This document shows, piece after piece, positions 1 to 64,000 of a stretch of DNA of 64,000 nucleotides. How positions within the stretch are numbered: position 1 is the stretch's first letter; each line of letters begins with the position of its first letter. The position numbers were made by a program, and so were the translations under genes. Under the pieces are notes generated by a model, which was not told where the DNA came from, did no database searches, and saw nothing but the letters and a program-made list of their open reading frames with translations. Source of the stretch: a virus; IMG/VR virus record IMGVR_UViG_3300045988_144476. One strand, written 5' to 3'.

Positions 1-3000
1 AGTTATAGTTCTGTCTGCAAACACTTTTGTAAATGCTGCGTCCCAATGCTTAAATGTAAAATCATTCTCGACTGTACTTGGAATGGTAGGAGTCTTAATT
101 GGATTTGTAGCTCTTGTCAAAGGATCTTCGCCATCGGCACCAATATCTACATACTGAATATCAAGAACTGTGTGTGCCTCATCAGCATTGACACAGGTGA
201 TTTTGTACTGAACAATAAGAGAATCATAAGTAATTTCAAGTCCAGTCCAAATACCTTTATGGGTATCATTTCCAACATATTCCAGAAGTTCCTGGTTACG
301 AATAACAGGTACATGAATAGTTCCGGTAAGAACTGAATGTTCAGTATTGAATTCGTTTTCATCTTTTCCGGTAAGTTTTGATAATACTTTAAGAATATCT
401 GTGTTTTCCAGATTCCAGTTGATTCCTGTTACGGTTACAGTCTTAAGAGATTTAATAGCTTTCTGAATAATGCCTAAAGCATCAACTTTAGAATTTCTAC
501 AAATGAAAGTTTCAAGATTTTCATAAGAAGGAATTACTAAATCAGTAAGATTCTGTAAATCTCTAAATGTAAGAGCATTGATTGTTGCTGGGAGATAAAC
601 ATGTGTAATCTTTCCGTGTGTAGCAAATGATACAGAAGAAATGATTGTTCCTGATGCATTTAATTTCAGAAGATTTTCACATGCAGAAAGATTAATAGAA
701 CCTGTAAGGTTTGGACAATTCTGAACGTCAAGTTCTTCAAGAAGAGTATTGTTACCCATGTTCAGATTTGTTAAGAAGGAGTTTTGATATCCTTCTTTGT
801 TACTGCCAATAATAAGAGTTTTCAATTTAGATGCTTTTGAGAAATCATTATCATGGATATAACAAGCTGATAAATCGTTTAAAGCTTGGATTCTGGACGC
901 ACAGTAGATTAATACTGCGGTATCATCCATGTTTGTGAGAGTAGTAGTGATTTCATATTCCTGTCCAGCTTTAGCACGTACCTGAGTAGGATTTGCTGAG
1001 TTACCATATAATACGGAGATATACATATCAGAATATGGAATAATTCTTAATGTATAATCTGGTTTAACAACAGCCTGTTTAGGAGTATTACATCTGAACA
1101 TAATCTGGTCAGATTTTACATCTGTGTGAACGAATTTGGTTCCCATATAAGCATGTTGATCACGTTCCCACTGTGCAAGATGATATATTCCACGACCATT
1201 CATCATTTCCTGTAAGAATCTTACAGTGCCTGCTCTATAAGTTCTGAAATATAATCTATCATAATGAAGTCTCCAGAGTTCTTCTGGGAATTGATTCTGC
1301 CAAGCCTTATATTCATTAATCAGATGGGTATCAGACCAACAGTTAGCATCTACGGACTGATACATATTTCTTAATTGTGGTTGCATGAGATCACGGATCC
1401 TACACCATAATGTTGATTCAGCAGCATTAAATACATAACCAGAAGAAGGCTTACCATCTTCTTTATAATCAGTATCTTCTTTTCCATATGGAAAAACTAA
1501 TTCACCACTGTTATTAATTCCAAGCTGAGTATCCATATCATATGCCCAGAAATCAAATCTATATCCATTATGAATTGCAGCAGCATTATCATCTATTGTA
1601 TAATACTGGGCTTTATCTCCAGCTTCAGCAGCTTCAGATGTACTCATGTAATGTTTAGCCCAATGAGGAAAAACATTCTTTGCTCGGTTGTCAATCATGC
1701 TATATCTAAGAGTAACTAAATAGAAGTATAATGTTGTTTCTTTGATAACCCAATCTCCTAAATGAGCAACGAAATCTTCGTCAGAAGAAGTAACTATAAA
1801 TTCATAGAAATCACGCCATATCTGACGGTTGTTTGTACGAATCTTTTCCTTCTCTTCATCTGTAGAAATAGCAGAACCATCTTTAGAATCTCCACAACAA
1901 TCGTATCTAAATTCAAATGATCCGTCCCAATTATTGTAAAGATTGTCATAAGCAGTATTTCCTGCTTTCCATTCTGCTTTTGTAATTGGATATTTTGGTG
2001 TTCCGTCTGGATTTGTTACTCCCGTCTGGAATGCAGAGTTTGGAAGAGTATTATCTGAAATCTCAATACAAAATTCCTTCATATCATCTGGATCATAAGC
2101 TCTTGTAACATCTGTCTTTTTGGAATCACCCATATTGCCTAAACTATAGAAATGCCAATCAGTGTCTTGGAATTCTCTATGAGTAGATACGTCTGGATCG
2201 TTCTCTTTAAGGAAGATTACACAGTTTACGAACTCCATAGAGTTCTTTACTTTCGGATCTCTTTTAGTTCCTGGACTTGTATATGGAAGAAAATCATTAA
2301 ATCTCTTTTGTCCTAATGCGTTTGTAGCCATGTTAGAACTTGCTACATTCACCTTGAAATTCCACCAGTTATTAGGCACTGAATTTCTCGTAAGAGATAT
2401 TTTACCTGTTCCATCAGTAGTTTTACTTCCGTCCCCAAGTTCAAGAATCGTTTTATAATTAGGATCTAATTTGATTTTACTATTAACCTGATGTTCACCA
2501 TCAAAACAACAGATAACATCGATATTTCTTGCAGCAAAACCATATTCATTAGATGTTGTACCCTGGCCAGCATGATAGCAATTGGTAAATTTCCAGTTAT
2601 CAAGAACTGGATCACCATTTGTATAAATACACTGCATGGAGGTATTTTTTACGAAGTCCTTCTTATCATTTGTAAAATGAGGAGCTTCAATTTTAATAAT
2701 TCTCAAATCTGGACATGCTTTTGCAACTGACTCTGGAGTAAGTGAATTATTTTCATCATAAATCTGATTACGTTCATATCTTGCAATCATATCATCAGAA
2801 TCTCTGGCATCCGCAATAAAGTTAGAAAGAATATCTGTATCAGTTAAAGCTGCAGAATAGGCTTTCATTCGATAAACATATACATCACAGTCATCAGAAC
2901 CAATAGTAATTGGTACAGGAGAATATTGATATAATCTATGAACATCATTATATATCATAGGTCTGCTACCAACGCCATCTTCATAAGTCATAACAATAGA

Positions 3001-5751
3001 AGTAGCCCCGTCAGTTTTTGTATCCAAGGCATTGATATTAAATTCATATTCAATAATGTCTTCTTCACTGTATGGAAAATACAGACTATCTGTAGAAGAA
3101 TAAATATTTGCTTCATGAACATTCATTTCAAGACCAACTTTATCATCAGTAGTTGGGATACAAGACAAGAAAGTAGCAGAAGCATCACGAACATTTGTAG
3201 TTTTAAATACAATCTTAAATTCAGAACCTGTCTGTTTCGGATCAGTTCCAAAAAGATTATAATTAATAGTAGCAGTTGTTCCGGCTTTTACACAGAAATA
3301 TTGACTTCCATCTGAATCAAGCTGATATCCACCATTAGACCAGTCAAAGTTATCAGATACAGTCATATTTACATTTGTATGTGTCTTATCTGTCCAAAGT
3401 CTATTTTCGTCACTGTTTGAATATCCTGTTGGATTAAAATCAAATTCAAGATTTGCAGTAACTGGCTCAACATCAATATCCAGTTTTTCAATGTTTGCTT
3501 TTAGAATTTTTGTAACCTTTCGACAGGAAATAGTTAAATTATGGTTTCCAATATCAGATGATTTATAACTCCAGGTCTGCGCTGTACGATTAACAGATAA
3601 TGTAGATACAGTATTTCCATCTATGGCTAATTTTACTGTTGCTGGATTATGATCTGGATCATATACAACATAAGGAATATTTGTCGCATGATACTGCTGA
3701 GTTGTAAATTCTTGCATTGAACAACCAATAATAGGAGTTCTGTCATCCGGATTGACCCATATAATATCTTTAATAATTGTCTCTGACTGAATGTCCTGGT
3801 TATTTACAGTAGCAGTCATATATACTTTAAGTAGGTGCGCTCCGTGAGATTGTTTTGTAAGAACATAGGATAACTGTCTACCAGAGGCAGTAGTGTTGAT
3901 TGAATCTAACTCAACGCCATCAAGAATAAAATGTACTGTTTTATTAATATTTCCATAAGGGATATATCTGAATGAGACTTCATCAGAATAGAAGAGTGTA
4001 TCATTAAAAGAACTCTCTAATTTAAAATCGACAATTGTGATTGTCCATGTTTTCGTTGAGAGAGTGCCTACGCTATCAGTGATTGATAATCTAATAGAAT
4101 TTGTACCTGTTTTAAGAAACTCTGTAAGATCAATACTATTTTTACCCTGACCAACTGTAAGAGTAGAAACCGTTGTATTGTCTATTTTCCAAACCGCTGT
4201 ACCAATACCTGTTGAATCACCAACATTATCAACTGATGACCAGGTATATTCAATAACAGATTTATTACCCAATAAGAAAATGGCATCAGCTGGAGTAATA
4301 CGTTCAATTGTCATTGTAGAAGTAGTAGTTCCACCACCGCCTCCACCTTGAATTGTAAATGTTTTAATGGTTTCTCCATTTTCTTTCCAGTAGAAAATAT
4401 TATCAGCATAATCAACATCATATTCAGTGGATGCCGGATTTTCTTCTAATTTTTTAACCCTTCCTTCCAGAGTATCAAAATTCGTTCCTAAACTATCAAC
4501 GGCTTCTTTATTTCCGTCAACAGTCTGTTTCATATTTGCTACTGAGTTAGTAGCTTGCGACACATCTTTTTTAATTTGTGGAATCTCAGTTTTTTTTACT
4601 TCATCCAGAGAAGATGTTAAGTTGGTAATTTTCTGTTCATCCTTGGTCTGCTGCTCTTGAATAGACTGAATACTATTGTTAATAGGAGTAATGTTGGCAG
4701 TTACCCATTCAGTAGAAGGATCAATAGAACCAATATTAACAGAAGTAATAGGTTCTTCAACGCCTTCTTGATAAAAACTTAAAATACCTTTGCCATCAGA
4801 AGTAGTATATTTTGCTCGTAATTTAGATAGACTGTCAATGTCAATTACCGCATGAGCAATTTCCTTTTTGCTATCCTTGTATAATAAGGTAAGTGTCTGA
4901 TTTGCTTTTGTATAAGAAATATCAAGATTTGCCAATCCATCCATATTATCAATGGCATTTTTGAGTAAGGAAATAGAATCATTAATATGTTTTTCTTGTG
5001 TGTCAACTTCCGTTTTAGTATAATAATTTACTAAAGAAGACGTATTATTAATTTCATCTCTAATCTCACTCATGACGGATTCTTTGATGTTGTTTAGTTT
5101 TTCATTAACTTCTGTAGCAGCATTTTTGGCTTTTGTAGCAGCTTGTTTTGCTTCTTCTGTATATCCAACAATCTTCTTTTCAAAAGAAGTCATCCATCCA
5201 GAATCTGAAGGCTCAATTGCTCCATTAATATCAATTCCCTGTAAAATATTAATTTTTCCATTTGGTCTTGTACTCCAAGCATAAACCAAATTACCAATTT
5301 GTCCTGTTGCACGAATTTCAAATATATATTCACCTGGGGTTTTAGTAAGTTTATCATCAATTAGCCATCCAAAACAGATATATTGACTATTTCGTTTTAC
5401 ATTAACTACAGGATATTCCCCAGGATTTCCACCAGTTAATTTATCGCTATAGCGAACACAAAAAGTCATTTCTGATAAATCAATTCCATCGTAAAATCTT
5501 GGAATTCTAAATGGTATGTACTGGCTGTTTGATTCCTGTGTAATGTTAATCTGAGAAGAATCCATTGTGATATTTTTATTATTATCTACAGTAGAATACT
5601 TCTCATCAATATATTGTGAATATTGATCATAACCACTTACAATTTCATAATCATCTCCAGCATATACATCCATATCATCATCAACTGAAGCAAGCGTCAT
5701 TACTTCGGATGATGCAGCCATAGCTTTTCTTTTTACGTCTTTAAATGACAT
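1..5751 (-). CDS. giant tail fibre / adhesin-like virion protein, partial (>=1917 aa, C-terminus beyond the left window edge)
   Basis: The minus-strand frame is open from ATG 5751-5749 (RBS AGGAGGAAGCAA upstream) to base 1, checked codon by codon on many lines. It is absent from the ORF track only because no stop lies in the window. Manual translation shows a coiled-coil N-part, a GGGGGG linker (~4330-4350), Ig-like repeats, a CotH-like stretch (DNRAKNVF..FDFWAYDMDTQLG, ~1500-1720) and leucine-rich repeats (~400-900). It is the last gene of the tail module. Confidence 0.8.
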   Translation of the reverse strand, partial: MSFKDVKRKAMAASSEVMTLASVDDDMDVYAGDDYEIVSGYDQYSQYIDEKYSTVDNNKNITMDSSQINITQESNSQYIPFRIPRFYDGIDLSEMTFCVRYSDKLTGGNPGEYPVVNVKRNSQYICFGWLIDDKLTKTPGEYIFEIRATGQIGNLVYAWSTRPNGKINILQGIDINGAIEPSDSGWMTSFEKKIVGYTEEAKQAATKAKNAATEVNEKLNNIKESVMSEIRDEINNTSSLVNYYTKTEVDTQEKHINDSISLLKNAIDNMDGLANLDISYTKANQTLTLLYKDSKKEIAHAVIDIDSLSKLRAKYTTSDGKGILSFYQEGVEEPITSVNIGSIDPSTEWVTANITPINNSIQSIQEQQTKDEQKITNLTSSLDEVKKTEIPQIKKDVSQATNSVANMKQTVDGNKEAVDSLGTNFDTLEGRVKKLEENPASTEYDVDYADNIFYWKENGETIKTFTIQGGGGGGTTTSTMTIERITPADAIFLLGNKSVIEYTWSSVDNVGDSTGIGTAVWKIDNTTVSTLTVGQGKNSIDLTEFLKTGTNSIRLSITDSVGTLSTKTWTITIVDFKLESSFNDTLFYSDEVSFRYIPYGNINKTVHFILDGVELDSINTTASGRQLSYVLTKQSHGAHLLKVYMTATVNNQDIQSETIIKDIIWVNPDDRTPIIGCSMQEFTTQQYHATNIPYVVYDPDHNPATVKLAIDGNTVSTLSVNRTAQTWSYKSSDIGNHNLTISCRKVTKILKANIEKLDIDVEPVTANLEFDFNPTGYSNSDENRLWTDKTHTNVNMTVSDNFDWSNGGYQLDSDGSQYFCVKAGTTATINYNLFGTDPKQTGSEFKIVFKTTNVRDASATFLSCIPTTDDKVGLEMNVHEANIYSSTDSLYFPYSEEDIIEYEFNINALDTKTDGATSIVMTYEDGVGSRPMIYNDVHRLYQYSPVPITIGSDDCDVYVYRMKAYSAALTDTDILSNFIADARDSDDMIARYERNQIYDENNSLTPESVAKACPDLRIIKIEAPHFTNDKKDFVKNTSMQCIYTNGDPVLDNWKFTNCYHAGQGTTSNEYGFAARNIDVICCFDGEHQVNSKIKLDPNYKTILELGDGSKTTDGTGKISLTRNSVPNNWWNFKVNVASSNMATNALGQKRFNDFLPYTSPGTKRDPKVKNSMEFVNCVIFLKENDPDVSTHREFQDTDWHFYSLGNMGDSKKTDVTRAYDPDDMKEFCIEISDNTLPNSAFQTGVTNPDGTPKYPITKAEWKAGNTAYDNLYNNWDGSFEFRYDCCGDSKDGSAISTDEEKEKIRTNNRQIWRDFYEFIVTSSDEDFVAHLGDWVIKETTLYFYLVTLRYSMIDNRAKNVFPHWAKHYMSTSEAAEAGDKAQYYTIDDNAAAIHNGYRFDFWAYDMDTQLGINNSGELVFPYGKEDTDYKEDGKPSSGYVFNAAESTLWCRIRDLMQPQLRNMYQSVDANCWSDTHLINEYKAWQNQFPEELWRLHYDRLYFRTYRAGTVRFLQEMMNGRGIYHLAQWERDQHAYMGTKFVHTDVKSDQIMFRCNTPKQAVVKPDYTLRIIPYSDMYISVLYGNSANPTQVRAKAGQEYEITTTLTNMDDTAVLIYCASRIQALNDLSACYIHDNDFSKASKLKTLIIGSNKEGYQNSFLTNLNMGNNTLLEELDVQNCPNLTGSINLSACENLLKLNASGTIISSVSFATHGKITHVYLPATINALTFRDLQNLTDLVIPSYENLETFICRNSKVDALGIIQKAIKSLKTVTVTGINWNLENTDILKVLSKLTGKDENEFNTEHSVLTGTIHVPVIRNQELLEYVGNDTHKGIWTGLEITYDSLIVQYKITCVNADEAHTVLDIQYVDIGADGEDPLTRATNPIKTPTIPSTVENDFTFKHWDAAFTKVFADRTIT

Positions 5752-5763
5752 TTGCTTCCTCCT

Positions 5764-6486
5764 TTATTTCAAAAGTTTATCTAAATTAACCATCTGCATA
5801 CTCGGAATTTGGTCTAAATTTACAACACCATCTTGAGTACCGTCTGGATCTTTTCCTGTAAGGTCTTCAGCTATAAGAGTAGATAAATTAGTAACTTCAA
5901 TACCTTCTCCAGTATCATTTCCATCTCTATCTGTCAGAATAACTTTTCTGTCTTCAGTATTAATATGAATATCCTTTACCATTCCGTTATAAGCATTTTC
6001 TGCCATAGACATCATATCTTTCTGAAGTGCTTCCATAACAAGTAATCTCTGATCAATTTCATCAAGCATTTCATCAGGCTCGTATTTAGCAAAGGCAGCA
6101 AGAGGAGAAATATGGATAACTCCTGACTGAGTTTTACGAACATAAGAAGTAGTAGAATCATCTTCATTAGATACTAATTTAAGAAATGTGAATGATACTT
6201 CAATATCACCAGCTTCTGCAGTTAAATAAGCTTCTGCTGGAATTAAGTACTGTATATAATCAGTTTCATATGCCAGATCATTTGGTTCTAGTTTAATCAT
6301 TTTAATCTTACCTGTAACAGGAAGAACATATCTCATGTAAACTGTACAATCTGACATATCAATTTGTTCTCTATATAATTTTGCGACCACAATCTGTATT
6401 TGATCTACATAATCGCTTCTCTCAATAATCTTTTCTTTTACTGTAGTCACAACAGTATTTTCATCAGTAATTTTTAAGGTATACAT
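5764..6486 (-). CDS. hypothetical tail-fibre-module protein (240 aa)
   Basis: ATG start with AAGGAGG RBS and 12-nt spacing to both neighbours. No recognisable motif. Confidence 0.7.
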   Translation of the reverse strand: MYTLKITDENTVVTTVKEKIIERSDYVDQIQIVVAKLYREQIDMSDCTVYMRYVLPVTGKIKMIKLEPNDLAYETDYIQYLIPAEAYLTAEAGDIEVSFTFLKLVSNEDDSTTSYVRKTQSGVIHISPLAAFAKYEPDEMLDEIDQRLLVMEALQKDMMSMAENAYNGMVKDIHINTEDRKVILTDRDGNDTGEGIEVTNLSTLIAEDLTGKDPDGTQDGVVNLDQIPSMQMVNLDKLLK

Positions 6487-6497
6487 TGTGGCCTCCT

Positions 6498-7166
6498 TTA
6501 TTGTATAAGTTTTGAAAATTCTGTAATAGTAATCGCACTTGACATAGGCGTAGTTTCAACCCAATCTGTCCATTTAAAATTTAAATTAGATTTTAAACAA
6601 AATCGTTCGAAGCTTCTATATGAATTTTCGTTTGTAAGATATACTCTTTGATATAAATTTACATCATCACGATCACCTTGAATGGATCTATGTTCTCCAA
6701 AAGTAGAATATCCAGATAACTTAACAGGTGCATTAGATACTTTTGTTGAATCATCGTTCTTGTACCAACCTGTATTATTTATTTTATTCCAATCAGTTAC
6801 AGTATTTCTGTACTGTTTTCCTATTTTTAGGTTAATCTCGCTGACATCATCACATGTCTCACGAAGCACCTGAGTAATACATTCTTCTTTACCTAAACCA
6901 TTTATGCTAATTATTTGATTAATGTCATCTATCGACTTGTCTTGAGTATTATTAACTTCTTTTATATTCAATATATCTTTATTATTTTGTGCGAGTTTAT
7001 CTTCAACAGGTTTTAATCTGTCACCAACAGCTTTTGCGTCAGCAAACATTCCTTTTTCTCTTAAAGTAGCATCAGATACCGGAAGAGCATCTAATGCCGG
7101 ATAATATACTTTAACTAATCCTGATGTAGTTTCAATATATTCAATACTATTATTACTATTAGCCAT
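6498..7166 (-). CDS. putative tail fibre / receptor-binding protein (222 aa)
   Basis: Sits in the distal tail module. Coiled-coil-like N-half and aromatic-rich globular C-half. RBS GGAAAGGTG. Function is inferred from context only. Confidence 0.45.
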   Translation of the reverse strand: MANSNNSIEYIETTSGLVKVYYPALDALPVSDATLREKGMFADAKAVGDRLKPVEDKLAQNNKDILNIKEVNNTQDKSIDDINQIISINGLGKEECITQVLRETCDDVSEINLKIGKQYRNTVTDWNKINNTGWYKNDDSTKVSNAPVKLSGYSTFGEHRSIQGDRDDVNLYQRVYLTNENSYRSFERFCLKSNLNFKWTDWVETTPMSSAITITEFSKLIQ

Positions 7167-7192
7167 TTTTACACCTTTCCTTTCCTATAAAG

Positions 7193-7216
7193 AAAAGGCC
7201 ATTAAAATGACCTTTT
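7193..7216 (-). terminator. hairpin terminator-like element (could act in both directions)
   Basis: AAAAGGCCATT/AATGACCTTTT hairpin of 10 bp with one mismatch, flanked by A and T runs, between two co-directional genes. Confidence 0.5.
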
Positions 7217-7221
7217 CAAAA

Positions 7222-7665
7222 TTATTTCATTTGATATATTTTTTTACCCAAAATTTTATAATATGGTTTTACATCTGATTTATATCCAAAAATATAACAG
7301 TCAATCCAATCCATAAGAGGAATTACCCATGCTGCAATCAGCATCCATAACAATGAAAATGGCAAACATACCATACCATCAATATTCATTGGCATATTTC
7401 TGTAATCCCAAATATGATAATCTGCATTAAAAATAACACCAAATATATATTCTACAAATGTTGCAAATATTGTACATAGGACTAACTGCAATAGAAAATC
7501 AACTTCATATGAAAACTGATTATTTAAAACGACCATAGGAATAACACAAATAGAAGCACAAAACATCATGGTAATATCAGATCTGCCTCTAAACAATAAT
7601 TCAAGACATACATAAATATATCCAGAAAATGTGAATAATAATACATATTTCATGAAAGATTTCAT
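7222..7665 (-). CDS. polytopic membrane protein, CmpB/DUF1113-like (Pfam PF06541-like, recalled from memory)
   Basis: About four hydrophobic helices. Motifs LELLFRG and IWDYRNMPMNIDG resemble that family. Confidence 0.5.
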   Translation of the reverse strand: MKSFMKYVLLFTFSGYIYVCLELLFRGRSDITMMFCASICVIPMVVLNNQFSYEVDFLLQLVLCTIFATFVEYIFGVIFNADYHIWDYRNMPMNIDGMVCLPFSLLWMLIAAWVIPLMDWIDCYIFGYKSDVKPYYKILGKKIYQMK

Positions 7666-7668
7666 ATA

Positions 7669-8097
7669 TTATTCCTCTTTCTTATTCAATTCTTCATCCT
7701 TGTTTTCCTCTTCTTTTTCAGGAAGTACAAGAAAATCTTCAATAAGAACGTACTGACTTGGAGTAGCAGTAGCACAATATGGCATTATAAAATCATCTTT
7801 TGGAATCTGATAAAGATCTACATTTACTTCAAGAGCAGCAATAGGGTCTACTTTTTCTGTAAACTTTTTAATTGCTTCTGTATCCTTTTCATCAATATAA
7901 ACTCGCCCGTCTTCAGACTTTTTACCAAATTCATTTAAAGCATCGTTGATTACTTTTTCATAATCTTTAACTTCATTTTCAAGAATACGAATGTTTCTAT
8001 AAATTGCATATCCTGTTGGTCCAGAAGCACCATCTGTAAATCCTGGCTGATTTAATGTATTCAGTAAATATTTTATAATTCCATTTGTGATTTTCAT
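7669..8097 (-). CDS. hypothetical protein (142 aa, acidic C-terminus)
   Basis: ATG start, tightly packed in the operon. Confidence 0.7.
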   Translation of the reverse strand: MKITNGIIKYLLNTLNQPGFTDGASGPTGYAIYRNIRILENEVKDYEKVINDALNEFGKKSEDGRVYIDEKDTEAIKKFTEKVDPIAALEVNVDLYQIPKDDFIMPYCATATPSQYVLIEDFLVLPEKEEENKDEELNKKEE

Positions 8098-8118
8098 GTT
8101 AAATATCTCCTTTTATCC

Positions 8119-11100
8119 TTATTTTATTTTATCTTTTAATTTTTCTAATTCTGCTTGCAATTGTTTTACCTGATTCTGTAAGTCTATAATAATTGAATTG
8201 GCATTTGTATCAGAACTTGATATCTTAGATGTGAACATAGGGTTTGATAGTAATTGCTGAATAACTTCAGCACTAACTGTAAAATTAGAACCATTATTAG
8301 ATTTTCCTTGAATTGATCCGGCATCATGAGAACTTGCATTTACCATACCTTCAAGTAATGAATTATAGTCATCCCTCTTAGATGCATATTGAATCATATT
8401 TGAAAATGTGATTTCCATTGATTCATCAAGATCACACGGATTATAAGAAATCTTGATTAATCTTAATGTAATAAAAGTATTATCATTTAATTCTATATGT
8501 ACATAATCATTAACATTAAATCTGTCATGATAATCTTTTAGTTCAGGAAGTGCGTATATGTTCTCAATAGAATCTGAGTATATGTACTGAGGATGCGATT
8601 CAACATATAGCTCCTTTACTGCATCATCAAATAATTTCTTTACCTGTTTGACGGCTGTAACACTTGTATCAAGATCTGTAATTTCAATGTTTTCATTTGA
8701 GTAATTAGCCTGTCTGTACAAATGTGTAAGAATAATAAATTCTTCATTTGTAAAAGCCTCATTTAATAATTCGTCAGAAGATAAAATTCCTTGTAAATAT
8801 TTATAATTAGTATCCATATCTATATTATAGTCAGATTTCCAGTTCTTTCCCCAGTTTTTTATATCAACATCTTTAGCTATGAATAATCTCATATTATTTG
8901 CTTTATTAATACCACCATCAAAAGTATATAAGATTGGTATTGTTTTATCATTTTTATCGTTAATAGGTTTCCCATTATCATCAAGCTTTATATCACCAAT
9001 ATCAATATTGGTAACAGTACCCGTCTGTAGTTCATCATATTCTGCCTGGCGTTTTTTTAGAGCATCACTTGCCTGTTTAACTAAATTTTCATAATCCTTA
9101 TAGCACTGATTCATTTGTGAGTAATAATCCAAATCACATCCAAGATCAGAATTATAAGTATTATTAAAACCTTTCTTCTTTAATTCAAGCATGCAGTTTT
9201 CATAGGTTTTAATTTTTACTTTCAGCTCATCAATACCATATAAGTCCCAGTTAGTCTCATATGCCTTAATGTCATCATTATTTTCAATGAAATATCCAAA
9301 TCCGGCATTTAAAATATTCGATTCGTTACTTTTATAATTGTTGTATTCGTCTTCAGACAATTCTTCCAATTGCATACCGCAAATATAAAATGGTAAGGTA
9401 TTTCTATAATCAATACCTGCGGCAGTATATGCGACAAACGCTACATCTATTAATGTAGTATTTTTATCAGTTTTAAAGAGTAGCCAACATTTTTTCCAGT
9501 CATTTGCTTTTTTTATAACATATGATTTGTTGGATGCAGGGGTGTATTTATTTGATGATTTTGCATATGATAATTGGAATCCACCAGCGTTCGGTATACC
9601 AGACGCTTTTATATAACAGCTTAAACAATAATAACTTTCTACGTTTACAGATATTTTAGACTGAATAATACCAAAATTTCCTGCGAATTTATCTACTTTT
9701 GATGAAATATTTTCATTTCCTACATCAGGAACATAATCATCTTCGTATACTCCAATGATCTCATTCCCATCTTCATCATATATTTTTTCTGTTATATCAT
9801 AAAATTTAAATCCTCTTGTAATTCCTTTACATTGAGAAAGATCAATAGTAATATCATCAGTAATACAGTTAGTATATAATCTATTGCAAACTATCCAGTC
9901 AGTATTTATTACAACTGGATTAACATTGGATAGAAGATTGCCGTTTCCGGTAATCTTAAATTGAGCCTTATTTAATTTCTTGTCGGGATCATTCTCAAAC
10001 AGTTTATTAAGTTCTTTTATAGCTTCAGACCCATCGACACCCTTTGAATGAAGAGCAGCAATAATAGAGGGGAGAGCGTAATCCATAATAGAACTATATA
10101 AATTCCAGTCACTTTTATGTTTTTTTAGTTCGTCTAAACTAAAATTCTTATCAGCATCTACATATAAATTTTCTAAACCTAATATAATAGCAACATTTGA
10201 ATTATATGCTGATTTTAAATCTTTTACAGAAGATGAGAACCAATCAGTTTGAACACTATCAGTAGGTACACGATTAACCAATTCTGTCTGTTTTTCATTG
10301 ATATAAGCATATACTTTTGAGTTGAAAATATAATCTTTTCTCTTATCTTCCTTATACTCAATATATCTTTTATATTTCTCTTGTAATGATTTTGGCATAT
10401 ATTGATCATTAATAAAATGAGAAATATCCGTTATAACCGAATCACCAAAGTTTACGACATCAACATTATAGTCATTTGCGCCAGATACATAGAACTGAGT
10501 TATGAGACTGGTGTCTCTTGAAATTGATACATTATTCTGAATATTCCTAAATCCTAAGAACAATTCTGTATCAGTCCCTAATCCTTCAGGCCTATAAGCA
10601 TTAATAGTCATATTAACTGTATCAAATTCAAATACACATCGACAAATTCCTGCAACTTCCTGAGTAAGGAATGAATATACAGATTTATTGTCTACGTCAT
10701 AATAATATTTGTAATCCTTTAAAAGAGCTGTATCGCTTGTATCATTTGACTCTGAAGGAGTAGAATCAACGTATCCGACATGCCATCCTAAAACATCTGC
10801 TCCAGAATGCTTAAGTACCAAATCTAAAAGACTAAGTTCTGGACATTCTGAATTATATAAAACTACAGAAAAATATTCTCCGGAATCAAAATCCGGATCA
10901 TGGTCTGGATTATCTTTATGATTTAAGTCATAATTTTTTTTATATTGGATTTCATATGAACCCTCATCGCCAGTATTTATTTTAAATGTATTTAACATAT
11001 ATTGGGATAATGTTACTTCATATGATTCTGCAGTAACTTCTTTGGTTTCCTGTAATCCATCAAAACTAACAGAAGGAGGATCGACAATTTTAAACCATAT

Positions 11101-11343
11101 TCCGTCACAATATAATTCCATCATCTCTTCAATATAATCATATGAATTTGATACTGTATTTTCTCCAATATATTTATTTACAGAGAATGAGAGAGTAGTA
11201 GTATTATTTGTGTTTATTTCAAGTTTAACAGTAGAACTGTCAATTCCATTCATAGCACAGATTACATTCTTACCAGGTCTTGCTAGATAAATAATAGATG
11301 GTTCTTTACGATTATATACATCATATTCATGATTAATTCTCAT
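8119..11343 (-). CDS. tail-associated protein (Tal / baseplate hub-like) with a long C-terminal extension
   Basis: 1074 aa, immediately after Dit with an ATGA stop/start overlap. The N-terminus (MRINHEYDVYNRKEPSIIYLARPGK...LSFSVNKY...WFKIV) resembles the N-domain of Gram-positive phage Tal/minor structural proteins. Confidence 0.6.
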   Translation of the reverse strand: MRINHEYDVYNRKEPSIIYLARPGKNVICAMNGIDSSTVKLEINTNNTTTLSFSVNKYIGENTVSNSYDYIEEMMELYCDGIWFKIVDPPSVSFDGLQETKEVTAESYEVTLSQYMLNTFKINTGDEGSYEIQYKKNYDLNHKDNPDHDPDFDSGEYFSVVLYNSECPELSLLDLVLKHSGADVLGWHVGYVDSTPSESNDTSDTALLKDYKYYYDVDNKSVYSFLTQEVAGICRCVFEFDTVNMTINAYRPEGLGTDTELFLGFRNIQNNVSISRDTSLITQFYVSGANDYNVDVVNFGDSVITDISHFINDQYMPKSLQEKYKRYIEYKEDKRKDYIFNSKVYAYINEKQTELVNRVPTDSVQTDWFSSSVKDLKSAYNSNVAIILGLENLYVDADKNFSLDELKKHKSDWNLYSSIMDYALPSIIAALHSKGVDGSEAIKELNKLFENDPDKKLNKAQFKITGNGNLLSNVNPVVINTDWIVCNRLYTNCITDDITIDLSQCKGITRGFKFYDITEKIYDEDGNEIIGVYEDDYVPDVGNENISSKVDKFAGNFGIIQSKISVNVESYYCLSCYIKASGIPNAGGFQLSYAKSSNKYTPASNKSYVIKKANDWKKCWLLFKTDKNTTLIDVAFVAYTAAGIDYRNTLPFYICGMQLEELSEDEYNNYKSNESNILNAGFGYFIENNDDIKAYETNWDLYGIDELKVKIKTYENCMLELKKKGFNNTYNSDLGCDLDYYSQMNQCYKDYENLVKQASDALKKRQAEYDELQTGTVTNIDIGDIKLDDNGKPINDKNDKTIPILYTFDGGINKANNMRLFIAKDVDIKNWGKNWKSDYNIDMDTNYKYLQGILSSDELLNEAFTNEEFIILTHLYRQANYSNENIEITDLDTSVTAVKQVKKLFDDAVKELYVESHPQYIYSDSIENIYALPELKDYHDRFNVNDYVHIELNDNTFITLRLIKISYNPCDLDESMEITFSNMIQYASKRDDYNSLLEGMVNASSHDAGSIQGKSNNGSNFTVSAEVIQQLLSNPMFTSKISSSDTNANSIIIDLQNQVKQLQAELEKLKDKIK

Positions 11344-12341
11344 ATGAATACACCTACTTTTCTAGGTTCTCTATAAGTGATTTCCACGCTCATATCACCC
11401 TGGATAACAAATTCATTTATTCCATAACATAATCTGGGCCAGTATATGTTATTTATTGTTTCACTTGTGATTCCTAGTTCTTTAAAACTGATTTCTTGAT
11501 CGTCAGCATAAAGCTTGAAATTTTGGCAGTCCATATAAAATGTAATCTTATTTTTGATATCTTTAGTGTTTAAGATTAATTCACGATTATTATCCGTGAT
11601 ATTTAATAACCGTATCTCACCACGATATTCTTCTATAGGATTAAATTTAATCAATGGATAAATATATTCTTCCTGGCAATCTGAAGTGTTATTTATAGTA
11701 AATGAAGTTGGATTATTTTTTGTTGATGATTGCCAGACTTTTTTCTCTGGCGAATAACCATATGGGCTATCACATGTAACTGTGTAAGTAATCTGATAAG
11801 GTTTACCTATATTTTCAACATTAACAGCGGTTATAGTTCCAAAAAAATCCACATCTTCAAAATAGTAGTCATCATTTGTTGTATTTTTATTTTTTAACCT
11901 TAGTAATTTTGGAAACTGAGGTGATGTGAGCCAGGCGTTCAAAGCTTTAATATCATTTGATGTAAAATAATCAGAATGCTGGCTGATTAAATTACCATTA
12001 GAAACAGCTAAATCATATGAGCTTGGGAATGTAAGTACATGCGTTTTAGGATCAATTGTAGGAGTATCATGAAATACAAGAACGTTATTGTATTCAACAC
12101 CGTTAATTATTTTATCTTCTACCCATGGCAAATAATCTCTTTTACATATATCTTTAATAAATGTAATATTAAAAGAATAGTTCTTATCATAAGTAGTACC
12201 AAAATGATTTTCACGAGCACGGTATTTATTCTTTTGTCCTAAGATTAATGATCTACTCTCAAGCTCATTATTTTCCTCAATAGTTGTTACAATAACACCA
12301 AACTCATCAGAACTTTGTCCATTAAATTCAAATTCAACCAA
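11340..12341 (-). CDS. distal tail protein (Dit, siphovirus tail family)
   Basis: TTG start 4-5 nt after GAGGTGA. N-terminus VEFEFNGQSSDEFGVIV is typical of Dit. Lies directly after the tape measure. Confidence 0.65.
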   Translation of the reverse strand: MVEFEFNGQSSDEFGVIVTTIEENNELESRSLILGQKNKYRARENHFGTTYDKNYSFNITFIKDICKRDYLPWVEDKIINGVEYNNVLVFHDTPTIDPKTHVLTFPSSYDLAVSNGNLISQHSDYFTSNDIKALNAWLTSPQFPKLLRLKNKNTTNDDYYFEDVDFFGTITAVNVENIGKPYQITYTVTCDSPYGYSPEKKVWQSSTKNNPTSFTINNTSDCQEEYIYPLIKFNPIEEYRGEIRLLNITDNNRELILNTKDIKNKITFYMDCQNFKLYADDQEISFKELGITSETINNIYWPRLCYGINEFVIQGDMSVEITYREPRKVGVFI

Positions 12342-12406
12342 ATTTTCACCTCATTTCATATGTAAAATAGAAGAGACTGCATTACACAGTCTCTTCATTG
12401 AAAATA

Positions 12407-15400
12407 TTATCTGTTACGTCCTGTCAGTTTCATCATGTCTTTTCTCATGTATTTACTATAATCATTCATAACAGTGTTACTTACCTCTTTGGCAAGTTTC
12501 TTAACATCAACATCACTGCTGATACTATCAACATTGATCGTAACATTGCTATTGAATGTATTTTCCTGATTTGAAGCAGGAATATTAGGTAATTTACCGG
12601 AAAGCATATCATTAAACTGACTCATTGTTGCCGTTGCGGGTTTTAACTGCTTTGTAAATTCCTGAGTAAGGATAGTTTCTCCAGGATTAATTGGAGCAAA
12701 TCCAGTATCGCCATTCTTAAGAATTGCGTCACCTAAGAATGAATTTGCATCTGCCGGTATAAGTTGACGAACAACTCCACCTTTAGAGAATCCATATCCT
12801 TTTAATTCTTTAAGAATTTTATCCTTCCATGATTTCTTCCAGTCTTTATATGGTTTACTTGCAATATAGTTATGACCAAGGATTTTAGCTACCTGTTCAA
12901 AATCCTTCTGACCTACTTTTTTATTTTTCTTCCAGAAATAATAATAGAAATCATGGTGTTTTTCTTTAAATTTGCTGCTTGTAACCTTTCCGGTGGGAAC
13001 ACTATTATACCATTCCTGAAGTTTAGACTTTGTATTTGCAGCTGATTCAACAGCGGCTTTAGCCTTTTGAGCAGCAGCAGCGGCAGCTTCAGCTTGTTCT
13101 CTTGCTTGTCTTTGCTCAATAGTCTCAACTGTTAGATTCGATCCAGAAGGATCCTGACTATTTAAAGCATTATTAACAGCATTATCAGATCCACTCTTGT
13201 CAGGACGCTGACTATCAATCTCGTCCGTATTTGTTTTTGGAACATTTGTAGGTATTTCACTGATAGTTTTATTTGTTAATTGTGCCTTTTTAATAAGGTC
13301 ATCAAACATATCAGAAGTCTTATATCCAGTATCTTCAATAGTTTTCTGAATATTACTATACGCATCAGAATAGGAATTCTGTACTTCTTTAAGCATGTTA
13401 TTAATAACAGACTTCTGAAGCTCTGTATTAGACTTGACAGCCTGAAGTGTTTTATCAAGTGCATCATTGGCCTGCTCAGATAAATTATCATATCCTTTAG
13501 ATTCTAAATCGATTTGGTGTTCATATTTAGTATCTGCCAGATCATCCTCTTTATCTTTAAGATCTGCTTTAAGTTGTGCAAGACGAGCTTTTGCTGATGC
13601 ATTTGTTGTACCTTCAAGAGCAGCAATTTGTGCTTTGAGTGTGTCGATATCCTTATTCTTATCTTTTAAAGTCTTATCATAGTCATAATAATCTTTTTTA
13701 GCACTAAGGGCATCTTTACGCTTATCAATATTATCCTGTAAGGACTTATTAACTTTAGTGATCTGGTCTTCATAAGCCTTAAGCATATTCTGTTGGCTGC
13801 TATAGAGACTCTTAGAAGCTTTATTGATATTAGAAACAGCATCTTTGGTAGCATCTTCATACTCATCAAGAGTTATCATATGATTGTCATACAACTCCTG
13901 AACTTCAGATAATTGTTGTCTATAATCAACGATCTGCTGTTTATAAGCGTCCATTTCTTTGCTAATTAACAAGATATTAGATAATCCCTGTTTTGTGAAT
14001 GAACCATCGTCATTCAGGAATGTATCAGAATCCATCATATCCTGAAGATCGTTTAGATTATCAATATAATCATTCAGATCATCCTGGATGTCACTAAATG
14101 CTTTAAATCTCAGGTCAACAATAGATTTCTTTAATTCCGCTGTACTATTTGCCGTATCAATAATAGAACTATTAATATCAGCTAAATCTTTGGCTAAATC
14201 CTGATACTGAGTAGAATTTTCGCTATATTGACTCATCTGATTAATAATGTCATTTCTTCTATTATTTAAAGCAATAGCGGTTTTATCATTGGTCTTTATA
14301 GCATTTAGATAATCATTTTCGGTCAGATCATTTCCAGAACCTTTATAATTATTTTTTTCTTTATAATCTCTGGAATCAGAAAGCTTATCAGAAGCTCTTT
14401 GATATTTGTCAACTTGCCACTGATCATAAGTAAGTTGGATTTCTTTTAACTTATTTTCATATTCAGCAGTTGATTGTATAATGTCATAATAAGATTTATT
14501 AAGCCCTTCAAGAGTAGCTTTTGCTTCTTTTGTGGCTGTATCATCTGGACCATATTTTTTAGCAAACTCATTATAAGCAGTCTGATACTTCTGAATTTCC
14601 TGATAAATCAAATCTGCTTGTGTCTGATTTGAAGAAATCTGATTTCTGATCGTATTTGTATAATCAGAATTAGGAGCCTGAGATGCACCTTTTTCTTCAC
14701 GAGCAGAATTTAAACTGTCTAAAGTCTCATTGTAAGATGAATAAACCCCAATTAAAGCATCATATCTCTCTGTAATATTGTTAAGTTTCTGCTGGTAGAG
14801 TTCTTTTTCTTTTTGTTTTAATTCCTCTATAGCTTTGTTACAATCATTGATTTTGTCATACCATTTCTGGTAAGCTTCAACCTTTTTCTTGTTATCATCA
14901 GAAAGTTTTGCCAGATCAATTTTACCATTCTTGACTTTATTCTTTAAATCAGCTGATAATCCAATATCTTTTGCAAACTTATCGGATTTCTTGGTGTACA
15001 TTTTAGCACCTTTAGCATAATCCTTCTGAAGTTCCTGATTATCCTTAAGCTGTTTATTGATATAAGTTTCTTTGTTTGCAAGCTTATATGTGTTTTCAGC
15101 TTTAGCAGCATTTAAATCTATACGATTCTCAAGCTTCTTAACTAATCGTTCAAACCAGTCTACAATATCATCAAGATATTTCTTGGAAGAAGATTTAGAT
15201 GAGGATTTATTTTTTTTTCCAGATCCAGATCCTGAACCAGAATTTGAACCAGAAGATTTCTTATTGGAAGAACTAGAAGAAGTAGATTTCCGAGTAGAAG
15301 TGTCTTTAAAATTAAATCCAGTAAGTGCATAAGCATTAGAACCTAATGAACCTTGAGCATAAGCACGAGCATTACTATTTGTTCGTCCATGTTCTAATAA

Positions 15401-18400
15401 ATCTTTTGTTTGGGAAGCATTAAATATAATATCTCCCTTTTTCAGATTTTCGAAATGTGGACCACCTGGTAATAAACTCCACACACCATCACGAACAATA
15501 GATTCCGTACCTACTTCATTTGTAAGGGCAGTCTCATTCTGATTTAAAGCAACATTACCACCTGCATGAGCAGAAGAAAGTGGCTTCAGGTTAAGCATAT
15601 TATAAGCAGTACCATCAGCATGAGCGATTGAGGTCATTGTGCCAGTAGCTTGTACCTTTTTAGTGTATACAGCAGTTCCAAATATTGTAGGAGCAGTTTT
15701 AGGATAACTACCTAAAGTATAATTTGCAGTACCAGATATGTCTGGAGCTGTTGTTGGATGATCACCCATAGTATAATTTGCTTGACCTTTTATATCATCA
15801 GCTACTTTAGGTTCATCACCTTTTTTATAATTTACAGTAATGCTTGCAGGATTTGATTCTATCTGTGATTTAATTGCATCGACATTTCCTACATTACCTT
15901 CTTCTACACCAATTGAAATTTGTACTTCAGGAGGAAGTTGAGCAATTTCATTTACTAATTCTGATACTTTGTCATCTTGCACAATAGCATCAATAGTAAC
16001 ACCTTTTCCTTGAAGTTCAGAAATTCTCGCCTGTAATTGATCTACTAATTCAGCACCTTGAGTTTCGGCTGTAACCTGTACTTTTTTATCATGGATTTGC
16101 TGCAGAAGATCTATTAAAGCCTGAACTTTTTCTGCATCTTCAACATCTCCATCTATTGTAAACTTTGTTTGTTCTTTAGAGAGTTCTTGAATTTTAGATT
16201 CTAGATTGTCGATAGACATAGAATCAGCGTCTATGTCAAGATCAATTTTAGAATTTATTTTTCCATCACTTTGAAGTTGTTTTACATCTTCAAGAGCACT
16301 ATCTGCACTTGCTTTAAGCTCTTCAATTTCTGAAGAGTCAACTTCCGGCTTAAGAACACCCAATCCTTCAAGAGCCTGTACAAGCTGGTCTTTCGTTAAA
16401 CCGGCCTGATTAGCAAGATCTTGTAATGCATCTTCAGCTTGTTCCATACCTTCAACATTGTAAGCACCGTCACCAAGTTGGATTCCTTCAAGATCAGTAG
16501 CAGTATATTGTTTTAGAGCGTTGAAATCAGCTTCAGTTGCTTCTGCATTTGCTTCGTGAGCCTGCTTAACTGCTTCAAGAGAATTCGCATATTCTTTAGC
16601 TGCAGTCGGATCAGAAATTCCCATCTCTTCTGCAGTGAGAGGAGAATCAAATGTTCCAATACCTTTATCGTGTAGCATCTGATTAAAAGCATCTTCGTCA
16701 ACTTCGAACTCAGGAGTTAATTTAATCTTATTATCCTTAGCTAATTGCTGAATACGATCATATAATCCTTGAGCATATTCCTGTTGTGCCGGATCATCTT
16801 TCACCTGTTGGTATTCTTTTGCAAAATCATTAATTGTCTGTTTTGCAGTATTCAGATTTTGCACTTCACGATCAGTTGCGCCATTTACATATGTATCAAG
16901 AGCAGTATTAGCATCATTAACCTGATTCTTTAAATCATCCACAACTTGAGCTTGCTGTTCAATCGCATATTGTGGTGCACCATTGGCAACTAATTCAGAG
17001 TATTTTTCTTGTGCAGAAATAAGATCTTTAGTCTTTTTGGTAACATCAGCCTCTCCTTCGGCTATAGATGAAATATTTGTAACAACTCCACCCATATCTT
17101 CGTAACGGCCAATGTAATCCTTGAATTGTTCTTCACTCATTCCAACTGCTTTGGCTGCAACATCGGAATCAGCAAATGTCATTTGCCATTGTTTAGAGCC
17201 ATCTTCAAGAGTTTTATAAGTAGCAAGTCCTTTTGATTGTAATAAATCAAGGAATTTTAATGGGCCAGATTTATCATCTGTATAATATGGTTTCCACTTA
17301 TTATAATTCTCAATGAAATTATCAGCATCTGTGAATCCATAAGGAGAGAAGTAAGCGGCTTTCTCTTTAAAATCATCTGTACCAATTTCACCATTATCGT
17401 ACATTTCTTTTAAAGATTCTAACTTACTTTTAGTTGCCTTATAATGATCTCCGGCATTTGGAGTGCTTTCAGCATTAATACCCTTTTGCCATTGACTGGT
17501 CTGTTCCTGCATATTTTTATACTGAGCCATATATTCATTTTGAAGATTCTTAAGTTCTTCAAGTTTTTGTTTTTCTGACTCAATAATATTACCATTTGAA
17601 TCGTGGATTTTCTTCTCTTGATCAGCAATCTGAGATGCTAAATCTTTTGAAACCATTTCATTTTGGGCTTCAGAAAGCTCCTGGAATCTATCAGTATTTA
17701 ACTGTAATCCTTTTGCAGATCTTGTAAATAATCCACTTATATCAGTTCCCTGAGCAGTAAGATCACTAAACTGAGTAACAAGATTCTTCACAGAGTCACT
17801 GGTTAATCCAGTTTCACTATTTGTTTCTCCAATAGCAGTACTCAAAGCACTGGTCAGATTTGTAACATCAGTAATAGGAAGATTCTGGATTTCTTCAAGC
17901 CATCCAGCCTGAGAAGCTTTCATATTTTCGATGGACATTTGAGCAGACTGGATTTGATCCTGGTATCCTTTGATCTTCTCATTGTCTTCATCAGTAAGAG
18001 GAGAGATACCTTTACTTTCTCTAATTGTACGGATATTATCCTGGTAATCCTTAATCTGTTTATTCAGATTTGAAATCTGAGCATTACCATTCTCAACAAG
18101 ATTGTTGTAATCCTGTGCAGTTGCTTTCTGATTTAATGCAGATTTATTACTCATTAGGGTCTGCATATCTGAAGCGTCAGTCTGAAGTCTAGTTAAATCT
18201 TTAGAGAGATTTTCAAGATCCTGATCATTCGCATCAAGATGAATTTGTGGACGTAATTCATCAATTTTTGCAATCCATTCATCAAGACTAGCAGTAGCCA
18301 TAGAAGGATCCATAGACAATTTTACAATTGCTTGTTGAGCTACTTTATCACCAGAATATTTATCGAAAAGATTAGTAAGGGTATTTTCTGCATTATCCTT

Positions 18401-20383
18401 TAAGAATTCAGATCCTTTTAAATTTGACCGAACTCGTTTGATTACATCATCCTGAACGTTGCTCATATCAAATCCCGCAGTATTAATACCATCCAAAATA
18501 CTTTGAACATATTTATCTGCAGCAGCTAATTCCTTCGGATCAGTCGTATCTTTTACAGCATCACGAATCTTTCCAATAGCAGTAGAAGCTTTATCGGTTG
18601 CAAGTTTCTGCAAGCCTGTCTGTAAATCATCTGTCTCAGTAGCAAGTTCTGGGAATTGCTGAATAAGATCTGTGATATCAGAACTCTTCATATCACCGGA
18701 TTTCAGGGAATCCATAGCAGTCTTGATATTAGACATACTTGACTGGAAATTATCTGTTACGGTATCAATGTCTGTTGCTGTGTCTTCAGCTGCATTCTTG
18801 AAGAGAGAAGAAAAAGTTTTGGATGTATCTTCGGAAGAAGCTTTAGATTCTTCCATTGCTTTATTCCAATTGGAAGTAAGTGTACCTATTCCCCAATCAT
18901 TCTCTTCAGGATCAAGACCATTATTCTGGAGATAATTCCAGAAAGTTTCTATATCTTTATCTGATTTATCCTTAAAAAATGCATCAGCGATTGAGCCGCC
19001 AGAAGTACTCGGAAGTTTTGACATAAATGCAAAAGTATCTTTAAGATTTTCTTTTACACCTTCAATATTTAATGCTTCCGGATCAGCTATAGCCATGATA
19101 TAAGATGCCAAATCATCTTGTGATACATTTTTATCTCCAAGTGCTGATTTGAGATCAGAATAATCTTTATTACTATTCAGAGCATCAAGAATTCCCTTGG
19201 AACCTTTAGACTTACCAATACTTTCAAGTTTTGTCTGTAAGTCTGCATAATCAGCGAGAGCAAAAAGATTGTTTAGTTTGTCCTCTGTGTCGGAAGATGA
19301 ACCTATGAGATTTGAGTAATTATCAATAAGAGAATTAACCTGGTCAATGGTACCCTGGTATTTCTTATCAAGAACTGTACCATCATCTTTAAGCATACTC
19401 TGTGACTGATCTGAGATATTAGAAATCATTTCAGAAAGTTCTGATTTTTGAGTATCAATACCTTCTTGCTGTCTCTCAAGAGTTTTATTTTCCTCTTCGG
19501 TAATTAGGTCCATATTATCGCTATGACCTTTTTTAATATTTTCATAGGCGGTATCATATCTATCCTGTAGATGTTGGATGTAATCCATTTTTGCCTGAGC
19601 TTCATCAAGATCATTAACATATACTTTGGCTTGTGGATTATAAATTCCACTACCGTCAGAGAAATAATCCTGCTGTAGAGATTTCTTCTTTAGATCTTTT
19701 TGTGCAGCATCTGCCTCAGCAGTTTTGGCACTGTCAGCTAATTTTTGTTTCAATGATACTTGGGCACCAAGAAGTTCATTCTGATCCTGAAGAGTATTTA
19801 ATTCTTGACTCTCTTCTAGTGATCTGTTTTCTTTTGCTCGAAGCTCTTGAATACGATCTTGATTAGTTGCGTATGCAGATTGTGCGGTTTCAAGATCAGA
19901 TTGAGCTGTTTCATTCTTCTCTTGAGCTTTTTGGTATTTCTTTGTGGTGGTTGCTTTTGTAAGATCAAATTGATTATCAAGACCTTTCCATGTAGCTGTA
20001 ACTGCTGCAATGCCTAATGAAAGAATTAATTCTGGAGCAATTGCTTTAAGCACAGATCCAATACCGGATAATACACCACTAGCTTTTCCAGTGACTCCTT
20101 TAGAACCAAATAAGAAACTTTTAATGTCTACAGTTTTGGTAGCATTGTCAAGAGCCTTTTCAACCTCTTCTTTGGTATGCTCTTCACCAAATTTATTCTT
20201 AACAGCTTCAAAAATCTGATCTGTTGATAGGAATTTTTGATTGCCTTTTCTATCGGTGTTTACACGATAAGCCCATTTCATTGCTGTCTCAAAATCTGAG
20301 AATCCACCAAATGCCGCATTTAAATCTTCTTTTGTACCTGTTTTAAATGCATTTTTTAGTTTTCCGATTTTACTTAATGACAT
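12407..20383 (-). CDS. tape measure protein, distal part (TMP-B, 2658 aa)
   Basis: Hydrophobic N-terminal segment (GVLSGIGSVLKAIAPELILSLGIAAVTATW) followed by about 2500 aa of Lys/Glu/Gln/Asn coiled coil. Two TMP-end-like motifs: GTESIVRDGVWSLLPGGPHFENLKKGDIIFNASQTKDLL (~15400-15540) and PGETILTQEFTKQL (C-terminus). Followed by Dit and Tal. ATG at 20383 has no Shine-Dalgarno. Confidence 0.75.
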   Translation of the reverse strand: MSLSKIGKLKNAFKTGTKEDLNAAFGGFSDFETAMKWAYRVNTDRKGNQKFLSTDQIFEAVKNKFGEEHTKEEVEKALDNATKTVDIKSFLFGSKGVTGKASGVLSGIGSVLKAIAPELILSLGIAAVTATWKGLDNQFDLTKATTTKKYQKAQEKNETAQSDLETAQSAYATNQDRIQELRAKENRSLEESQELNTLQDQNELLGAQVSLKQKLADSAKTAEADAAQKDLKKKSLQQDYFSDGSGIYNPQAKVYVNDLDEAQAKMDYIQHLQDRYDTAYENIKKGHSDNMDLITEEENKTLERQQEGIDTQKSELSEMISNISDQSQSMLKDDGTVLDKKYQGTIDQVNSLIDNYSNLIGSSSDTEDKLNNLFALADYADLQTKLESIGKSKGSKGILDALNSNKDYSDLKSALGDKNVSQDDLASYIMAIADPEALNIEGVKENLKDTFAFMSKLPSTSGGSIADAFFKDKSDKDIETFWNYLQNNGLDPEENDWGIGTLTSNWNKAMEESKASSEDTSKTFSSLFKNAAEDTATDIDTVTDNFQSSMSNIKTAMDSLKSGDMKSSDITDLIQQFPELATETDDLQTGLQKLATDKASTAIGKIRDAVKDTTDPKELAAADKYVQSILDGINTAGFDMSNVQDDVIKRVRSNLKGSEFLKDNAENTLTNLFDKYSGDKVAQQAIVKLSMDPSMATASLDEWIAKIDELRPQIHLDANDQDLENLSKDLTRLQTDASDMQTLMSNKSALNQKATAQDYNNLVENGNAQISNLNKQIKDYQDNIRTIRESKGISPLTDEDNEKIKGYQDQIQSAQMSIENMKASQAGWLEEIQNLPITDVTNLTSALSTAIGETNSETGLTSDSVKNLVTQFSDLTAQGTDISGLFTRSAKGLQLNTDRFQELSEAQNEMVSKDLASQIADQEKKIHDSNGNIIESEKQKLEELKNLQNEYMAQYKNMQEQTSQWQKGINAESTPNAGDHYKATKSKLESLKEMYDNGEIGTDDFKEKAAYFSPYGFTDADNFIENYNKWKPYYTDDKSGPLKFLDLLQSKGLATYKTLEDGSKQWQMTFADSDVAAKAVGMSEEQFKDYIGRYEDMGGVVTNISSIAEGEADVTKKTKDLISAQEKYSELVANGAPQYAIEQQAQVVDDLKNQVNDANTALDTYVNGATDREVQNLNTAKQTINDFAKEYQQVKDDPAQQEYAQGLYDRIQQLAKDNKIKLTPEFEVDEDAFNQMLHDKGIGTFDSPLTAEEMGISDPTAAKEYANSLEAVKQAHEANAEATEADFNALKQYTATDLEGIQLGDGAYNVEGMEQAEDALQDLANQAGLTKDQLVQALEGLGVLKPEVDSSEIEELKASADSALEDVKQLQSDGKINSKIDLDIDADSMSIDNLESKIQELSKEQTKFTIDGDVEDAEKVQALIDLLQQIHDKKVQVTAETQGAELVDQLQARISELQGKGVTIDAIVQDDKVSELVNEIAQLPPEVQISIGVEEGNVGNVDAIKSQIESNPASITVNYKKGDEPKVADDIKGQANYTMGDHPTTAPDISGTANYTLGSYPKTAPTIFGTAVYTKKVQATGTMTSIAHADGTAYNMLNLKPLSSAHAGGNVALNQNETALTNEVGTESIVRDGVWSLLPGGPHFENLKKGDIIFNASQTKDLLEHGRTNSNARAYAQGSLGSNAYALTGFNFKDTSTRKSTSSSSSNKKSSGSNSGSGSGSGKKNKSSSKSSSKKYLDDIVDWFERLVKKLENRIDLNAAKAENTYKLANKETYINKQLKDNQELQKDYAKGAKMYTKKSDKFAKDIGLSADLKNKVKNGKIDLAKLSDDNKKKVEAYQKWYDKINDCNKAIEELKQKEKELYQQKLNNITERYDALIGVYSSYNETLDSLNSAREEKGASQAPNSDYTNTIRNQISSNQTQADLIYQEIQKYQTAYNEFAKKYGPDDTATKEAKATLEGLNKSYYDIIQSTAEYENKLKEIQLTYDQWQVDKYQRASDKLSDSRDYKEKNNYKGSGNDLTENDYLNAIKTNDKTAIALNNRRNDIINQMSQYSENSTQYQDLAKDLADINSSIIDTANSTAELKKSIVDLRFKAFSDIQDDLNDYIDNLNDLQDMMDSDTFLNDDGSFTKQGLSNILLISKEMDAYKQQIVDYRQQLSEVQELYDNHMITLDEYEDATKDAVSNINKASKSLYSSQQNMLKAYEDQITKVNKSLQDNIDKRKDALSAKKDYYDYDKTLKDKNKDIDTLKAQIAALEGTTNASAKARLAQLKADLKDKEDDLADTKYEHQIDLESKGYDNLSEQANDALDKTLQAVKSNTELQKSVINNMLKEVQNSYSDAYSNIQKTIEDTGYKTSDMFDDLIKKAQLTNKTISEIPTNVPKTNTDEIDSQRPDKSGSDNAVNNALNSQDPSGSNLTVETIEQRQAREQAEAAAAAAQKAKAAVESAANTKSKLQEWYNSVPTGKVTSSKFKEKHHDFYYYFWKKNKKVGQKDFEQVAKILGHNYIASKPYKDWKKSWKDKILKELKGYGFSKGGVVRQLIPADANSFLGDAILKNGDTGFAPINPGETILTQEFTKQLKPATATMSQFNDMLSGKLPNIPASNQENTFNSNVTINVDSISSDVDVKKLAKEVSNTVMNDYSKYMRKDMMKLTGRNR

Positions 20384-20386
20384 GTA
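20350..20386 (-). repeat. left arm of the island-flanking inverted repeat (covers the TMP-B start codon and first codons)
   Basis: The minus strand reads ATACATGTCATTAAGTAAAATCGGAAAACTAAAAAATG. Its partner is at 23936-23969 on the plus strand. Confidence 0.7.
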
Positions 20387-20405
20387 TAAAATTATCAGGT
20401 ATAAT
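20377..20405 (+). promoter_or_regulatory. sigma-70-like promoter for the Zn-ribbon gene
   Basis: ATGACA-17 nt-TATAAT. The -35 element overlaps the TMP-B start codon on the other strand. RBS AAAGGAGAG and ATG 20437 lie downstream. Confidence 0.55.
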
Positions 20406-20436
20406 GATGTTATAAAGATGCAAAGGAGAGATTAAA

Positions 20437-21024
20437 ATGGCTTTAATAAAATGTCCTGAATGTGGTAAGGAAGTTTCCAATAAAGCTCCAGCGTGCATAC
20501 ATTGTGGTTTCCCATTGAGTGAACTCAAAAAAGAAGGCACTTGTAAAATAAATGATCAAGAAGTTGATCTGATAAGGATCAAAAAATTATATGATTCATT
20601 ACCAGATGAATGTAAAAAAATTATATATAAAAGTTGTCGAACAAACGCAACAAAAACAGAAAAATATATTTGTTCATGTTCTCCGGATACATATACTGTA
20701 GAAGAAAGTAATAAAATTTATGATATTTATATGGATATGATATTTCCAATCCAAAAACAATTTAATTGGTTTGGTGCTAATGAGTATTTAGTTCACAGAT
20801 TCCTTGTAGAATGCATCGATCACAACTTTGAATACTTTGAGTTCAATACCTCAGATTATCCTTCTCCCGGATCTCAAAATCAACTTCGTTGTCCAAAATG
20901 TGGTTCAACTTCAATCGTTCCAGAAAAAAGAGGATACGATATTATGTGGGGATTTTTAGGATCTGAGAGAATCGTATATAATGTATGTCAGAAGTGTGGA
21001 CATAAGTGGAAGCCTGGAAAATAA
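20437..21024 (+). CDS. double zinc-ribbon protein (195 aa)
   Basis: N-terminal CPECG..CIHCG and C-terminal CPKCG..CQKCG ribbons, with a good RBS. Confidence 0.75.
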
Positions 21025-21277
21025 GGAGCAGTTACTTAATTGTTTTGTCAATCATATGTATAACGCATTTTTGGAATGCCAGAATCATTCAAACGAGAAT
21101 TAATAATTTGCTGTAATTTTTCTTGCTCTTTTTCAAATTGCCACCAGTAGATTACTTTTAGTATATTTTGATGTTTTGGTGTGGGTATAAGGTATAACAT
21201 GTTGATCAGCTCACTTTCAAGAGGGAATAATGAATATAAGAAAAATAAAGAAAACGATATATATACAACCGATATAA

Positions 21278-21442
21278 TTATTCACTTATGTCATGTTTTT
21301 GGTCTTGACAATCTGTATCTGATGAAGTGACCGGTATAAAACATTGAGTGAATATATATTTACAAAGTTCTTCTGTGTTTGTTTCAGTTATAGGCATACT
21401 GTCTGAATAAATGGTAGACACTTGTTCTGATTGTGTATTCAA
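21278..21442 (-). CDS. possible small ORF (54 aa, TTG start)
   Basis: GAGGTGA lies 5 nt before the TTG. Found by hand because it is below the ORF-track size cut-off. An in-frame ATG is at 21397. Confidence 0.3.
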   Translation of the reverse strand: MNTQSEQVSTIYSDSMPITETNTEELCKYIFTQCFIPVTSSDTDCQDQKHDISE

Positions 21443-21504
21443 TTAAATCACCTCGATTCTAATAAAAGTGTGGTTATAAGTGGTGGCTGGGGAGATAAAT
21501 AATT

Positions 21505-22320
21505 ATGTATATTGATACCTATGATACTAATAACGAAGATGAAAGATTTAAAAAATATGTAGAAATTCTTAAATCCCATGATCAGCTAAAAAAATCATTA
21601 TGGAATAAGCTTAATACTCCAGAAGTGTTAAAATTAGAAGAAGAATCAGATACTCTTTTTAAAGAATATATGAAACTAGATAGAAAACTTCAAAGAGAGG
21701 TTGCGTTTTATAATAGTTATTTGAAATCTGATTCTGATTGTATAGATTATTGCGATGTAAAATTTCATGAAGATCTAGATTTTAATCTTCCTGAAGAAAT
21801 TCAAGAGTTGGCTAATACATTTCATAAGAAAGATAAAGAATATAGTTGTGCTTGTAATGCCCACAAAGAAGCATTATGTAAAAATTTTGTAAAGCTAATA
21901 TCAGATATTACTCCTGAAAATTGTTTTAGAGATAATTCATTTGGAAGTACTCGTGATGTCTTCTCAGATTTTTATAATTCATGCAAACCATTCATGATCC
22001 TTAACATGGGGTTATACGAGCTTATTATAGTTCAAGATATTTTTACAGATAAGTATCATCATACAAATTATTCTATTACTATGTATGAATTGAAAAACAT
22101 GTCAAACTTTGATGTAAAAGTAAGATGTGAAAAGTTCTTCGATCAATTTAATAAAGAATTAGAACCATATCGACAAAACTTACGTTCTAACTTCGAACAT
22201 AAAACTCCTGTTCTGACACCTTTTAAAGATGCATATACTCTTTTTGCTCAGACCAGATCAGAAGAATATGGCAGAACTAGACAATATCTGATTATTGGAT
22301 GTGTGGTGTATCAAAAATAG
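21505..22320 (+). CDS. hypothetical protein (271 aa)
   Basis: ATG with GGGGAGA RBS. No recognisable motif. Confidence 0.7.
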   Translation: MYIDTYDTNNEDERFKKYVEILKSHDQLKKSLWNKLNTPEVLKLEEESDTLFKEYMKLDRKLQREVAFYNSYLKSDSDCIDYCDVKFHEDLDFNLPEEIQELANTFHKKDKEYSCACNAHKEALCKNFVKLISDITPENCFRDNSFGSTRDVFSDFYNSCKPFMILNMGLYELIIVQDIFTDKYHHTNYSITMYELKNMSNFDVKVRCEKFFDQFNKELEPYRQNLRSNFEHKTPVLTPFKDAYTLFAQTRSEEYGRTRQYLIIGCVVYQK

Positions 22321-22365
22321 CAGAAAATACGTTCTGATTTACATATTATATGAAAATGGTATAAT
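22321..22365 (+). promoter_or_regulatory. conserved box plus sigma-70-like promoter (cassette 1)
   Basis: CAGAAAATACGTTCTGATTTACA contains the inverted repeat CAGAA-N6-TTCTG. Promoter is TTTACA-16 nt-TATAAT. A near-identical copy is at 23073. Confidence 0.6.
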
Positions 22366-22555
22366 TTACCATGTAGATGGTGAGTGTACGCACCGCCCAC
22401 CTGTGCGTATCTACAAGCAACCCGTTAACCTATACACCATGAGAAAGTAGAGGTGTATGCTTATTTCCAGGAGTCTACATGATTCTGGTAGTCGTATCAA
22501 GTTCATCTTAGCTTCCAAACAAATAGTGAATCCGTCACTAGATTGGAGGTGAAAG

Positions 22556-22738
22556 ATGAATAATAATGATCGACTATTTAAGCTTGCAAGTTTAACACTT
22601 TTCTTGGTAGTTATAGTAGCTATAGTTTGGATAATTCTAGACCATAATCCAATCGTTTTAAAGGCAACTATTAACATATTGAAATTTTCTGCTGAGATTA
22701 GTTGCGAGTTTGCAAGCGTTGCATCAGGCTGCAATTAA
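22556..22738 (+). CDS. small single-pass membrane protein (60 aa)
   Basis: RBS GGAGGTG. One transmembrane segment (LASLTLFLVVIVAIVWIIL). Preceded by a ~190-nt structured leader. Confidence 0.6.
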   Translation: MNNNDRLFKLASLTLFLVVIVAIVWIILDHNPIVLKATINILKFSAEISCEFASVASGCN

Positions 22739-22920
22739 GTTGACCGTGGGTCGTTTATAGCCTGAGAATCAGAGGGTAATTCCTTTGATGTAAAACGGTG
22801 CCTTTTGCTCCAACAAGAGGTACCGTTATCAATAGAAATACCATGACATTTTACAATATCAGATTTTATTATTTGAGATTTCTCTTTGCTTATAAACAGC
22901 GAATCTAATTTATTATTCAT
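22735..22920 (-). CDS. possible small ORF (61 aa) convergent with the membrane-protein gene
   Basis: AAGGAA RBS. Its 3' end overlaps the plus-strand ORF by 4 nt. It could instead mark an antisense RNA. Confidence 0.3.
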   Translation of the reverse strand: MNNKLDSLFISKEKSQIIKSDIVKCHGISIDNGTSCWSKRHRFTSKELPSDSQAINDPRST

Positions 22921-23072
22921 AATAGTTCCTTTTATCCATTTTATTATATATTTGAAAATAAAGCTCCTGGATATTCCAAGAGCTTTGTTATCGGCAATCG
23001 TTCACGATTATTTTTTAAACAGGGGAGTGCCCGGATCAGCCGATATGATTCCCTCAGCATGTGAGCCTGTTA

Positions 23073-23118
23073 CAGAAAATATGTTCTGATTTACAAAAAT
23101 ACCAAATATTGGTAATAT
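23073..23118 (+). promoter_or_regulatory. conserved box plus sigma-70-like promoter (cassette 2)
   Basis: CAGAAAATATGTTCTGATTTACA matches the 22321 box at 22 of 23 positions. Promoter is TTTACA-17 nt-TAATAT. Confidence 0.6.
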
Positions 23119-23308
23119 ACCAATAGGTATTTTGTGGTTGTAGATGATGCATTACAACACGATTGCACGGCAAATACCTGATTTATTCTTTAATAAATCA
23201 TGCATAAGCAAAGCTATACAATCTTGTATACGCAATGCGAAAAGAGAATTCTGCCCGTTCTGGGCGAAACTTCCCAAATAAGAAATTTTTATTAGGGGAG
23301 GAGGTGAA

Positions 23309-23494
23309 ATGAATATGATTGAATTGTTTAGTATTTTTGGAGGTCTTCTAGTAATTATAATCTTAGCTCATATGTATTATAGTTCAAAGAAACACACCAT
23401 TGATCAGATTTGTAATCATCCAGAATTATCTGATGAGAAAGTTGAATCGATCACTAAAATGATGAAAAGACAGTACAAAGATCGTATCAAATAA
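23309..23494 (+). CDS. small single-pass membrane protein (61 aa)
   Basis: RBS GGGGAGGAGGTG. N-terminal transmembrane segment (IELFSIFGGLLVIIILAHMYY) and a charged C-terminus. Preceded by a ~190-nt structured leader. Confidence 0.65.
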   Translation: MNMIELFSIFGGLLVIIILAHMYYSSKKHTIDQICNHPELSDEKVESITKMMKRQYKDRIK

Positions 23495-23569
23495 TTCTAA
23501 TGTCATTTCCCAATTATGAATTCTCCTTTAGATTTAAAGTTTTAATAGATTTTTAGAAATGTTTACGAA

Positions 23570-23598
23570 AGAGGCCGGGAGTATTCTCGGTCTTTTTT
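23570..23598 (+). terminator. rho-independent terminator (usable in both directions)
   Basis: AGGCCGGGAG-TATT-CTCGGTCT hairpin followed by TTTTT on the plus strand. An A-run precedes it, so a weaker minus-strand version also exists. Confidence 0.65.
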
Positions 23599-23985
23599 CT
23601 CTTCATTCACAGTAGAAGAGTAGTACTGAGTGGATTTCACCACCGTTACAGTGGTACATGCATTAAAAGCATATGTCTTTCCGAACTTAACATATACTCC
23701 GAGGAAGGGTGCACTCTCTACACTTCCTGATTATTCATATGCTTCCATCACCATAACTTTCGTTATTGCTTCTAGTGTATCACATATTACTAAACGTAAA
23801 TCAGGTTGGCACATGCGTCACTCTGCGAACTTGCGTTCACTTCACTGCATAAGCAGAATAACAGGCTTCGATGTTTTATTCCTCTATTTATTTATAGCCG
23901 CTAGTCTCCACACATTGATTATTAATCTCTATGTAGATAGGCTCATTATCAAAATCGGAAAAATAAATGTAACCCTGAGTTTGGG
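23599..23985 (-). ncRNA. candidate structured RNA / long structured 3' UTR downstream of TMP-A
   Basis: No credible ORF and visibly higher GC than the surroundings. On the minus strand it has GNRA-capped hairpins GAAC-GCAA-GTTC (23827-23838) and TAAC-GAAA-GTTA (23754-23765), plus AGGAAG/CTTCCT (23703-23728). Confidence 0.4.
23936..23969 (+). repeat. right arm of the island-flanking inverted repeat
   Basis: The plus strand reads ATAGGCTCATTATCAAAATCGGAAAAATAAATG. It shares a 12/12 core AAAATCGGAAAA plus TCATTA and TAAA..TG flanks with the minus strand at 20350-20386. Confidence 0.7.
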
Positions 23986-26900
23986 TCAACCTACGGCTGT
24001 TTTAAAACCACCACCAATTAAGAAATCTAATCCTTTTTTACCTGCATTCTTTACAGTCATTGCTGAGAAAATTGCAGTGATTAGAGCTGGTATTGGTCCT
24101 AAAGTTTTCTCTAATCCGGTAAATCCTTCTGTTAATCCATGTACAAAATCAAGTGCTCCACCTACTTGATCTGAATTATAGAAGTTTAACCAGAATTCGT
24201 CCATTTGAGTTTTAATGGCCTGGACTTTGCCATTGAAAGATTCCATGTATTTCTCTTGGTTTGCTTCAGCGTTACCTTGAGCATTTGTAGCTTCTTCAGC
24301 TAAAGACATGGAGTCTGTGAATGCGTCCAATATGTTCTTGAACTTGGATGTTTGTCTTGTCGCTGCGACATCAAATGCGATTTTTGCTTGCTGTGCATCA
24401 GTCAAATCATTCCATTTGGATTTCAGTTCGGATAATACCGTAACAATTCCACGGTCTGATCCATCTGGATTATAGACATCAACACCTATAGAATGCAGAG
24501 AAGCAGAAGCATTTGATAATGTTGCATTATCAACCTCATCTGCGTATTGTGGCATTTTACCGACTTTTGTGGTTCTGGTAATAATTGTCTTTAAAGCATT
24601 ACCAATTGAACTTCCATCTTCACGAGTTCTTTCAGCTACTTTTGCAGAAATAGCAGCTAATTGTTCATATGACATTCCGGCATCATAAGCAACCTGACCT
24701 GAAGCCTGTACAGCATCAGACATTACCTTAATACCTTTGGCATAATCCATACCCACGTTCGATGATATTTTATCCATTACATCTACTACATGCATAGAAG
24801 CATCAGCAGCAGAAGTAGATCCGTCTTCTAACATATGGAACTGCTGTAAAATACCCTGTACCTGGTCAGCAGCAGTAGAAGCATCAACACCACTTAAGTT
24901 ACTCAGAATAGCAGTCGGTTTAGCAGTTTCCTGAATTTCTTTTGAAGTAGTATTCATATTTGCATAGATCTGATAAATATCCATTGTATTATCAAGAGAC
25001 ATTGACAGATCTTTTGCCATATCAACAGCAGAAGTACCTAAATCAGATAATTGCTGTTTATTCATATCCATGGTATAACTGATAGTAGTTAAAGCCTTAT
25101 CATAATCCATGAATGTATTGAATCCTTCACGCATTTGTTGCCATGCCTGTTGCATAATTTGGATACTACCAACAGCATTTGCGACATCACCAAGAGCGGA
25201 AGTAAAGTTACCTTTTACAAGTCCTTTCAGACTATCTGAAAGAGATGTAAAACCAGATGTTCCGGATTTATTTGTATATTTCTCCATTGTACGGAGACTG
25301 TCATTTGCTTTTTCTATATTACCTGTAAGAGTAACAAGATTACCTGAAACATCTTTAAAAACTAATGATATAGAACCGGTACTTTTATTTATACTAGTTG
25401 AAACTTCATTAGTAAGACCAAGTTGAGATGCATAATTTCTTAGAGCAGAAGTAGCATCATCAATATCTTTTATGGTACCAAGAGTACCTTCTTGTAAAAT
25501 ACCTTTTCCATTTTTTCTATCATATCCAGAAGCAGTTTTTTGGAAATTTTCAATATCAGAAATGATATTATTAACAGAATCATGAAAATTATTTTCGTCA
25601 ATTTCTTTATTATTAAGTGAATCAACTAATTGATTGTATCGTGTTCTAAATTCAGTGATCTTATCTTTGTAGGCATCAATTTTATTTCCAGAATTTGCAA
25701 ATTTATTTAATTTATTTATTTGTTCTGCGAAATTAAGCTCGTCATTACCTGTCACAGTATTTTCATAATAATTCTTTAGATCTGTAAATTTTTCGGTCTG
25801 TTCTTGTATTTTATCAACATAATCTAAAATACCATTAGCATTTTTATTTTGATTAAATGCACTTTCAGCATCTTTAGTAGATGTTTTTATACTTTCTAAA
25901 TCAGCTTTTAAACGATCGGTTATACGACCTGCACTTTCAAGTTTGGTGAGATAACTATCGACTTGATTTAAGAATGACTTAGAATTATTTGAAATTAACT
26001 GATCTTGAGTAGCATTGGCTCTATTACGAATATCAAATATTGCATTTTCAGCAACTTCTTTCCCAAATATGCTATTTACTTGTGCACGAAGACTTTGATA
26101 TGCATTAGTATAATTTTCACCTAAAATCTTTCCGGCAGTAATATCGGCTCCATCTTTAGTAGCAAGACCAAGAAGTTTGTTTTCGTTATTTCTTTTGTTT
26201 GAATATGCCTTCTTCATCAATTCAATGATATTATTGTTTTTACCATCAAAATTAGAATAATCAGACATATCATCAAAAGCCTTTTGATATGAATCAAATT
26301 TCTTTTGATCTAAAATTCTGTCGGGATTTGATTTATTATTATCGTATACTGTATTATAAAAATCCCCAACTTCTTTTCGTAAAGATTTAATTTTATCTAC
26401 TTGAGCATTTACTTTTTCAATGTATTCATCTTTACCATATTTGCCAGAAGCTCCATTTGCCTGGATATTATATAAATCAACATATGCTTGTTTTAATTCT
26501 TTAACTTTAGCAATAGCAGAGTCATATGTTTGATTATAATCATCTATATTTTTCTGTGTATTTTCTTTCTGAAAAGCACTATATGCACCTTGTTCAGCTT
26601 CACCTAATTTACTTTTTTGGGTGTTATAAGCATTTACACGATCTTTTCCTAATACATCAGAATGCTGTTCAATAAATTTATCGGCATCCTCAATATTCTT
26701 TTGTTTATTATCAATTTCTTTGCGTAAATTGTTAATTAATTCATTAGAAGCACCTTTAGATTTAGCAGAAGATAATTCTTTATTTTTCTTCTCTAGTTTA
26801 GAAAGACCATTCATTAAATCGGTGTATTCAGAAATAATTTGATCTGAAATACGATTTCCCGCACGTTCGTTCATATCAATCCGATGTTGTTCAATTCCTT

Positions 26901-29775
26901 TTTGAATTGCCTCATCAAATTGTTCAGTCGTATATTCAGGATGTTCTTGAGCATAAGTCTCTGCATCTGCTCTTAAGCTCTTCATACGTCCCTTTAAATA
27001 TCCAATACGTTTTTTAGAAGCTTTAATATTAGATTGACTACTATTTTTGGCAATACCTGCCTCCATATCAGCAAGATCTTCACGTTCGGTCATTAATCTT
27101 TTTTCTATATTAATTGCTTCTGTCTCTAACGCTGCATATCCGCTTTTTATATCACCGCCAGATTGTCTCCATAAACCATCTGAATCTTTTGTGAGAGTTC
27201 TAGTGTATGATCGTCCGGTCTGATCGTCTTTGTAAACTGTAGTCTTTTTTCGACCATTAATGTCTTCCTTATTAGACACAAGTCTATAATTCTTATATGG
27301 ATTATCTTGTTCCAAAAACCCTAAAAGTTTTTCTGGAGAAAGTTTAAATCCATTATATGTACTACCTAAAAGATTTCCAGATTTATAACCAGTTAAAAAA
27401 TTCTCTTTATGAGCAATAAAACTTTGTTCGTTTTCAGCTGCTTGAGCATTTTTCTTAGCTTGTATAATACGAACTCTTTGTTCTTCTCTATCAGATTTGC
27501 TTTGAGCAGTATCTGTAGATACTTTTAATTTAGGCGCAGAAGTAACTTTATATTTTCTTTCTTCTTGTTTAACAGATTCTTCCTGCTTCTTAGCCGTATC
27601 CTCAGTAGCAACACCAAGTCTCTTAGTAGAATCAGCCATCTGATCAATATTTTCAGTGGCATTACCGGCAGCAGAAGCAACAGCATCATTGATATGATCA
27701 ACGGCAGTATCCACAGCATCTGCAGTCTTTTCTGTTTTCTTAGCTTGAGTGGTAGGAGATTTAGAAGAAGTAGATGTATCCTCTAAAGAATCACGAAGTG
27801 CATAATGAGTGTCAGAAAGAAAATATAATCCTTTAGTATCTTTACCAGATTTTTTACGAATTTTCCCTAATAATCTTTCTTCGTATCTTTCTGTTTTATC
27901 TAAATCTGCAATAGATAAATTTCCGTTATTTTTTTTGATATTTTGAGCAAACATCTGATTGACAAGTTTATCAGCTGCATTTCTAATACTATCATGTGAT
28001 AATAATGTACCATCAAAATTATTTATCTGATCATAAATTTGAGAAAAAATAGATAATCTTTGTTCTAACCCTTTTAATTCTGATTCGGCATCTTTCAAAT
28101 TAGTATTTTGATTTACATAAGGAGAATGTAAATTTAAAGCTTCTGCAGGTATACCATTTTTTAAAGCAGTTATATAATATTTTCTTGTTTTATATAAAGC
28201 TGCAGTTTCTGAAAAACTACCTTGTGGTATATCTGGATTTTCTCGAATTTGATCTAAATCTCTTGAAGCTGCCATAAATTTTGTGGCGGCATTTTTTTTA
28301 CCAGTAGCAGAATAATCAGCGTTTACAATTGAATCATATACAGAACCTTTCGAAGTAATATTCTGTGTAGGAGTAGTAGATTGAGTGGATTTCTTCTGGG
28401 TAGTTTTAGGTTTAGAAGAAGTAGATTTGGAAGTAGATTTCTTTTTAGGAGTGGTTGTTTTTGGAGCGAAACTAGAAACAGCTTTCTTTTCCGCATCTTG
28501 TTGCTCTAAGAATAGTTTGGCAGATTGTTCTTCATATATTTTTTTGAAAAATCCTGTAGTATCTTGTTCGAATATAAGGTTTTTTACGTCATCAAAATCT
28601 TGAAGATCTTTAAGACCTGTTCCACCCTTATATTTATACACTAGGAGATTTCCAAGAATACCAGCCTGAACAGTTGGGCTTAAGTCTTCATTTTGAAAAT
28701 CATGTTCCCGTCTGTATCTATTTAATGTTGCTCTTGACGTTTTAGCGTCATTTTTTTCAATAGCTTCTAGTATTTTATCTTTAGCATTAGATAATTCTCT
28801 ATTTTTAGTATCTAAAATATCACGTTTTCCTGCATCTTTAGCTTGGGCTGTCAGTCCAGTTTGCACTGACTTTAAAGCATCTATAACTTCTTTAGATCCA
28901 GCACCAATGGATTTTGCTGCTGTAATAAATACTGTAGCGATTCCTTCACCACCAGCTTCTAACGAAGTCTTTATATCGCCAATTAATGCTTTTTGAGATA
29001 CTTCTTCAGTAACAGATGTATTAAAACCGGGAATAAGTTCAGAATTTTTTTTGGTAAAATAATTTCTTGTGGCTACTTGATGACCACCTAAATTATCTGG
29101 AGTATTATTTTTATTAAATTGTTCAACAAGTCTGTCATGATAAGCAAGAACGTCCGCTTGTCTTTGTCGTGCAGCTAACATTTCATCTAAAGTTTCATAT
29201 TCTTCAGCTTTAAAAAGTCCAGACTTACTGCTATAAGATTCATTAATTTTTTTTATAATATTACCAATACGAAACAATTCTGCAATTTGTTCTTGATATT
29301 CACTAGAAATTTTATTCTTATTTATAAAAGAAGTAATTCCACCACGAACTCTTGAATCTAATTCAGAAGTAGACGCTAATTCTGGATATTGAGACATAAA
29401 ATCTTTTACATTAGCATTTTTACCTAATTGTGTTAAATTTTTTTTTGTAACGTTGGTAGTTGCATTTGAAATAGCACTTTCTAATGCCTTTGCATATGCT
29501 TTAGCGTCACTTAAAGTTTTCTTATCAAGATTTGATGGAAGTTTTACTTCTCCCATTAATGGAATTTTAGTTTCTTTATATTTAATCTCAGCTTCTGTTT
29601 TAATTGGCTTTTCAGCCTCTCTACGAGCTTTATCTATTTTTGATGTATCTGGGATAATAGTATCTTTTGTTTCATAATCTTTACTTGCTTCTTTTTTCCA
29701 TTCATCCCATAATTTTTTATCAACATTAATCGGAACATTTATTTCATGTTCGCCACTTGGTCCTTGATAACTCAT
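23986..29775 (-). CDS. tape measure protein, proximal part (TMP-A, 1929 aa)
   Basis: TP901-type TMP core-like stretch (AKDLSMSLDNTMDIYQ...SSIGNALKTIITRTTKVG), long coiled coils, a Ser/Thr/Lys linker and a hydrophobic Gly-rich C-terminus (PALITAIFSAMTV..FLIGGGF). RBS AGGTGAT. Confidence 0.85.
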   Translation of the reverse strand: MSYQGPSGEHEINVPINVDKKLWDEWKKEASKDYETKDTIIPDTSKIDKARREAEKPIKTEAEIKYKETKIPLMGEVKLPSNLDKKTLSDAKAYAKALESAISNATTNVTKKNLTQLGKNANVKDFMSQYPELASTSELDSRVRGGITSFINKNKISSEYQEQIAELFRIGNIIKKINESYSSKSGLFKAEEYETLDEMLAARQRQADVLAYHDRLVEQFNKNNTPDNLGGHQVATRNYFTKKNSELIPGFNTSVTEEVSQKALIGDIKTSLEAGGEGIATVFITAAKSIGAGSKEVIDALKSVQTGLTAQAKDAGKRDILDTKNRELSNAKDKILEAIEKNDAKTSRATLNRYRREHDFQNEDLSPTVQAGILGNLLVYKYKGGTGLKDLQDFDDVKNLIFEQDTTGFFKKIYEEQSAKLFLEQQDAEKKAVSSFAPKTTTPKKKSTSKSTSSKPKTTQKKSTQSTTPTQNITSKGSVYDSIVNADYSATGKKNAATKFMAASRDLDQIRENPDIPQGSFSETAALYKTRKYYITALKNGIPAEALNLHSPYVNQNTNLKDAESELKGLEQRLSIFSQIYDQINNFDGTLLSHDSIRNAADKLVNQMFAQNIKKNNGNLSIADLDKTERYEERLLGKIRKKSGKDTKGLYFLSDTHYALRDSLEDTSTSSKSPTTQAKKTEKTADAVDTAVDHINDAVASAAGNATENIDQMADSTKRLGVATEDTAKKQEESVKQEERKYKVTSAPKLKVSTDTAQSKSDREEQRVRIIQAKKNAQAAENEQSFIAHKENFLTGYKSGNLLGSTYNGFKLSPEKLLGFLEQDNPYKNYRLVSNKEDINGRKKTTVYKDDQTGRSYTRTLTKDSDGLWRQSGGDIKSGYAALETEAINIEKRLMTEREDLADMEAGIAKNSSQSNIKASKKRIGYLKGRMKSLRADAETYAQEHPEYTTEQFDEAIQKGIEQHRIDMNERAGNRISDQIISEYTDLMNGLSKLEKKNKELSSAKSKGASNELINNLRKEIDNKQKNIEDADKFIEQHSDVLGKDRVNAYNTQKSKLGEAEQGAYSAFQKENTQKNIDDYNQTYDSAIAKVKELKQAYVDLYNIQANGASGKYGKDEYIEKVNAQVDKIKSLRKEVGDFYNTVYDNNKSNPDRILDQKKFDSYQKAFDDMSDYSNFDGKNNNIIELMKKAYSNKRNNENKLLGLATKDGADITAGKILGENYTNAYQSLRAQVNSIFGKEVAENAIFDIRNRANATQDQLISNNSKSFLNQVDSYLTKLESAGRITDRLKADLESIKTSTKDAESAFNQNKNANGILDYVDKIQEQTEKFTDLKNYYENTVTGNDELNFAEQINKLNKFANSGNKIDAYKDKITEFRTRYNQLVDSLNNKEIDENNFHDSVNNIISDIENFQKTASGYDRKNGKGILQEGTLGTIKDIDDATSALRNYASQLGLTNEVSTSINKSTGSISLVFKDVSGNLVTLTGNIEKANDSLRTMEKYTNKSGTSGFTSLSDSLKGLVKGNFTSALGDVANAVGSIQIMQQAWQQMREGFNTFMDYDKALTTISYTMDMNKQQLSDLGTSAVDMAKDLSMSLDNTMDIYQIYANMNTTSKEIQETAKPTAILSNLSGVDASTAADQVQGILQQFHMLEDGSTSAADASMHVVDVMDKISSNVGMDYAKGIKVMSDAVQASGQVAYDAGMSYEQLAAISAKVAERTREDGSSIGNALKTIITRTTKVGKMPQYADEVDNATLSNASASLHSIGVDVYNPDGSDRGIVTVLSELKSKWNDLTDAQQAKIAFDVAATRQTSKFKNILDAFTDSMSLAEEATNAQGNAEANQEKYMESFNGKVQAIKTQMDEFWLNFYNSDQVGGALDFVHGLTEGFTGLEKTLGPIPALITAIFSAMTVKNAGKKGLDFLIGGGFKTAVG

Positions 29776-29786
29776 ATTATAATCAC

Positions 29787-30320
29787 CTACCTATTAAATA
29801 GTCTATACTGTTTAAATACTGAATAAGCAGCAGTATTTTTCATATTATCAAATTCTTCGCTTCCCCAAAATGCTGCAATATCACTTTCAATAAGAGGAGC
29901 AGGTGCAGCAGAACGAGCGGCCGGCCTCCCCCACATAACATATGCCGGAACCGGCATACGATATGTAGGTATACCATTATAATATCCTCCACCATGATAA
30001 CCATCCATAATTGTTAATTTATAAATATAATCACCATCTACACTATCAACTCTATGAGTTTTTTGAACCATATCAGAAGTCGAATTCCAAATTACAGACT
30101 TTGCTGTATAACTAACTTTATATGCATTATGTAATGAACCGGTACGTCTGTAATATTCAGGAGAATATGCTTCATAAAATTCATTGATTCGCTTGTTAAA
30201 TATATTTTCTATTTTTTTAGCAATTTTAGGTGCAATTATTTTTGCTATTTTTTGAGGAATCACAGTATCTTTATCTCTGACAAATTCATTTAAAATTTTA
30301 TCGAATTCTCCTGGAGACAT
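29787..30320 (-). CDS. hypothetical tail-module protein (177 aa)
   Basis: The track ORF starts at a GTG. The ATG at 30320 is preceded by AAGGAAGGTG at good spacing. Confidence 0.7.
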   Translation of the reverse strand: MSPGEFDKILNEFVRDKDTVIPQKIAKIIAPKIAKKIENIFNKRINEFYEAYSPEYYRRTGSLHNAYKVSYTAKSVIWNSTSDMVQKTHRVDSVDGDYIYKLTIMDGYHGGGYYNGIPTYRMPVPAYVMWGRPAARSAAPAPLIESDIAAFWGSEEFDNMKNTAAYSVFKQYRLFNR

Positions 30321-30345
30321 ATTACACACCTTCCTTTTACTATTT

Positions 30346-30924
30346 TTAAATCTCTTTAAAAGTCATTTCTTTTGTATCTTCTTCGGATTCTTCGCCTTTT
30401 ACCTGGCTTACTAATTCCTGTAATCCTTCACTTACAAACAATCCAAGAGTAGTGGCTGCAGCATCGACATATTTCTTCACATAAGCATCAGCTGTCTTAT
30501 TTTCTTCCATATAATTATTCATAATCAATCCATTAATGCTTAATAATTCATCAAGTTCATCTTGACCAATAGTTTCCCAAATCATATTCATAATATTTCT
30601 CTGACGAAGCATGTCATAATCATCAAAAGCAGTAGTTTCACTGTCGTCAGTTTTGGATACTTTAATATTCGTATACAATATGAGAGTAGTAGTAACCATA
30701 TTTACTTTTGATAAGAAATAATCCATATGGGATACACCATTTGGTCCAGTAACGATTATTTTGTCAAACATTGTCTGCAAGATTACTTTCTTTTCAAGTA
30801 CAGGACAATATTTTCTTGTAATAATACTTTCAAGCATTTTTTGTTTTGCCTCATCGTTTTTGGCCATATCAAATCTACGACAGAATTCTTTTACATCAAT
30901 TTTTCTTTCTACGTTTTCATTCAT
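30346..30924 (-). CDS. putative tail assembly chaperone (192 aa)
   Basis: Lies just upstream of the tape measure and has an acidic C-terminus. No frameshift partner was seen. Confidence 0.4.
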   Translation of the reverse strand: MNENVERKIDVKEFCRRFDMAKNDEAKQKMLESIITRKYCPVLEKKVILQTMFDKIIVTGPNGVSHMDYFLSKVNMVTTTLILYTNIKVSKTDDSETTAFDDYDMLRQRNIMNMIWETIGQDELDELLSINGLIMNNYMEENKTADAYVKKYVDAAATTLGLFVSEGLQELVSQVKGEESEEDTKEMTFKEI

Positions 30925-30936
30925 AACAAAATCCCT

Positions 30937-31503
30937 CTATTCCTTATATTTACAACAAACCATATCTTTAATCTCTTCCTGAACTCTACCTTCTTTTGCC
31001 TTGCGTAGAAGAGAGCAGTTACGTTTATATCTCTTACATGATTTGCATTTATTCTCAAATTCATCTAAATCTTCCTGGCTGTCAAAAATACCAATAAAGT
31101 CTGTTTTATAAATCGTATATTCAATTCTAGGATTCTCAGAATCATATAAAACTTTTACAACACGTTCGCAGGCCATATTATCATCAACCCATACAATCCC
31201 GGAATCTGTAATAGCATCAAAAGCTACCTTCCAATAATTGTTTGTGTCCATATCAATTCTAGGAAAATAAAAAACAGCATCTACATAGTAGTGCTGCATC
31301 GGATCTGGATCAGTTATCCAGCCTTGTTCGGTTGCTTGTTTTTTTACATAATCAATAAAATCTTTTTGAAACTTCTTTGCTTCAGCTGTCTTATAGCTCA
31401 TTGCCATAGCACGACCATTCTTAGTAACAGTTTGATATGCCAGATAATGATTGACTGAAACAAAGTCTTTGACGGTTAATTTCAGTGTTTGAGTATTATG
31501 CAT
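30937..31503 (-). CDS. rusA: RusA-family Holliday junction resolvase
   Basis: Motif RIDMDTNNYWKVAFDAITDSGIVWVDDN matches the RusA catalytic Asp cluster. The C-terminal tail is Cys/Lys-rich. Confidence 0.75.
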   Translation of the reverse strand: MHNTQTLKLTVKDFVSVNHYLAYQTVTKNGRAMAMSYKTAEAKKFQKDFIDYVKKQATEQGWITDPDPMQHYYVDAVFYFPRIDMDTNNYWKVAFDAITDSGIVWVDDNMACERVVKVLYDSENPRIEYTIYKTDFIGIFDSQEDLDEFENKCKSCKRYKRNCSLLRKAKEGRVQEEIKDMVCCKYKE

Positions 31504-31867
31504 AAAAATTACCTATTAATTTAAACTGTATAGTACCACAATCTAAATCTGAAAAATGCATTTTAAAATCATCTATCAAAGCATTAGCATTATATTCATA
31601 CATTAAATTATCAAAACTTTCTGTAATATCTTTAGTCCAAACACCTTTAAAAATAAAAGTTATTTTTTTAACTGTATTTCGCATTTCGTATTCTTTTTTA
31701 ATAAGAGGATAAAATACATCACTTTTAATAGTAATATAACAAGTTTCAATTCTATTTAAATTGACATCGCAATCACGAATATTTCTTAATATACACACTT
31801 CATTGTCTTCAAATTCAATATGTATTTCTTTGACTTTTTCTACATAATAAGATTCATTTTGTTCCAT
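31496..31867 (-). CDS. hypothetical protein (123 aa)
   Basis: ATG start, with an 8-nt overlap onto rusA. Confidence 0.65.
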   Translation of the reverse strand: MEQNESYYVEKVKEIHIEFEDNEVCILRNIRDCDVNLNRIETCYITIKSDVFYPLIKKEYEMRNTVKKITFIFKGVWTKDITESFDNLMYEYNANALIDDFKMHFSDLDCGTIQFKLIGNFYA

Positions 31868-31923
31868 ACGTGTTTTTCTTTCTCCATTTATTCCATTCTA
31901 TTCAAATTTATAACCGTTAATAT

Positions 31924-32190
31924 CTATAGTACTTTTACTAATTCATAACTGATTACCAATGGAATAATTACCAATTCAGATCTAGTATCTCCAGTATCAT
32001 GAATATAGTTATCTAGCAACATTCTAGCTATTTTACTTGAATGAGCTTTTGTAGCATCAGTTATATCTGTAGTAAACGAATATTCAATTTTTTGTAATTT
32101 CTTTTTTAAATACATAGGTTTGCCAGAAACAGCAGTACCTAGTACATATCTTAATTCTTGTTTTTCTAATATTTTTTCAATGTTATCCAT
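31924..32190 (-). CDS. hypothetical protein (88 aa)
   Basis: ATG start, 3-nt gap to the upstream gene. Confidence 0.6.
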   Translation of the reverse strand: MDNIEKILEKQELRYVLGTAVSGKPMYLKKKLQKIEYSFTTDITDATKAHSSKIARMLLDNYIHDTGDTRSELVIIPLVISYELVKVL

Positions 32191-32193
32191 AAT

Positions 32194-32430
32194 TCACTCC
32201 AATGTATGATCAAGCCATTTTTGATAAAGGTTTTGAGTTTCTTCTTTAAGAAATATATAAACGGTAATATCTTTACCGTCTTTATCAACACTTGGATAAA
32301 TGTCTACTGGATAAACGTTATGTTTTATATATAAATCCCTCTGTTTAGGATTTACAATTCGAATTACTTCGTCAGCTATATAAGGCCGATATCTTAAATT
32401 CGGCTGTATAATATTATCTTTTTTATTCAT
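32194..32430 (-). CDS. hypothetical protein (78 aa, start revised)
   Basis: The track start at 32502 would run through the strong terminator at 32457-32485. The ATG at 32430 has a GGAGAA RBS. Confidence 0.6.
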   Translation of the reverse strand: MNKKDNIIQPNLRYRPYIADEVIRIVNPKQRDLYIKHNVYPVDIYPSVDKDGKDITVYIFLKEETQNLYQKWLDHTLE

Positions 32431-32450
32431 ATTCCCTGTTCTCCAAGGTG

Positions 32451-32485
32451 AAAAAAGGGTATAACTCGAACGGTGAGTTATACCC
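32451..32485 (-). terminator. strong rho-independent terminator
   Basis: 11-bp stem GGGTATAACTC/GAGTTATACCC followed by TTTTTT on the minus strand. Confidence 0.75.
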
Positions 32486-32518
32486 TTATAAAAAATCACC
32501 ATTCAAAATTCAAATTAA

Positions 32519-32989
32519 TTACTTCTTTTTTGTATACTTCATACGTTTAGGCTGCTTAACAGCAGTGTCACCCATAACCGGATGGTTAATAAAAGATTCA
32601 TTTCGTGAAGACTTAATATCATCAGTATCAATTACCGGTGTTTCAACAATAGGATCAATTACTTCTTCAACTTTTTCTGTTGCCTGATGTTTAATTTCTT
32701 TAACAACAGATTTTTTAGTAACAGTTTCTTCCATAATACTATTTATACAGTTTAAAGTACTTTCTTTAAATGAATGCTTATTAGACAAATCACATTTTGA
32801 TAAAATATCTCTAGCCTTATCCTTTGTAATTTGCTTCATATTATAAGCAGATAAAGTATCAAATATATCTTTGCAATTTCTGCTACAGTAACAGATCATC
32901 CAATATGGAAGATGATCAAATTCAGCACAATTATTGCAATATGTATATTTAGTTCCACATAGTATACAAGTTTTATTATTTTCTACCAT
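32519..32989 (-). CDS. Cys-rich (zinc-binding-like) protein (156 aa)
   Basis: N-terminal CILCG..CNNC..CYCSRNC cluster. Confidence 0.65.
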   Translation of the reverse strand: MVENNKTCILCGTKYTYCNNCAEFDHLPYWMICYCSRNCKDIFDTLSAYNMKQITKDKARDILSKCDLSNKHSFKESTLNCINSIMEETVTKKSVVKEIKHQATEKVEEVIDPIVETPVIDTDDIKSSRNESFINHPVMGDTAVKQPKRMKYTKKK

Positions 32990-33068
32990 ATTTTTATACC
33001 GCCTCCTTAACTAAATTGGTATTTATATAGAATGGTATATAATATATTAATCCTGAATAAAAATGATA

Positions 33069-33094
33069 GAAGTGAGGTCAGGAAACCTCACTTC
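33069..33094 (-). terminator. rho-independent terminator (second of a tandem pair after the major tail gene)
   Basis: GAAGTGAGG/CCTCACTTC 9-bp stem followed by a TATCATTTTTATT tail on the minus strand. Confidence 0.65.
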
Positions 33095-33134
33095 TCAATC
33101 TGGGTCATGAGTCCAAATCTATCTATCATAAAAA

Positions 33135-33162
33135 GCTTTATAAGCTATGACACTTATAAAGC
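33135..33162 (-). terminator. rho-independent terminator (first after the major tail gene)
   Basis: GCTTTATAAG/CTTATAAAGC 10-bp stem followed by TTTTTAT on the minus strand. Confidence 0.55.
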
Positions 33163-33184
33163 CTGAAAAATTATAATTTAAGAA

Positions 33185-34006
33185 TTATTCTTCTTCTTCG
33201 TCATCCTCTGCATAGTAAATTTCATACAGTGCTTTTTCAGCAGAACAATAATTCATCTGGAGCACCCCGTTATATGGTAACTGACCATCAGTTGTCAGAG
33301 AAATCTCTAACTCAGGAGATACCTGGAATGATGGAATTACAATATAAGCTGCACGAAGTGTATCAACAGAACATGGATCTACAACAAGAGCTTTAAGAGT
33401 AAGTCTAACTGTAGATGGGAACTTATCACCTTTGTTGATAATTCTTGCACCTTTATCTTTTTCAATTTTTCTTTCATATTTAATAATGAATGTACCGCCT
33501 GCTACTTTTGGAAGTTTGATTTTTCCATTAGAATATACATATTCTGTTTCACTTGCATCAGTACCATCACCTTTTGTATAAGCCTTGCCGGATGTTCCAT
33601 TGTTAGAGAAATCGTTTACTCTAATAGATTCTGCAACAATATTTGCTGCCTTCTCAGCTGTACAAAGCTCAATCTCTGCTGTACCTTCTTTATTCTGATG
33701 AACAGTAACAATTTTTGGCATTGTAAGCTCGCCATCAGCACTTGTAACAGAACCTTCGCCTGCAGCAGCTGCTGCAATATTAAGGTTGATCATAGCATTA
33801 TTAGCTGTAAGTTCTCCGGATTTTGCTTTCCAGAAACGTTTAATAAGAGTACCCTGATTGTCAACAGCGTCTGTAGAATCAGCAGTAATATTGATAGATA
33901 CATCCTGAAGCTGTGTTAATGTATAGAGAAGGTTTTCGCCTTTAACATCTTCAGTGTAACCATACTGTACTCTATCAACAATAATGTCACCTAAATTAAA
34001 TCCCAT
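33185..34006 (-). CDS. major tail protein (273 aa)
   Basis: Very strong RBS AAAGGAGGAAAA and tandem terminators downstream. Beta-rich Gly/Thr/Val composition with an acidic tail. Lies between the connector genes and the tape measure. Confidence 0.6.
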   Translation of the reverse strand: MGFNLGDIIVDRVQYGYTEDVKGENLLYTLTQLQDVSINITADSTDAVDNQGTLIKRFWKAKSGELTANNAMINLNIAAAAAGEGSVTSADGELTMPKIVTVHQNKEGTAEIELCTAEKAANIVAESIRVNDFSNNGTSGKAYTKGDGTDASETEYVYSNGKIKLPKVAGGTFIIKYERKIEKDKGARIINKGDKFPSTVRLTLKALVVDPCSVDTLRAAYIVIPSFQVSPELEISLTTDGQLPYNGVLQMNYCSAEKALYEIYYAEDDEEEE

Positions 34007-34075
34007 TATGTTTTCCTCCTTTAGAATTTTTAGAATTGTGTTTTAGATTTGTTCTTATAGAAATGTATAAAAAGA

Positions 34076-34849
34076 CTATTTTTTCTGAGAGAGATCTCTC
34101 ATGAAATTCAAGTCATCTTTATTAATTTTTGAAGCGTCAATAAATCCGCTGTAGATACCCTTTAATAAAGCCGTAGAAGATTCATAAATTTGGAGTCTTT
34201 GAACACTGTCCATAAATTCAACAATGCCAACCTCTTTTAATTCATTTTTCTTGTATTTAAAACCGGGATGATTCAGACATGAAGAAATGAGTGGAAGAAG
34301 AGTAGACTTATAAGTATCATTTTTATGAAGATCATAATTTTGTTGATCTTCCCAAATCAAAGCTTCTTTAGTAGCTTTACCTCGGGCTTTCTCAGTTTTG
34401 GGGAATATATTGAACATAGTTTTAAGATATAATGCCAGGATTTGATAAGTAGATTCATCAATTAGATAGTCCTGGTCATCATTATATAAATAGAAGAAAG
34501 GTTTATTTTCTTCATCAGTATTTTGATATAATTTAAATAATTGAAAATCCAAATCACCGAATAGTAATTTGGTTGAGTCCTGATCAAGACTCGTAGATAA
34601 CATACAGAATAAATCAAAATCAGAAAGTTTATTCCAATCAATACCCATTTTCCATAACTGCAATCTATACATAGTAGGATTAGCAACTAAGGTATTTACT
34701 GCAGAATATACTTTCTTTTCACCTTCATGAATAATATCACCTATAGTTGGTTGAAAAATAACTATATCGTTTGCAGGTTCAGAAGGAATACTAAAAGGTT
34801 CTCCAAAATATAATTGAAGAGCATCAACCTCAAATTCTGAAGTTGTCAT
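34076..34849 (-). CDS. hypothetical head-tail joining / tail module protein (start revised)
   Basis: The ATG at 34849 has a GGAAGGAA RBS. The track start at 34870 has none. Confidence 0.65.
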   Translation of the reverse strand: MTTSEFEVDALQLYFGEPFSIPSEPANDIVIFQPTIGDIIHEGEKKVYSAVNTLVANPTMYRLQLWKMGIDWNKLSDFDLFCMLSTSLDQDSTKLLFGDLDFQLFKLYQNTDEENKPFFYLYNDDQDYLIDESTYQILALYLKTMFNIFPKTEKARGKATKEALIWEDQQNYDLHKNDTYKSTLLPLISSCLNHPGFKYKKNELKEVGIVEFMDSVQRLQIYESSTALLKGIYSGFIDASKINKDDLNFMRDLSQKK

Positions 34850-35438
34850 ACCTATTGTTCCTTCCAGCATAAATATTATTTGGACATTCGATCTTAAATT
34901 TTAGAGTTCTACAATAATATCGTGTATCAACAATATCACCATAATCAGCAATACATTTAAGCTGTTTACCAAATGCATTGGTCCAACATAATAGATCCTT
35001 AACAATATAACTTAATAAATCAGCTCTCATAATTCCATATTCTGTTTCAACATCATCTTCATGGACTAAGCACATAACTTCTACAATCTGATTTTTAATA
35101 GATTCATTAGTATCAGATACATTATAATCATTAATGTCGTACATAATAAAATTAAGGACTTCTTTATTGATACCATTCAATTTTAACATTGGAATGATTT
35201 GTTTCTTGTCAATTCTTTTATTATATTCTAAAATTAGATTTCGTTCCTCTAATTCCTGAGTAGTAGGATGTTCTTTATCTGCAAATTTATTTAAAGGCCG
35301 CTTATCCTTTTTGCCTAAAATTTCATTCAGGTCAGGATCCGCCTCAAATATCTCTTGAAGCTTATTTTTTTTATAAATAATATCATTATTTTTTTTATCT
35401 TCAAGATCTCTTTTAATATTAGAAATATCTCTAATCAT
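34830..35438 (-). CDS. hypothetical head-tail module protein (start revised, 202 aa)
   Basis: The ATG at 35438 is preceded by GGAGGTGG and overlaps the upstream stop (ATGATTAG). Confidence 0.65.
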   Translation of the reverse strand: MIRDISNIKRDLEDKKNNDIIYKKNKLQEIFEADPDLNEILGKKDKRPLNKFADKEHPTTQELEERNLILEYNKRIDKKQIIPMLKLNGINKEVLNFIMYDINDYNVSDTNESIKNQIVEVMCLVHEDDVETEYGIMRADLLSYIVKDLLCWTNAFGKQLKCIADYGDIVDTRYYCRTLKFKIECPNNIYAGRNNRYDNFRI

Positions 35439-36636
35439 CGTCAACCACCTCCAGTATAATAGATGACATGTTGTCACCGTTATTGTCAGTGGCAGTAAGA
35501 GTAAATCGTTTACCAATTAAACTCTTAGCTTTTCCAGGTTTAATAGATATAGAAACATTATCCAATACAGTAATTTTCATTAACCCATTATAATAGGAAG
35601 TTTCTCTTTCAGTATACTCATTATTTTTATCAATTATATGCAAATTCCATTCTGATTTCATATCAGAATAAGGAAGGGTATATTCAAAATATGAGTTCTT
35701 TCCTATATATAATGCTTGTCGTGATTTATCAATTAAAGGTTCTAATTCACCATCATCATTCAATGTCATCCATTGAATATGAGAATCAGTTTTCATCATT
35801 TGTGGATGTTGAGTTGTTTCTGTTTTTTGATCTCCGGAATCAGTGTAATAATCACAAATACGAAGTTGTACATTATCTGTTTTATTATTTAATTCATCCT
35901 GTTTGATGGATAATTTAATAATTCCAGATGGATTCAAATCAATAACTTTTGTTACCTGATATACCTTTGGGTCCAAAATATTATTTGTGAGCATAAAACG
36001 CTGTTCATGCATAATAGTCCTGGTATCACCAAGATTAAGAGTATACATATCATTTCCGTATGCATAATATAAATCTGGCACCCAAGCAGCTGTCAGGTTA
36101 TCAAGACTGGATGAAATTTCGTCAGTCCATTTACCACTTGTATATGAGTTAGCTGATCTATTCGCACCCCAACAGGAGTACAGTTCATTTTTATAAATCC
36201 ATTGAAATTTCCAATTACATTTTAAAATATTATATCTAACATAAGCAGCAGCGTCATCTCTAGCAACAATAAACCATAACTGTGTTATACGTTCATCTGG
36301 AAGAGAGAATGGATCATCAAGTTCGTGCCCGGATATATTAATATCAAAGTCAGTATCATCAGGAACAAATACATAACTTCCTATTGGATAATGAACTTTA
36401 GGCCGAAATTGTAGATAATAATCCACTGCGTCTTTAAGAATGGATAGTTTGGCATGTCTCGAATAATGAGCATCTTCCCATTTCCATCCATCACGAGTTA
36501 ATATATAAACTCTTTTATATTGAGCATCAGCAGTAAAAGTAGAATTAATCACTCGATCAGATTGAGTTCTTTTAATTTGTGATAAATTACTGCCTTGTGC
36601 CAATAAGTGATTTTTGTACATCTCAGCAGTAACCAT
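35431..36636 (-). CDS. hypothetical structural protein (401 aa)
   Basis: Large ORF in the connector region, with no recognisable motif. Confidence 0.7.
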   Translation of the reverse strand: MVTAEMYKNHLLAQGSNLSQIKRTQSDRVINSTFTADAQYKRVYILTRDGWKWEDAHYSRHAKLSILKDAVDYYLQFRPKVHYPIGSYVFVPDDTDFDINISGHELDDPFSLPDERITQLWFIVARDDAAAYVRYNILKCNWKFQWIYKNELYSCWGANRSANSYTSGKWTDEISSSLDNLTAAWVPDLYYAYGNDMYTLNLGDTRTIMHEQRFMLTNNILDPKVYQVTKVIDLNPSGIIKLSIKQDELNNKTDNVQLRICDYYTDSGDQKTETTQHPQMMKTDSHIQWMTLNDDGELEPLIDKSRQALYIGKNSYFEYTLPYSDMKSEWNLHIIDKNNEYTERETSYYNGLMKITVLDNVSISIKPGKAKSLIGKRFTLTATDNNGDNMSSIILEVVDDD

Positions 36637-36640
36637 AAAA

Positions 36641-36979
36641 TCAACCCCTATCAGTATTAATTTTATCTACTTCGTGATGAGCATCTAATATCAATTTTCT
36701 GTAAGATTGATAATCAAAATCATTTCCATTTCTGGATTCATCCCATGCTGCCTGTAACAAACTCATAATAGTAATAATCTCTACAGGATAGGAGAGTATT
36801 TCATTTAATCCATCAATCCGCAACATCAAATTAATAAAATATTTGTCAAAATCAACATTTTTAAATTTATCTTTTGTTTCCGGATCCTTATATAAAAGTA
36901 ACCAGAACATATCTTTGTGCAATTTCTTTTTATAGTATTCAAACTGTTGATCATCAAAATGTCCGTATATCGTATCCAT
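36641..36979 (-). CDS. hypothetical head-tail connector protein (112 aa)
   Basis: Assigned from position and tight packing. Confidence 0.6.
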   Translation of the reverse strand: MDTIYGHFDDQQFEYYKKKLHKDMFWLLLYKDPETKDKFKNVDFDKYFINLMLRIDGLNEILSYPVEIITIMSLLQAAWDESRNGNDFDYQSYRKLILDAHHEVDKINTDRG

Positions 36980-37443
36980 TATGATTCACCGTCCAAATAA
37001 CTATTCCATATATAACCTCTGTCTCTGATAATGTTTCTTTGCTCTCTAATAAGACTATCTTTTAAGCTCATAAGAGTATTTAAGTGAGCGGCCTGTGAGT
37101 AATATTTTTCCTCAGAAGAACCATATACCTGAACAATATTATTTAAATTATTGATTTTAGGAGTAATCCATTCAATAACTAAACCAATACCAACTACATC
37201 AGTAATTAATTCTTTGTCAAAATCATCATTTACTGAATATTTCATAGTAAAATCAAATTGCTGAATTTCATCATGAAATTTTGTATTGGTAAATAATCTG
37301 TAAATATAGGGCTTATGAATTGCAGAATGCATCCAATCACACAAAAATGCATTTACATCATCATCTCTGAAATCTAATAAATCATAAGCAGAGGCTTTTA
37401 AACGAAACTTAGAATAAATCTCTTCATAATCTAGTGAAGGCAT
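36979..37443 (-). CDS. hypothetical head-tail connector protein (154 aa)
   Basis: Assigned from position. 1-nt overlap with the next gene. Confidence 0.6.
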   Translation of the reverse strand: MPSLDYEEIYSKFRLKASAYDLLDFRDDDVNAFLCDWMHSAIHKPYIYRLFTNTKFHDEIQQFDFTMKYSVNDDFDKELITDVVGIGLVIEWITPKINNLNNIVQVYGSSEEKYYSQAAHLNTLMSLKDSLIREQRNIIRDRGYIWNSYLDGES

Positions 37444-37461
37444 AAAACACCTCCAAACTAA

Positions 37462-38034
37462 TTAGTTGAATAATCCAGTCATAACAGTCATATCTGTATC
37501 AAAGATTTCGTCAAGAATTTTAATTTTCTTTACACTGTCAAGTCGTCCATCACTAACCATTTTTGATGCAAGATGACTAATAGAAGTTTGTGCACCTTCT
37601 GGAAGTGAGAGAATAGTAGCTTTCATACTTGTAGGATCAAGATCAAGAATAACATCTTCAAGTTCCCCTACAGAGTATAGAGAATCATAAAGTTTCTTAA
37701 TCTGAGGATAATGTTCAATAACACCTGAATCTTCGATAACAAAAAGAGGACGCATTACATATCCGTTATTTGAACGAATAGCTGCCATTAAATCCTGGTA
37801 TTCAACTTCTACAACATCACCGGAATCAACCCATGTGTATAGAATATTTGATTTAAGACCTGGCATATAAAGTCCTCCCTGTGTAATTGATTTACATGGG
37901 ATTCCATCATTTGCTCCATAAGTTTTAGTAACTTTCTTTTCTTCTTTAACTTCAACAGTTCCTTTTTCTTCAACAGCAGATTCTGTTTTAACTGGTTCTA
38001 TCTTTGTATTTTTAGTTTTCATAGCAGTAGCCAT
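37462..38034 (-). CDS. hypothetical head-associated protein (190 aa, start revised)
   Basis: The track start at 38055 is a TTG inside the upstream hairpin. The ATG at 38034 follows AAAAGGAGAAATACA. Confidence 0.65.
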   Translation of the reverse strand: MATAMKTKNTKIEPVKTESAVEEKGTVEVKEEKKVTKTYGANDGIPCKSITQGGLYMPGLKSNILYTWVDSGDVVEVEYQDLMAAIRSNNGYVMRPLFVIEDSGVIEHYPQIKKLYDSLYSVGELEDVILDLDPTSMKATILSLPEGAQTSISHLASKMVSDGRLDSVKKIKILDEIFDTDMTVMTGLFN

Positions 38035-38055
38035 TGTATTTCTCCTTTTATTCAA

Positions 38056-38085
38056 AAGCAGTATGCCAATTAAGACATACTGCTT
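38056..38085 (-). terminator. rho-independent terminator after the capsid gene
   Basis: GCAGTATG/CATACTGC stem (extendable to 10 bp) followed by TTTTGAAT on the minus strand. Confidence 0.6.
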
Positions 38086-38134
38086 ATTTTATATAAGTTT
38101 ATTTAGACTAACTTAAAGCCTTAAAAAATAAGAT

Positions 38135-39271
38135 TTAAGCAAGCTCCCAGGTACCGAAGTATCTTCCGAGCTGAACACCTACACCCATGCTTCTCTGTAC
38201 TTCGTATTTCATTGTATCATCCATACGTGCACCAATTTCATTCACTTCATAGATTTCAGTTTCACCTACATCTACAAATTTAATGAATTTATCTTCAACC
38301 TGTGGCATAATGAACAGTTTCTTAGGATCAAGAAGTTTCTTAGTTGTATCATTCAGGGCAAATCTCTGTGGAAGTTCAAACAGAGTATATGGACCATAAT
38401 ATCCAAGTCTACCTGTAGTAGCAACATCTCTCTTCTGATCGTCAGAAATCCAATTAACATCAATCAGTTTCTGGAACTGAGCAAGACCAGTTCTTGTACC
38501 CATAATTACAACCTGAGCACCATCGTTAGCCATAGATACATCTTCAAGCAGATCATCAAGTTTTTCTTTTGTTTCGGCAGAAAGAGCACCTGTTCCCTGG
38601 AACTGAGCTGGAAGTTTCTTTCCGGCATTCATCATTTCAGCATAGATATCATTCTGAATTTTTCTTACGAAAGCAGCAGCGCACTGGTCTGTAAGTTTAG
38701 CCCAATCATATCTTCCTGCAAGATACATATCAATATCTGCACCAACAGCAATACCATATACAGATGTTGTTACTGTGTAGCTTTCTCCAGAACCAAGTCT
38801 CTGAAGGGTGAAATCATGATGGTCACCAGCTATTTTAGCAACTGACAGAATAACTTTATCGTCTGTCCAGAATTCCTGACGATCTCCACGAGCAAGATTT
38901 CTTGTTTCCACATAGTTATTAAAAAACTCTGATTCTTTAAAACCGGTTTCAACTTTAATATCGATTTCATCTTCCATAACTTCAAACAGTTCATTATGAT
39001 GTTTCTTCATTGCACGATTTCTATCACGTTTAGAAGAATTTTCATTCAGTCCCATAATTGCAAATACAAATTTACGAACTGCACTTTCAGCATCTTTCTT
39101 AGAGATTCTATTCCCTTCCTCGTCAAAAATTTCATTAGGATTATGATTTAACTCATATGTAAGTCTTTTAAATCCTTCATAATTTTCTTCCGGTGTAACA
39201 CCATCTTCGCACAGATTTGCGAATACTTCTTTTGTATAATTACTTAAGTCATTAAAATAAATTTTTCTCAT
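38135..39271 (-). CDS. major capsid protein (378 aa)
   Basis: Strong RBS AAGGAAGGGGTG and a terminator downstream. Size and position after the scaffold-like and small head genes fit. No motif-level proof. Confidence 0.55.
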   Translation of the reverse strand: MRKIYFNDLSNYTKEVFANLCEDGVTPEENYEGFKRLTYELNHNPNEIFDEEGNRISKKDAESAVRKFVFAIMGLNENSSKRDRNRAMKKHHNELFEVMEDEIDIKVETGFKESEFFNNYVETRNLARGDRQEFWTDDKVILSVAKIAGDHHDFTLQRLGSGESYTVTTSVYGIAVGADIDMYLAGRYDWAKLTDQCAAAFVRKIQNDIYAEMMNAGKKLPAQFQGTGALSAETKEKLDDLLEDVSMANDGAQVVIMGTRTGLAQFQKLIDVNWISDDQKRDVATTGRLGYYGPYTLFELPQRFALNDTTKKLLDPKKLFIMPQVEDKFIKFVDVGETEIYEVNEIGARMDDTMKYEVQRSMGVGVQLGRYFGTWELA

Positions 39272-39289
39272 TATCTATTCACCCCTTCC

Positions 39290-39766
39290 TTACGCTGTTT
39301 CAACTTTCAGCTTTTTAGAAACGCTGTCGTAAGTTACTTTCTTACCTACGGCAAGTTCTTCACCTGTAAATCCTTCTGCGGATAATTCGAAAACATCATG
39401 TTTTGCAAGTTCATATCCTCTAACAACATCACCTTTTGCATTATAGAAGTTGGATTCTTTCTTAAATCTGTTTGTCCAATCTTCAGCAATGAATGCCTGC
39501 ATATAAACAAGAAGTGCATCGCCTGGATCAACAACCTCTACATACCAATGTCCATTGGCAGCCTGTTTCTGAATTTTACCTTCGAATGTAGTTGGAGCAG
39601 CTTCTGTATATCTGTCAAGGTCTTCAAATTCGCCTGCAGCTACGAGTGTTCCGTTATCTGTATCATTTTTTAATGTGATATTTAAAATATGTTTTCCACC
39701 ATTCTGTGCAAGAAGTTTAGAAGGAAAACAAATTGCGTGAGTATCTATAGAATACTTAATTGCCAT
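39290..39766 (-). CDS. putative head decoration / capsid-associated protein (158 aa)
   Basis: Lies immediately upstream of the capsid gene. RBS GAAAGGAGC. Confidence 0.4.
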   Translation of the reverse strand: MAIKYSIDTHAICFPSKLLAQNGGKHILNITLKNDTDNGTLVAAGEFEDLDRYTEAAPTTFEGKIQKQAANGHWYVEVVDPGDALLVYMQAFIAEDWTNRFKKESNFYNAKGDVVRGYELAKHDVFELSAEGFTGEELAVGKKVTYDSVSKKLKVETA

Positions 39767-39804
39767 GCTTTTTAGCTCCTTTCATATTTTTAGACATAAA
39801 AATA

Positions 39805-39823
39805 AGATCAGAATCTCTGATCT
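39805..39823 (-). terminator. terminator-like hairpin after the scaffold-like gene
   Basis: 8-bp stem AGATCAGA/TCTGATCT with a 3-nt loop, followed by TATTTTTATG on the minus strand. Confidence 0.5.
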
Positions 39824-39876
39824 CAAATAAATAAAGTTAAATATAACTAACTAGACAATATAAAAATAATTAATAT

Positions 39877-41448
39877 TTATTTAGCAGAAAATAAAGAACC
39901 GAATTTGTTCTTTTTCTGTGTAGATTTAACATTTGCAAGACCAACTTTAGCAGCTGGTTTCTTTGTATCCACTGGTTCTTCAACTACAGCAAAATTAAGT
40001 TTTCCGGCTTTTGCATAAGATAGAAGAATTCCATCTAATTTTTCTTTTAGCTCATCGACTGTGAATTCTTTATGATCGTTCATAAGAGTAGTAAATTCTT
40101 CGGTTTCTTTAATTCCTTTGTAGTCGTCCATTGCAAATAAAGCATCTTTGTTTGCGTCTTCTTCAGCTTTTTCATATTTCTGCAATTTTTCAGAAATAGC
40201 AGCGTAGTTAGAACGCATATTCTGAAGTTCTGTATATTCAGAATCTGTTAAAAGCTCACGATGAAGATTATATCTTTCACCATCAAAAGCAACGTTATCA
40301 CCGTCTTTTGTATAATTCTGTCCGTAGATTTTATCTCCATCCCAGTTTTCATATGTAAAATGTGAATCATAAACTGAATTAATAAAATACCATTCATTAT
40401 CTGATTCTTCATAAGCACTTAAAAGATTGTAAAGTGCATAACGAATATCGCTATGAGACAATTCAAAAGATTTTACAAAGTTTTCTGGTTCCGGATCTGA
40501 TGCTGGATCAGCGGCCGGTTCTGGATCGTTTTCTTCGAATGCTTCAGCAAAAGCAGATTCCAGTTCTTCATCTGAAAGATCTTTATATTCAAAAGTAATA
40601 TCTTCTACGGTTTTACCGTATTTCTGTAAAAGTTCCTCAAATTTATTCACCTGATTCTCCTCCTTTCCTTCAGCATTATTTATATTGAAATTAGAGAGAG
40701 TAGTATTAATTTTCTCCAATGTTTCAACCAATTTAGAGTTAATATCAAAATCTGCATACATAGAATTTGTCTTAGAATTAAAATCAGCAAGCTGAACATT
40801 ACTTCCTGCCATACCTGGACCAACATTTTCATTTAAAAGAGTTAGTCCACCAACATAATAATCATCAAGGTTCAATACTTTGTCTTTGGCATTAAAAGAT
40901 AATTCTCGTATGCTTAATTCAACACTACAATCAACTTTTTCTCTACGTTCCATGATATCAACGGCATCCTGGCAATATCCTTCCCATAGATAACCTTGTA
41001 TCATCGCTCTGTTGACTCCAGCTTCTTTATCATATTCAATAGAGTAATCTTTTTTTATTACACCAACCGGACGTTCCTGATAAATGAATTTCTCATTTCC
41101 GTCATCATCTGTTTCTACTGTAAAATCATGAGAACCAAAATCTTTATTTCCATCAGCATTTTCAACAATATTAGCTAAAATTGGTCTGTATGGAATTGAT
41201 TGAGTATTTTCTTCGAAAACATCTTCTTCTATATTAGATTTATTTAAATTTACATGATCATGATAAGCAGCAGCAACAAATGGTTTCAATCCTTCAGTAT
41301 GTTTATTATCATCAGATTTTCCAAACGTAGCGACTGCAGGCATCTGTACACAAATTTCGGCATTTGATTCTTTACTACTAAATTTCGCAAAATTATTTTG
41401 TATACAAAATTCGATTAAATCATCAATAGTTAAATATTTCTTAACCAT
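39877..41448 (-). CDS. putative scaffolding protein, possibly a prohead protease-scaffold fusion (523 aa)
   Basis: Lies between portal and capsid. Globular N-half and a very acidic coiled-coil C-half. The protease assignment is not verified. Confidence 0.4.
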   Translation of the reverse strand: MVKKYLTIDDLIEFCIQNNFAKFSSKESNAEICVQMPAVATFGKSDDNKHTEGLKPFVAAAYHDHVNLNKSNIEEDVFEENTQSIPYRPILANIVENADGNKDFGSHDFTVETDDDGNEKFIYQERPVGVIKKDYSIEYDKEAGVNRAMIQGYLWEGYCQDAVDIMERREKVDCSVELSIRELSFNAKDKVLNLDDYYVGGLTLLNENVGPGMAGSNVQLADFNSKTNSMYADFDINSKLVETLEKINTTLSNFNINNAEGKEENQVNKFEELLQKYGKTVEDITFEYKDLSDEELESAFAEAFEENDPEPAADPASDPEPENFVKSFELSHSDIRYALYNLLSAYEESDNEWYFINSVYDSHFTYENWDGDKIYGQNYTKDGDNVAFDGERYNLHRELLTDSEYTELQNMRSNYAAISEKLQKYEKAEEDANKDALFAMDDYKGIKETEEFTTLMNDHKEFTVDELKEKLDGILLSYAKAGKLNFAVVEEPVDTKKPAAKVGLANVKSTQKKNKFGSLFSAK

Positions 41449-41477
41449 AGCTCCTCCTTTCTTTGAATATAAAAATA

Positions 41478-41497
41478 CTCCTCAAATAAAAGAGGAG
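41478..41497 (-). terminator. terminator-like hairpin directly upstream of the scaffold RBS
   Basis: CTCCTC-TTTTATTT-GAGGAG followed by TATTTTTATATTC on the minus strand. Confidence 0.5.
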
Positions 41498-41500
41498 CAG

Positions 41501-41680
41501 CTAAATACATAATGTATTTGTATAGACAAGATCACTTAAATTATTAAAAAGCATCTTACCATCATTTAAAAAAGTCCACTGTGTTCCAGACTGATTTACT
41601 AATTTAAATCCTGTCTTTAGTAATAAATCAGCAGACTCGTCATTATTTGTTATAATAAATTTTGCTTCATTATTTATCAT
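41501..41680 (-). CDS. small hypothetical protein (59 aa, below the ORF-track cut-off)
   Basis: ATG at 41680 preceded by AGGTGAGAAC. It fills the portal-scaffold gap. Manual translation begins MINNEAKFIITNNDESADLL... Confidence 0.5.
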   Translation of the reverse strand: MINNEAKFIITNNDESADLLLKTGFKLVNQSGTQWTFLNDGKMLFNNLSDLVYTNTLCI

Positions 41681-41688
41681 GTTCTCAC

Positions 41689-43272
41689 CTACTTCTTATT
41701 ATCTTGTTTTTCTCTACTTGCCGCTCCATCATCAGTAATCTCAGTATCATCTTTTGTTGGTGCACCACCTGTGTCTGAAGATCCAGACTGTGTATATGAT
41801 GTTTGAAGCGGAACAAATAATTGTGAAATGCCAAGCACTTGTTGTTCTAAAACATTAAGTGCAAGAGTATCTTTCTCAGAAAATTGATTTAATGTATTAT
41901 AGGCCAAAGCAGTAGGGAGTCCGTTCTGTGCAGCAGTTAAAAGTTCTTGTTTAAATTCATCTTTTGTATATGCACTTACTTCAAAAAATTTAACTTTTGC
42001 TGGTGTAGATACCCAATAAGTTAAGAAGCGATTGACCCATCCCTGGGTTTCCGGTAAAAGCATAGAAATAGCCATTTCTGTATCAGCTTTAACAGCAGCC
42101 TCAAAAGCCTTTTGGCCGCTGATACTAGCACTATTTAATATCTGTGCACCACCAGAACTATTAAATAAAGTTTCTGTAGATTTAGCTATTTTATTTGTAT
42201 CCGTAGCTTTATCATTATTAAACGAAATTTGGTCAAGTTTTCCTGGTATAATAGCAGCAGAAGTGTAGTCAGGAAGAGCTTCGTTAATCATTCTATTAAA
42301 ATATTCAATTACAATATCTGGTGTAATTTTCCAATCATCAACATTATCACTGCCGGTAATTGTTTCAAGTTCTAGCCAAATCATTTTATAAATATCTTGC
42401 TGATCAGCAATAGCTTGTAAATCGTCAAGATCAATAAGATTAATAATTCCAGATAGTAATCCAGAAAATGGAGGAATAACAGTTTCCCAATCTTCAGCTC
42501 TTGCTTTCAAACATATAGCATATTCATCTGGCATTGGCTGCCACTTTCCATTTGTTGTATCATTTTCATATGCACGATACATAGATTGAAACGGTTCTCC
42601 CCATAATTCAAGAACAGTTTGTCTTGATCTGAAATAGCTCATATCCATTACAAATGCATAATCTCCGGTGTTATATGCACCAGAAATTTTACAATAGTCT
42701 GGATCTAATGGAAGAATAAATAATCCTTGATCTTCATCATAATAAGCACATCCATAAAAAACATCTTCACGAAAACAAACCATATAAGCTTTAAGCATTT
42801 CATATTGAAGATGCATTTTGTCAAGAACATTAAGTGTATCCTGATATGAAGACAACATTGAATTTGTATCTCCACCATTTACTAAATCATAATCTGGGAT
42901 AACTGAACGAGCGTTCAAGCAGAACATATTTGCATTATACGCAATTAATCTATAATATGCATGACATCTATAATACAAATATCTAGAAAGATTTCGAAGG
43001 TTCTTTTCATTTGAACCAATATTTTTTAGATATGTTCTTAAACTATCTTTATTAAAAGCAGTAATAGTAGTAGTACTTGTCTTAGTAACATCTCTAAGAC
43101 CTCTTGCTCCATCCATTGCTGCAGCATAATTTTCTATATCTCTATGATTTTTCGTATACCAATCTTTTATTTCAGCAACCGAACTTTTTTGAGTAGGTGC
43201 CGGGTCCATTTTTTTAGCAGTTGGAACCTTGCTATTAGCACTAACATTTCTTCTTTTCATTCTTTGTGCCAA
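41689..43272 (-). CDS. portal protein (527 aa)
   Basis: Lies immediately downstream of TerL and has a portal-like size. TTG start 8 nt after GGAGGTG. An in-frame ATG lies four codons downstream (fifth codon). Confidence 0.7.
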   Translation of the reverse strand: MAQRMKRRNVSANSKVPTAKKMDPAPTQKSSVAEIKDWYTKNHRDIENYAAAMDGARGLRDVTKTSTTTITAFNKDSLRTYLKNIGSNEKNLRNLSRYLYYRCHAYYRLIAYNANMFCLNARSVIPDYDLVNGGDTNSMLSSYQDTLNVLDKMHLQYEMLKAYMVCFREDVFYGCAYYDEDQGLFILPLDPDYCKISGAYNTGDYAFVMDMSYFRSRQTVLELWGEPFQSMYRAYENDTTNGKWQPMPDEYAICLKARAEDWETVIPPFSGLLSGIINLIDLDDLQAIADQQDIYKMIWLELETITGSDNVDDWKITPDIVIEYFNRMINEALPDYTSAAIIPGKLDQISFNNDKATDTNKIAKSTETLFNSSGGAQILNSASISGQKAFEAAVKADTEMAISMLLPETQGWVNRFLTYWVSTPAKVKFFEVSAYTKDEFKQELLTAAQNGLPTALAYNTLNQFSEKDTLALNVLEQQVLGISQLFVPLQTSYTQSGSSDTGGAPTKDDTEITDDGAASREKQDNKK

Positions 43273-43292
43273 AAATTCGACACCTCCTTTAT

Positions 43293-45350
43293 TTAATCAT
43301 CAAATATCGATCCAATACGTCCTCTACGAATAGTAAGAGACTGGACTAATGAAATATCAGCTTTAGGCCGTTTTTTATTTGTAATAAATTTTCTACGTTC
43401 ACATTGAAGTGCATAAGATACCATGCAACAAGTGTAGGCACGATCATCGTGTAATTTATTACGTTTTTCTGGACATAATTCAAAAGAATCTTTACCAGAT
43501 TCTCTTTTAATACGAACCATATTGACAAGTTCTTCTTTTAAAGCGTCTATACTAGCAAGTGCTTTTTGTTCTTGCCAGTTTAATTTCTCAGTTCTACTTT
43601 TTACATTTTGTAGATTATTTAAATCATTCTGAACATTATAATCAATATCTTCAGGACTCATTTTTTGTTTTTTATATTTTGCTTCAAGTTCCCTTTTGGC
43701 TTTTTCATATTTTTCTTTATCAATATCAAAAATAGTAAGATAGTCCTTGCCATCATAATCAGCAGTAAAATTAATCTTATCCTGATTCATAAGTTCAATC
43801 ATAGCTTCGTACATCTCAGATTTATATTGAGTAGGAGACATAAGATGTATTTTATTAACAGCATTAGGAAATTTTTTAACATATTCCTCAGAATATTCTT
43901 TATCAATTAAACCACGATGCATTTTGCCATCTTTACCTTTCCAATCTGGCATAAGATAATCAGCAATATTAACACCGCCTCCACCAGATCCAGCATCGAT
44001 ATATATACCTAAAATATTACTATAGGTATCATCACCGCCTTGATTATAATCAAGAATAATTTCTTTCAAATAATCAATCTGATCGGGAGTTTGCATTGGG
44101 CTTTTTCTTTTGTTTCCTATATCAATAAGATTAATACAATTTAATAATCGCATTTTGTATTCAGTGTCACCATTTTGATCTTTATCAACATATATTTCTG
44201 CAACTAAAATTACAGAGTTATCTCTACTACGAGCAGGATCATACGCAATAACAATCTTACGCTCACTTGTATCATTACACAAAATAGGTTTTCGTACTTC
44301 AGAATTTCGTGCAATAACACCTCTTCGGATAATAGCATTAGCTCCAGCATCAGAAGTAAATTCACAATAATACTCTCTACGAGCCTTTTCAGGATTAGAA
44401 CGCATAGCTGCTTCAACAGTTGATTTTGTAAGAAGTGGAGCCATAACTTGACCACGAATAGTAGGTTTAAAAGCTACTTCACAATCTATATGAGCAACAA
44501 AATAATCAGGATCACCCATAAGTTGTCTTTTGCTAAAATCTCTATATAATTTATAAAATTCTGTATCAGTAGAAGACGCAGAAGATATATAAAATAATTG
44601 GTTCGGAATATTTGATGGAATACATCTTAGACGATTTATATCAATAGAATTGCCATCACGGTCTTTACCAGATTTAAAGCTTTTATTGACGATTGCAAAT
44701 GCACCATAAGTTTGAAGCATTTCATCAGAAAGCCATCCACATTCATCAAAAATTACATTACCACGCATTCCCCTTTTTTTATCTATATTACTATTGAGCG
44801 TCTGAGTAAATGCGCCATTATATAAGCTATATGAGAATCCGTTAGAAGAGTGACTAAAACCATCTCCAGCGGCATTTTTTATTTCTATCTCTGCTTTAAA
44901 TATATATCCGGTAGAACCAAGCATTGTATCAATGTTATCATTCGCAATTCTTTCAAGTGTTGTAAAGGTTTGTTCAGCCTGGCTGCCTGAACCAGAAGCA
45001 ATATAGGTCCAATAGTTATTAAACAACATATCTTTAGCCATAACCATAATATCTATTAATGTAGACTTTCCAAATCCTCTCGTACAAACAAGAAGAACAT
45101 TAGGACAATTCCAAGATCTTTGAATTATCCATGCTTGTGAATCCAATAATTCAATATTAAAAAAGTCATTTATAAATCTTACTGGATTACACTGATAATA
45201 TTTCTGAAGATTTGCGATTTTTATAAAACCTTCCAATTTTCTGGAGGACATTGGATAAATACCAGGTTTAACAAAAATTTTATCTCCTTGTTCACAATAA
45301 TTAAGATTCGGCAGATGATTCATTTTCTTCGGATTGATCATCTTCTTCAT
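43293..45350 (-). CDS. terL: terminase large subunit
   Basis: Walker A-like CTRGFGKST, Walker B-like VIFDECGW and a C-terminal nuclease-like half. The likely true start is the ATG at 45341, 9 nt after GAAGAGG. Confidence 0.9.
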   Translation of the reverse strand: MKKMINPKKMNHLPNLNYCEQGDKIFVKPGIYPMSSRKLEGFIKIANLQKYYQCNPVRFINDFFNIELLDSQAWIIQRSWNCPNVLLVCTRGFGKSTLIDIMVMAKDMLFNNYWTYIASGSGSQAEQTFTTLERIANDNIDTMLGSTGYIFKAEIEIKNAAGDGFSHSSNGFSYSLYNGAFTQTLNSNIDKKRGMRGNVIFDECGWLSDEMLQTYGAFAIVNKSFKSGKDRDGNSIDINRLRCIPSNIPNQLFYISSASSTDTEFYKLYRDFSKRQLMGDPDYFVAHIDCEVAFKPTIRGQVMAPLLTKSTVEAAMRSNPEKARREYYCEFTSDAGANAIIRRGVIARNSEVRKPILCNDTSERKIVIAYDPARSRDNSVILVAEIYVDKDQNGDTEYKMRLLNCINLIDIGNKRKSPMQTPDQIDYLKEIILDYNQGGDDTYSNILGIYIDAGSGGGGVNIADYLMPDWKGKDGKMHRGLIDKEYSEEYVKKFPNAVNKIHLMSPTQYKSEMYEAMIELMNQDKINFTADYDGKDYLTIFDIDKEKYEKAKRELEAKYKKQKMSPEDIDYNVQNDLNNLQNVKSRTEKLNWQEQKALASIDALKEELVNMVRIKRESGKDSFELCPEKRNKLHDDRAYTCCMVSYALQCERRKFITNKKRPKADISLVQSLTIRRGRIGSIFDD

Positions 45351-46608
45351 CCTCTTCTATAGAACTAAAACATGAATATAATTCATTTAGATCAACCAGA
45401 TCCTCCGGTTTGATTAATCCTTCTTCTTCCATATAATCCTTAAGATCTATATTTTCACGTAGTAAAATACGAGAAATTTCTTTATAATTATCTAAATCAC
45501 TTCGTAAGTTAGTAATCATCTGTCTTTGTTCAGCAACCATATCAGACCATTCAGATTCATCTAATCGCAATGCCTTTAATATAGAAGTATTACTCATATC
45601 CATAACTTGTTGCATACCTCTACAGGTAGCTAAATCAAATCCATTAACCTCTCCTTCACGAAGATTCATATCTTTGATCTTTTTAATTTTTCCGGTCCAA
45701 GTATTTTCGCCTTTTTTAGCATTTTTATTATTTTTCAGAGAAATACAACTTTCAGCAGCGAGATCTTTAATAATACTTGTTAAATCTTTTTTACTTTGTT
45801 GAAGGGATTTAATTGTTGCAGAATTATTTTGCAACTTACGAATATCAGACATGTATGTAGAAATAGCATTATCTATTTTAGATTGTTGTAGAAATGCTCT
45901 TACAATAGAAATAGCAGAAGCGGTTCTCATCATATCATCATTAGCATCTTCACTAGAATCAAGAAGTCCTAGCAATTGAGAATATAAGAAAGGCTGGTCA
46001 GATATAGCTTCTTTTTCGAATGGATCATATCCAAGTAATCTGACTACATCATTTTTATTTTTTACAAAACTACTATAAGTGTCTTGATCTTCACGACCTT
46101 TAATTACGTCTTCAGTAGTCTTCTCATCTTCATATATGATTTTTTCTTTAAACATATCTGAATCAGCATATGTTTCACCAATATATTGCGGCATAGAAAC
46201 ATTTTTAATATAAGATGTCCATGCATTATTCTTAGTTTTTCCAGTAGCGGAATTTTCCGATTCCTGAATACTTGAATCATATAATTTATTATAAAAAGGT
46301 TTATTTAAATAGCGTAAAGCTAACTGAATAGATTCTTTAGTGGGTTCATGTTCTTCTCCATTTGCATCAATTCTTAAAGCAATTTTCTTAGCGCAATCTT
46401 TACAAATTGGAGAACAATGAGATGTTACCAATGGATCGGTATTATCATAGAATCTATCTTTCCTTTTTGGTTTACCGCACATAAAACACCATGCGGTATT
46501 TTCTTTATAGTTTTCAATTTCAGTTTCTAATTCAGCAATTTTTTTTCTCATCTGAGTTGGAGTCATTTTGACAGGCTCAGACGTAGTACTTTTTCTTGTT
46601 GTTGCCAT
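45301..46608 (-). CDS. hypothetical Cys-rich protein (435 aa), small-terminase candidate by position only
   Basis: RBS AAGGAGGAG. CFMCG..CSPICKDC cluster. Its 3' end overlaps terL. Confidence 0.35.
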   Translation of the reverse strand: MATTRKSTTSEPVKMTPTQMRKKIAELETEIENYKENTAWCFMCGKPKRKDRFYDNTDPLVTSHCSPICKDCAKKIALRIDANGEEHEPTKESIQLALRYLNKPFYNKLYDSSIQESENSATGKTKNNAWTSYIKNVSMPQYIGETYADSDMFKEKIIYEDEKTTEDVIKGREDQDTYSSFVKNKNDVVRLLGYDPFEKEAISDQPFLYSQLLGLLDSSEDANDDMMRTASAISIVRAFLQQSKIDNAISTYMSDIRKLQNNSATIKSLQQSKKDLTSIIKDLAAESCISLKNNKNAKKGENTWTGKIKKIKDMNLREGEVNGFDLATCRGMQQVMDMSNTSILKALRLDESEWSDMVAEQRQMITNLRSDLDNYKEISRILLRENIDLKDYMEEEGLIKPEDLVDLNELYSCFSSIEEDEEDDQSEENESSAES

Positions 46609-46634
46609 AACAACTCCTCCTTGTGTTCGTTAAA

Positions 46635-46709
46635 TAGATGTAGTAGGACTCGAACCTACAAAACTCTGATCCTAAGTCAGATGCGTCTGCCAAATTGCGC
46701 CATACATCC
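46635..46709 (-). tRNA. tRNA-Leu(TAG)-like: tRNA with anticodon UAG (Leu CUA/CUG decoder by anticodon) but a class-I short variable loop
   Basis: Acceptor GGATGTA/TACATCT, A73, anticodon arm TCTGA-CTTAGGA-TCAGA, 5-nt variable loop, T arm GTAGG-TTCGAGT-CCTAC. No encoded CCA. Confidence 0.75.
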
Positions 46710-46715
46710 AAAGAA

Positions 46716-46733
46716 GGGCAGTAAAGACTGCCC
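46716..46733 (-). terminator. terminator-like hairpin between the phosphoesterase gene and the tRNA
   Basis: GGGCAG-TCTTTA-CTGCCC followed by TTCTTTGG on the minus strand. Confidence 0.55.
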
Positions 46734-46777
46734 TGTATAGAAGTGTATAATATAAGCAGCAACGCCACTCGTATTAT

Positions 46778-47959
46778 TTAATGTAATTTATATTTATGTT
46801 CATCTACAAGTCCATCTAACTGGTCAAACACAAACATAGAAGCACCTGCGTTTGCAGTTTTATTGATAGACATACTATATGGATTCACTCCAATAATTGA
46901 TCGAACACTAATTACTTCAGAATTTCGTGCAACTTCTTCAGAAAAAGAAGAATGCCAGTGTCCTGTAAATAAATAGTCGATAGGCACTTCATGGATCTTC
47001 ATAATATCTTTCATTGTCTTATTCAGATCTTTTGTTTCAAAATGTCCACCTAAACATGTATAAATAGTTAACTGTGAATATGCTAATCCAGTAGGATTTT
47101 CAACAATTTTTACATTTGGATTATCTTTTAATCTGGCTTTCATCAAAGCTAACATAGATTTACTCATATCTTCATTATCAAAAGCATTTTTAGGTTGTCC
47201 TAATAATCGCAATTGATTATGATTTGATTTTTTAACCATTTGAAAAGTAATAAAAACATGTTTACTTAATTCATTCAGCCATTCAGATAAAAAGTTTGCA
47301 TATAAAATAGAAGAATCAATAACTCCATATTTTAACTGCATAAGCTGAGAATTAGCTCTTAATAAACCATCAAGAGCATCTCCTAAATCCCAAATATGTA
47401 AATGTGTAATTCCGTCTTTATTGATCTGATCAACAACTTTATAATATAATTCCCACATTCTATGTTCAAAAATTTCAGGACTATATTCATTAATGGTATA
47501 TCCATGAAGATCTTTTATATTAAATTCAACTCCGTAATGAGCATCAGAAATAGTAAGAAGATAAGCTTTTGTAGTTGGTTTTAAAATGATCGGTTCAGGC
47601 TTCTCTAATGGTTCAAGACATTTTACAGCTTCGCCAATTTTTTCAGCAATTAATTCATCTCGTGAATACTCACGTAACCATTTATTAAACTCAAGTTTTT
47701 CAGTTTGAAGTTTAATTCGTTCTTTTTTAATTGCAAGTTCTTCCGGTATATTAGAAATAGAAGAGGATGGAGTAATATTCCATCCTGCATCTATATACTC
47801 TAATAATAATTTTGATCCTTTTCGAATTGTATCACGATGTTCAATTTCTCCTAAAGCATCAGATCTAAAATCTGTTACATCTTGCCATTCGATAGATGAA
47901 TCAGTTTGCTTTCGTTTAATCAGATCAAGCTGTTCTTTTAAAAATTGATCTTTATCCAT
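46778..47959 (-). CDS. calcineurin-like metallophosphoesterase (393 aa)
   Basis: Motifs ISDAHYG, DLGDALDG and GHWHS in the canonical order. Confidence 0.65.
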   Translation of the reverse strand: MDKDQFLKEQLDLIKRKQTDSSIEWQDVTDFRSDALGEIEHRDTIRKGSKLLLEYIDAGWNITPSSSISNIPEELAIKKERIKLQTEKLEFNKWLREYSRDELIAEKIGEAVKCLEPLEKPEPIILKPTTKAYLLTISDAHYGVEFNIKDLHGYTINEYSPEIFEHRMWELYYKVVDQINKDGITHLHIWDLGDALDGLLRANSQLMQLKYGVIDSSILYANFLSEWLNELSKHVFITFQMVKKSNHNQLRLLGQPKNAFDNEDMSKSMLALMKARLKDNPNVKIVENPTGLAYSQLTIYTCLGGHFETKDLNKTMKDIMKIHEVPIDYLFTGHWHSSFSEEVARNSEVISVRSIIGVNPYSMSINKTANAGASMFVFDQLDGLVDEHKYKLH

Positions 47960-47968
47960 AAATTTACC

Positions 47969-48184
47969 TTACATATTATCTGTTGCGGATCCAGAAATGT
48001 CATCAAGATCAATTTTCTCTTCAGTTTTAGTAGTAGTAGAAAGGTCAAAAGGAATATCTCCGTATGCCTTTTCAAAAACTTCAAGAATGTCAATAATTTC
48101 GCCATTCATATCAACAAGTCTTCCATCTACCATATGTAAACTTTTTATTTTTCCATCATATTTTACAGTCTTTTTTAATTCCAT
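47969..48184 (-). CDS. hypothetical protein (71 aa)
   Basis: ATG start with AAGGAGAAAA RBS. Confidence 0.6.
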   Translation of the reverse strand: MELKKTVKYDGKIKSLHMVDGRLVDMNGEIIDILEVFEKAYGDIPFDLSTTTKTEEKIDLDDISGSATDNM

Positions 48185-48205
48185 AATTTTTCTCCTTGTA
48201 TTCCA

Positions 48206-48234
48206 TTGACATATATCAATGTTTGATATATAAT
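48206..48234 (+). promoter_or_regulatory. perfect consensus sigma-70 promoter pointing antisense into clpP
   Basis: TTGACA-17 nt-TATAAT (12/12 consensus positions). The -35 sits in the palindrome CATTGA-N6-TCAATG. Confidence 0.45.
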
Positions 48235-48264
48235 GTTATTTGTGAAAGATTAAATAAAATTCAA

Positions 48265-48870
48265 TTATAATAAAGAATCTAATTCAATATCTTGTCCAAT
48301 AATACCGTCTACAATACCACGTTCTTTTGCCTCTTCAGCAAACATATAATATTCACGGTCTTTAATTTCTTCAAGAAATTCTGCAGACATATTACTATGT
48401 TCAATCATAAAATCAGTCATTCTTTTTTCAAGATTATCATAAAATTTCTGAATATCTTTTCCTTTATTTGACGAACTTACATATCCAGTCTGTCCATCAT
48501 GATACAATACAATAGTATTTGGGAAACAATATCTTTTATGTCCTGCGGCAAGAATATAGGATCCCATAGAAGCACATTTTGCAAATCCAATTGTAATTAC
48601 AGGAGTAGTAGATGTAGAAATTGAACTTAATACTTGTGATCCAGAAATAACATCTCCACCATCTGAATTAATATAAATATAAATTGGTTTTCTACAACCT
48701 TTTGGAAGACCCTTATCTTCTTTGTTCCACTGCATAATCATTAAACAAATATTTTCAATAATATTGTCATCGATATCTTCATTAAGAATAATTTTTCTTT
48801 GATTTAGATGTTCTTTTACAATTGTAGTATAAATTTCATCATCATCTTTTAATGTTAATAATTCCATCAT
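48265..48870 (-). CDS. clpP: ClpP-family serine protease
   Basis: INSDGGDV, catalytic-Ser context FAKCASMGS, and His context IVLYHDGQ. Confidence 0.8.
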   Translation of the reverse strand: MMELLTLKDDDEIYTTIVKEHLNQRKIILNEDIDDNIIENICLMIMQWNKEDKGLPKGCRKPIYIYINSDGGDVISGSQVLSSISTSTTPVITIGFAKCASMGSYILAAGHKRYCFPNTIVLYHDGQTGYVSSSNKGKDIQKFYDNLEKRMTDFMIEHSNMSAEFLEEIKDREYYMFAEEAKERGIVDGIIGQDIELDSLL

Positions 48871-48890
48871 ATATAATCCCTTTATTCCTT

Positions 48891-50336
48891 TTATAATGTA
48901 ATAACCATATCCTTTACAGAAGCAACAACTTTAAATGTTTTATCTTCATTAGATATAGCTGTTTTTAAATCTTGTTTTAAACTATTTTTAGCAACTTCTG
49001 AACCGTGAACTAAAACTAATTTTTCAGTATTTACTTTAGATCCATATGTGATAAGTTCATTTCTGTTAGCATGACTTGAAAATGTTCCAAGAGATATACA
49101 ATCCGCTTTATTTTCAACTCCATCACCACTAATTTTTATTATCTTATTTTCCTTATAGTTTTTAATTCTATATGAAAGATAGGAATTATCAGCTCCGGTA
49201 TATCCGCTAAAAATAACCATACTGTTTTCATCATTTAAGTATTCATGCAAATAAGATAAAATACGTCCATTTGTACAAAAACCTGAACTGCTTAAAACAA
49301 TTTTAGGTCTATGATCTTTAACAATAGCTAAAGAGTCTTCTTTTTCACGAATAAAATGAACTTTATCCCAACTAGATATTTTTCCCCATAACTCCAAATC
49401 ATTATCTGGTAGAAGAGTAGAATATAGATCACAAATATCACATGATAAGATAGAATCAACAATAATGTCATATTGAAAATTCTGATCATGATAAATACTA
49501 TATAGATTTGTCAATATTTCTTGCGTTCTACTAAAACTAAAGCATGGCATAATAACGGATCCACCACGTTCAGTTACTGTGTCAATAGCAGCTTTCAAAT
49601 GATCCAGGTCAAATTTACGTGTTTTCTTATTAATTCGTCCTGGTTCACCATAAGTAGACTCCATAATAGTAATTTTATTAAAATCTGTTGGAATTTCAGT
49701 ATTAGGAACATAATGATTCTTTGTATTCAAAGAACCAATATCAGAAGTGTATAAAATAGATTTTGGGATTCCGTTTTGATCCCGAAGTGTAAGTTGGAGC
49801 TGCCTAGCACCAACGCAATGACTATTTTCATACCATTTAAACGAAACGACATCATCCAAAACATATTGCGTATGAATTTCATCATATTCAACAATATATT
49901 TCAAGGTATCAGTAACATCTGTTTCATCATAGATAGGAGAATAGTTTCTTTTATATTTAAATGATAAAGCATTTGCTTCACTGAGTAAAATAAAAGCACA
50001 ATTATAAAGCAGCGGTTTCATAAGTTGTGCAGTAGCATGTGAAGCAATAATTTTTCCTGTAAATCCTTCTTTTACCAGTCTTGGAAGTAATCCAATATGA
50101 TCAACATGAGTATGTCCAATAAAAACATAATCAATTTCAGAAGGTTTAAATTGAAATTTTGCTGAATTTATATTATATGACTCAAGATAATTATTATTTT
50201 GATATAAACCGCATTCTAATAATATTTTTTTGCCGTTGTATTTAATATAAATACAGCTGCCGGTAACATCATTGGCATTTTGACCTATTAAATAAATGCC
50301 TTCATCTTTTTTCTTTTTAGCTATGTCAAACACCAA
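48891..50336 (-). CDS. metallo-beta-lactamase / beta-CASP family nuclease (RNase J / CPSF-like)
   Basis: HxHxDH motif (IGHTHVDHIG), ESTYG, and the C-terminal SSHAN motif. TTG/GTG start with a weak RBS. Confidence 0.8.
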   Translation of the reverse strand: MVFDIAKKKKDEGIYLIGQNANDVTGSCIYIKYNGKKILLECGLYQNNNYLESYNINSAKFQFKPSEIDYVFIGHTHVDHIGLLPRLVKEGFTGKIIASHATAQLMKPLLYNCAFILLSEANALSFKYKRNYSPIYDETDVTDTLKYIVEYDEIHTQYVLDDVVSFKWYENSHCVGARQLQLTLRDQNGIPKSILYTSDIGSLNTKNHYVPNTEIPTDFNKITIMESTYGEPGRINKKTRKFDLDHLKAAIDTVTERGGSVIMPCFSFSRTQEILTNLYSIYHDQNFQYDIIVDSILSCDICDLYSTLLPDNDLELWGKISSWDKVHFIREKEDSLAIVKDHRPKIVLSSSGFCTNGRILSYLHEYLNDENSMVIFSGYTGADNSYLSYRIKNYKENKIIKISGDGVENKADCISLGTFSSHANRNELITYGSKVNTEKLVLVHGSEVAKNSLKQDLKTAISNEDKTFKVVASVKDMVITL

Positions 50337-50355
50337 CTTTCAGTATATATTAGTA

Positions 50356-50568
50356 TTAGAAATTAAAATTTTTCTTATTTTTATCAATATATAAATCGGT
50401 CTGGTGAACTGATTTTCTATATTCATTCAAAATTTCAACAGTTTTATATCTGGTTGTCATATAATATCTTTTTGCACGACCTTTATGTGTCTTACTAATC
50501 GTATGAACATCAAAACCTCTTCCTTTTGAACGTAAGTATTCAGCTTCTTTTTGACTAATATTTATCAA
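50356..50568 (-). CDS. hypothetical basic protein (70 aa)
   Basis: TTG start 7 nt after GAGGAAA. Confidence 0.55.
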   Translation of the reverse strand: MINISQKEAEYLRSKGRGFDVHTISKTHKGRAKRYYMTTRYKTVEILNEYRKSVHQTDLYIDKNKKNFNF

Positions 50569-50748
50569 TTATTTTTCCTCGCTTAAAATAGATTTCTCCA
50601 ATAGGAGATTTTGTGTAGACTCAAAGGCTCATTATCTGTCATGATCAGAGACAAAACCTTTTGTAAACCCAATCTGACGCAAGCATCCTCATGGTAAAAC
50701 TATATCTACGATGTTTTATTGGAATTTTGATTTAATTTGTCAACCTCA

Positions 50749-50830
50749 TGGGAGAGGTAGGACTCGAACCTACGATGTTTCTTTGTGGCTGATTTACAGT
50801 CAGCTGCCTTCGCCGCTAGACTACTCTCCC
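50749..50830 (-). tRNA. tRNA-Tyr(GTA): tRNA-Tyr (GTA)
   Basis: Acceptor GGGAGAG/CTCTCCC, anticodon arm GCTGA-CTGTAAA-TCAGC, long variable arm, T arm GTAGG-TTCGAGT-CCTAC. Confidence 0.85.
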
Positions 50831-51147
50831 TTGTGTTAAGTGAACAGCTATTCTTATTAAATATATAACCATAAATGGAGGCCATATATTTTATTGGAAA
50901 CTTAACTTTCCCATATGATTTATGGTTAAATCACAAAAACTTGACTGCGTTTCGTCCTAAGTCAAACTCCCGCCAGATTTTCACGCTACTAGATATCTGG
51001 AACTTATCTTTTAATTCATCAAGAATACAGATTTGCGCCTGTCATTCTAAGATATAGTCTGTGTACTTTAGACTGCCATTTACTTCACTTCCTAAATGGT
51101 CAAAACGTAATCTGGGGCTAGAGGAGCTACCTCCGCATTTCAGATAA

Positions 51148-51219
51148 CACGCCCCCAAAGATTCGAACTCTGACTAATCGGGTTGGAGCCGATTGTACTG
51201 CCAATTATACGAAAGGCGT
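51148..51219 (-). tRNA. tRNA-Trp(CCA): tRNA-Trp (CCA)
   Basis: Acceptor ACGCCTT/GGGGCGT, D arm GTAT/GTAC, anticodon arm ATCGG-CTCCAAC-CCGAT, T arm CAGAG-TTCGAAT-CTTTG. Confidence 0.85.
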
Positions 51220-51227
51220 AAATAAAA

Positions 51228-51300
51228 GGTGACTAACGGGATTCGAACCCGTATAAGGTGGATCCACAATCCACTGCATTACCAAATCTGCCATAGTCAC
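51228..51300 (-). tRNA. tRNA-His(GTG): tRNA-His (GTG) without a genome-encoded G-1
   Basis: Acceptor GTGACTA/TAGTCAC, discriminator C73, anticodon arm GTGGA-TTGTGGA-TCCAC, T arm ACGGG-TTCGAAT-CCCGT. The base at -1 (51301) is U. Confidence 0.85.
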
Positions 51301-51302
51301 AA

Positions 51303-51384
51303 CGCTGCACACACGATTCGAACGTGCAAATCCTTTCGGACCAACAGTTTTCAAGACTGCTTCTTCACCACCCAGACATGCAGC
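51303..51384 (-). tRNA. tRNA-Ser(TGA): tRNA-Ser (TGA)
   Basis: Acceptor GCTGCAT/GTGCAGC, anticodon arm GCAGT-CTTGAAA-ACTGT, long variable arm TCC-GAAA-GGA, T arm GCACG-TTCGAAT-CGTGT. Only 2 nt separate it from tRNA-His. Confidence 0.8.
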
Positions 51385-51447
51385 ATAAAAAATATCCGTC
51401 TTTCCGGATTGTCAGACTACCCAGTAGTCATTTGCTAATTAATAATA

Positions 51448-51485
51448 GAAGCTGCGTCCTGCAGTTTCTTTTTTTTGTTTTTATT
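51448..51485 (+). terminator. plus-strand rho-independent terminator inside the minus-strand tRNA array
   Basis: GAAGCTGC-GTCCT-GCAGTTTC (8 bp including one G-U pair) followed by TTTTTTTTGTTTTT on the plus strand. Confidence 0.5.
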
Positions 51486-51506
51486 AATAATTCCTATATG
51501 GGATAA

Positions 51507-51591
51507 CGCAAAGCAGAATACTCGAAATTCAATCCAATAAAGGATCGCATGACTTAGCAGGTCAGCTCCGTGCCTCACGGATTTACTTTGC
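51507..51591 (-). tRNA. tRNA-Ser(GCT): candidate tRNA-Ser (GCT), non-canonical
   Basis: Acceptor GCAAAGT/GCTTTGC, 3-bp D stem, anticodon arm TGAC-CTGCTAA-GTCA, variable arm ATCC-TTTATT-GGAT, weak T arm GAAT-TTCGAGT-ATTC. A8 in place of U8. Confidence 0.5.
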
Positions 51592-51684
51592 AAGAGGAGA
51601 GTGGGAGACAGAAGTCTCCCTCAAAAAAAAATGAAAACAATAGTAACATAAACAACATCAAATTTGAGAGAAAAATTCTCTCAA

Positions 51685-51770
51685 TACTACCTGTGGGACT
51701 TGAACCCACACTTCGTATTTCAGAAACAGGATTTTAAGTCCTGTGCGCCTGCCAATTACGCCAAGGTAGC
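51685..51770 (-). tRNA. tRNA-Leu(TAA): tRNA-Leu (TAA)
   Basis: Acceptor GCTACCT/AGGTAGT, anticodon arm CAGGA-CTTAAAA-TCCTG, long variable arm, T arm GTGGG-TTCAAGT-CCCAC. Confidence 0.85.
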
Positions 51771-51782
51771 ATTTATGGGATA

Positions 51783-51854
51783 AGCACTATATGAGAATTG
51801 AACTCATATCATCTGATTGGAAGTCAGATATCATTGCCATTAGACCAATAGTGC
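51783..51854 (-). tRNA. tRNA-Gly(TCC): tRNA-Gly (TCC)
   Basis: Acceptor GCACTAT/ATAGTGC, anticodon arm TCTGA-CTTCCAA-TCAGA, T arm ATGAG-TTCAATT-CTCAT. Confidence 0.85.
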
Positions 51855-51858
51855 AAAA

Positions 51859-51932
51859 TGCCCGGTGCGAGACTCGAACTCGCATTATTGCCTTGAAAGG
51901 GCAATGTCACTAGCCTGTTAGACCAACCGGAC
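51859..51932 (-). tRNA. tRNA-Glu(TTC): tRNA-Glu (TTC)
   Basis: Acceptor GTCCGGT/ACCGGGC, anticodon arm TTGCC-CTTTCAA-GGCAA, T arm GCGAG-TTCGAGT-CTCGC. Confidence 0.85.
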
Positions 51933-52090
51933 TTATTTTATCTAGGAAGCGGGAAGCGGTCTTCTGCCGAACTGTTTATCTTATTACCTACTAAATTATA
52001 AAGAGCCATGGTTTTATAAAATTTTGGATCTCAGTTTAAAGAACTAAGATAATATTCTTTACGATTAAATCGTACTTAATACTTCCCAAA

Positions 52091-52161
52091 TAGCGGAGAT
52101 TAGATTCGAACTAATGTCTCTAGGGTATGAACCTAGCAAGGATCCACTCCTCTACTCCGCA
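52091..52161 (-). tRNA. tRNA-Met(CAT): tRNA-Met (CAT) with initiator-like features
   Basis: Anticodon arm CTAGG-TTCATAC-CCTAG, T arm ATTAG-TTCGAAT-CTAAT. Positions 1:72 are a U-U mismatch and 11:24 is A-U. Confidence 0.8.
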
Positions 52162-52345
52162 TTAATCGTTTATATGGTAGAACTATATCTGTATCGTCTT
52201 ACAATACATAGCATGTTCACTTATTGCCTACTAAGGATTCCATACTTTATCCCGATCAAAGTATAAAATGGACTCGGTTAATAATTCACATCTCATTTAA
52301 TATACTTTGTGTATGTTTATCCACACCAAACTTTCAGGCACCAAA

Positions 52346-52419
52346 CTGGAATGATGCGATTTGAACGCACAACATCTTGGTCCCAAACCAAGCGGACTGC
52401 CAAATTGTCCTACATTCCA
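52346..52419 (-). tRNA. tRNA-Pro(TGG): tRNA-Pro (TGG)
   Basis: Acceptor TGGAATG/CATTCCA, D arm GGAC/GTCC, anticodon arm CTTGG-TTTGGGA-CCAAG, T arm GTGCG-TTCAAAT-CGCAT. Confidence 0.85.
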
Positions 52420-53221
52420 TTAATAATAGGATGAGATTATTGACCTATTTAAATCAGCTTTGCTTACCGTTGGAAGTAAGTAATCACACGAACGATTAAT
52501 TCGTAGCTGATAGCGACACCAGTTTCAGTGGCTACTGGCAAACTCTTACTACATAGTATTATAAATTTCCTTTCAGCACATTCTTCCTTGCGAGATTCAG
52601 AGATTGCAGTCTCTTAGAGTTGCACCTAATTGTACTTTTTCATATTTCACCTTGCGAGTTTAATATGTGTCCATATTACAGAACAATAAGTCGCTTTTCT
52701 CTATGTAGTCGCATACACTTTTGCTTAATATAAGAATTTAACATTATTTTATGTTTTCTAACCAATTAAAAATATGTATGCTATTATTTATAGACTACGA
52801 GGTATACGTTTGAACATCTGTATCTTTTGAATACAGCCCATTCATCGCAGCCTTGCTTGTCTTGCTATCGACTCACTTTAGGCTATTCTAACTATCTTTC
52901 GATTTAAGTCAGAAATGTCCAATTAAATACAGCACTTGCTCTTGCGGAACTTGCACCATAAAACAACCTTACTGTCCACCCATTTCTGAGTTTATTTATA
53001 GCACCTTTCCCATGATGCCCGACCAACCATTGTCCTCAGCGGATGCCCCAAGACTTTAGGTTGGAACGTTAGTAAGTATTGGCTTTCTATCACCCCTCTT
53101 TAGAAGGAGGCACTTTCGTGCTTTATACGTGTCACCACGCTTATTTAACGACTTGAAGCCAGCCGATCTAATATTTATATATTTTATAAAAAAAACATAA
53201 AGCTTATTAGATAAAGCTAAG
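52420..53221 (-). ncRNA. candidate large structured non-coding RNA (GOLLD/ROOL-like context)
   Basis: 800-nt spacer between tRNA-Pro and tRNA-Asn with no ORF and less AT bias than its flanks. Minus-strand GNRA-capped hairpins: GCAC-GAAA-GTGC (53110-53121) and CGTG-GTGA-CACG (53128-53139). Three-way junction CAGCT[ACGAA..TTCGT][CTTAC..GTAAG]AGCTG (52455-52509). CCAACC/GGTTGG stem. Internal repeat CTCGCAAGG at 52586 and 52650. Confidence 0.5.
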
Positions 53222-53294
53222 CTGACCCAGTAGGAATTGAACCTACGACACGCTGGTTAACAGCCAGCTGCTCTACCTATTGAGCTATGGGCCA
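53222..53294 (-). tRNA. tRNA-Asn(GTT): tRNA-Asn (GTT)
   Basis: Acceptor TGGCCCA/TGGGTCA, D arm GCTC/GAGC, anticodon arm GCTGG-CTGTTAA-CCAGC, T arm GTAGG-TTCAATT-CCTAC. Confidence 0.85.
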
Positions 53295-53301
53295 ATATAT
53301 A

Positions 53302-53321
53302 GGAGTGAGTTTCCTCACTCC
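53302..53321 (-). terminator. hairpin after the HU gene, directly abutting tRNA-Asn
   Basis: GGAGTGAG-GAAA-CTCACTCC (8 bp, GNRA loop on the minus strand) followed by TATATATT. Confidence 0.5.
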
Positions 53322-53330
53322 ATTATTTAA

Positions 53331-53603
53331 TTACGCATTAACTGCTTCTTTAATAGCTTTACCAAATTTGCATTTTACTGCATTCTTAGCATCAACCATT
53401 ACAGTTTCACCAGTTCTTGGATTACGAGCTGTACGAGCATCTTTATGTACAGAATACAGAGTTACTCCGTCCATCAGTTTAACTTCCTCACTAGCAAGTG
53501 TAGCAAATGTTACGTCCTGAACAGCTTCAATAACTGTCTTTACATCTTTCTGTGTGAATCCTGTTTTACCTGCAACTTCTTTAATCATTTCAACTTTGTT
53601 CAT
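53331..53603 (-). CDS. hup: HU/IHF-family DNA-binding protein
   Basis: 90 aa. MNKVEMIKEVA...GFTQKDV...RTARNPRTGETV...KCKFGKAIKEAVNA is a typical HU fold signature. Strong RBS AAAAAGGAGAAA. Confidence 0.9.
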   Translation of the reverse strand: MNKVEMIKEVAGKTGFTQKDVKTVIEAVQDVTFATLASEEVKLMDGVTLYSVHKDARTARNPRTGETVMVDAKNAVKCKFGKAIKEAVNA

Positions 53604-53680
53604 TATAAATTTCTCCTTTTTATCCTTTTATATTTTTTAATTTATAGAAAACAGCAAAATACTGTTAACTTTCAATACGA

Positions 53681-53696
53681 TTGATTAAAACATTAG
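53681..53696. repeat. intergenic motif TTGATTAAAACATTAG, copy A
   Basis: Overlaps the stop of the Zn-ribbon gene, about 80 nt upstream of the HU start. Confidence 0.7.
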
Positions 53697-53697
53697 T

Positions 53698-54036
53698 TTA
53701 GTTAAAAATATTATTGGCGATTTCTGCGCCTTTTTCATTAAGTATTTCACATGAATTGATATAAGATGTAATTACATTACCTTCTTTATCTTCACGCTTG
53801 ATTTCAATCCCTTTGCATTTTGGATTTTTGCATGCCATTACATTTCCATGAATAAATGTCATTGGCTGACCACATGCTCTACAAATGTGTTTAGATACAA
53901 ATTTTTCCTGTTGTTTTGCAAGTTTTTCTTCATCACTTGTTTTTTTAACAATTGGTTTCATTCCCCAGGCTTCTCTAAGATCAGCGAGAGAAGTATAATG
54001 TTCTTTTGTCCCGGAGGATAATCTATAATTTTTCAT
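53698..54036 (-). CDS. zinc-ribbon protein (112 aa)
   Basis: CRACG..CKNPKC. RBS AAGGAGA. Confidence 0.7.
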   Translation of the reverse strand: MKNYRLSSGTKEHYTSLADLREAWGMKPIVKKTSDEEKLAKQQEKFVSKHICRACGQPMTFIHGNVMACKNPKCKGIEIKREDKEGNVITSYINSCEILNEKGAEIANNIFN

Positions 54037-54309
54037 TTTGTAAATCTCCTTGTTTTCAAATAATTATTTGTACGTCCGGATGTATTAAGCCCATCCGGAG
54101 GCATTAAAAAACTATCAATTCGAATCCCATATTTAAATACGCATCGGTAATAGCGCAGAAGGTTTTGCCTTTTTTCAAACAGCTGTCTGACCACATGTAT
54201 CCAAATTCTACGTATAATATGGACCTGAAGGATCAACGAAGCAAAAAGTTATTCCCCTCATATAGTGGACGAATTTGACATTGCGAAAAGTACTGGTTTT
54301 ATATACGTT

Positions 54310-57174
54310 TTAAACCAACTTTTTTTTTGAATTCGTGTAATTTTTGCGGAAATTTTGAAGGAATGCATCTTTATCCATATTGTAAAGAAGATTAAGCAAG
54401 TTACGTGTATACCGAATGTATTCTTTAGCTTTACCTCGATTACTGGTATTTAAAGCAATTTCAATAAGTCTGCTCATTGTTTTTGGATTTTTTATTTTCA
54501 TTTTACGTAAATCTTTAAGAATTTCATCAAATCTTTGAGTATATGCTATAATATCGTCATCTGACATATTATCTTTACTCAATAACTCTAATTCTTTAGC
54601 ATATCCTATAATTTTATCCATTTGTCTTCGATTAGCATCGCCAGAAACTTTTATAATAAAATCTTTCGTAGGAGTAGAATTTTTAGAAGAGATAGGTTTA
54701 ATCTCATTTATTACAATCTGCAGAGCATTCATAGGACATATATAATAGGAAGAAATTCTGTTATTGAGCTTGTCAACCTGTTGCATAACTTCTTCTTTTT
54801 CAAGTTCTTTACCGTTCTTTGTATATGAAATTTTCCTTGTATATCTCATAAACTCTGGAAAATCAATTTTCTGTTTCTTGGTATTGCCATCTTCATCAAC
54901 ATATTCCCTATACCGATTCATGCATTCCATTCTTTTGATTCTCTTTATTTCATCAAGAGCGTCAACTTCATATTCTCTTTTGCAACCATCAATTATAACT
55001 TGGGCAAGAACAGAAAGAATAACGAAGTTATCGTATAATTCCCTTGTAGGTTCAGTCCAATAATATGTCATAGCAAGCTGTGCTAAATTACTAGATTCAC
55101 CAATACCAATTCTAGATTTTGCAAATTTATTATCCATACGAGCGTACTCTTTGAGTGTATTCTTATATGTAAGGCCGCTTTCTTTAAGCTTATTTACAAT
55201 AGTAGGATATTTTTGATATGCAATTTTTGCACTTTGTACCATTACATCATTATTAGTAACAAAAAAGAAATCTGAATCAAAATCACATCCATTAGCACGA
55301 TCCTGGATATCAGTATGGATACAATTTACAAACATGATATTGTTACTAATATTAAAATATCGCTTAAATCTATCATCATAGTGATTATGTAAGTAGCAAA
55401 TATTATTAGGACTATTATGAGGGTTTCTGATACCACACAAATATTCACCATCATCAAATCTTTTGGTATATACCTGAATTACGCCATCTTCATGTTTAAA
55501 AGTTGGATCGTCATCCGGATTTTCTCCTACAGCTTTCATTAAAAGAGCATAAGGATTTCCAAAAATAGTTAAGTTATCTCCATTTATAGTAATTTTACCG
55601 GTACGAAGTTTATTTACATATTGATTTATAATTTTTCTTTTTTCAAATCTAAACCATGTACTTTCTGCAAATTCATTGTTCCAATTATACAAATCTGCCA
55701 GCATTTCATAGTGATTCACTACATTTGCATTTTTTCTCAGATAATCAACATAAATACCATTGTCAACTTTCATAGATTCAACATAATCAACACTTTTTTT
55801 AGCTAATTTACGAATTTCATTTACATAGCAGCATGGAAGAATATCATCTTTATAAGAAGGAAGAGTATTAACCATTTGATAGCTCATCTGTTGCACATTA
55901 CCTAATTTACTTGGATGATCGGTTTTAACTATCCCCCAGTAGGATCCATCAGCATTAACTCTATCACACCAATATTTATAGGCATCTGCAGGTGTTTTAC
56001 CCATCAAATTCATGAATTTCTTCCATTTAATAGCATTATCTGTTGTAATCATCTTAATATCTTTCAATTTATGTAAAATACCAAACATATCCTTTACTTC
56101 ATATGTTTCGTAATCATACCCATGTTCAGCACACCAATCTTTTAAAAATAACTGTATTTCACATCGAATAGCACATGCTTTAAAGAAATGTTCTCTCAAA
56201 AGTGCCATTCCATTCACCCATGATGGAAGAATAGAAGACTCTGCAAGCATCTCACCATCAAATAAAGTATTTTTTACCTCAGTTTCCTCATCATGAACGA
56301 CACATTTTTTCTTAATTACCGGAATTGTTTTATATCTTCTGGTATATTTCGGAGTAACGCCATCTTTAAGAAATTTCTTTTCCTTAATAGCCTTTTGTCT
56401 AGCAGCTTCAGTAGCTTCTTCATCAAGAACACGTTCATAATCTGTATATTCTTCAGCTGAAACAATCTTAGCCATCGTTTTAAAAAAACTGTCATGATCC
56501 TTAAGAATTAAAATATCTTCAACAGGACAATGAAATTTCCCTACAATAGTAGAAGTAGTAAGCGGAGCATAAGCTGACATTTCAACAATTTTCGCATCGT
56601 CAATAGGCATTTTGTCTCCAAGTCCCATAGTGAGCCAATCATATGCCTTTTTGTATAATTTACTATTAATAAACATTACCTGGCCAATTTTAGCCTTTGA
56701 AGAATTTCGGTAAAGCATTTTATAATTAATTTTCTGTACCTTTTCTTCATTTTTCTTAGAGTATTTGGTCCGGTATGTAACATCTATACCATTTTCATAG
56801 AATAATTCTCTAATTTCATCTTTGGACATTTTTAGATAATTATCCTTATTAGCCTGTACATTTTCAAATATTTGTTTAATTCTTTCTTTTGATTCCTTTG
56901 TAAGAGAAGCATCTTCCTCATATCCTTTAAATTGTTTCCTTAAATGAGTAATTTCTTCTTCATAGCTGCGACTACCAAAATTAAAATCAAGACAGATAAT
57001 ATCTCTTGTACTTGTATCATTCCATATATTTAAACCATGTTCTTTTATCCAGTCTGAGAATAAACTGTTACTGAACATAGCATCAGTAAAATCAAATCTT
57101 TCACGAACACCCTGATTATTTCCAAAGAGAGTGCCGGCTTTTATATTTTTTATTTTTAATCCAAATTCTGACAA
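54310..57174 (-). CDS. YonO-like / RdRP-fold single-subunit two-barrel RNA polymerase (954 aa)
   Basis: Ordered motifs SAYAPLTTSTIVG, ILILKDHDSFF, LFDGEMLAESS, GIRNPHNSPNNI and the metal-binding-like NGCDFDSDFFFV (DxDxD). This is the pattern of eukaryotic-type RdRP and SPbeta YonO. TTG start 5 nt after GGAGGTG. Confidence 0.65.
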   Translation of the reverse strand: MSEFGLKIKNIKAGTLFGNNQGVRERFDFTDAMFSNSLFSDWIKEHGLNIWNDTSTRDIICLDFNFGSRSYEEEITHLRKQFKGYEEDASLTKESKERIKQIFENVQANKDNYLKMSKDEIRELFYENGIDVTYRTKYSKKNEEKVQKINYKMLYRNSSKAKIGQVMFINSKLYKKAYDWLTMGLGDKMPIDDAKIVEMSAYAPLTTSTIVGKFHCPVEDILILKDHDSFFKTMAKIVSAEEYTDYERVLDEEATEAARQKAIKEKKFLKDGVTPKYTRRYKTIPVIKKKCVVHDEETEVKNTLFDGEMLAESSILPSWVNGMALLREHFFKACAIRCEIQLFLKDWCAEHGYDYETYEVKDMFGILHKLKDIKMITTDNAIKWKKFMNLMGKTPADAYKYWCDRVNADGSYWGIVKTDHPSKLGNVQQMSYQMVNTLPSYKDDILPCCYVNEIRKLAKKSVDYVESMKVDNGIYVDYLRKNANVVNHYEMLADLYNWNNEFAESTWFRFEKRKIINQYVNKLRTGKITINGDNLTIFGNPYALLMKAVGENPDDDPTFKHEDGVIQVYTKRFDDGEYLCGIRNPHNSPNNICYLHNHYDDRFKRYFNISNNIMFVNCIHTDIQDRANGCDFDSDFFFVTNNDVMVQSAKIAYQKYPTIVNKLKESGLTYKNTLKEYARMDNKFAKSRIGIGESSNLAQLAMTYYWTEPTRELYDNFVILSVLAQVIIDGCKREYEVDALDEIKRIKRMECMNRYREYVDEDGNTKKQKIDFPEFMRYTRKISYTKNGKELEKEEVMQQVDKLNNRISSYYICPMNALQIVINEIKPISSKNSTPTKDFIIKVSGDANRRQMDKIIGYAKELELLSKDNMSDDDIIAYTQRFDEILKDLRKMKIKNPKTMSRLIEIALNTSNRGKAKEYIRYTRNLLNLLYNMDKDAFLQNFRKNYTNSKKKLV

Positions 57175-57186
57175 ACAAACACCTCC

Positions 57187-58920
57187 TTAAAATGGAATTA
57201 GCGTATTATTATATTCTCGTGTAGACATAACTATATTATTGTCAGAATTAGTTGATGAAATGCTTCTATTAATTGATGAAACACTGTGATGGAAACGTGA
57301 ACGTGTATATCTGCCATAATCTTCCATAAATTGTTTTAAAACCTTTTTATCTTTATTTTTAATTTTATCAGATTCGCATTTCTTTAACTGTTTCTGCAAA
57401 TTACTTAATTGTCTATTACTACTAAGTGTACCTAATGGTCCACCAATTTTCATTTTTATATCTTTCTTTTTACGTTCAATCTCTTTTTTAAGAAATTCAA
57501 TTTTCTTATCCAAATCTTCATTTATCATTTTTTCAAAAGCTTTATTATATCTATCGATGTAATATTGCTGAAGATCTTTGGAGAATGTCTTCATCAGATC
57601 ATTCCATGTCATTTTCTCAATTTCTTCTATATTAATAGATTTAGCAAAATCAATAATATCTTTCACGAACTCAAGAGTAAGTAAAAATGTCTCATATTTT
57701 AAAGTACTTTTGAACATTCTAAATTCAATGGTGTCTTTGTGCTGTAAGTTTAACGCAGCTTTTTTACCGGTATTATCATACTTTGCAAGCAGATTAAGAA
57801 CCGTATCTTCTTTACAACGATCACCCACAAATTGACTATAATCCGTATTTCTTCTTCCAATAACACAAATATTGTCGTTAAATTTCTCAATAATATACAA
57901 TATTTTAGAAATTACCAGATCCTGCTGCATTTTGGTTTTACCTAAATAATCTCTATTTGCATGAATATGTAAGCCTGCAGTATTACAATCATGTCCTTTA
58001 TAACCCATTTCATCAAGATATTTAAACATTTCTTTGTAGTTCATCTTGTTTTTATGATATTCTAAGCTACAAGGCATAGTATCAAGTTCAATTTGAACCG
58101 TACCATCATGAGTACTATATATAAGATCTTCTTTATCAGACTCAGATCCATTCATTATTTGAATACATCTCTTTACAACTGATTGTTTATTATTAGAATC
58201 TACTTCTGGTTTATTTCCACCAACTTCTATTTCTGCTCCAAGTAGAAGAGTAGTACGTTTATTTTCGTGGTCCATAAAATGTTTAATATATTCTGGCGTA
58301 TAATTATATTCATGAATATAGTATTTTTTATTACAATTATTTATCATAGCAGTTCGTAACATTGATGCACTGTAATCTATAAAAAAATCATTAGCATAAG
58401 AAGATGAAGCACTAACTGATTCTATTAGACGATCTAAGCCCCTATCATTTACAACATTCCCATTAGTATCTACTTTTCTATATCCGATTAATTCACATCT
58501 ATTACATTCTGCATTAAAATATACATTATCATTAGATAGACTATTTAATCTGTGTTGTGATACAAGTTTTCTAGATACTTCATACGTATCGGTATTTAGT
58601 CTGCTACAGAACCAATTATAAAATAAATTAAAATTATAAATAATTCGACAATCAAATCTATGCCAGCCAGAATCATCGCAATATGAAACAGTTGCGGTAT
58701 CTATATCTGTATAATTCGATAGTGCTATTCTTACTTTTTCAGCTAATTCACGCATATTAAATTCAATTGCATAATCATTACATTCAAAAATAATACAATC
58801 TCCAAAACTATTATTTGTATAAATACATCTTATATTTGTAACAAAATAATTATCTACAACAAATGGATCCTGAAGACTAATAGTATGTCCGTCAATCTCT
58901 ATATCAGGTAATAATTTCAT
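57187..58920 (-). CDS. amidoligase-like enzyme (glutamine-synthetase-like COOH-NH2 ligase, Amidoligase_2-like) with a basic coiled-coil C-terminus
   Basis: GAEIEVGG, HDGTVQIELDTMP, TAGLHIHAN and DTIEFRMFKSTL in the family order. Confidence 0.55.
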   Translation of the reverse strand: MKLLPDIEIDGHTISLQDPFVVDNYFVTNIRCIYTNNSFGDCIIFECNDYAIEFNMRELAEKVRIALSNYTDIDTATVSYCDDSGWHRFDCRIIYNFNLFYNWFCSRLNTDTYEVSRKLVSQHRLNSLSNDNVYFNAECNRCELIGYRKVDTNGNVVNDRGLDRLIESVSASSSYANDFFIDYSASMLRTAMINNCNKKYYIHEYNYTPEYIKHFMDHENKRTTLLLGAEIEVGGNKPEVDSNNKQSVVKRCIQIMNGSESDKEDLIYSTHDGTVQIELDTMPCSLEYHKNKMNYKEMFKYLDEMGYKGHDCNTAGLHIHANRDYLGKTKMQQDLVISKILYIIEKFNDNICVIGRRNTDYSQFVGDRCKEDTVLNLLAKYDNTGKKAALNLQHKDTIEFRMFKSTLKYETFLLTLEFVKDIIDFAKSINIEEIEKMTWNDLMKTFSKDLQQYYIDRYNKAFEKMINEDLDKKIEFLKKEIERKKKDIKMKIGGPLGTLSSNRQLSNLQKQLKKCESDKIKNKDKKVLKQFMEDYGRYTRSRFHHSVSSINRSISSTNSDNNIVMSTREYNNTLIPF

Positions 58921-59255
58921 TCTGAACTTCCTTTCATAGTATTATTTTTGATTGATCTATCGTGTTCAACTCTACTTACATCATCTAACGCAGCACATGT
59001 TTGTGTATAAGGATTTTCAAATGTAATAGGAATTTCTTTAACTGTAGGCGGTATATTAAGCGGTACCGGAGATCCATTAGGTATTCCAGGTGTACATGGA
59101 GTAGGAGTCCATGTTACTTTATTTTTCTGTCCATCTTCAACTCCAGCGTTATATATTTCCTGAAAAATTTCTTCTAATCTATGTTTTTTAATTGTTACGC
59201 TATTATTTGGATCATTTACAGCAGGTTCAAAATCATAAAATATTAAAGGTTTCAT
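58917..59255 (-). CDS. hypothetical protein (112 aa)
   Basis: 4-nt overlaps on both sides, indicating translational coupling. Confidence 0.65.
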   Translation of the reverse strand: MKPLIFYDFEPAVNDPNNSVTIKKHRLEEIFQEIYNAGVEDGQKNKVTWTPTPCTPGIPNGSPVPLNIPPTVKEIPITFENPYTQTCAALDDVSRVEHDRSIKNNTMKGSSE

Positions 59256-59674
59256 TCCATTTCCTCCTTAATCGGTGTTCTTTTTTCGCTTACAGTTATA
59301 AATGTGCCTTTATTTAAATCAACTAAATATTCATATGAATAAATAACGCCTACTTCTTTATATTCATCAAATATTGTAAGTAAATTTACATTATCTTCAT
59401 GCTCCTGGAACACAGGATTATGTAATCTTAAATTATAAAATTTATAACACTTAAGATTAATAAAAATTGAAGTATAAGAGACATAAGAGTTGCATATATC
59501 TTCTACACCCGATTCATAAGTGATTCTTTTATTAAAATCGTAATTTTTCATTATATTAACAATTTTTAAAATACTATCCTGTGTATTCTTTAATTCTTTT
59601 TGTAATTTGTCTATTTTGTCATATAATTCTTCATATTCACTTTTCTTATTCCAAAACATATTATTCCCCCACAT
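59252..59674 (-). CDS. hypothetical protein (140 aa)
   Basis: Overlaps its neighbours within the operon. Confidence 0.65.
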   Translation of the reverse strand: MWGNNMFWNKKSEYEELYDKIDKLQKELKNTQDSILKIVNIMKNYDFNKRITYESGVEDICNSYVSYTSIFINLKCYKFYNLRLHNPVFQEHEDNVNLLTIFDEYKEVGVIYSYEYLVDLNKGTFITVSEKRTPIKEEME

Positions 59675-60494
59675 ATACTAATTTATTTATATATTCTCTA
59701 CCTTCATTCCGAAATACAGGAATTTGAACATCTATACGCCAATAATCACCACTATAATTCTTAACGCAACAAATTCCACGTTGTTTATGTGTTTCAAAAT
59801 CATTATCAAAATCAATATTTTTCTGCTTATGTAACATTTCTTTAATATCAGCAGTATTTTTATTCTGCAGTTCTTTCTGAGAAAAATTAGCCTGACCAAC
59901 CATCTGAATTGAATTACGAATACAATCCTGCTGTCTCCAGAAAAAATAATTAGTGACTTCATCTTTAGAGAGATTAAAACATCTGGAGTCAAAACCTTTA
60001 TACTTAACTTCAATTGCATTACTTAAATAATTAATATAAGTGAGATCTTCCTGATGCTGATTAATAAGCCATTGATTGGTACATCCCATATCCCAATTAG
60101 GAATATTTTTATAACCAAATTTCTCAATATTGTTCTCAAATACTTCTTTGAACCTAATAGTAGCTAGAGCAGCAGAGGTACTAACTATTTTCTGAATACG
60201 ATTATCAAACCAAGGTTGAGTATCAAAATCTTTATAATCAATAAGAAGTAATGAGATTTCATCAGACTGAGTATATGCAATAACACAATTCTGTACATTC
60301 TTACATAAATACAAAGCAGTCTGTTGCATAGAATTAATCAAAATATCATCAAATGGCCTCTTGAATCCTCTTGTAAAACTATGAAATCTGCGGCCATCAA
60401 GTCTAATGATTACCGGCATTCTCCGGATCAACTTCTGGTCCGTGACTTTTTCGTAGCTTTTCATTCTGATATCTAAATCTGTGTATACTGGCAT
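59661..60494 (-). CDS. Thg1-like protein (tRNA-His guanylyltransferase family, 3'-5' nucleotidyltransferase)
   Basis: IIRLDGRRFHSFTRGFKRPFDD...IAYTQSDEISLLL matches the Thg1 N-terminal catalytic motifs. RBS AAGGAGAG. Confidence 0.8.
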   Translation of the reverse strand: MPVYTDLDIRMKSYEKVTDQKLIRRMPVIIRLDGRRFHSFTRGFKRPFDDILINSMQQTALYLCKNVQNCVIAYTQSDEISLLLIDYKDFDTQPWFDNRIQKIVSTSAALATIRFKEVFENNIEKFGYKNIPNWDMGCTNQWLINQHQEDLTYINYLSNAIEVKYKGFDSRCFNLSKDEVTNYFFWRQQDCIRNSIQMVGQANFSQKELQNKNTADIKEMLHKQKNIDFDNDFETHKQRGICCVKNYSGDYWRIDVQIPVFRNEGREYINKLVYVGE

Positions 60495-60497
60495 TGT

Positions 60498-60824
60498 TTA
60501 ACTCTCCTTATCTGATTTTCCTAAAATTTTTTCAACAGAATGTGTACATTGATGAGTAACTTCAATAAAATCATTATTGTCTAATTCATTCTGACAATTC
60601 CTAAAGAATTTATTATAAATTTCATTTACACATTCTTTACTACAGCAATCAAGAGGTCTATCTTGATTCCAATTGTCATTTTTATCTACTTTTGTTATGG
60701 ATATCATCCAATAATGCTGCGGAATCTTCATTTTACGTCCACATACATCACAAACATAAGTATGATCAACAAGCACACGCTGTATCACTTGGCGTTCTTC
60801 AAATTTGTTTTCAATCATATGCAA
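60498..60824 (-). CDS. hypothetical Cys-containing protein (108 aa)
   Basis: CDVCG...CCSKEC. Tightly packed with neighbours. Confidence 0.6.
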   Translation of the reverse strand: MHMIENKFEERQVIQRVLVDHTYVCDVCGRKMKIPQHYWMISITKVDKNDNWNQDRPLDCCSKECVNEIYNKFFRNCQNELDNNDFIEVTHQCTHSVEKILGKSDKES

Positions 60825-61105
60825 CCCCCACTTACAATTACAGTAAGTCCATTCTTTATTCCTTTTTCTGGATTAGACCATTCTTCTGATTTAATAACTT
60901 CTTTATCTGAGTCATAAATACCCCCGTCAAGAGTAATTATCTTCCCTGATTCAGTTCTAAATGCTCCTGCAAATACATCTTTTTGTTCATCTGCAGAAGG
61001 AATAGTAACTCTATATTCAACATAGTCGTAGTCTTTGTTTTTTATAAGATCTCCTATAGTAGGATAAGATTCTTCATTCTTAATCATCGTTTTTATCCTT
61101 ATCAA
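60815..61105 (-). CDS. hypothetical protein (96 aa)
   Basis: Part of the overlapping operon arrangement. Confidence 0.6.
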   Translation of the reverse strand: MIRIKTMIKNEESYPTIGDLIKNKDYDYVEYRVTIPSADEQKDVFAGAFRTESGKIITLDGGIYDSDKEVIKSEEWSNPEKGIKNGLTVIVSGGCI

Positions 61106-61397
61106 TCTCTAATACGATTTTTCTGTATTCTGCTGATGTTATTTTCCCAAGCTTCATATTTATATAATCACTAAAATGCTCATCTCTAAATTTTGTATTA
61201 TACTGTATATCGTTACATAACTCTCTTATGTCTGATATAGCTTCTTGAGAATCCATATCACATTTACTCACATGGAGGCATATTTCACCGACTCCAAAAT
61301 AAAGGTGATAAAGCTGATCAATTATATAAATAAGCTGTTCTTTATCAAGTTTCTCTAGGTTTCTTTTAATACTTTTTCTCATAGTGTATCTATCCAA
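61080..61397 (-). CDS. hypothetical protein (105 aa)
   Basis: Part of the overlapping operon arrangement. Confidence 0.6.
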   Translation of the reverse strand: MDRYTMRKSIKRNLEKLDKEQLIYIIDQLYHLYFGVGEICLHVSKCDMDSQEAISDIRELCNDIQYNTKFRDEHFSDYINMKLGKITSAEYRKIVLEIDKDKNDD

Positions 61398-61666
61398 TCT
61401 TTTAACTCATATACATCAAATTCTGTAATATTCTCAACATCTGGATGATAGAAGAAGAGCGAACTATCATTAGTACCAGCATTAAAAGTCTGTTCCATGA
61501 GTGATAGGATGTTTTCAACACCGAGAGAGTATGCAGCTCTCTCAGTGTCAGTCATGTTTTTAGTTATATCTTTATTATTATTTAATGCTTCTTTAAATGT
61601 TTTTGTGTTGAATCCCCAGAAGGATATATCTTCCATATCTGTCTTGTCTAGTCTTTTGAATCCCAT
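61379..61666 (-). CDS. hypothetical protein (95 aa)
   Basis: RBS GTGAGGT. Motif copy B lies immediately upstream. Confidence 0.6.
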   Translation of the reverse strand: MGFKRLDKTDMEDISFWGFNTKTFKEALNNNKDITKNMTDTERAAYSLGVENILSLMEQTFNAGTNDSSLFFYHPDVENITEFDVYELKDWIDTL

Positions 61667-61681
61667 TACTTAATACCTCAC

Positions 61682-61696
61682 TGATTAAAACATTAG
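61682..61696. repeat. intergenic motif TGATTAAAACATTAG, copy B
   Basis: Lies between the Bro-N gene stop and the next RBS. Confidence 0.7.
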
Positions 61697-62838
61697 TTTA
61701 AATTAATGCTGTCGAAATCAATTTCACGAGCATCATACATCTGCTGAATAAGAGCTTCATAGTCAGATTTAAAAAGCTTAACAGCGAGGTCAAAAAGTTC
61801 ATTTATCATTCCAAGATGAAGATCGATAAATTCCATCTGAGACTTACACATTGGAGTGTGAGTGACGTTGTACTTATTCATGCGGGCTTTTACATTCATA
61901 TGGTATACATTATCAAATTCTCTGTAGAGAACCATCCATCTCAGACCAAAGTTTGTTCCAGGGAATCGAATCAATCTGTTAATCAGCATACGTTTTGTAG
62001 CGATAGGAACATCTTTTGTATAAGCATCAAGAGCCTTCTGGAAATCTTTGATATCCTGTTTCTGGGTTTCAATGATGACTTTCTGCTTGCGAATTGTCTT
62101 ATTTTGCTGATCAAGTGCCTGCAGATTCAGTTTAAATAGATTTTTATAATTTTCGTCTAAGAACGGCATGTATGTATCAATAAATAAGTCTTCTTGACCC
62201 TGGTTAATATAACCCCCGGTCTTACGAATAGTTTTCAGGATTTCTTTTACTTTCTTCTTGAATTCTTTTGCTTTAGGCTTACGTGAAAGCATCAGTACTT
62301 CGTAGAGGCCATTTTCAGTGAGGAACCATGCTTCTGTCTGGTAATTTGAACCGGTCGGAATAATCTTCCGAGTGGTTTTTTCATCTTCGTCTACATTAGC
62401 GAGCATTTTGTTTACAGAAGAAATATTATAATCAATCCACTCAGCCACATCTTTTGCTAAAAATAACGGTTCTTCCGGTGTCCCGAATACACGGACTGTC
62501 TTTTCAAGGAATGATTCTTCACGAAGAAGTGAGAGTGATGTAGATGTTGCTTCTACGGTAATTTTCTTCTCGGCTGCTGCTTTCTCAGCTGCTTCTTCAG
62601 CATCAAGTTCAGCAATAACATCCTGTGGTGTTTTGGAATGTTCTTCAATATCTCTAAGAGCCTGGCGAGGATCCGCATAAGCTGGAGCCTTTTTTGTTGG
62701 GGCAGTAGCAATTTTCTTCATATCTTCAAAGTCATGTGCAAGCATTTCGTCCATAGAAGAGTAAAATGCCCGTGCTACTTTGTCAGTTGCTTTTTCTGTA
62801 CTTGTAATCATCGTTGTGTCTGTGTTTTTTGTTTTCAT
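61693..62838 (-). CDS. Bro-N domain antirepressor-like protein (381 aa)
   Basis: VRVFGTPEEPLFLAKDVAEWIDY...ENGLYEVLMLSRKPKAKEFKKKVKEILKTIRKTG is a typical Bro-N signature. Confidence 0.8.
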   Translation of the reverse strand: MKTKNTDTTMITSTEKATDKVARAFYSSMDEMLAHDFEDMKKIATAPTKKAPAYADPRQALRDIEEHSKTPQDVIAELDAEEAAEKAAAEKKITVEATSTSLSLLREESFLEKTVRVFGTPEEPLFLAKDVAEWIDYNISSVNKMLANVDEDEKTTRKIIPTGSNYQTEAWFLTENGLYEVLMLSRKPKAKEFKKKVKEILKTIRKTGGYINQGQEDLFIDTYMPFLDENYKNLFKLNLQALDQQNKTIRKQKVIIETQKQDIKDFQKALDAYTKDVPIATKRMLINRLIRFPGTNFGLRWMVLYREFDNVYHMNVKARMNKYNVTHTPMCKSQMEFIDLHLGMINELFDLAVKLFKSDYEALIQQMYDAREIDFDSINLN

Positions 62839-62872
62839 TTTAGTTTTCTCCTTTTAAATTACACTGTTAAAA

Positions 62873-62887
62873 TTGATTAAAACATTA
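62873..62887. repeat. intergenic motif TTGATTAAAACATTA, copy C
   Basis: Lies in the 5' leader of the Bro-N gene. Confidence 0.7.
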
Positions 62888-63007
62888 TTTATAAAGATTT
62901 TTTAAATCAGCTTTTATGTAGTTGGTATTTCTACTACATAATTGTCAAATGTTAAATCTGGAGATGTAAGTAGTGATTTAATCAAATAACCGTTGCTGAT
63001 TGTTTGT

Positions 63008-63036
63008 AGTATATCACTGAAAAATGAGGATGTCAA
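63008..63036 (-). promoter_or_regulatory. sigma-70-like promoter for the leftward early operon
   Basis: Minus strand reads TTGACA-17 nt-TATACT. Motif copy D lies about 25 nt upstream. Confidence 0.6.
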
Positions 63037-63061
63037 TAGGCTTTTTAAATAATATGCTAGG

Positions 63062-63077
63062 TTGATTAAAACATTAG
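63062..63077. repeat. intergenic motif TTGATTAAAACATTAG, copy D
   Basis: Lies just upstream of the -35 of the leftward promoter. Confidence 0.7.
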
Positions 63078-63725
63078 AATAAGGAATTTAATACATCTAA
63101 TAGGAAGAAAGTGCTATTTGGATGAAAGTGTTAAGGTGATTTTTGCGATGATGGGATCGATGGAGGGGAGAAAATTAGAGATGAGGTGATTGCTGGATTT
63201 CTGGTTAGTGTAGAAGTATACCGGCTTAGGAAAAATGACTGACAATTTCGACGTTTTGCAGTCAAAAGCACCCCCTATACGATTATTAATCATGTTTAAC
63301 ACGCCTAAAACCCTCTGTTTATGCGGGTTTGCGGACTTTTCTAAATTTTTTTAAAAATTGCAAAAATGGTATAGTACTATAATATGAGTATGGTATTCTA
63401 TGCTTGTCCGAGGGGGACGTTAAACACTTATGTCCAAGCAAGTAATATCGTACATTGACAAGCAATTGAAATATGGCAAGTATCACGCATAGAGTACCTT
63501 TTATGGACTTTAGCGTATCTCTTTAGAACGCTGTGAAAAAACCATAAAGTAGACGAACATACAAGATAGAAAAGTCTAGTTCCGATTAGACAAATTGTTT
63601 TTTTCTTCCTTGTCATCTTGCCACCGTGCATTGAAAATTTTCAGTGTAGGGTGGTGGGATGAACACCAAACTAACAATATTATTTTGGTACTCGTAAACC
63701 ATATTGCGAGAGAAAAGGGGAAAAT

Positions 63726-64000
63726 TATGACAGAATCAACAAAAATTACAGCGGTAGCATTCGTTATCAACAAAGACGGTGATGTAAAATCTATCTCAGC
63801 CAAAACACCAAAAAACGTGGTGAATGATAACTTTTTCAGTTACGCTTGCCAGTATCATGCACTGAATATTCAGTATAATGTTGCTGAATCTGATGTGTTA
63901 AAAGCTGAATACGAAAAACTTGAAAAGTTATCTGATGATGTTAACGAACGATTAAAGATTCATAAAAAACACGTTGAAGATGCTAAAGCATACAGGACGG
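63726..64000 (+). CDS. hypothetical protein, partial (N-terminal 91 codons, runs off the right edge)
   Basis: ATG at 63726 follows AAAAGGGGAAAATT. The frame is open to base 64000. It is absent from the ORF track for lack of a stop. It is the only rightward gene at this end. Confidence 0.65.

Follow-up and report, generated by a model that had tools for sequence, protein, structure and literature searches.

The stretch of phage DNA analysed here (64,000 nucleotides, hereafter the window) carries a tRNA-His gene without an encoded G at position -1 together with an intact gene for a Thg1-like protein (TLP), and this arrangement is conserved across the phage family to which the window belongs, where the TLP is core, the tRNA-His is accessory and G-1 is never encoded. 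Drawing on sequences, catalytic residues, covariation and co-occurrence, we favour a reading, to which we would give about an even chance, in which the TLP would be a core, general enzyme of tRNA 5'-end repair and maturation and tRNA-His would be one of its clients, with the encoded G-1 dispensable.

The tRNA-His(GUG) gene lies at 51228–51300 on the minus strand, and the boundaries drawn by ARAGORN agree with those of the Rfam tRNA model (63.3 bits, gathering score 29). Read from the sequence, its acceptor stem has 7 bp (GUGACUA/UAGUCAC), with G1-C72 as the first pair and U8 following, the discriminator is C73 (51228), and the base at -1 (51301) is U (T in the DNA), as is the base at -2 (51302), so that G is not encoded at -1. 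As TTTT comes right after C73, there is no encoded CCA, and the order of elements is ...GCAGCG-UU-GUGACUA-UG...UAGUCAC-C-UUUU. An earlier note, made from the letters alone, had described the same GTG anticodon, G1-C72 pair, C73 and U at -1, and ARAGORN, Rfam and the sequence itself all bear this out. The gene has the GUG anticodon, the C73 and the covarying cloverleaf of a canonical bacterial-type tRNA-His, and it lacks the encoded G-1:C73 pair that makes the acceptor 8 bp long. Taking the first G as G-1 by shifting the register was rejected, since this would lose U8 and leave only a 6-bp stem.

The spacer to the preceding gene is formed by UU at 51301–51302 (minus strand), of which 51301 is the -1 position, with a U unable to pair with C73. 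In its canonical reading the upstream tRNA-Ser(UGA), a type II tRNA with G73 that scores below the Rfam gathering threshold, occupies 51303–51384 on the minus strand; since this reading ends at G73 (51303), the 2-nt UU spacer that the earlier note had given between the two tRNAs holds. ARAGORN draws the tRNA-Ser as 51302–51385, with an 8-bp stem obtained through an extra U-1:G73 pair. The 3' end of tRNA-Ser is defined by processing at the 5' end of tRNA-His.

To assess the tRNA-His as a gene, nine distinct variants were aligned, seven from the window's phage family and two (L096 and L019) that share only the tRNA. Pairing holds in all cloverleaf cells (100%), and in 11 of the 20 pairs both partners have changed in compensation, values reached by none of 500 shuffles, while sliding the 3' partners by one to three columns drops the structure to 30–50% paired. 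None of the nine variants departs from the others at G1-A4:U69-C72, at C73, in the loop with the GUG anticodon or in the T-loop. Perfect pairing, covariation and invariant positions together argue that the tRNA-His is under cloverleaf selection, and we regard it, judged by these patterns, as a selected, folding tRNA and no relic. The traits of the alphaproteobacterial type that is independent of G-1 (A73 with U72) were not found, C73 and C72 being invariant in the alignment, and the window ORFs that were inspected include no HisRS gene.

ARAGORN finds 11 tRNA genes in the window, all on the minus strand (46634–53294), ten of which form an array at 50749–53294 (Asn, Pro, Met, Glu, Gly, Leu, Ser, His, Trp, Tyr). 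None of the 11 encodes CCA, and seven have U at -1; as U-1 is the norm in the array, the tRNA-His gene is constructed as an ordinary tRNA gene, unlike bacterial tRNA-His. In Leu-UAG, Trp, Ser and Leu-UAA the U-1 can pair with the discriminator, and ARAGORN draws 8-bp acceptor stems for these. The acceptor stem of the tRNA-Met(CAT) gene (52091–52161, minus strand) is topped by a U1·U72 mismatch; with A11:U24 and an anticodon stem whose base consists of two G:C pairs, the gene looks like a phage-encoded initiator-type tRNA. Editing of the 5' ends of other array tRNAs by the TLP was considered and rejected, as the sole mismatch at 1:72 is that of tRNA-Met, which is explained by its initiator look. 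Directly downstream of the array, with synteny kept in three relatives (L001, L005 and L006), lies a gene for a beta-CASP/MBL/RMMBL ribonuclease (48891–50336, minus strand; Pfam Beta-Casp 2.9e-18, Lactamase_B and RMMBL). Its best NCBIfam matches, type VII CRISPR Cas14 MBL-CASP (225 bits, cutoff 800) and also aCPSF1, are both below cutoff, and it may be a candidate phage enzyme for tRNA 3' processing or tRNA precursors.

The TLP gene (59661–60494, minus strand) encodes 277 amino acids, and its stop lies 8361 nt (about 8.4 kb) from the start of tRNA-His, which is on the same strand. Pfam PF04446, PHROG 4717 and the structure 4KGK all point to a Thg1-like protein of the bacterial TLP type. The Thg1 catalytic motifs that the earlier note had seen in this protein were confirmed: the N-terminal catalytic (palm) domain matches PF04446 over residues 10–135 (105.6 bits against a cutoff of 29.2, E = 2.3e-30), and in a phmmer alignment with 3OTB its D33, D78 and E79 correspond to residues D29, D76 and E77 of the human enzyme, all three being unchanged across 13 relatives. 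The match to PHROG 4717 ("tRNA-His guanylyltransferase") has E = 4e-78. The best relative with a solved structure is the TLP of B. thuringiensis (BtTLP, 4KGK; E = 1e-54, both domains aligned), which is far closer than human Thg1 (4.2e-12) or that of Candida (1.2e-8). In the C-terminal part, the Thg1C model PF14413 scores 19.3 bits, below its cutoff of 26.3, and residues 167–275 match the C-terminal half of BtTLP (i-Evalue 6.8e-22). At the position of the eukaryotic HINNLYN motif of human Thg1 the window protein has IRNSIQM. We assign it to the TLP clade and not to bona fide eukaryotic Thg1.

Identity of the TLP to its relatives in cultured phages and in the PDB is below 50%, and its relatives in bacterial genomes come mostly from gut Clostridia MAGs (43–50% identity), some of these contigs probably being phage. 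Two conserved proteins are encoded in the interval that separates the TLP from the tRNA array (54310–58920, minus strand), one of 954 aa (54310–57174) and one of 577 aa that is Amidoligase_2-like; the pair served as the synteny anchor of the family survey, and the 954-aa protein was the retrieval anchor. Identity between clades of the family is 45–54% for the TLP vs 72–79% for the neighbouring 954-aa protein, which suggests that the TLP evolves rapidly, or is replaced or exchanged at a fixed position. An ORF of 108 aa lies near the TLP in the window (60498–60824). In the close relatives L001–L004, an 80-aa product of the Lar restriction-alleviation type (PF14354; e.g., L001 9759–10001) abuts the TLP upstream and Bro-N/anti-repressor genes lie near it, neighbours that place the TLP among genes of early or anti-defence type.

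Close homologues of the TLP (78–86% identity) were found on metagenome contigs with conserved gene order. Two of these (L005 and L006) have a tRNA-His identical to that of the window and share the Ser-UU-His junction, and in a third (L001) the body of the tRNA-His is clearly diverged, with the slot kept and UU still preceding G1; the junction gcgtt/G is common to these three and to about 25 IMG/VR relatives. A fourth contig (L007) has no tRNA-His, and an ORF similar to HNH homing endonucleases (215 aa, 19165–19812) fills its interval between Ser and Trp; L007 and L006 encode identical TLP proteins, though only L006 has the tRNA-His.

In the wider family, 59 IMG/VR loci, anchored on the 954-aa protein and taken with 10-kb flanks, were scored for TLP and tRNA-His. 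All loci that cover both positions and bear a tRNA-His also have the TLP (34 loci), five have the TLP and no tRNA-His (L243, L244, L248, L264 and L246), and among the informative loci none has tRNA-His without TLP. The five do not include L216, in which the TLP is intact and the tRNA-His is absent, since a larger deletion (Ala to His) takes out the slot there. At least five sublineages lack tRNA-His but keep the TLP ORF intact (L243; L244/L248/L264; L246; L007; and L216). The stop sign in the tblastn alignment of L243 had raised the possibility of a pseudogene, which was rejected, as the ORF is intact (298 aa) and the sign marks its natural stop. T stands at -1 in 41 of 41 IMG/VR tRNA-His genes of the family and in 3 of 3 metagenome relatives (L001, L005 and L006), in three sequence contexts; in the 41 IMG/VR copies there are two junction contexts, one after tRNA-Ser and the other after an odd tRNA whose anticodon loop counts 8 nt. 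In L213 this odd tRNA (16834–16907; GC 25.7%; ARAGORN "ttat", Stop or Ile) lies 1 nt upstream of the tRNA-His, and it is present also in 13 other loci (L211, L221, L222, L229, L234, L237, L251, L253, L255, L257, L259, L260 and L267); possibly it is a tRNA of the suppressor or frameshift kind.

The dependence inside the family is one-way only, as in the informative loci tRNA-His is never found without the TLP, and the TLP is found without tRNA-His in five. The co-occurrence of Thg1 and G-1-less tRNA-His in related phages, for which the earlier note had proposed a survey, holds within the family (34 loci against none with tRNA-His and no TLP) and, as set out below, fails in both directions outside it. 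Every member has the TLP, so that phylogenetic inertia accounts for most of the co-occurrence seen inside the family.

G-1 is the main identity element for HisRS, and bacterial RNase P, as reportedly found by Burkard, Willis and Söll in 1988, retains it only through pairing with C73. In the mechanism that we propose under the favoured reading, the tRNA array would be transcribed as a polycistron, and RNase P would cut the tRNA-His precursor at +1 and leave a 5'-monophosphate on G+1, because U-1 cannot pair with C73 into the 8-bp stem that shifts the cleavage of bacterial pre-tRNA-His to -1. The TLP would then activate the G+1 end using ATP or GTP and add one G opposite C73 to give G-1:C73, a CCA-adding enzyme of the host or the phage would finish the 3' end post-transcriptionally, and host HisRS would be able to charge the G-1-bearing tRNA-His. 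Of these steps, we infer the RNase P site, the activity of the TLP on tRNA-His and the need of HisRS for G-1. It is a speculative addition that, with CCA unencoded, addition of G before CCA synthesis would hold the TLP to a single G. The enzyme would not be dedicated to tRNA-His and would be kept, for example, to mend tRNAs of host or phage in the course of infection, and the encoded G-1 would be dispensable because the TLP is always present. A role beyond tRNA-His is supported by the intact TLP of lineages without tRNA-His and of Staphylococcus phage PMBT8, 87 of whose 88 kb gave no detectable tRNA gene. General 5'-end repair had been the secondary idea of the earlier note, and it seems to account for the comparisons no less well than the idea of a module of tRNA-His and enzyme.

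Encoded G-1 is reported to be retained by RNase P (PMC6471195). The bacterial and archaeal TLPs tested are described as adding nucleotides in a strictly Watson-Crick-templated manner, and in vitro both BtTLP and the TLPs of archaea can place G-1 opposite C73 and mend 5'-truncated tRNAs, the kcat/KM for the repair of truncated tRNA being reported as 5- to 160-fold higher (PMC3061083, PMC6471195). For BtTLP in vitro, truncated tRNAs are said to be favoured over addition at -1, and several Gs can be added on a C73-CCA end; the tRNA-His role of bacterial TLPs is deemed redundant in reviews, since G-1 is encoded (PMC6471195).

TLPs were found in 159 of 50,697 phage records, which cover diverse phages. 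Of the 159 records, 21 are of phages that infect Caulobacter, Brevundimonas or Sinorhizobium, which counts for the favoured reading, as tRNA-His identity in Caulobacter is reported to do without G-1 (PMC3064791). The proteins annotated as phage tRNA-His guanylyltransferases (Bc431v3 gp143, CBB_152, GAP32_147 and XacN1 ORF126/585) are of the same family as the window TLP (PHROG 4717). The tRNA-His genes of the TLP-encoding phages that were checked differ from the U-1/C73 form of the window's family: Fusobacterium phage Fnu1, with the closest cultured TLP (48% identity), has G at -1 and A73 (L269 3064–3137), Bacillus phage Bc431v3 has C at -1, A73 and C1-G72 (L275 902–975), an IMG/VR locus has U-1 and A73 (L136 2908–2981), Stenotrophomonas phage CM1 has an ordinary G-1:C73 tRNA-His, and so does the megaphage LR745206, with two tRNA-His genes and G-1 in both. 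Opposite A73, strict templating would have the TLP add U and not G, which would make the A73 forms of Bc431v3, Fnu1 and L136 unservable. G-1-less tRNA-His occurs in 3 of 6 independent TLP-encoding lineages with tRNA-His data against a baseline of about 25% without G-1, a weak enrichment, and the sample of seven TLP-encoding lineages has no strong excess of U-1/C73. The servable form, C73 without G-1, occurs among these lineages in the window's family only, so among the cases found it is there alone that templated addition opposite C73 would fit cleanly.

In 80 TLP-centred IMG/VR loci with 10-kb flanks, tRNAs are almost never present, and proximity is therefore no test of the link outside the window's family. 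Likewise, no annotated tRNA lies in the 41 kb around the TLP of GAP32 or in the corresponding region of Lak-A1, which says nothing on the link. In Fnu1 (L269 4045–6261), GAP32 (L328 34677–35942) and Arthrobacter phage Mimi (L272 1–85), the TLP or the tRNA-His has an RNA ligase or metallophosphoesterase gene in its neighbourhood, which hints that TLPs travel with RNA-repair genes.

The other side of the comparison is the tRNA-His of viruses at large. A pattern scan of IMG/VR gave 117 tRNA-His genes with a GTG anticodon, which fall into 69 clusters at 90% identity: about 47 have G-1 and C73, about 11 have a non-G base at -1 and C73 (T in every one), about six have a non-G base at -1 and A73, and four have G-1 and A73. 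C73 without an encoded G-1 is a minority design among phages, far from unique, and unusual but not rare. In one viral tRNA-His gene of the G-1:C73 form (L013 2749–2825) the first acceptor pair is a U1·C72 mismatch. The U-1/C73 form is present, well formed in both cases, in Mycobacterium phage Myrna (NC_011273 93083–93155, in the order Glu-U-His) and in Synechococcus phage S-PM2 (LN828717 109844–109917). No TLP was found in Myrna, and all 11 TLP-encoding Mycobacterium records are Omegavirus phages; S-PM2 gave no TLP either when its complete genome, with the segment that the deletion mutant lacks, was scanned with a profile HMM derived from a diverse set of TLPs (best E 2.7, against 1e-56 to 1e-107 for the positive controls). 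A tblastn search of 120 tRNA-His-centred IMG/VR loci, which are short fragments, likewise gave no TLP. A phage TLP is consequently no general prerequisite for a U-1/C73 tRNA-His, and the tRNA-His of the window may also manage without one. With the varied tRNA-His status of the TLP-encoding phages on one side and these TLP-less phages on the other, the link between TLP and G-1-less, C73-bearing tRNA-His is not general in either direction.

These phages are also what gives weight to the most serious competitor of the favoured reading, namely that the link is incidental, with the TLP acting purely in 5'-end repair or counter-defence on damaged tRNAs and the tRNA-His functioning without G-1 or receiving it otherwise, as must be so in the TLP-less phages. 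We consider this a real possibility, though clearly the less probable of the two. It fits the U-1/C73 tRNA-His of Myrna and S-PM2 and the roughly 11 of 69 viral types of this form, the retention of the TLP without tRNA-His in five sublineages and in PMBT8, the much faster divergence of the TLP relative to its neighbour, as is often seen in conflict genes, the RNA ligase genes near the TLP in Fnu1 and GAP32, and the kinetic preference of TLPs for repair (PMC3061083). However, such TLPs are reported to add G opposite C73 on G+1 tRNA-His in vitro, and it would be surprising if the enzyme ignored this substrate in vivo (PMC3061083, PMC6471195). Moreover, that G-1 is encoded in no member of the family suggests relaxed or opposite selection under a constant TLP. 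To our knowledge, no tRNA nuclease defence directed at the 5' strand has been described. The tRNA-cleaving retron Eco2 nicks the 3' strand (PMC12916289).

It is considerably more doubtful that the two genes form a dedicated two-part module, in which the phage TLP would exist specifically to mature the phage's own G-1-less tRNA-His, as the earlier note had proposed when it called the pair self-contained. The anatomy of the tRNA-His, C73 as an available template, the intact TLP 8.4 kb away on the same strand with synteny conserved family-wide, and the co-occurrence within the family all stand in favour, and the genome paper of phage CBB applied the same logic to its Thg1 and tRNA (PMC5259590). 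Against the self-contained form stand the TLPs that are intact where tRNA-His is absent (L243, L244, L248, L264, L246, L007 and L216), above all that of L007, where an HNH gene sits in the tRNA-His slot and the TLP is still identical to that of L006. Most IMG/VR TLP loci have no tRNA within 10 kb, other TLP-encoding phages have a normal G-1 tRNA-His, an A73 form or no detectable tRNA, and U-1/C73 tRNA-His occurs without TLP; the idea is already strained by the TLP-encoding lineages without tRNA-His. Finally, we find it very improbable that the tRNA-His does not serve translation and is a decaying gene, a decoy for host nucleases or a processing spacer in which the missing G-1 is inconsequential, since, although the Ser–Trp slot varies from one family member to another and has an HNH gene in L007, its perfect cloverleaf pairing, 11 compensatory pairs, invariant key positions and Rfam score of 63 bits speak for the contrary.

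Returning to the TLP as a general enzyme with tRNA-His as a client, maturation of tRNA-His by such an enzyme is familiar from archaea and eukaryotes, and what would be new is the phage setting. The closest solved relative, BtTLP (4KGK/4KGM), shares the catalytic Asp/Asp/Glu with the window TLP and both adds G-1 and repairs tRNA in vitro (PMC3061083); however, it is a cellular protein of a bacterium whose tRNA-His genes encode G-1, so that its tRNA-His role is redundant, whereas the window TLP is encoded by a phage beside a truly G-1-less tRNA-His. In the archaeal TLP pathway (e.g., Methanosarcina) the chemistry described is the one proposed here, a templated G opposite C73 after RNase P (PMC3245924, PMC6471195), but that pathway runs in archaeal cells, while here enzyme and tRNA are found on a bacterial virus and the duties of the enzyme are seemingly broader. 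The eukaryotic Thg1/tRNA-His pair is alike in that no gene-encoded G-1 is retained and the enzyme adds G post-transcriptionally for recognition by HisRS; unlike the window protein, which has IRNSIQM and is nearer to TLPs, eukaryotic Thg1 has HINNLYN and adds an untemplated G opposite A73. The alphaproteobacterial G-1-less tRNA-His has A73, whereas that of the window keeps C73. In Caulobacter the tRNA-His gene is G-1-less like that of the window, and its tRNA-His identity is reported to be independent of G-1, HisRS there no longer needing it (PMC3064791).

Thg1-like genes of phages have been annotated and discussed since 2010–2013 (PMC2904730, PMC3601020, PMC7824862, PMC5852040), and the genome paper of CBB states that Thg1 assists the phage's own tRNA (PMC5259590). 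A full-text search found no literature noting the absence of G-1 in phage tRNA-His, and the papers found on the annotated phage enzymes do not say whether G-1 is encoded there. The phage enzymes are known from annotation (PHROG 4717); a phage tRNA-His lacking G-1 seems not to have been described before.

The finding bears mainly on the physiological substrates of bacterial-type TLPs, which is its principal point of interest. The gut-phage family of the window, in which every tRNA-His is G-1-less, C73 is kept and the TLP is always along, offers a simple, naturally occurring system in which to test G-1 addition in vivo, and its TLP-encoding lineages without tRNA-His are a matched control for a role in repair. 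That G-1-less phage tRNA-His is fairly common, also without TLP, raises a question of tRNA identity in infected bacteria. Here we would venture, as an unlikely yet attractive idea that rests on about one sixth of the distinct types showing the design in phages with and without TLP, that loss of G-1 with C73 kept and U always at -1 is a recurrent, selected design of phage tRNA-His, with identity secured by an unrecognised route. If this were true, the routes could be 3'-5' addition by a phage or host enzyme, relaxed recognition by HisRS, or avoidance of the 8-bp acceptor end with G-1:C73, which would escape a host nuclease or tie charging to an enzyme timed by the phage. The TLP of the family would then be one such solution, and its tRNA-His would be the first physiological tRNA-His substrate for a bacterial-type TLP.

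Follow-up and report, generated by a model that had tools for sequence, protein, structure and literature searches.

GOLLD RNAs are among the largest and most elaborate RNAs known from bacteria and phages, and RNA-only nanocages have recently been shown for this family. As published, they occur in phages and prophages near tRNA islands and share a universally conserved 3' region, with a less conserved 5' region; many members exceed 800 nt, and a tRNA is sometimes held within their linker. Two of them assemble without protein into closed cages, env-38 (833 nt) into a D7 14-mer and the RNA from Streptococcus agalactiae (700 nt) into a 12-mer. In these solved cages, the 5' domains form the caps and the 3' domains the rings, while the variable linker lies disordered in the interior; in env-38, the two half-shells are joined by loops of the P21 region. 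Differences in secondary structure from one member to another have been reported to alter the stoichiometry of the cage, and GOLLD expression, described as rising during lytic growth, has been linked to phage production. A comparable system is ROOL, likewise a large ornate RNA found near tRNA genes in phages and prophages and likewise published as an RNA-only cage former, but distinct from GOLLD in both sequence and fold.

In the following, we describe an RNA from an uncultured tailed phage (IMG/VR record IMGVR_UViG_3300045988_144476), of which a stretch of 64,000 nucleotides, here called the window, was analyzed. The minus strand at 52424-53167, within the tRNA array of this phage, very probably encodes a GOLLD-family RNA. 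This identification is based on a full-length match to the Rfam model, on covarying helices, on three published long-range contacts and on the setting in a phage tRNA array. All features of the RNA described below lie on the minus strand and are given from its 5' to its 3' end, with coordinates referring to the window.

The locus

The window is part of a tailed-phage genome, as seen from its genes for a large terminase, a portal protein and an exonuclease. The nearest terminases from cultured phages, those of Bacillus and Clostridioides phages, are only ~24% identical, and among 50,697 deposited phage records no relatives were found either of the RNA (BLASTN) or of 24 kb of the window (megablast). 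ARAGORN detects 11 tRNA genes in the window, all on the minus strand. Two of them, tRNA-Asn(GUU) at 53221-53294, the upstream neighbor of the RNA, and tRNA-Pro(UGG) at 52346-52419, its downstream neighbor, enclose a gap of 801 nt (52420-53220). A first-pass annotation, made from the sequence alone, had placed a candidate RNA here and called the gap the longest ORF-free stretch of the window. The placement is right, and so is the ranking, once a minus-strand frame of >1,900 codons is allowed for, which extends over 1-5763, runs past the window edge and is missing from the program-made list of ORFs. We also considered a second long ORF-free region at 363-2490, together with stop-codon recoding, and rejected it, as this is one giant frame that leaves the window edge. 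In all frames, the ORFs that overlap the gap are at most 40 aa long.

The lower AT bias that had been noticed by eye is borne out by the GC content, which is 0.376 for the RNA and 0.322 for the window. Within the RNA, it reaches 0.43 in the 5' domain, i.e. the 5' two-fifths, and drops to only 0.136 in the internal linker. The predicted folding energy of the minus strand is -205.3 kcal/mol, compared with -180.2 +/- 7.9 kcal/mol for shuffled sequences (z = -3.2), and exceeds expectation by more than that of the plus strand (z = -2.1; 20 shuffles per strand). Permissive Rfam scans of the other spacers of the array and of positions 1-5800 detected no further RNA families.

Identification as a GOLLD RNA

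The gap had been proposed to hold a large ornate RNA on the tRNA strand, belonging to the GOLLD or ROOL class or else to a new class. Of these options, GOLLD stands. Its Rfam model, RF02032, matches the minus strand at 52428-52853 with 114.5 bits and an E-value of 6.2e-31, the composition bias term within this score being 19.5, and the match spans the whole model (positions 1-416). The Rfam model is restricted to the conserved 3' domain of GOLLD. The gathering score of RF02032 is 150 bits, and because the RNA scores below this curated cut-off, it is missing from a default scan of the whole window at gathering scores, which reported the tRNAs and nothing else. We obtained the match in the E-value reporting mode, with permissive filters over 51900-53700. 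The gathering cut-off, for its part, is a choice made in curation and not a structural feature. With the same filters and over the same region, ROOL, HEARO, OLE and other large Rfam RNAs gave no match at E<=10, and ROOL gave none at its gathering score across the whole window.

All 14 helices of RF02032 can be placed in the RNA, and 12 of them are backed by covariation. The loop and junction motifs of the family, namely UCAAAAG, AAGCAAAAGU, GACUUAU, the GCAA-capped hairpins, UCCAAC and the terminal loop GUCAA..UCUCA, match up with the consensus in the alignment, and they vary hardly or not at all across the 27 sequences of the subtype described below. Within the known GOLLD family, the RNA is thus a new member, and a divergent one.

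A divergent subtype

We collected homologues from viral contigs in several ways. A scan with the GOLLD core motif yielded 91 loci, and a scan with the neighboring protein of 954 aa yielded 59 syntenic loci, but with the 801-nt gap as the nhmmer query, full-length relatives turned up in no more than four of them. In the alignment of these four, homology extends from ~53167 to the 3' end, but not over the first ~50 nt. A pattern typical of the subtype (AAATCGAAAGATAG-N50-75-TCAAAAG) then returned 30 more viral loci; in the genome collection, the same pattern returned 12 loci, which are chance matches, as none was homologous by nhmmer. After dereplication, 27 distinct sequences were retained, all from viral contigs and 64-90% identical to the window RNA, which fall into 10 clusters at 80% identity. 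The window RNA hence belongs to a divergent GOLLD subtype. Against the Rfam model, members of this subtype score 103-115 bits (103-104 bits for members other than that of the window), with one of them undetected at E<=1e-6, and further divergent forms of GOLLD score 71-77 bits; a considerable share of the family in viral metagenomes is therefore lost at the curated threshold.

The boundaries of the RNA follow from nine loci in which it is 86-88% identical to that of the window (BLASTN). In these, similarity starts at 53167 and stops at 52424 or 52427, and apart from tRNA genes the flanks are unrelated to those of the window. Together with the full-length nhmmer homologues, these edges delimit a conserved unit of ~744 nt at 52424-53167. 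Nearly all homologues have same-strand tRNAs on both sides, at distances of 0-70 nt on the upstream side and 4-41 nt on the downstream side; in two loci (L037 and L064), a tRNA-Leu(gag) resides inside the linker.

Structure of the 3' domain

The conserved 3' domain corresponds to the RF02032 match at 52428-52853. The Rfam consensus structure, itself based on other sequences, was transferred to the alignment of the 27 homologues by means of the cmscan alignment of the window. The window RNA keeps 93 of the 98 consensus pairs, 87 of them as standard pairs. Across the alignment, 90.9% of the cells are paired, compared with 33-42% in slid controls, in which the partners were moved by 1-3 columns. 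Likewise, 56 of the 93 pairs show changes on both sides, compared with 6-17 in the slid controls, and none of 500 shuffles reached the observed values for pairing or compensation.

The domain begins with a hairpin and its outer stem at 52792-52853 (P14 in the published table; helices 1-2, 98.8% and 90.7% paired), whose UCAAAAG loop, itself part of the subtype pattern, is kept in all 27 sequences. A helix named in the first-pass annotation, CUGUAU/AUACAG, is found at 52831-52836 and 52818-52823. The hairpin is followed by the AU-rich linker J13/15 (52727-52791), which comprises 65 nt with 13.6% GC, varies in length and cannot be aligned. At the 3' end of the linker stands the near-invariant AAGCAAAAGU motif (52717-52726), which had served as the retrieving pattern in our motif scan. 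Next comes the long stem that surrounds the core multi-helix junction (helix 3, 52701-52709 with 52548-52556), in which eight of nine pairs are compensatory. Enclosed by it, the P21 sub-domain (52562-52638) carries two GCAA-type loops (CUGCAA at 52604-52610, and CGCAA). Here, Rfam helices 6 and 9 fit poorly, with 67% and 56% of their cells paired. RNAalifold offers an alternative, a small three-way junction (alignment columns 692-694 with 727-729 and 716-718 with 724-726), whose pairs are conserved throughout the 27 sequences and show strong covariation, with many double changes; in this subtype, P21 is thus a three-way junction. An internal repeat had been noted in this part of the RNA, and CTCGCAAGG does occur twice, at 52650-52658 and 52586-52594. 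As the two copies are two GCAA-capped hairpins of the 3' domain, they represent a recurring structural motif rather than a duplication.

Towards the 3' end, a further predicted helix, CCAGU/ACUGG, is present at 52534-52538 and 52519-52523, and a three-way junction closed by AUCAGC/GCUGAU, also recognized before, occupies 52453-52511. In the latter, the hairpin loops UUAAUC and UCCAAC are invariant, helices 11-13 are 98-99% paired and 16 of 19 pairs are compensatory. The domain ends in the terminal hairpin (P27 in the published naming; helix 14, 52429-52445) with the conserved loop CAAUAAUCUCA. A helix proposed by RNAalifold to join the 5' and 3' ends of the RNA (columns 7-12 with 878-883) was rejected, since the P1 and terminal hairpins covary better. 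The three elements of the 3' domain that had been named beforehand, CUGUAU/AUACAG, CCAGU/ACUGG and the three-way junction, all show compensatory changes among the homologues.

Long-range contacts

For env-38, the published R-scape table of GOLLD lists three non-nested sets of pairs, 467-471/555-559, 576-580/743-747 and 776/824. Three pseudoknots of the subtype match these sets in that order, in a comparison that used the 5' boundary of env-38 and the published pair table instead of individual contact residues. Pseudoknot 1 joins CGUAUAC (52802-52808), located in the internal loop of the hairpin that opens the 3' domain, with GUAUGCG (52710-52716), located just after AAGCAAAAGU and directly 5' of the long stem at 52701-52709. 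It is 99.5% paired, with four of seven pairs compensatory and 26 cells with double changes. We spotted this pseudoknot while reading the alignment, and the published table lists exactly the same contact. A register shifted by two is able to pair as well, because the sequence alternates between purines and pyrimidines, but it shows far less covariation. Pseudoknot 2 connects GCGAC (52690-52694) with GUCGC (52513-52517; 98.5% paired, four of five pairs compensatory), and pseudoknot 3 connects GAUU (52482-52485) with AAUC in the terminal loop (52435-52438; 100% paired, two of four pairs compensatory). Taken jointly, pseudoknots 2 and 3 are 99.2% paired and have 47 double-change cells, compared with 0-12 in the slid controls. 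Judged from the alignment, the three published non-nested contacts are hence kept and covarying in the subtype, where covariation does not tell intramolecular from intermolecular contacts.

These observations bear on the question of whether the RNA might be a GOLLD in decay, or a functionless spacer that arose when the tRNA array was rearranged. Such an origin would fit with a score lower than that of canonical members and with the dispensability of the module in some sister phages (see below). We nevertheless consider it very unlikely: in the window sequence, the three pseudoknots are intact, as are 94% of the retained consensus pairs, substitutions are overwhelmingly compensatory, and the RNA is 86-88% identical to its relatives in loci whose flanks have diverged past detection by BLASTN. 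At the sequence level, compensatory substitutions in a conserved RNA amid diverged flanks are the signature of purifying selection on structure.

The 5' domain

The remaining ~314 nt, at 52854-53167, constitute a 5' domain that lies outside the Rfam model. Its structure starts with the P1 hairpin (53149-53165), which we added by eye, and a GNRA hairpin (53127-53140). Behind a conserved AUAAAG follow two variable hairpins (53093-53121), a stem formed by CCAACC (53059-53064) and GGUUGG (53023-53028), and five further hairpins, including an invariant AUC-GAAA-GAU (52894-52903). Three of these elements had been anticipated in the first-pass annotation and show compensatory changes among the homologues: CGUG-GUGA-CACG, at 53128-53139, GCAC-GAAA-GUGC, at 53110-53121, and the CCAACC/GGUUGG stem. 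The last of these had been described as an enclosing stem; it surrounds only a sub-domain of the 5' half and not the whole RNA.

Overall, 96.8% of the cells in this structure are paired, compared with 35-40% in the slid controls, and 42 of 60 pairs are compensatory, figures for a structure (RNAalifold plus P1) that was derived from the very alignment used to test it. Independent support comes from the two adjacent variable hairpins, because they persist in 27 of 27 sequences despite quite different lengths and sequences; the GCAC-GAAA-GUGC of the window is the shortest version of such a hairpin.

This pattern of variation is also what distinguishes an RNA from a region that codes for small proteins. 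Several ORFs of 20-40 aa do exist in the gap and could be read in this way, but none is longer, and variation is found in paired columns with compensatory changes, while indels of arbitrary length at the hairpin tips do not preserve any frame. Coding is therefore a reading to which we give practically no credence.

A profile of the 5' domain retrieved only members of the subtype at strict thresholds. With a more sensitive search, the profile aligns over its first ~150 positions with the 5' regions of lake-type GOLLDs, at loci that score 311-319 bits with the Rfam model. Common to both are P1, UUAAAUAA, the GNRA hairpin with compensatory changes in its stem, AUAAAG, a variable hairpin, a GAAA-capped hairpin and the CCRACC...GGUUGG stem. 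Likewise, the reference sequence of env-38 begins like the 5' domain of the window. In the loci examined, nothing corresponding to the distal ~165 nt of the domain could be detected in other GOLLDs.

With this, the proposal of a new class of large ornate RNA with a merely superficial likeness to GOLLD can be weighed. It could draw on the subtype-specific distal part of the 5' domain, on the score under the Rfam gathering threshold and on the empty BLASTN search against the 50,697 deposited phage genomes. Yet the GOLLD model is covered in full at E=6e-31, covariation occurs in the expected places for 12 of the 14 helices of the family and for each of the three published contacts, the conserved family motifs are present, and the initial third of the 5' domain can be aligned with genuine GOLLDs. 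A separate class is accordingly most improbable, effectively refuted by the model match, the helices and the contacts.

Ends and expression

Between tRNA-Asn and the first conserved base of the GOLLD RNA lies an AT-rich, non-conserved leader or spacer (53168-53220), with a weak hairpin, a run of eight U residues and TATAAA-like hexamers. A hairpin plus U8 directly after tRNA-Asn had been described before, together with the suggestion that the RNA is its own transcription unit. The U8 is indeed present (53188-53195), as is the hairpin, but the latter is weak (-3.9 kcal/mol). A terminator scan of the leader did not call this element, and it is kept in none of the homologues, even those with RNAs ~87% identical to that of the window. 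Nor does the leader contain a promoter at the threshold of our scan. The best promoter-like match, TTTATG-N16-TATAAA at 53201-53174 (8/12), would place a start at ~53167, the first conserved base, which is suggestive, but weak in AT-rich sequence; the scan found nine promoter-like sites where 12.2 were expected. Downstream of the RNA, no terminator was found, and tRNA-Pro begins 8 nt past the end of the Rfam match.

The simplest reading for the window copy would be that the RNA is transcribed along with the array and then freed by tRNA-processing enzymes. The RNA would be made during infection together with the same-strand tRNAs; its 3' end would be released by RNase P cleavage at the start of tRNA-Pro, 8 nt further on, and its 5' end by 3'-end processing of the upstream tRNA-Asn. 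Transcription from a promoter of its own just upstream, instead of read-through and processing, appears unlikely to us, if clearly less so than the other alternatives considered here. It would agree with the position of the TTTATG-N16-TATAAA match and with features of some relatives: upstream of the RNA, L064 and L037 show TTGAAA-N17-TATAAT, close to the promoter consensus, and downstream of it a GC hairpin with a U-run, and ~16 homologues have a terminator-like hairpin between the RNA and the next tRNA. Expression architecture therefore varies within the subtype. In the window itself, the promoter match is below threshold and of a kind expected by chance in AT-rich sequence, the leader is not conserved, the hairpin after tRNA-Asn is weak and the RNA is followed by tRNA-Pro without a terminator, so that for this copy the suggestion of an own transcription unit is unsupported.

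Sister phages and the indel module

The syntenic loci provide a view of the same tRNA array in related phages. Two of them, L092 and L122, are collinear with the window, with 70-78% nucleotide identity on both flanks, while within the array only the tRNA genes match. Both carry a canonical GOLLD of ~940 nt that scores 185-189 bits and sits in another slot of the array. This canonical type is found in 45 of the 59 syntenic loci, the subtype of the window only in L130. The canonical GOLLD of the sister phages resembles the window RNA in phage lineage, tRNA array and strand, but measures ~940 nt versus 744 nt, is not similar to it by BLASTN and is placed as Pro-Met-[GOLLD]-Ala in L092, as opposed to Asn-[GOLLD]-Pro-Met in the window.

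Three further collinear phages, L116, L148 and L117, have no GOLLD match at E<=1e-3. In these, tRNA-Asn is followed at its 3' end by sequence homologous to that which follows the 3' end of tRNA-Pro in the window. The leader, the GOLLD RNA and tRNA-Pro therefore form one indel module of 875 bp (52346-53220), which is absent from the three phages. Asn-[GOLLD]-Pro is also the order seen in loci of the subtype that are more distant. Within the array, the unit of leader, GOLLD and tRNA-Pro behaves as a module of gain, loss or exchange.

Discussion

The RNA described here shares with the two solved GOLLDs the full architecture of the 3' domain, the three non-nested contacts and the loops UCAAAAG, AAGCAAAAGU, UCCAAC and GUCAA..UCUCAG, as well as an AU-rich linker that can accommodate a tRNA, the first ~150 nt, a size in the range of 700-830 nt and the setting in a phage tRNA array. 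It differs from known GOLLDs in several respects. It scores 114.5 bits, whereas canonical lake-type members score 311-319 bits; its 5' domain is ~100 nt shorter than that of env-38, and the distal half of this domain is without similarity to other GOLLDs among the loci examined; and its P21 is a small three-way junction, with one hairpin 7 nt under the consensus length.

By analogy to its solved relatives, the RNA would fold with its 5' domain as a cap and its 3' domain as a ring, and would self-assemble into an RNA-only cage, closed and homo-oligomeric, that contains the linker. Since the fold of the 3' domain, the long-range contacts and the conserved loops are all kept, we think it rather likely that the window RNA also forms such a homo-oligomeric cage. 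More tentatively, and with less confidence than in cage formation as such, the shortened and partly unique 5' cap and the rewired P21 may give rise to a cage that departs from the known 12-mer and 14-mer in stoichiometry or geometry, and units of GOLLD plus tRNA may be exchangeable cassettes. Because small structural differences shift the stoichiometry, a third architecture would be a useful structural target.

The general understanding of GOLLD is unchanged by this RNA, but the subtype, with its 27 sequences and its covariation-supported 5' structure, could widen the model of the family. Furthermore, within one phage lineage, the same tRNA array is found in three states: with a canonical GOLLD, with the subtype of the window, and as an empty site whose junctions lie exactly at tRNA 3' ends. 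These three states therefore suggest that the RNA is a dispensable and exchangeable module. If the units are indeed cassettes, collinear phages that carry one subtype, another or none would constitute a natural allelic series for the function of GOLLD.

Giant reading frames of the phage

The phage encodes several giant proteins. Two of them correspond to ORFs of 2658 aa (window 12407-20383) and 1929 aa (23986-29775), and a third to a minus-strand ORF of more than 1,900 codons at 1-5763, which is open at the left window edge and is missing from the ORF listing because its frame continues beyond that edge. We also considered whether 1-5763 might be non-coding DNA or involve stop-codon recoding, and rejected both, as one ORF of this length spans the region.

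Conserved sequences in and beside the tRNA array

On its upstream side, the tRNA array is directly adjoined by a minus-strand gene for a 90-aa HU/IHF-like DNA-binding protein (53331-53603; phrog_379, E=2.5e-24), which is followed by a GC hairpin at 53302-53321 that lacks a good U-run. Just after tRNA-Tyr, the final tRNA of the array's main cluster, lies a 144-nt non-coding block (50612-50755, minus strand). It is found in 44 syntenic loci, and its identity to L116 and L148, two collinear relatives without GOLLD, is 95%, compared with about 75% for the adjoining genes. The block starts with a perfect TTGACA, its folding energy is not unusual (z about 0.4), and it has no match in Rfam; it may serve the downstream 481-aa gene as a promoter or another regulatory element. 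Within the array, tRNA-Ser and tRNA-Leu are separated by a 300-nt spacer, part of which (51504-51595, about 90 nt) is also conserved, although it is neither predicted as a tRNA nor matched by any Rfam family. Its conservation is 77-81% with the canonical-GOLLD sister phages L092 and L122 and with the GOLLD-less relatives L116 and L117.

RNA genes near GOLLD in related phages

Three GOLLD-bearing phage contigs carry tmRNA genes (L010 362-778, L039 6286-6701 and L005 3113-3417) that score 65-79 bits, exceeding the gathering score; only a few kb separate them from GOLLD and the tRNA array. In several related arrays, ARAGORN reports tRNA-like genes whose anticodon loops are odd ('tRNA-???', anticodons written gtta, tt, agaa and at); these could be frameshift-suppressor-like or decayed tRNAs. 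Some are directly upstream of GOLLD; one lies at L146 15858-15936, and others occur upstream of GOLLD in L163, L175 and L160.

In two members of the window's GOLLD subtype, a tRNA-Leu(gag) gene is located within the GOLLD linker itself (L037 4579-4651, L064 4847-4920), with a near-consensus promoter (TTGAAA-N17-TATAAT) upstream and a terminator (GUCUC-UUCG-GAGAC plus U-run) downstream.

Reach of the GOLLD family

Further GOLLD-like 3' domains in two viral contigs (L005 7499-7918, L045 867-1263) match the Rfam model over its full length (E 1e-16 to 1e-18) and score only 71-77 bits. In viral metagenomes, GOLLD seems to include members that score far under Rfam's curated cut-off.

Follow-up and report, generated by a model that had tools for sequence, protein, structure and literature searches.

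A gene on the minus strand of a viral stretch of DNA of 64,000 nt (IMG/VR record IMGVR_UViG_3300045988_144476; hereafter the window) very probably encodes a single-chain YonO-type RNA polymerase with two double-psi beta-barrels that, by analogy with YonO of phage SPbeta, would transcribe late genes. [quoted passage not shown] The protein described here is a new, divergent member of this already known family, encoded by a large phage or prophage whose hosts are gut Lachnospiraceae. The features on which these assignments are based are listed in table 1.

Table 1. Polymerase gene, active-site motifs, adjacent RNA element, and downstream genes in the window
Feature	Position	Strand	Remarks
YonO-like single-subunit two-barrel RNA polymerase ORF	54310..57174	minus	954 aa; TTG start 57174, stop codon 54310-54312
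Shine-Dalgarno AAGGAGG	57182..57188	minus	7 nt 5' of the polymerase TTG start
Motif AYAPLTTST			residues 201-209
Motif LFDGEMLAESS	56233..56265	minus	residues 304-314; invariant D306-G307
Motif LLREHFFKACAI	56167..56202	minus	invariant R327 and K332
Motif GIRNPHNSPNNI	55399..55434	minus	residues 581-592; invariant R583-x-P585
Motif NGCDFDSDFFFV	55258..55293	minus	residues 628-639; metal-binding triad D631/D633/D635 and S634
Conserved structured RNA, ~150 nt	54119..54266	minus	starts 43 nt past the polymerase stop codon, where GGUAUAUGAGGG lies
Hairpin CCGGAUG / CAUCCGG	54076..54098	minus	3' of the RNA element
Four-cysteine (zinc-ribbon-like) ORF	53698..54036	minus	112 aa; first gene 3' of the RNA element; no family match
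HU-type DNA-binding protein, YonN homolog	53331..53603	minus	
Array of 10 tRNA genes	50749..53294	minus	downstream of the polymerase, same strand
Start of late/structural block	39877..47959	minus	collinear with SPbeta
YonJ-like exonuclease	46778-47959	minus	E 6e-41 to yonJ
YonG-like	45301-46608	minus	
Large terminase/YonF-like	43293-45350	minus	
Portal	41689-43272	minus	
YonD-like	39877-41448	minus	

Identification of the Polymerase Gene and Its Homology to YonO

The 954-aa ORF of the original prediction, which gave no strand, was confirmed on the minus strand, and plus-strand translation of the same interval yields many stops. Because the strong Shine-Dalgarno sequence of the polymerase gene overlaps the stop codon of the gene upstream, the two genes are probably cotranscribed. 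The N-terminus MSEFGLKIKN is identical in close homologs. The ORF is not a chance one, as shown by 3397 protein matches at an e value of 1e-3 or less (candidates scored in a 90%-clustered database); representatives of 1161 clusters at 50% identity match the polymerase, 550 of them at an e value of 1e-30 or less.

[quoted passage not shown] PHROG 8308 is matched both by the polymerase (e value 2.1e-89, residues 77-948) and by YonO (e value 0), and homology to YonO at the profile level extends across most of the polymerase: the family HMM matches YonO with 83.7 bits in a collinear, nearly full-length alignment (10-858 vs. 9-794), and HHalign of the family profile with YonO gives a probability of 99.2%, an e value of 2.4e-19, and an identity of 19%, pairing RNPH, DFDSD, FDG, and IGESSN of the polymerase with RSPH, DNDGD, TDG, and IGEYSN of YonO. 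Pairwise BLASTP of the polymerase against YonO gave no significant match. Searches with the polymerase revealed no relevant match in Pfam at an e value of 1 or less, the eukaryotic RdRP family included, no polymerase match among PDB sequences at an e value of 10 or less, and no match in NCBIfam; megablast of the 12-kb region gave no match either. All hits of a tblastn search of 50,697 phage records were to gut phages without annotation or to Enterocloster phages, and SPbeta was absent from them.

Genome Neighborhood and Proposed Function

The polymerase gene heads a nearly unbroken same-strand block of ~48 kb that includes the genes for HU, the tRNA array, RNA-processing genes, terminase, portal, and tape measure. 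The order of the genes downstream of the polymerase is collinear with SPbeta (yonN/HU, yonJ, yonG, yonF/terminase, and yonD), where yonN is the gene after yonO, and this collinearity supports a role of the polymerase in late-gene transcription. Genes with functions in RNA metabolism, namely a Thg1-like gene, a beta-CASP RNase gene, and the tRNA array, surround the polymerase gene. The host assignment is based on a Ruminococcus sp. isolate genome and on metagenome-assembled genomes of Lachnospiraceae/Faecalimonas; in Ruminococcus sp. AM36-2AA, a prophage with the polymerase is located at 378.7-401.6 kb of contig QTYB01000001.1. The zinc-ribbon-like ORF was considered as a conserved partner of the polymerase and rejected, as it is kept only in close relatives and is missing in those below ~70% polymerase identity.

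Because the polymerase gene lies in a tightly packed same-strand series with matches to a sigma-70-like consensus upstream, the host polymerase may transcribe it. By analogy with YonO, its product would then act as a processive DNA-dependent RNA polymerase on the downstream late genes, which could be read from one promoter just 3' of the polymerase gene. Of the original prediction of a single-chain, rifampicin-insensitive enzyme that transcribes late genes, the single polypeptide is supported, and gene position and synteny agree with a probable late role. Insensitivity to rifampicin is an inference, as the word does not appear in the body of the article on YonO (PMC5467207).

Predicted Structure

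The AF2 model of the polymerase is of high confidence (pLDDT 94.1, pTM 0.91) and, as judged with Foldseek, has the two-barrel fold. Each of the 22 PDB matches with an e value of 1e-3 or less is to a two-barrel polymerase (RDR2, QDE-1, or a Thermus phage RNA polymerase), and none of them is named as a crAss-like polymerase. The top 19 are RDR2 and QDE-1 (e values 1.6e-12 to 3.6e-8, TM 0.41-0.47), making RNA-dependent enzymes the closest solved structures, and the next are the RNA polymerases P74 gp62 and P32 gp64 of Thermus phages. The best hit in BFVD (e value 3.5e-49, TM 0.71) is of phage origin and bears the name "RNA dependent RNA polymerase"; weaker matches include a Thermus virus P23-45 protein and A7KVB1, which we take to be from Bacillus phage 0305phi8-36. 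The structural and profile comparison with YonO and QDE-1 that had been suggested at the outset supported an RdRP-like fold. The comparison with crAss-like RNA polymerases, suggested along with it, gave only weak similarity: the best crAss-like entries in BFVD are marginal (e values 0.019-0.93, TM 0.14-0.20), with cr111_1 at 0.019.

The identity of the best PDB matches, all of them RNA-dependent, raises the alternative that the polymerase is itself an RNA-dependent RNA polymerase that copies or amplifies phage or host RNAs, and this would be in keeping with the name "RNA dependent RNA polymerase" that relatives bear in BFVD and in the record of Enterocloster phage PMBT24 and with the RNA-metabolism genes in the neighborhood. 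[quoted passage not shown]

A role in early rather than late transcription, with the polymerase packaged in the virion and injected with the DNA in the manner of crAss-like gp66, the N4 vRNAP, or the tape-measure-fused type of P23-45, is very improbable. The polymerase gene is close to the structural module, and other two-barrel polymerases of phages are virion proteins according to a preprint (bioRxiv 10.1101/2022.12.01.518664), but HU, tRNA, and nuclease genes stand between the polymerase and the structural genes, the structural similarity to crAss-like enzymes is marginal (e value 0.02 or worse), and yonO, the positional counterpart, works on late genes. In addition, the translation signals that overlap with the upstream gene and the upstream sigma-70-like matches are compatible with expression after infection.

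Active-Site Motifs and the Metal Loop

The four motifs that the original prediction quoted were all found, in the order claimed. Eight residues are invariant in two-barrel RNA polymerases (D709, R738, K743, R962, P964, D1007, D1009, and D1011 in QDE-1 numbering), the Gly of DxDGD is outside this list, and the metal loop of QDE-1 is DYDGD (PMC2919709). In an alignment of 111 sequences, D306, R327, K332, R583, P585, D631, D633, and D635 of the polymerase are all invariant columns, the order and spacing of which agree with QDE-1. Going by the order of the motifs and by the HHalign comparison with YonO, rather than by residue-level structural superposition, D306-G307 in the first (beta-like) barrel is the counterpart of QDE-1 D709 and Rpb2 D837, the basic pair R327/K332 is that of QDE-1 R738/K743, five residues apart in both, and R583-x-P585, which is aligned with RSPH of YonO, is that of QDE-1 R962/P964 and Rpb1 R446/P448.

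The triad loop of the polymerase reads DFDSD and so departs from DxDGD at the Gly; HHalign places it opposite DNDGD of YonO. Cellular RNA polymerases have Gly in the metal loop (NADFDGD). The replacement of Gly by Ser had been correctly noted, but it is not peculiar to this protein: of 125 representatives of the clade in which the motif is present, 105 carry Ser at the fourth position of DxDxD, 9 Thr, 6 Gly, 2 Ala, 2 Leu, and 1 Val. The prevalence of Ser or Thr (114 of 125) speaks for a working site kept by purifying selection. The Ser of DxDSD is the ordinary state of the clade and presumably compatible with catalysis. DFDSD is a clade variant and, since the eight invariant residues of the superfamily do not include the Gly, it is no ground for excluding the protein from the YonO-like RNA polymerases.

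Least probable of the readings considered is that loss of the Gly found in YonO, QDE-1, and cellular RNA polymerases has left a catalytically altered or non-polymerase derivative, as the three Asp and five other invariant residues are strictly kept in 111 diverse sequences, Ser/Thr prevails in the clade at a position outside the invariant set, and a homing-endonuclease-carrying insertion is found at exactly these codons in two relatives. That insertion, which interrupts the DxDSD codons, contains an HNH ORF; its group I intron signature is weak. Elements that carry homing endonucleases typically target conserved, essential sites.

A Conserved RNA Element 3' of the Polymerase Gene

The YonO-type polymerase gene is followed by a conserved structured RNA that has six helices; compensatory changes are seen at 15 of its 34 pairs. 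Every relative with a protein identity of about 56% or more has the element just 3' of its polymerase stop codon, whereas unfiltered covariance-model searches of relatives at 49-54% identity yielded nothing credible. It is single-copy, with its two most conserved blocks occurring once each in the window, and Rfam revealed only tRNAs in the window at gathering thresholds and nothing in 53980-54330 at an e value of 10 or less. In the hairpin 3' of the element the stem sequence varies among relatives with pairing preserved and the loop partly conserved, and no clear U-tract follows it in the window.

The original prediction also held that this genome offers candidate promoter signals for the polymerase. 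We found no repeated promoter-like motif in the window, where all direct-repeat families are weak matches in coding regions, and sigma-70-like sites are not enriched (109 vs. 103 in shuffles); the only nearby conserved noncoding signal is the single-copy RNA element.

A resemblance of the element to the YonO start-site region of SPbeta was considered and rejected. The forward primer of the published SPbeta YonO primer extension is located at L001 20550-20573; the published reverse primer has no match at up to 3 mismatches, and its site by eye is ~20330-20355 with an apparent extra T. The motif string TATGAGGG..CTTCAGG..ACATGT is present once in SPbeta, between the two primer sites, and all 52 of its 52 occurrences in IMG/VR adjoin YonO-like genes. 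However, this pattern was picked after both sequences had been viewed, neither the covariance model nor nhmmer detected a counterpart of the element in SPbeta, Goe11, SPbetaL1, and phi3T do not retain the CTTCAGG and ACATGT blocks, and the whole segment is absent from SPbetaL4 and SPbetaL2.

It is conceivable, although on balance doubtful, that the RNA element and the hairpin serve the YonO-like polymerase specifically as its partner, possibly as a promoter-proximal leader of the single late unit or as a regulator of the enzyme; such a leader might, for instance, be a cis-acting recruitment or antitermination RNA. If so, comparative genomics of the gut-phage clade could show how YonO-type polymerases select their start sites, a choice that was left open in 2017 (PMC5467207).

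Comparison with Known Polymerases

The polymerase resembles YonO of SPbeta (Bacillus subtilis) in being a single chain with two barrels that matches PHROG 8308, in the ordered motifs sAY..L, xDG, R....K, YQM, RxPH, DxDxD, IGExSN, and ID..K, and in its genomic setting, both genes lying ahead of HU and of collinear late genes in large genomes of the temperate siphovirus type. It differs in length (954 aa vs. 839 aa), in missing the Cys-rich C-terminal tail of YonO, in its sequence (identity ~19%) and metal loop (DFDSD vs. DNDGD), in its host (gut Lachnospiraceae vs. Bacillus), and in the covarying RNA 3' of the gene, a counterpart of which was undetected in SPbeta. QDE-1 (2J7N/5FSW) and RDR2 (7W82/7ROZ), the best solved matches with ~1000 alignment columns and a Foldseek probability of 1.00, have the same eight active-site residues at comparable distances (R..5..K; RxP ~45-48 residues before DxDxD), whereas their sequence identity to the polymerase is 8-11%, their templates are RNAs in RNA silencing, and their loop is DxDGD. 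The non-virion RNA polymerases of the Thermus phage P23-45/P74-26 family (P74 gp62 and P32 gp64; 8F5M and 8F72) are likewise phage-encoded, single-chain, two-barrel enzymes with a significant Foldseek match (e values 2e-5 to 1e-4); they are, however, ~590 aa in length, cover the model partially (TM relative to the query 0.26), and have no detected sequence similarity to the polymerase. The crAss-like virion polymerase of the phi14:2 gp66 type belongs to the same superfamily and has the DxDxD signature (PMC7824862), but is a giant, virion-packaged, multidomain protein.

Among bacterial viruses, YonO is, to our knowledge, the sole characterized representative of the lineage to which the RNA-silencing polymerases of eukaryotes belong. 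The YonO-related clade is much larger and more diverse: phages and prophages of Lachnospiraceae from the human gut account for >1100 clusters at 50% identity, and nearly all of its members are unannotated because no Pfam or NCBIfam model exists for them. With an SPbeta-like layout of polymerase followed by late block, a metal loop that tolerates Ser or Thr, and a sharply conserved adjacent RNA, the clade provides material for annotating such genes, for experiments on what the glycine does, and for seeking the promoter or leader of these enzymes.

Fold and Family Assignment of the Polymerase

The ORF predicted to encode a YonO-like RNA polymerase is real. It is encoded on the minus strand (translation of the plus strand is stop-ridden), and its product carries all four of the motifs originally quoted, in the predicted order. 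The N-terminal peptide MSEFGLKIKN is shared with close homologs. Searches with this protein gave no match in Pfam or NCBIfam, a PDB sequence search matched no polymerase, and pairwise BLASTP against YonO of the Bacillus subtilis prophage SPbeta (sequence from AF020713) was not significant. At the level of sequence, profile methods place the protein with YonO unambiguously, which supports the predicted lineage. Both proteins match PHROG 8308, a YonO-like family (E value 2e-89, residues 77-948, for the window protein; E value 0 for YonO). A family HMM constructed from the window protein and 110 diverse relatives scored YonO at 83.7 bits in a collinear match (profile positions 10-858 against YonO residues 9-794), and HHalign of the family alignment against YonO (probability 99.2%, E value 2.4e-19, 497 columns) paired RNPH with RSPH, DFDSD with DNDGD, FDG with TDG, and IGESSN with IGEYSN. 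The family comprises 1161 50%-identity cluster representatives at E values of 1e-3 or less, and 550 at 1e-30 or less. It is largely unannotated because neither Pfam nor NCBIfam has a model for YonO or the window protein, and members with a source name are labelled hypothetical in nearly all cases.

An AlphaFold2 model of the protein based on a 111-sequence alignment was confident (pLDDT 94.1, pTM 0.91). Its top 19 Foldseek matches in the PDB were RDR2 of maize and Arabidopsis and QDE-1, eukaryotic RNA-dependent RNA polymerases of the two-barrel superfamily (E values 1.6e-12 to 3.6e-8, probability 1.00, TM 0.41-0.47, ~1000 columns), followed by the RNA polymerases of Thermus phages P74 and P32; beyond these, no PDB match was significant. 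That RDR2 and QDE-1 are the best matches of the model argues for the predicted RdRP-like fold. Among predicted viral structures, the best match was a protein from a gut phage that bears the name "RNA dependent RNA polymerase" (E value 3.5e-49, TM 0.71), and weaker ones included a Thermus virus P23-45 protein and A7KVB1, an unnamed entry that is presumably a protein of Bacillus phage 0305phi8-36. Likeness to crAss-like phage RNA polymerases was reflected only in marginal matches within this set.

Eight residues are listed as invariant in all two-barrel polymerases (Ruprich-Robert and Thuriaux, PMC2919709), in QDE-1 D709, R738, K743, R962, P964, D1007, D1009, and D1011. Their counterparts in the window protein, assigned from motif order and the YonO alignment rather than residue-level superposition, are D306, R327, K332, R583, P585, D631, D633, and D635; these eight columns do not vary in the 111-sequence alignment, and their order and spacing are as in QDE-1.

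Serine in the Metal Loop

Replacement of the DxDGD glycine by serine, part of the original prediction, is present in the window protein but is not peculiar to it. Among 125 motif-bearing clade representatives, the residue between the second and third aspartates is Ser in 105, Thr in nine, Gly in six, Ala in two, Leu in two, and Val in one, and the clade consensus is N-[GS]-x-D-x-D-S-D, whereas YonO has Gly at this site. The glycine is absent from the eight listed superfamily invariants (PMC2919709). In two relatives' loci (L056 and L057), the polymerase gene is split exactly within the DxDSD codons (..NGMD, insert, xDSDFMLV..); the insert weakly matches group I introns (RF00028, 28.3 bits, E value 6e-5, below gathering).

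The window protein falls, as a divergent member, within the known YonO-like branch of two-barrel RNA polymerases and is not a new kind of enzyme. The finding is of value for three things: how large the unannotated clade is, the Ser/Thr tolerated in the metal loop, and the neighboring conserved RNA.

Genome Context

The window is phage DNA in which nearly everything between about 62.8 and 5.8 kb lies on the minus strand; a small plus-strand island coincides with a local GC-skew reversal. Anti-repressor-like, Thg1-like, and amidoligase-like genes lie upstream of the polymerase gene. Downstream follow, in order, a four-cysteine small ORF, an HU gene, ten tRNA genes, a beta-CASP RNase, a ClpP-type protease, an exonuclease, the large terminase, the portal, and further structural genes including the tape measure. 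A cluster of RNA-related genes around the polymerase, among them those for the Thg1-like nucleotidyltransferase, the amidoligase-like protein, and the beta-CASP/RMMBL ribonuclease, possibly forms a tRNA repair or processing module; the array near the Thg1-like gene contains a tRNA-His gene, and its region 52420-53220 (~800 nt) holds neither a tRNA nor a convincing ORF. Some 1280 N-terminal residues of the tape measure have no family match; the tape measure of Thermus phage P23-45 has a two-barrel RNA polymerase at its N-terminus.

Features of the window and of related loci
Feature	Position	Strand	Remarks
Thg1-like 3'-5' nucleotidyltransferase	59661-60494	-	
Amidoligase-like protein, 577 aa	57187-58920	-	PHROG 16683
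AAGGAGG before polymerase TTG	57182-57188	-	overlaps upstream gene's stop codon
Polymerase ORF, 954 aa	54310-57174	-	start TTG at 57174
AYAPLTTST	residues 201-209		window protein
LFDGEMLAESS	residues 304-314		window protein
GIRNPHNSPNNI	residues 581-592		window protein
NGCDFDSDFFFV	residues 628-639		window protein
TATAAAA-like box	within 54267-54309	-	right after polymerase stop; ~30 nt upstream of RNA element
RNA element	54119-54266	-	covariation; single-copy
Hairpin 3' of RNA element	54076-54098	-	stem compensating, loop partly conserved
Ten-tRNA array (Tyr, Trp, His, Ser, Leu, Gly, Glu, Met, Pro, Asn)	50749-53294	-	
Beta-CASP/RMMBL ribonuclease	48891-50336	-	
Lone tRNA-Leu	46634-46710	-	
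Tape-measure protein, 1929 aa	23986-29775	-	family matches only at residues ~1280-1910
ORF island (195 aa, 271 aa)	20437-22320	+	breaks uniform minus-strand block
ORF, 2658 aa	12407-20383	-	without any match in PHROG or Pfam
Split site in polymerase gene (insert ~850 nt)	L056 about 11900-12590		also in L057
HNH endonuclease ORF, 178 aa	L056 11833-12369		carried by insert
Non-coding stretch of SPbeta-like phages	L001 (SPbeta) about 19150-20300	-	same region in L118-L122 (SPbeta-like Bacillus phages)

Searching SPbeta by tblastn with the window ORFs, we found collinear homologs of yonN (HU), yonJ (E value 6e-41), yonG, yonF, and yonD 3' of the polymerase gene, the same arrangement as downstream of yonO. 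[quoted passage not shown] Given this positional and sequence homology, the best explanation would be that the window protein has the same role. The predicted rifampicin insensitivity is plausible, although the YonO paper (PMC5467207) does not use the word rifampicin in its main text, as we infer that neither protein has an evident counterpart of the beta-subunit rifampicin pocket. Relatives of the polymerase are present in the genome of a Ruminococcus sp. isolate, in MAGs of Lachnospiraceae and Faecalimonas, and on viral contigs often of 130-180 kb. The window accordingly belongs to a large phage or prophage that infects gut Lachnospiraceae and whose layout is distantly SPbeta-like.

A Conserved RNA Downstream of the Polymerase Gene

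Comparison of the DNA 3' of the polymerase stop codon across relatives revealed a ~150-nt block with conservation at least equal to that of coding sequence, for which RNAalifold predicted a multi-helix structure. A ten-sequence covariance model found exactly one copy per locus, always on the polymerase strand and 40-90 nt past the stop. The element is present at 62% polymerase identity (E value 3e-25) and shortened to 84 nt in 56%-identity relatives (E value about 5e-7); a 57% relative has a weak candidate at the same position, ~200 nt past the stop (E value 0.2-0.8), its score being equalled elsewhere in the locus. Pairing holds in 98.4% of cells across 19 distinct sequences, and 15 of the 34 pairs show two-sided changes versus 8.3 +/- 1.5 in shuffles (none of 500 reached 15) and one to three in a slid-partner control. 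Frequent G-U pairs are consistent with the polymerase strand. The element matched nothing in Rfam even at E values up to 10, and it occurs only once in the 64-kb window.

The TATAAAA-like box persists in relatives as distant as 62% identity; no -35 partner accompanies this candidate promoter element. Because the gene 3' of the RNA varies among relatives (zinc-ribbon ORF, HU, or RNase) and the 5' polymerase gene is constant, the element appears tied to the polymerase or the start of a late unit rather than to one downstream gene. Speculatively, it may be a late-transcript leader or promoter region, and it could aid the search for how YonO-like polymerases initiate transcription.

Comparison with the YonO Start Site of SPbeta

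The YonO start site lies upstream of "an unannotated non-coding RNA" (PMC5467207). Of the published primer-extension primers, the forward one maps to L001 20550-20573; a search did not locate the reverse one, but its site can be seen by eye with one extra T at L001 ~20330-20355. A motif string common to the window RNA and SPbeta occurs once in SPbeta, between the two primer sites, and in IMG/VR only beside YonO-like genes. We do not claim homology between the RNA element and this region: the motif pattern was chosen post hoc, neither the covariance model nor nhmmer has a hit in SPbeta, SPbeta-like phages do not conserve two of its three blocks, and SPbetaL4 and SPbetaL2 lack the segment. Between yonN and yonK, SPbeta-like Bacillus phages carry a different non-coding stretch that is long and almost invariant. 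Most of the records examined annotate nothing under it, and it is presumably the non-coding RNA of the YonO paper.
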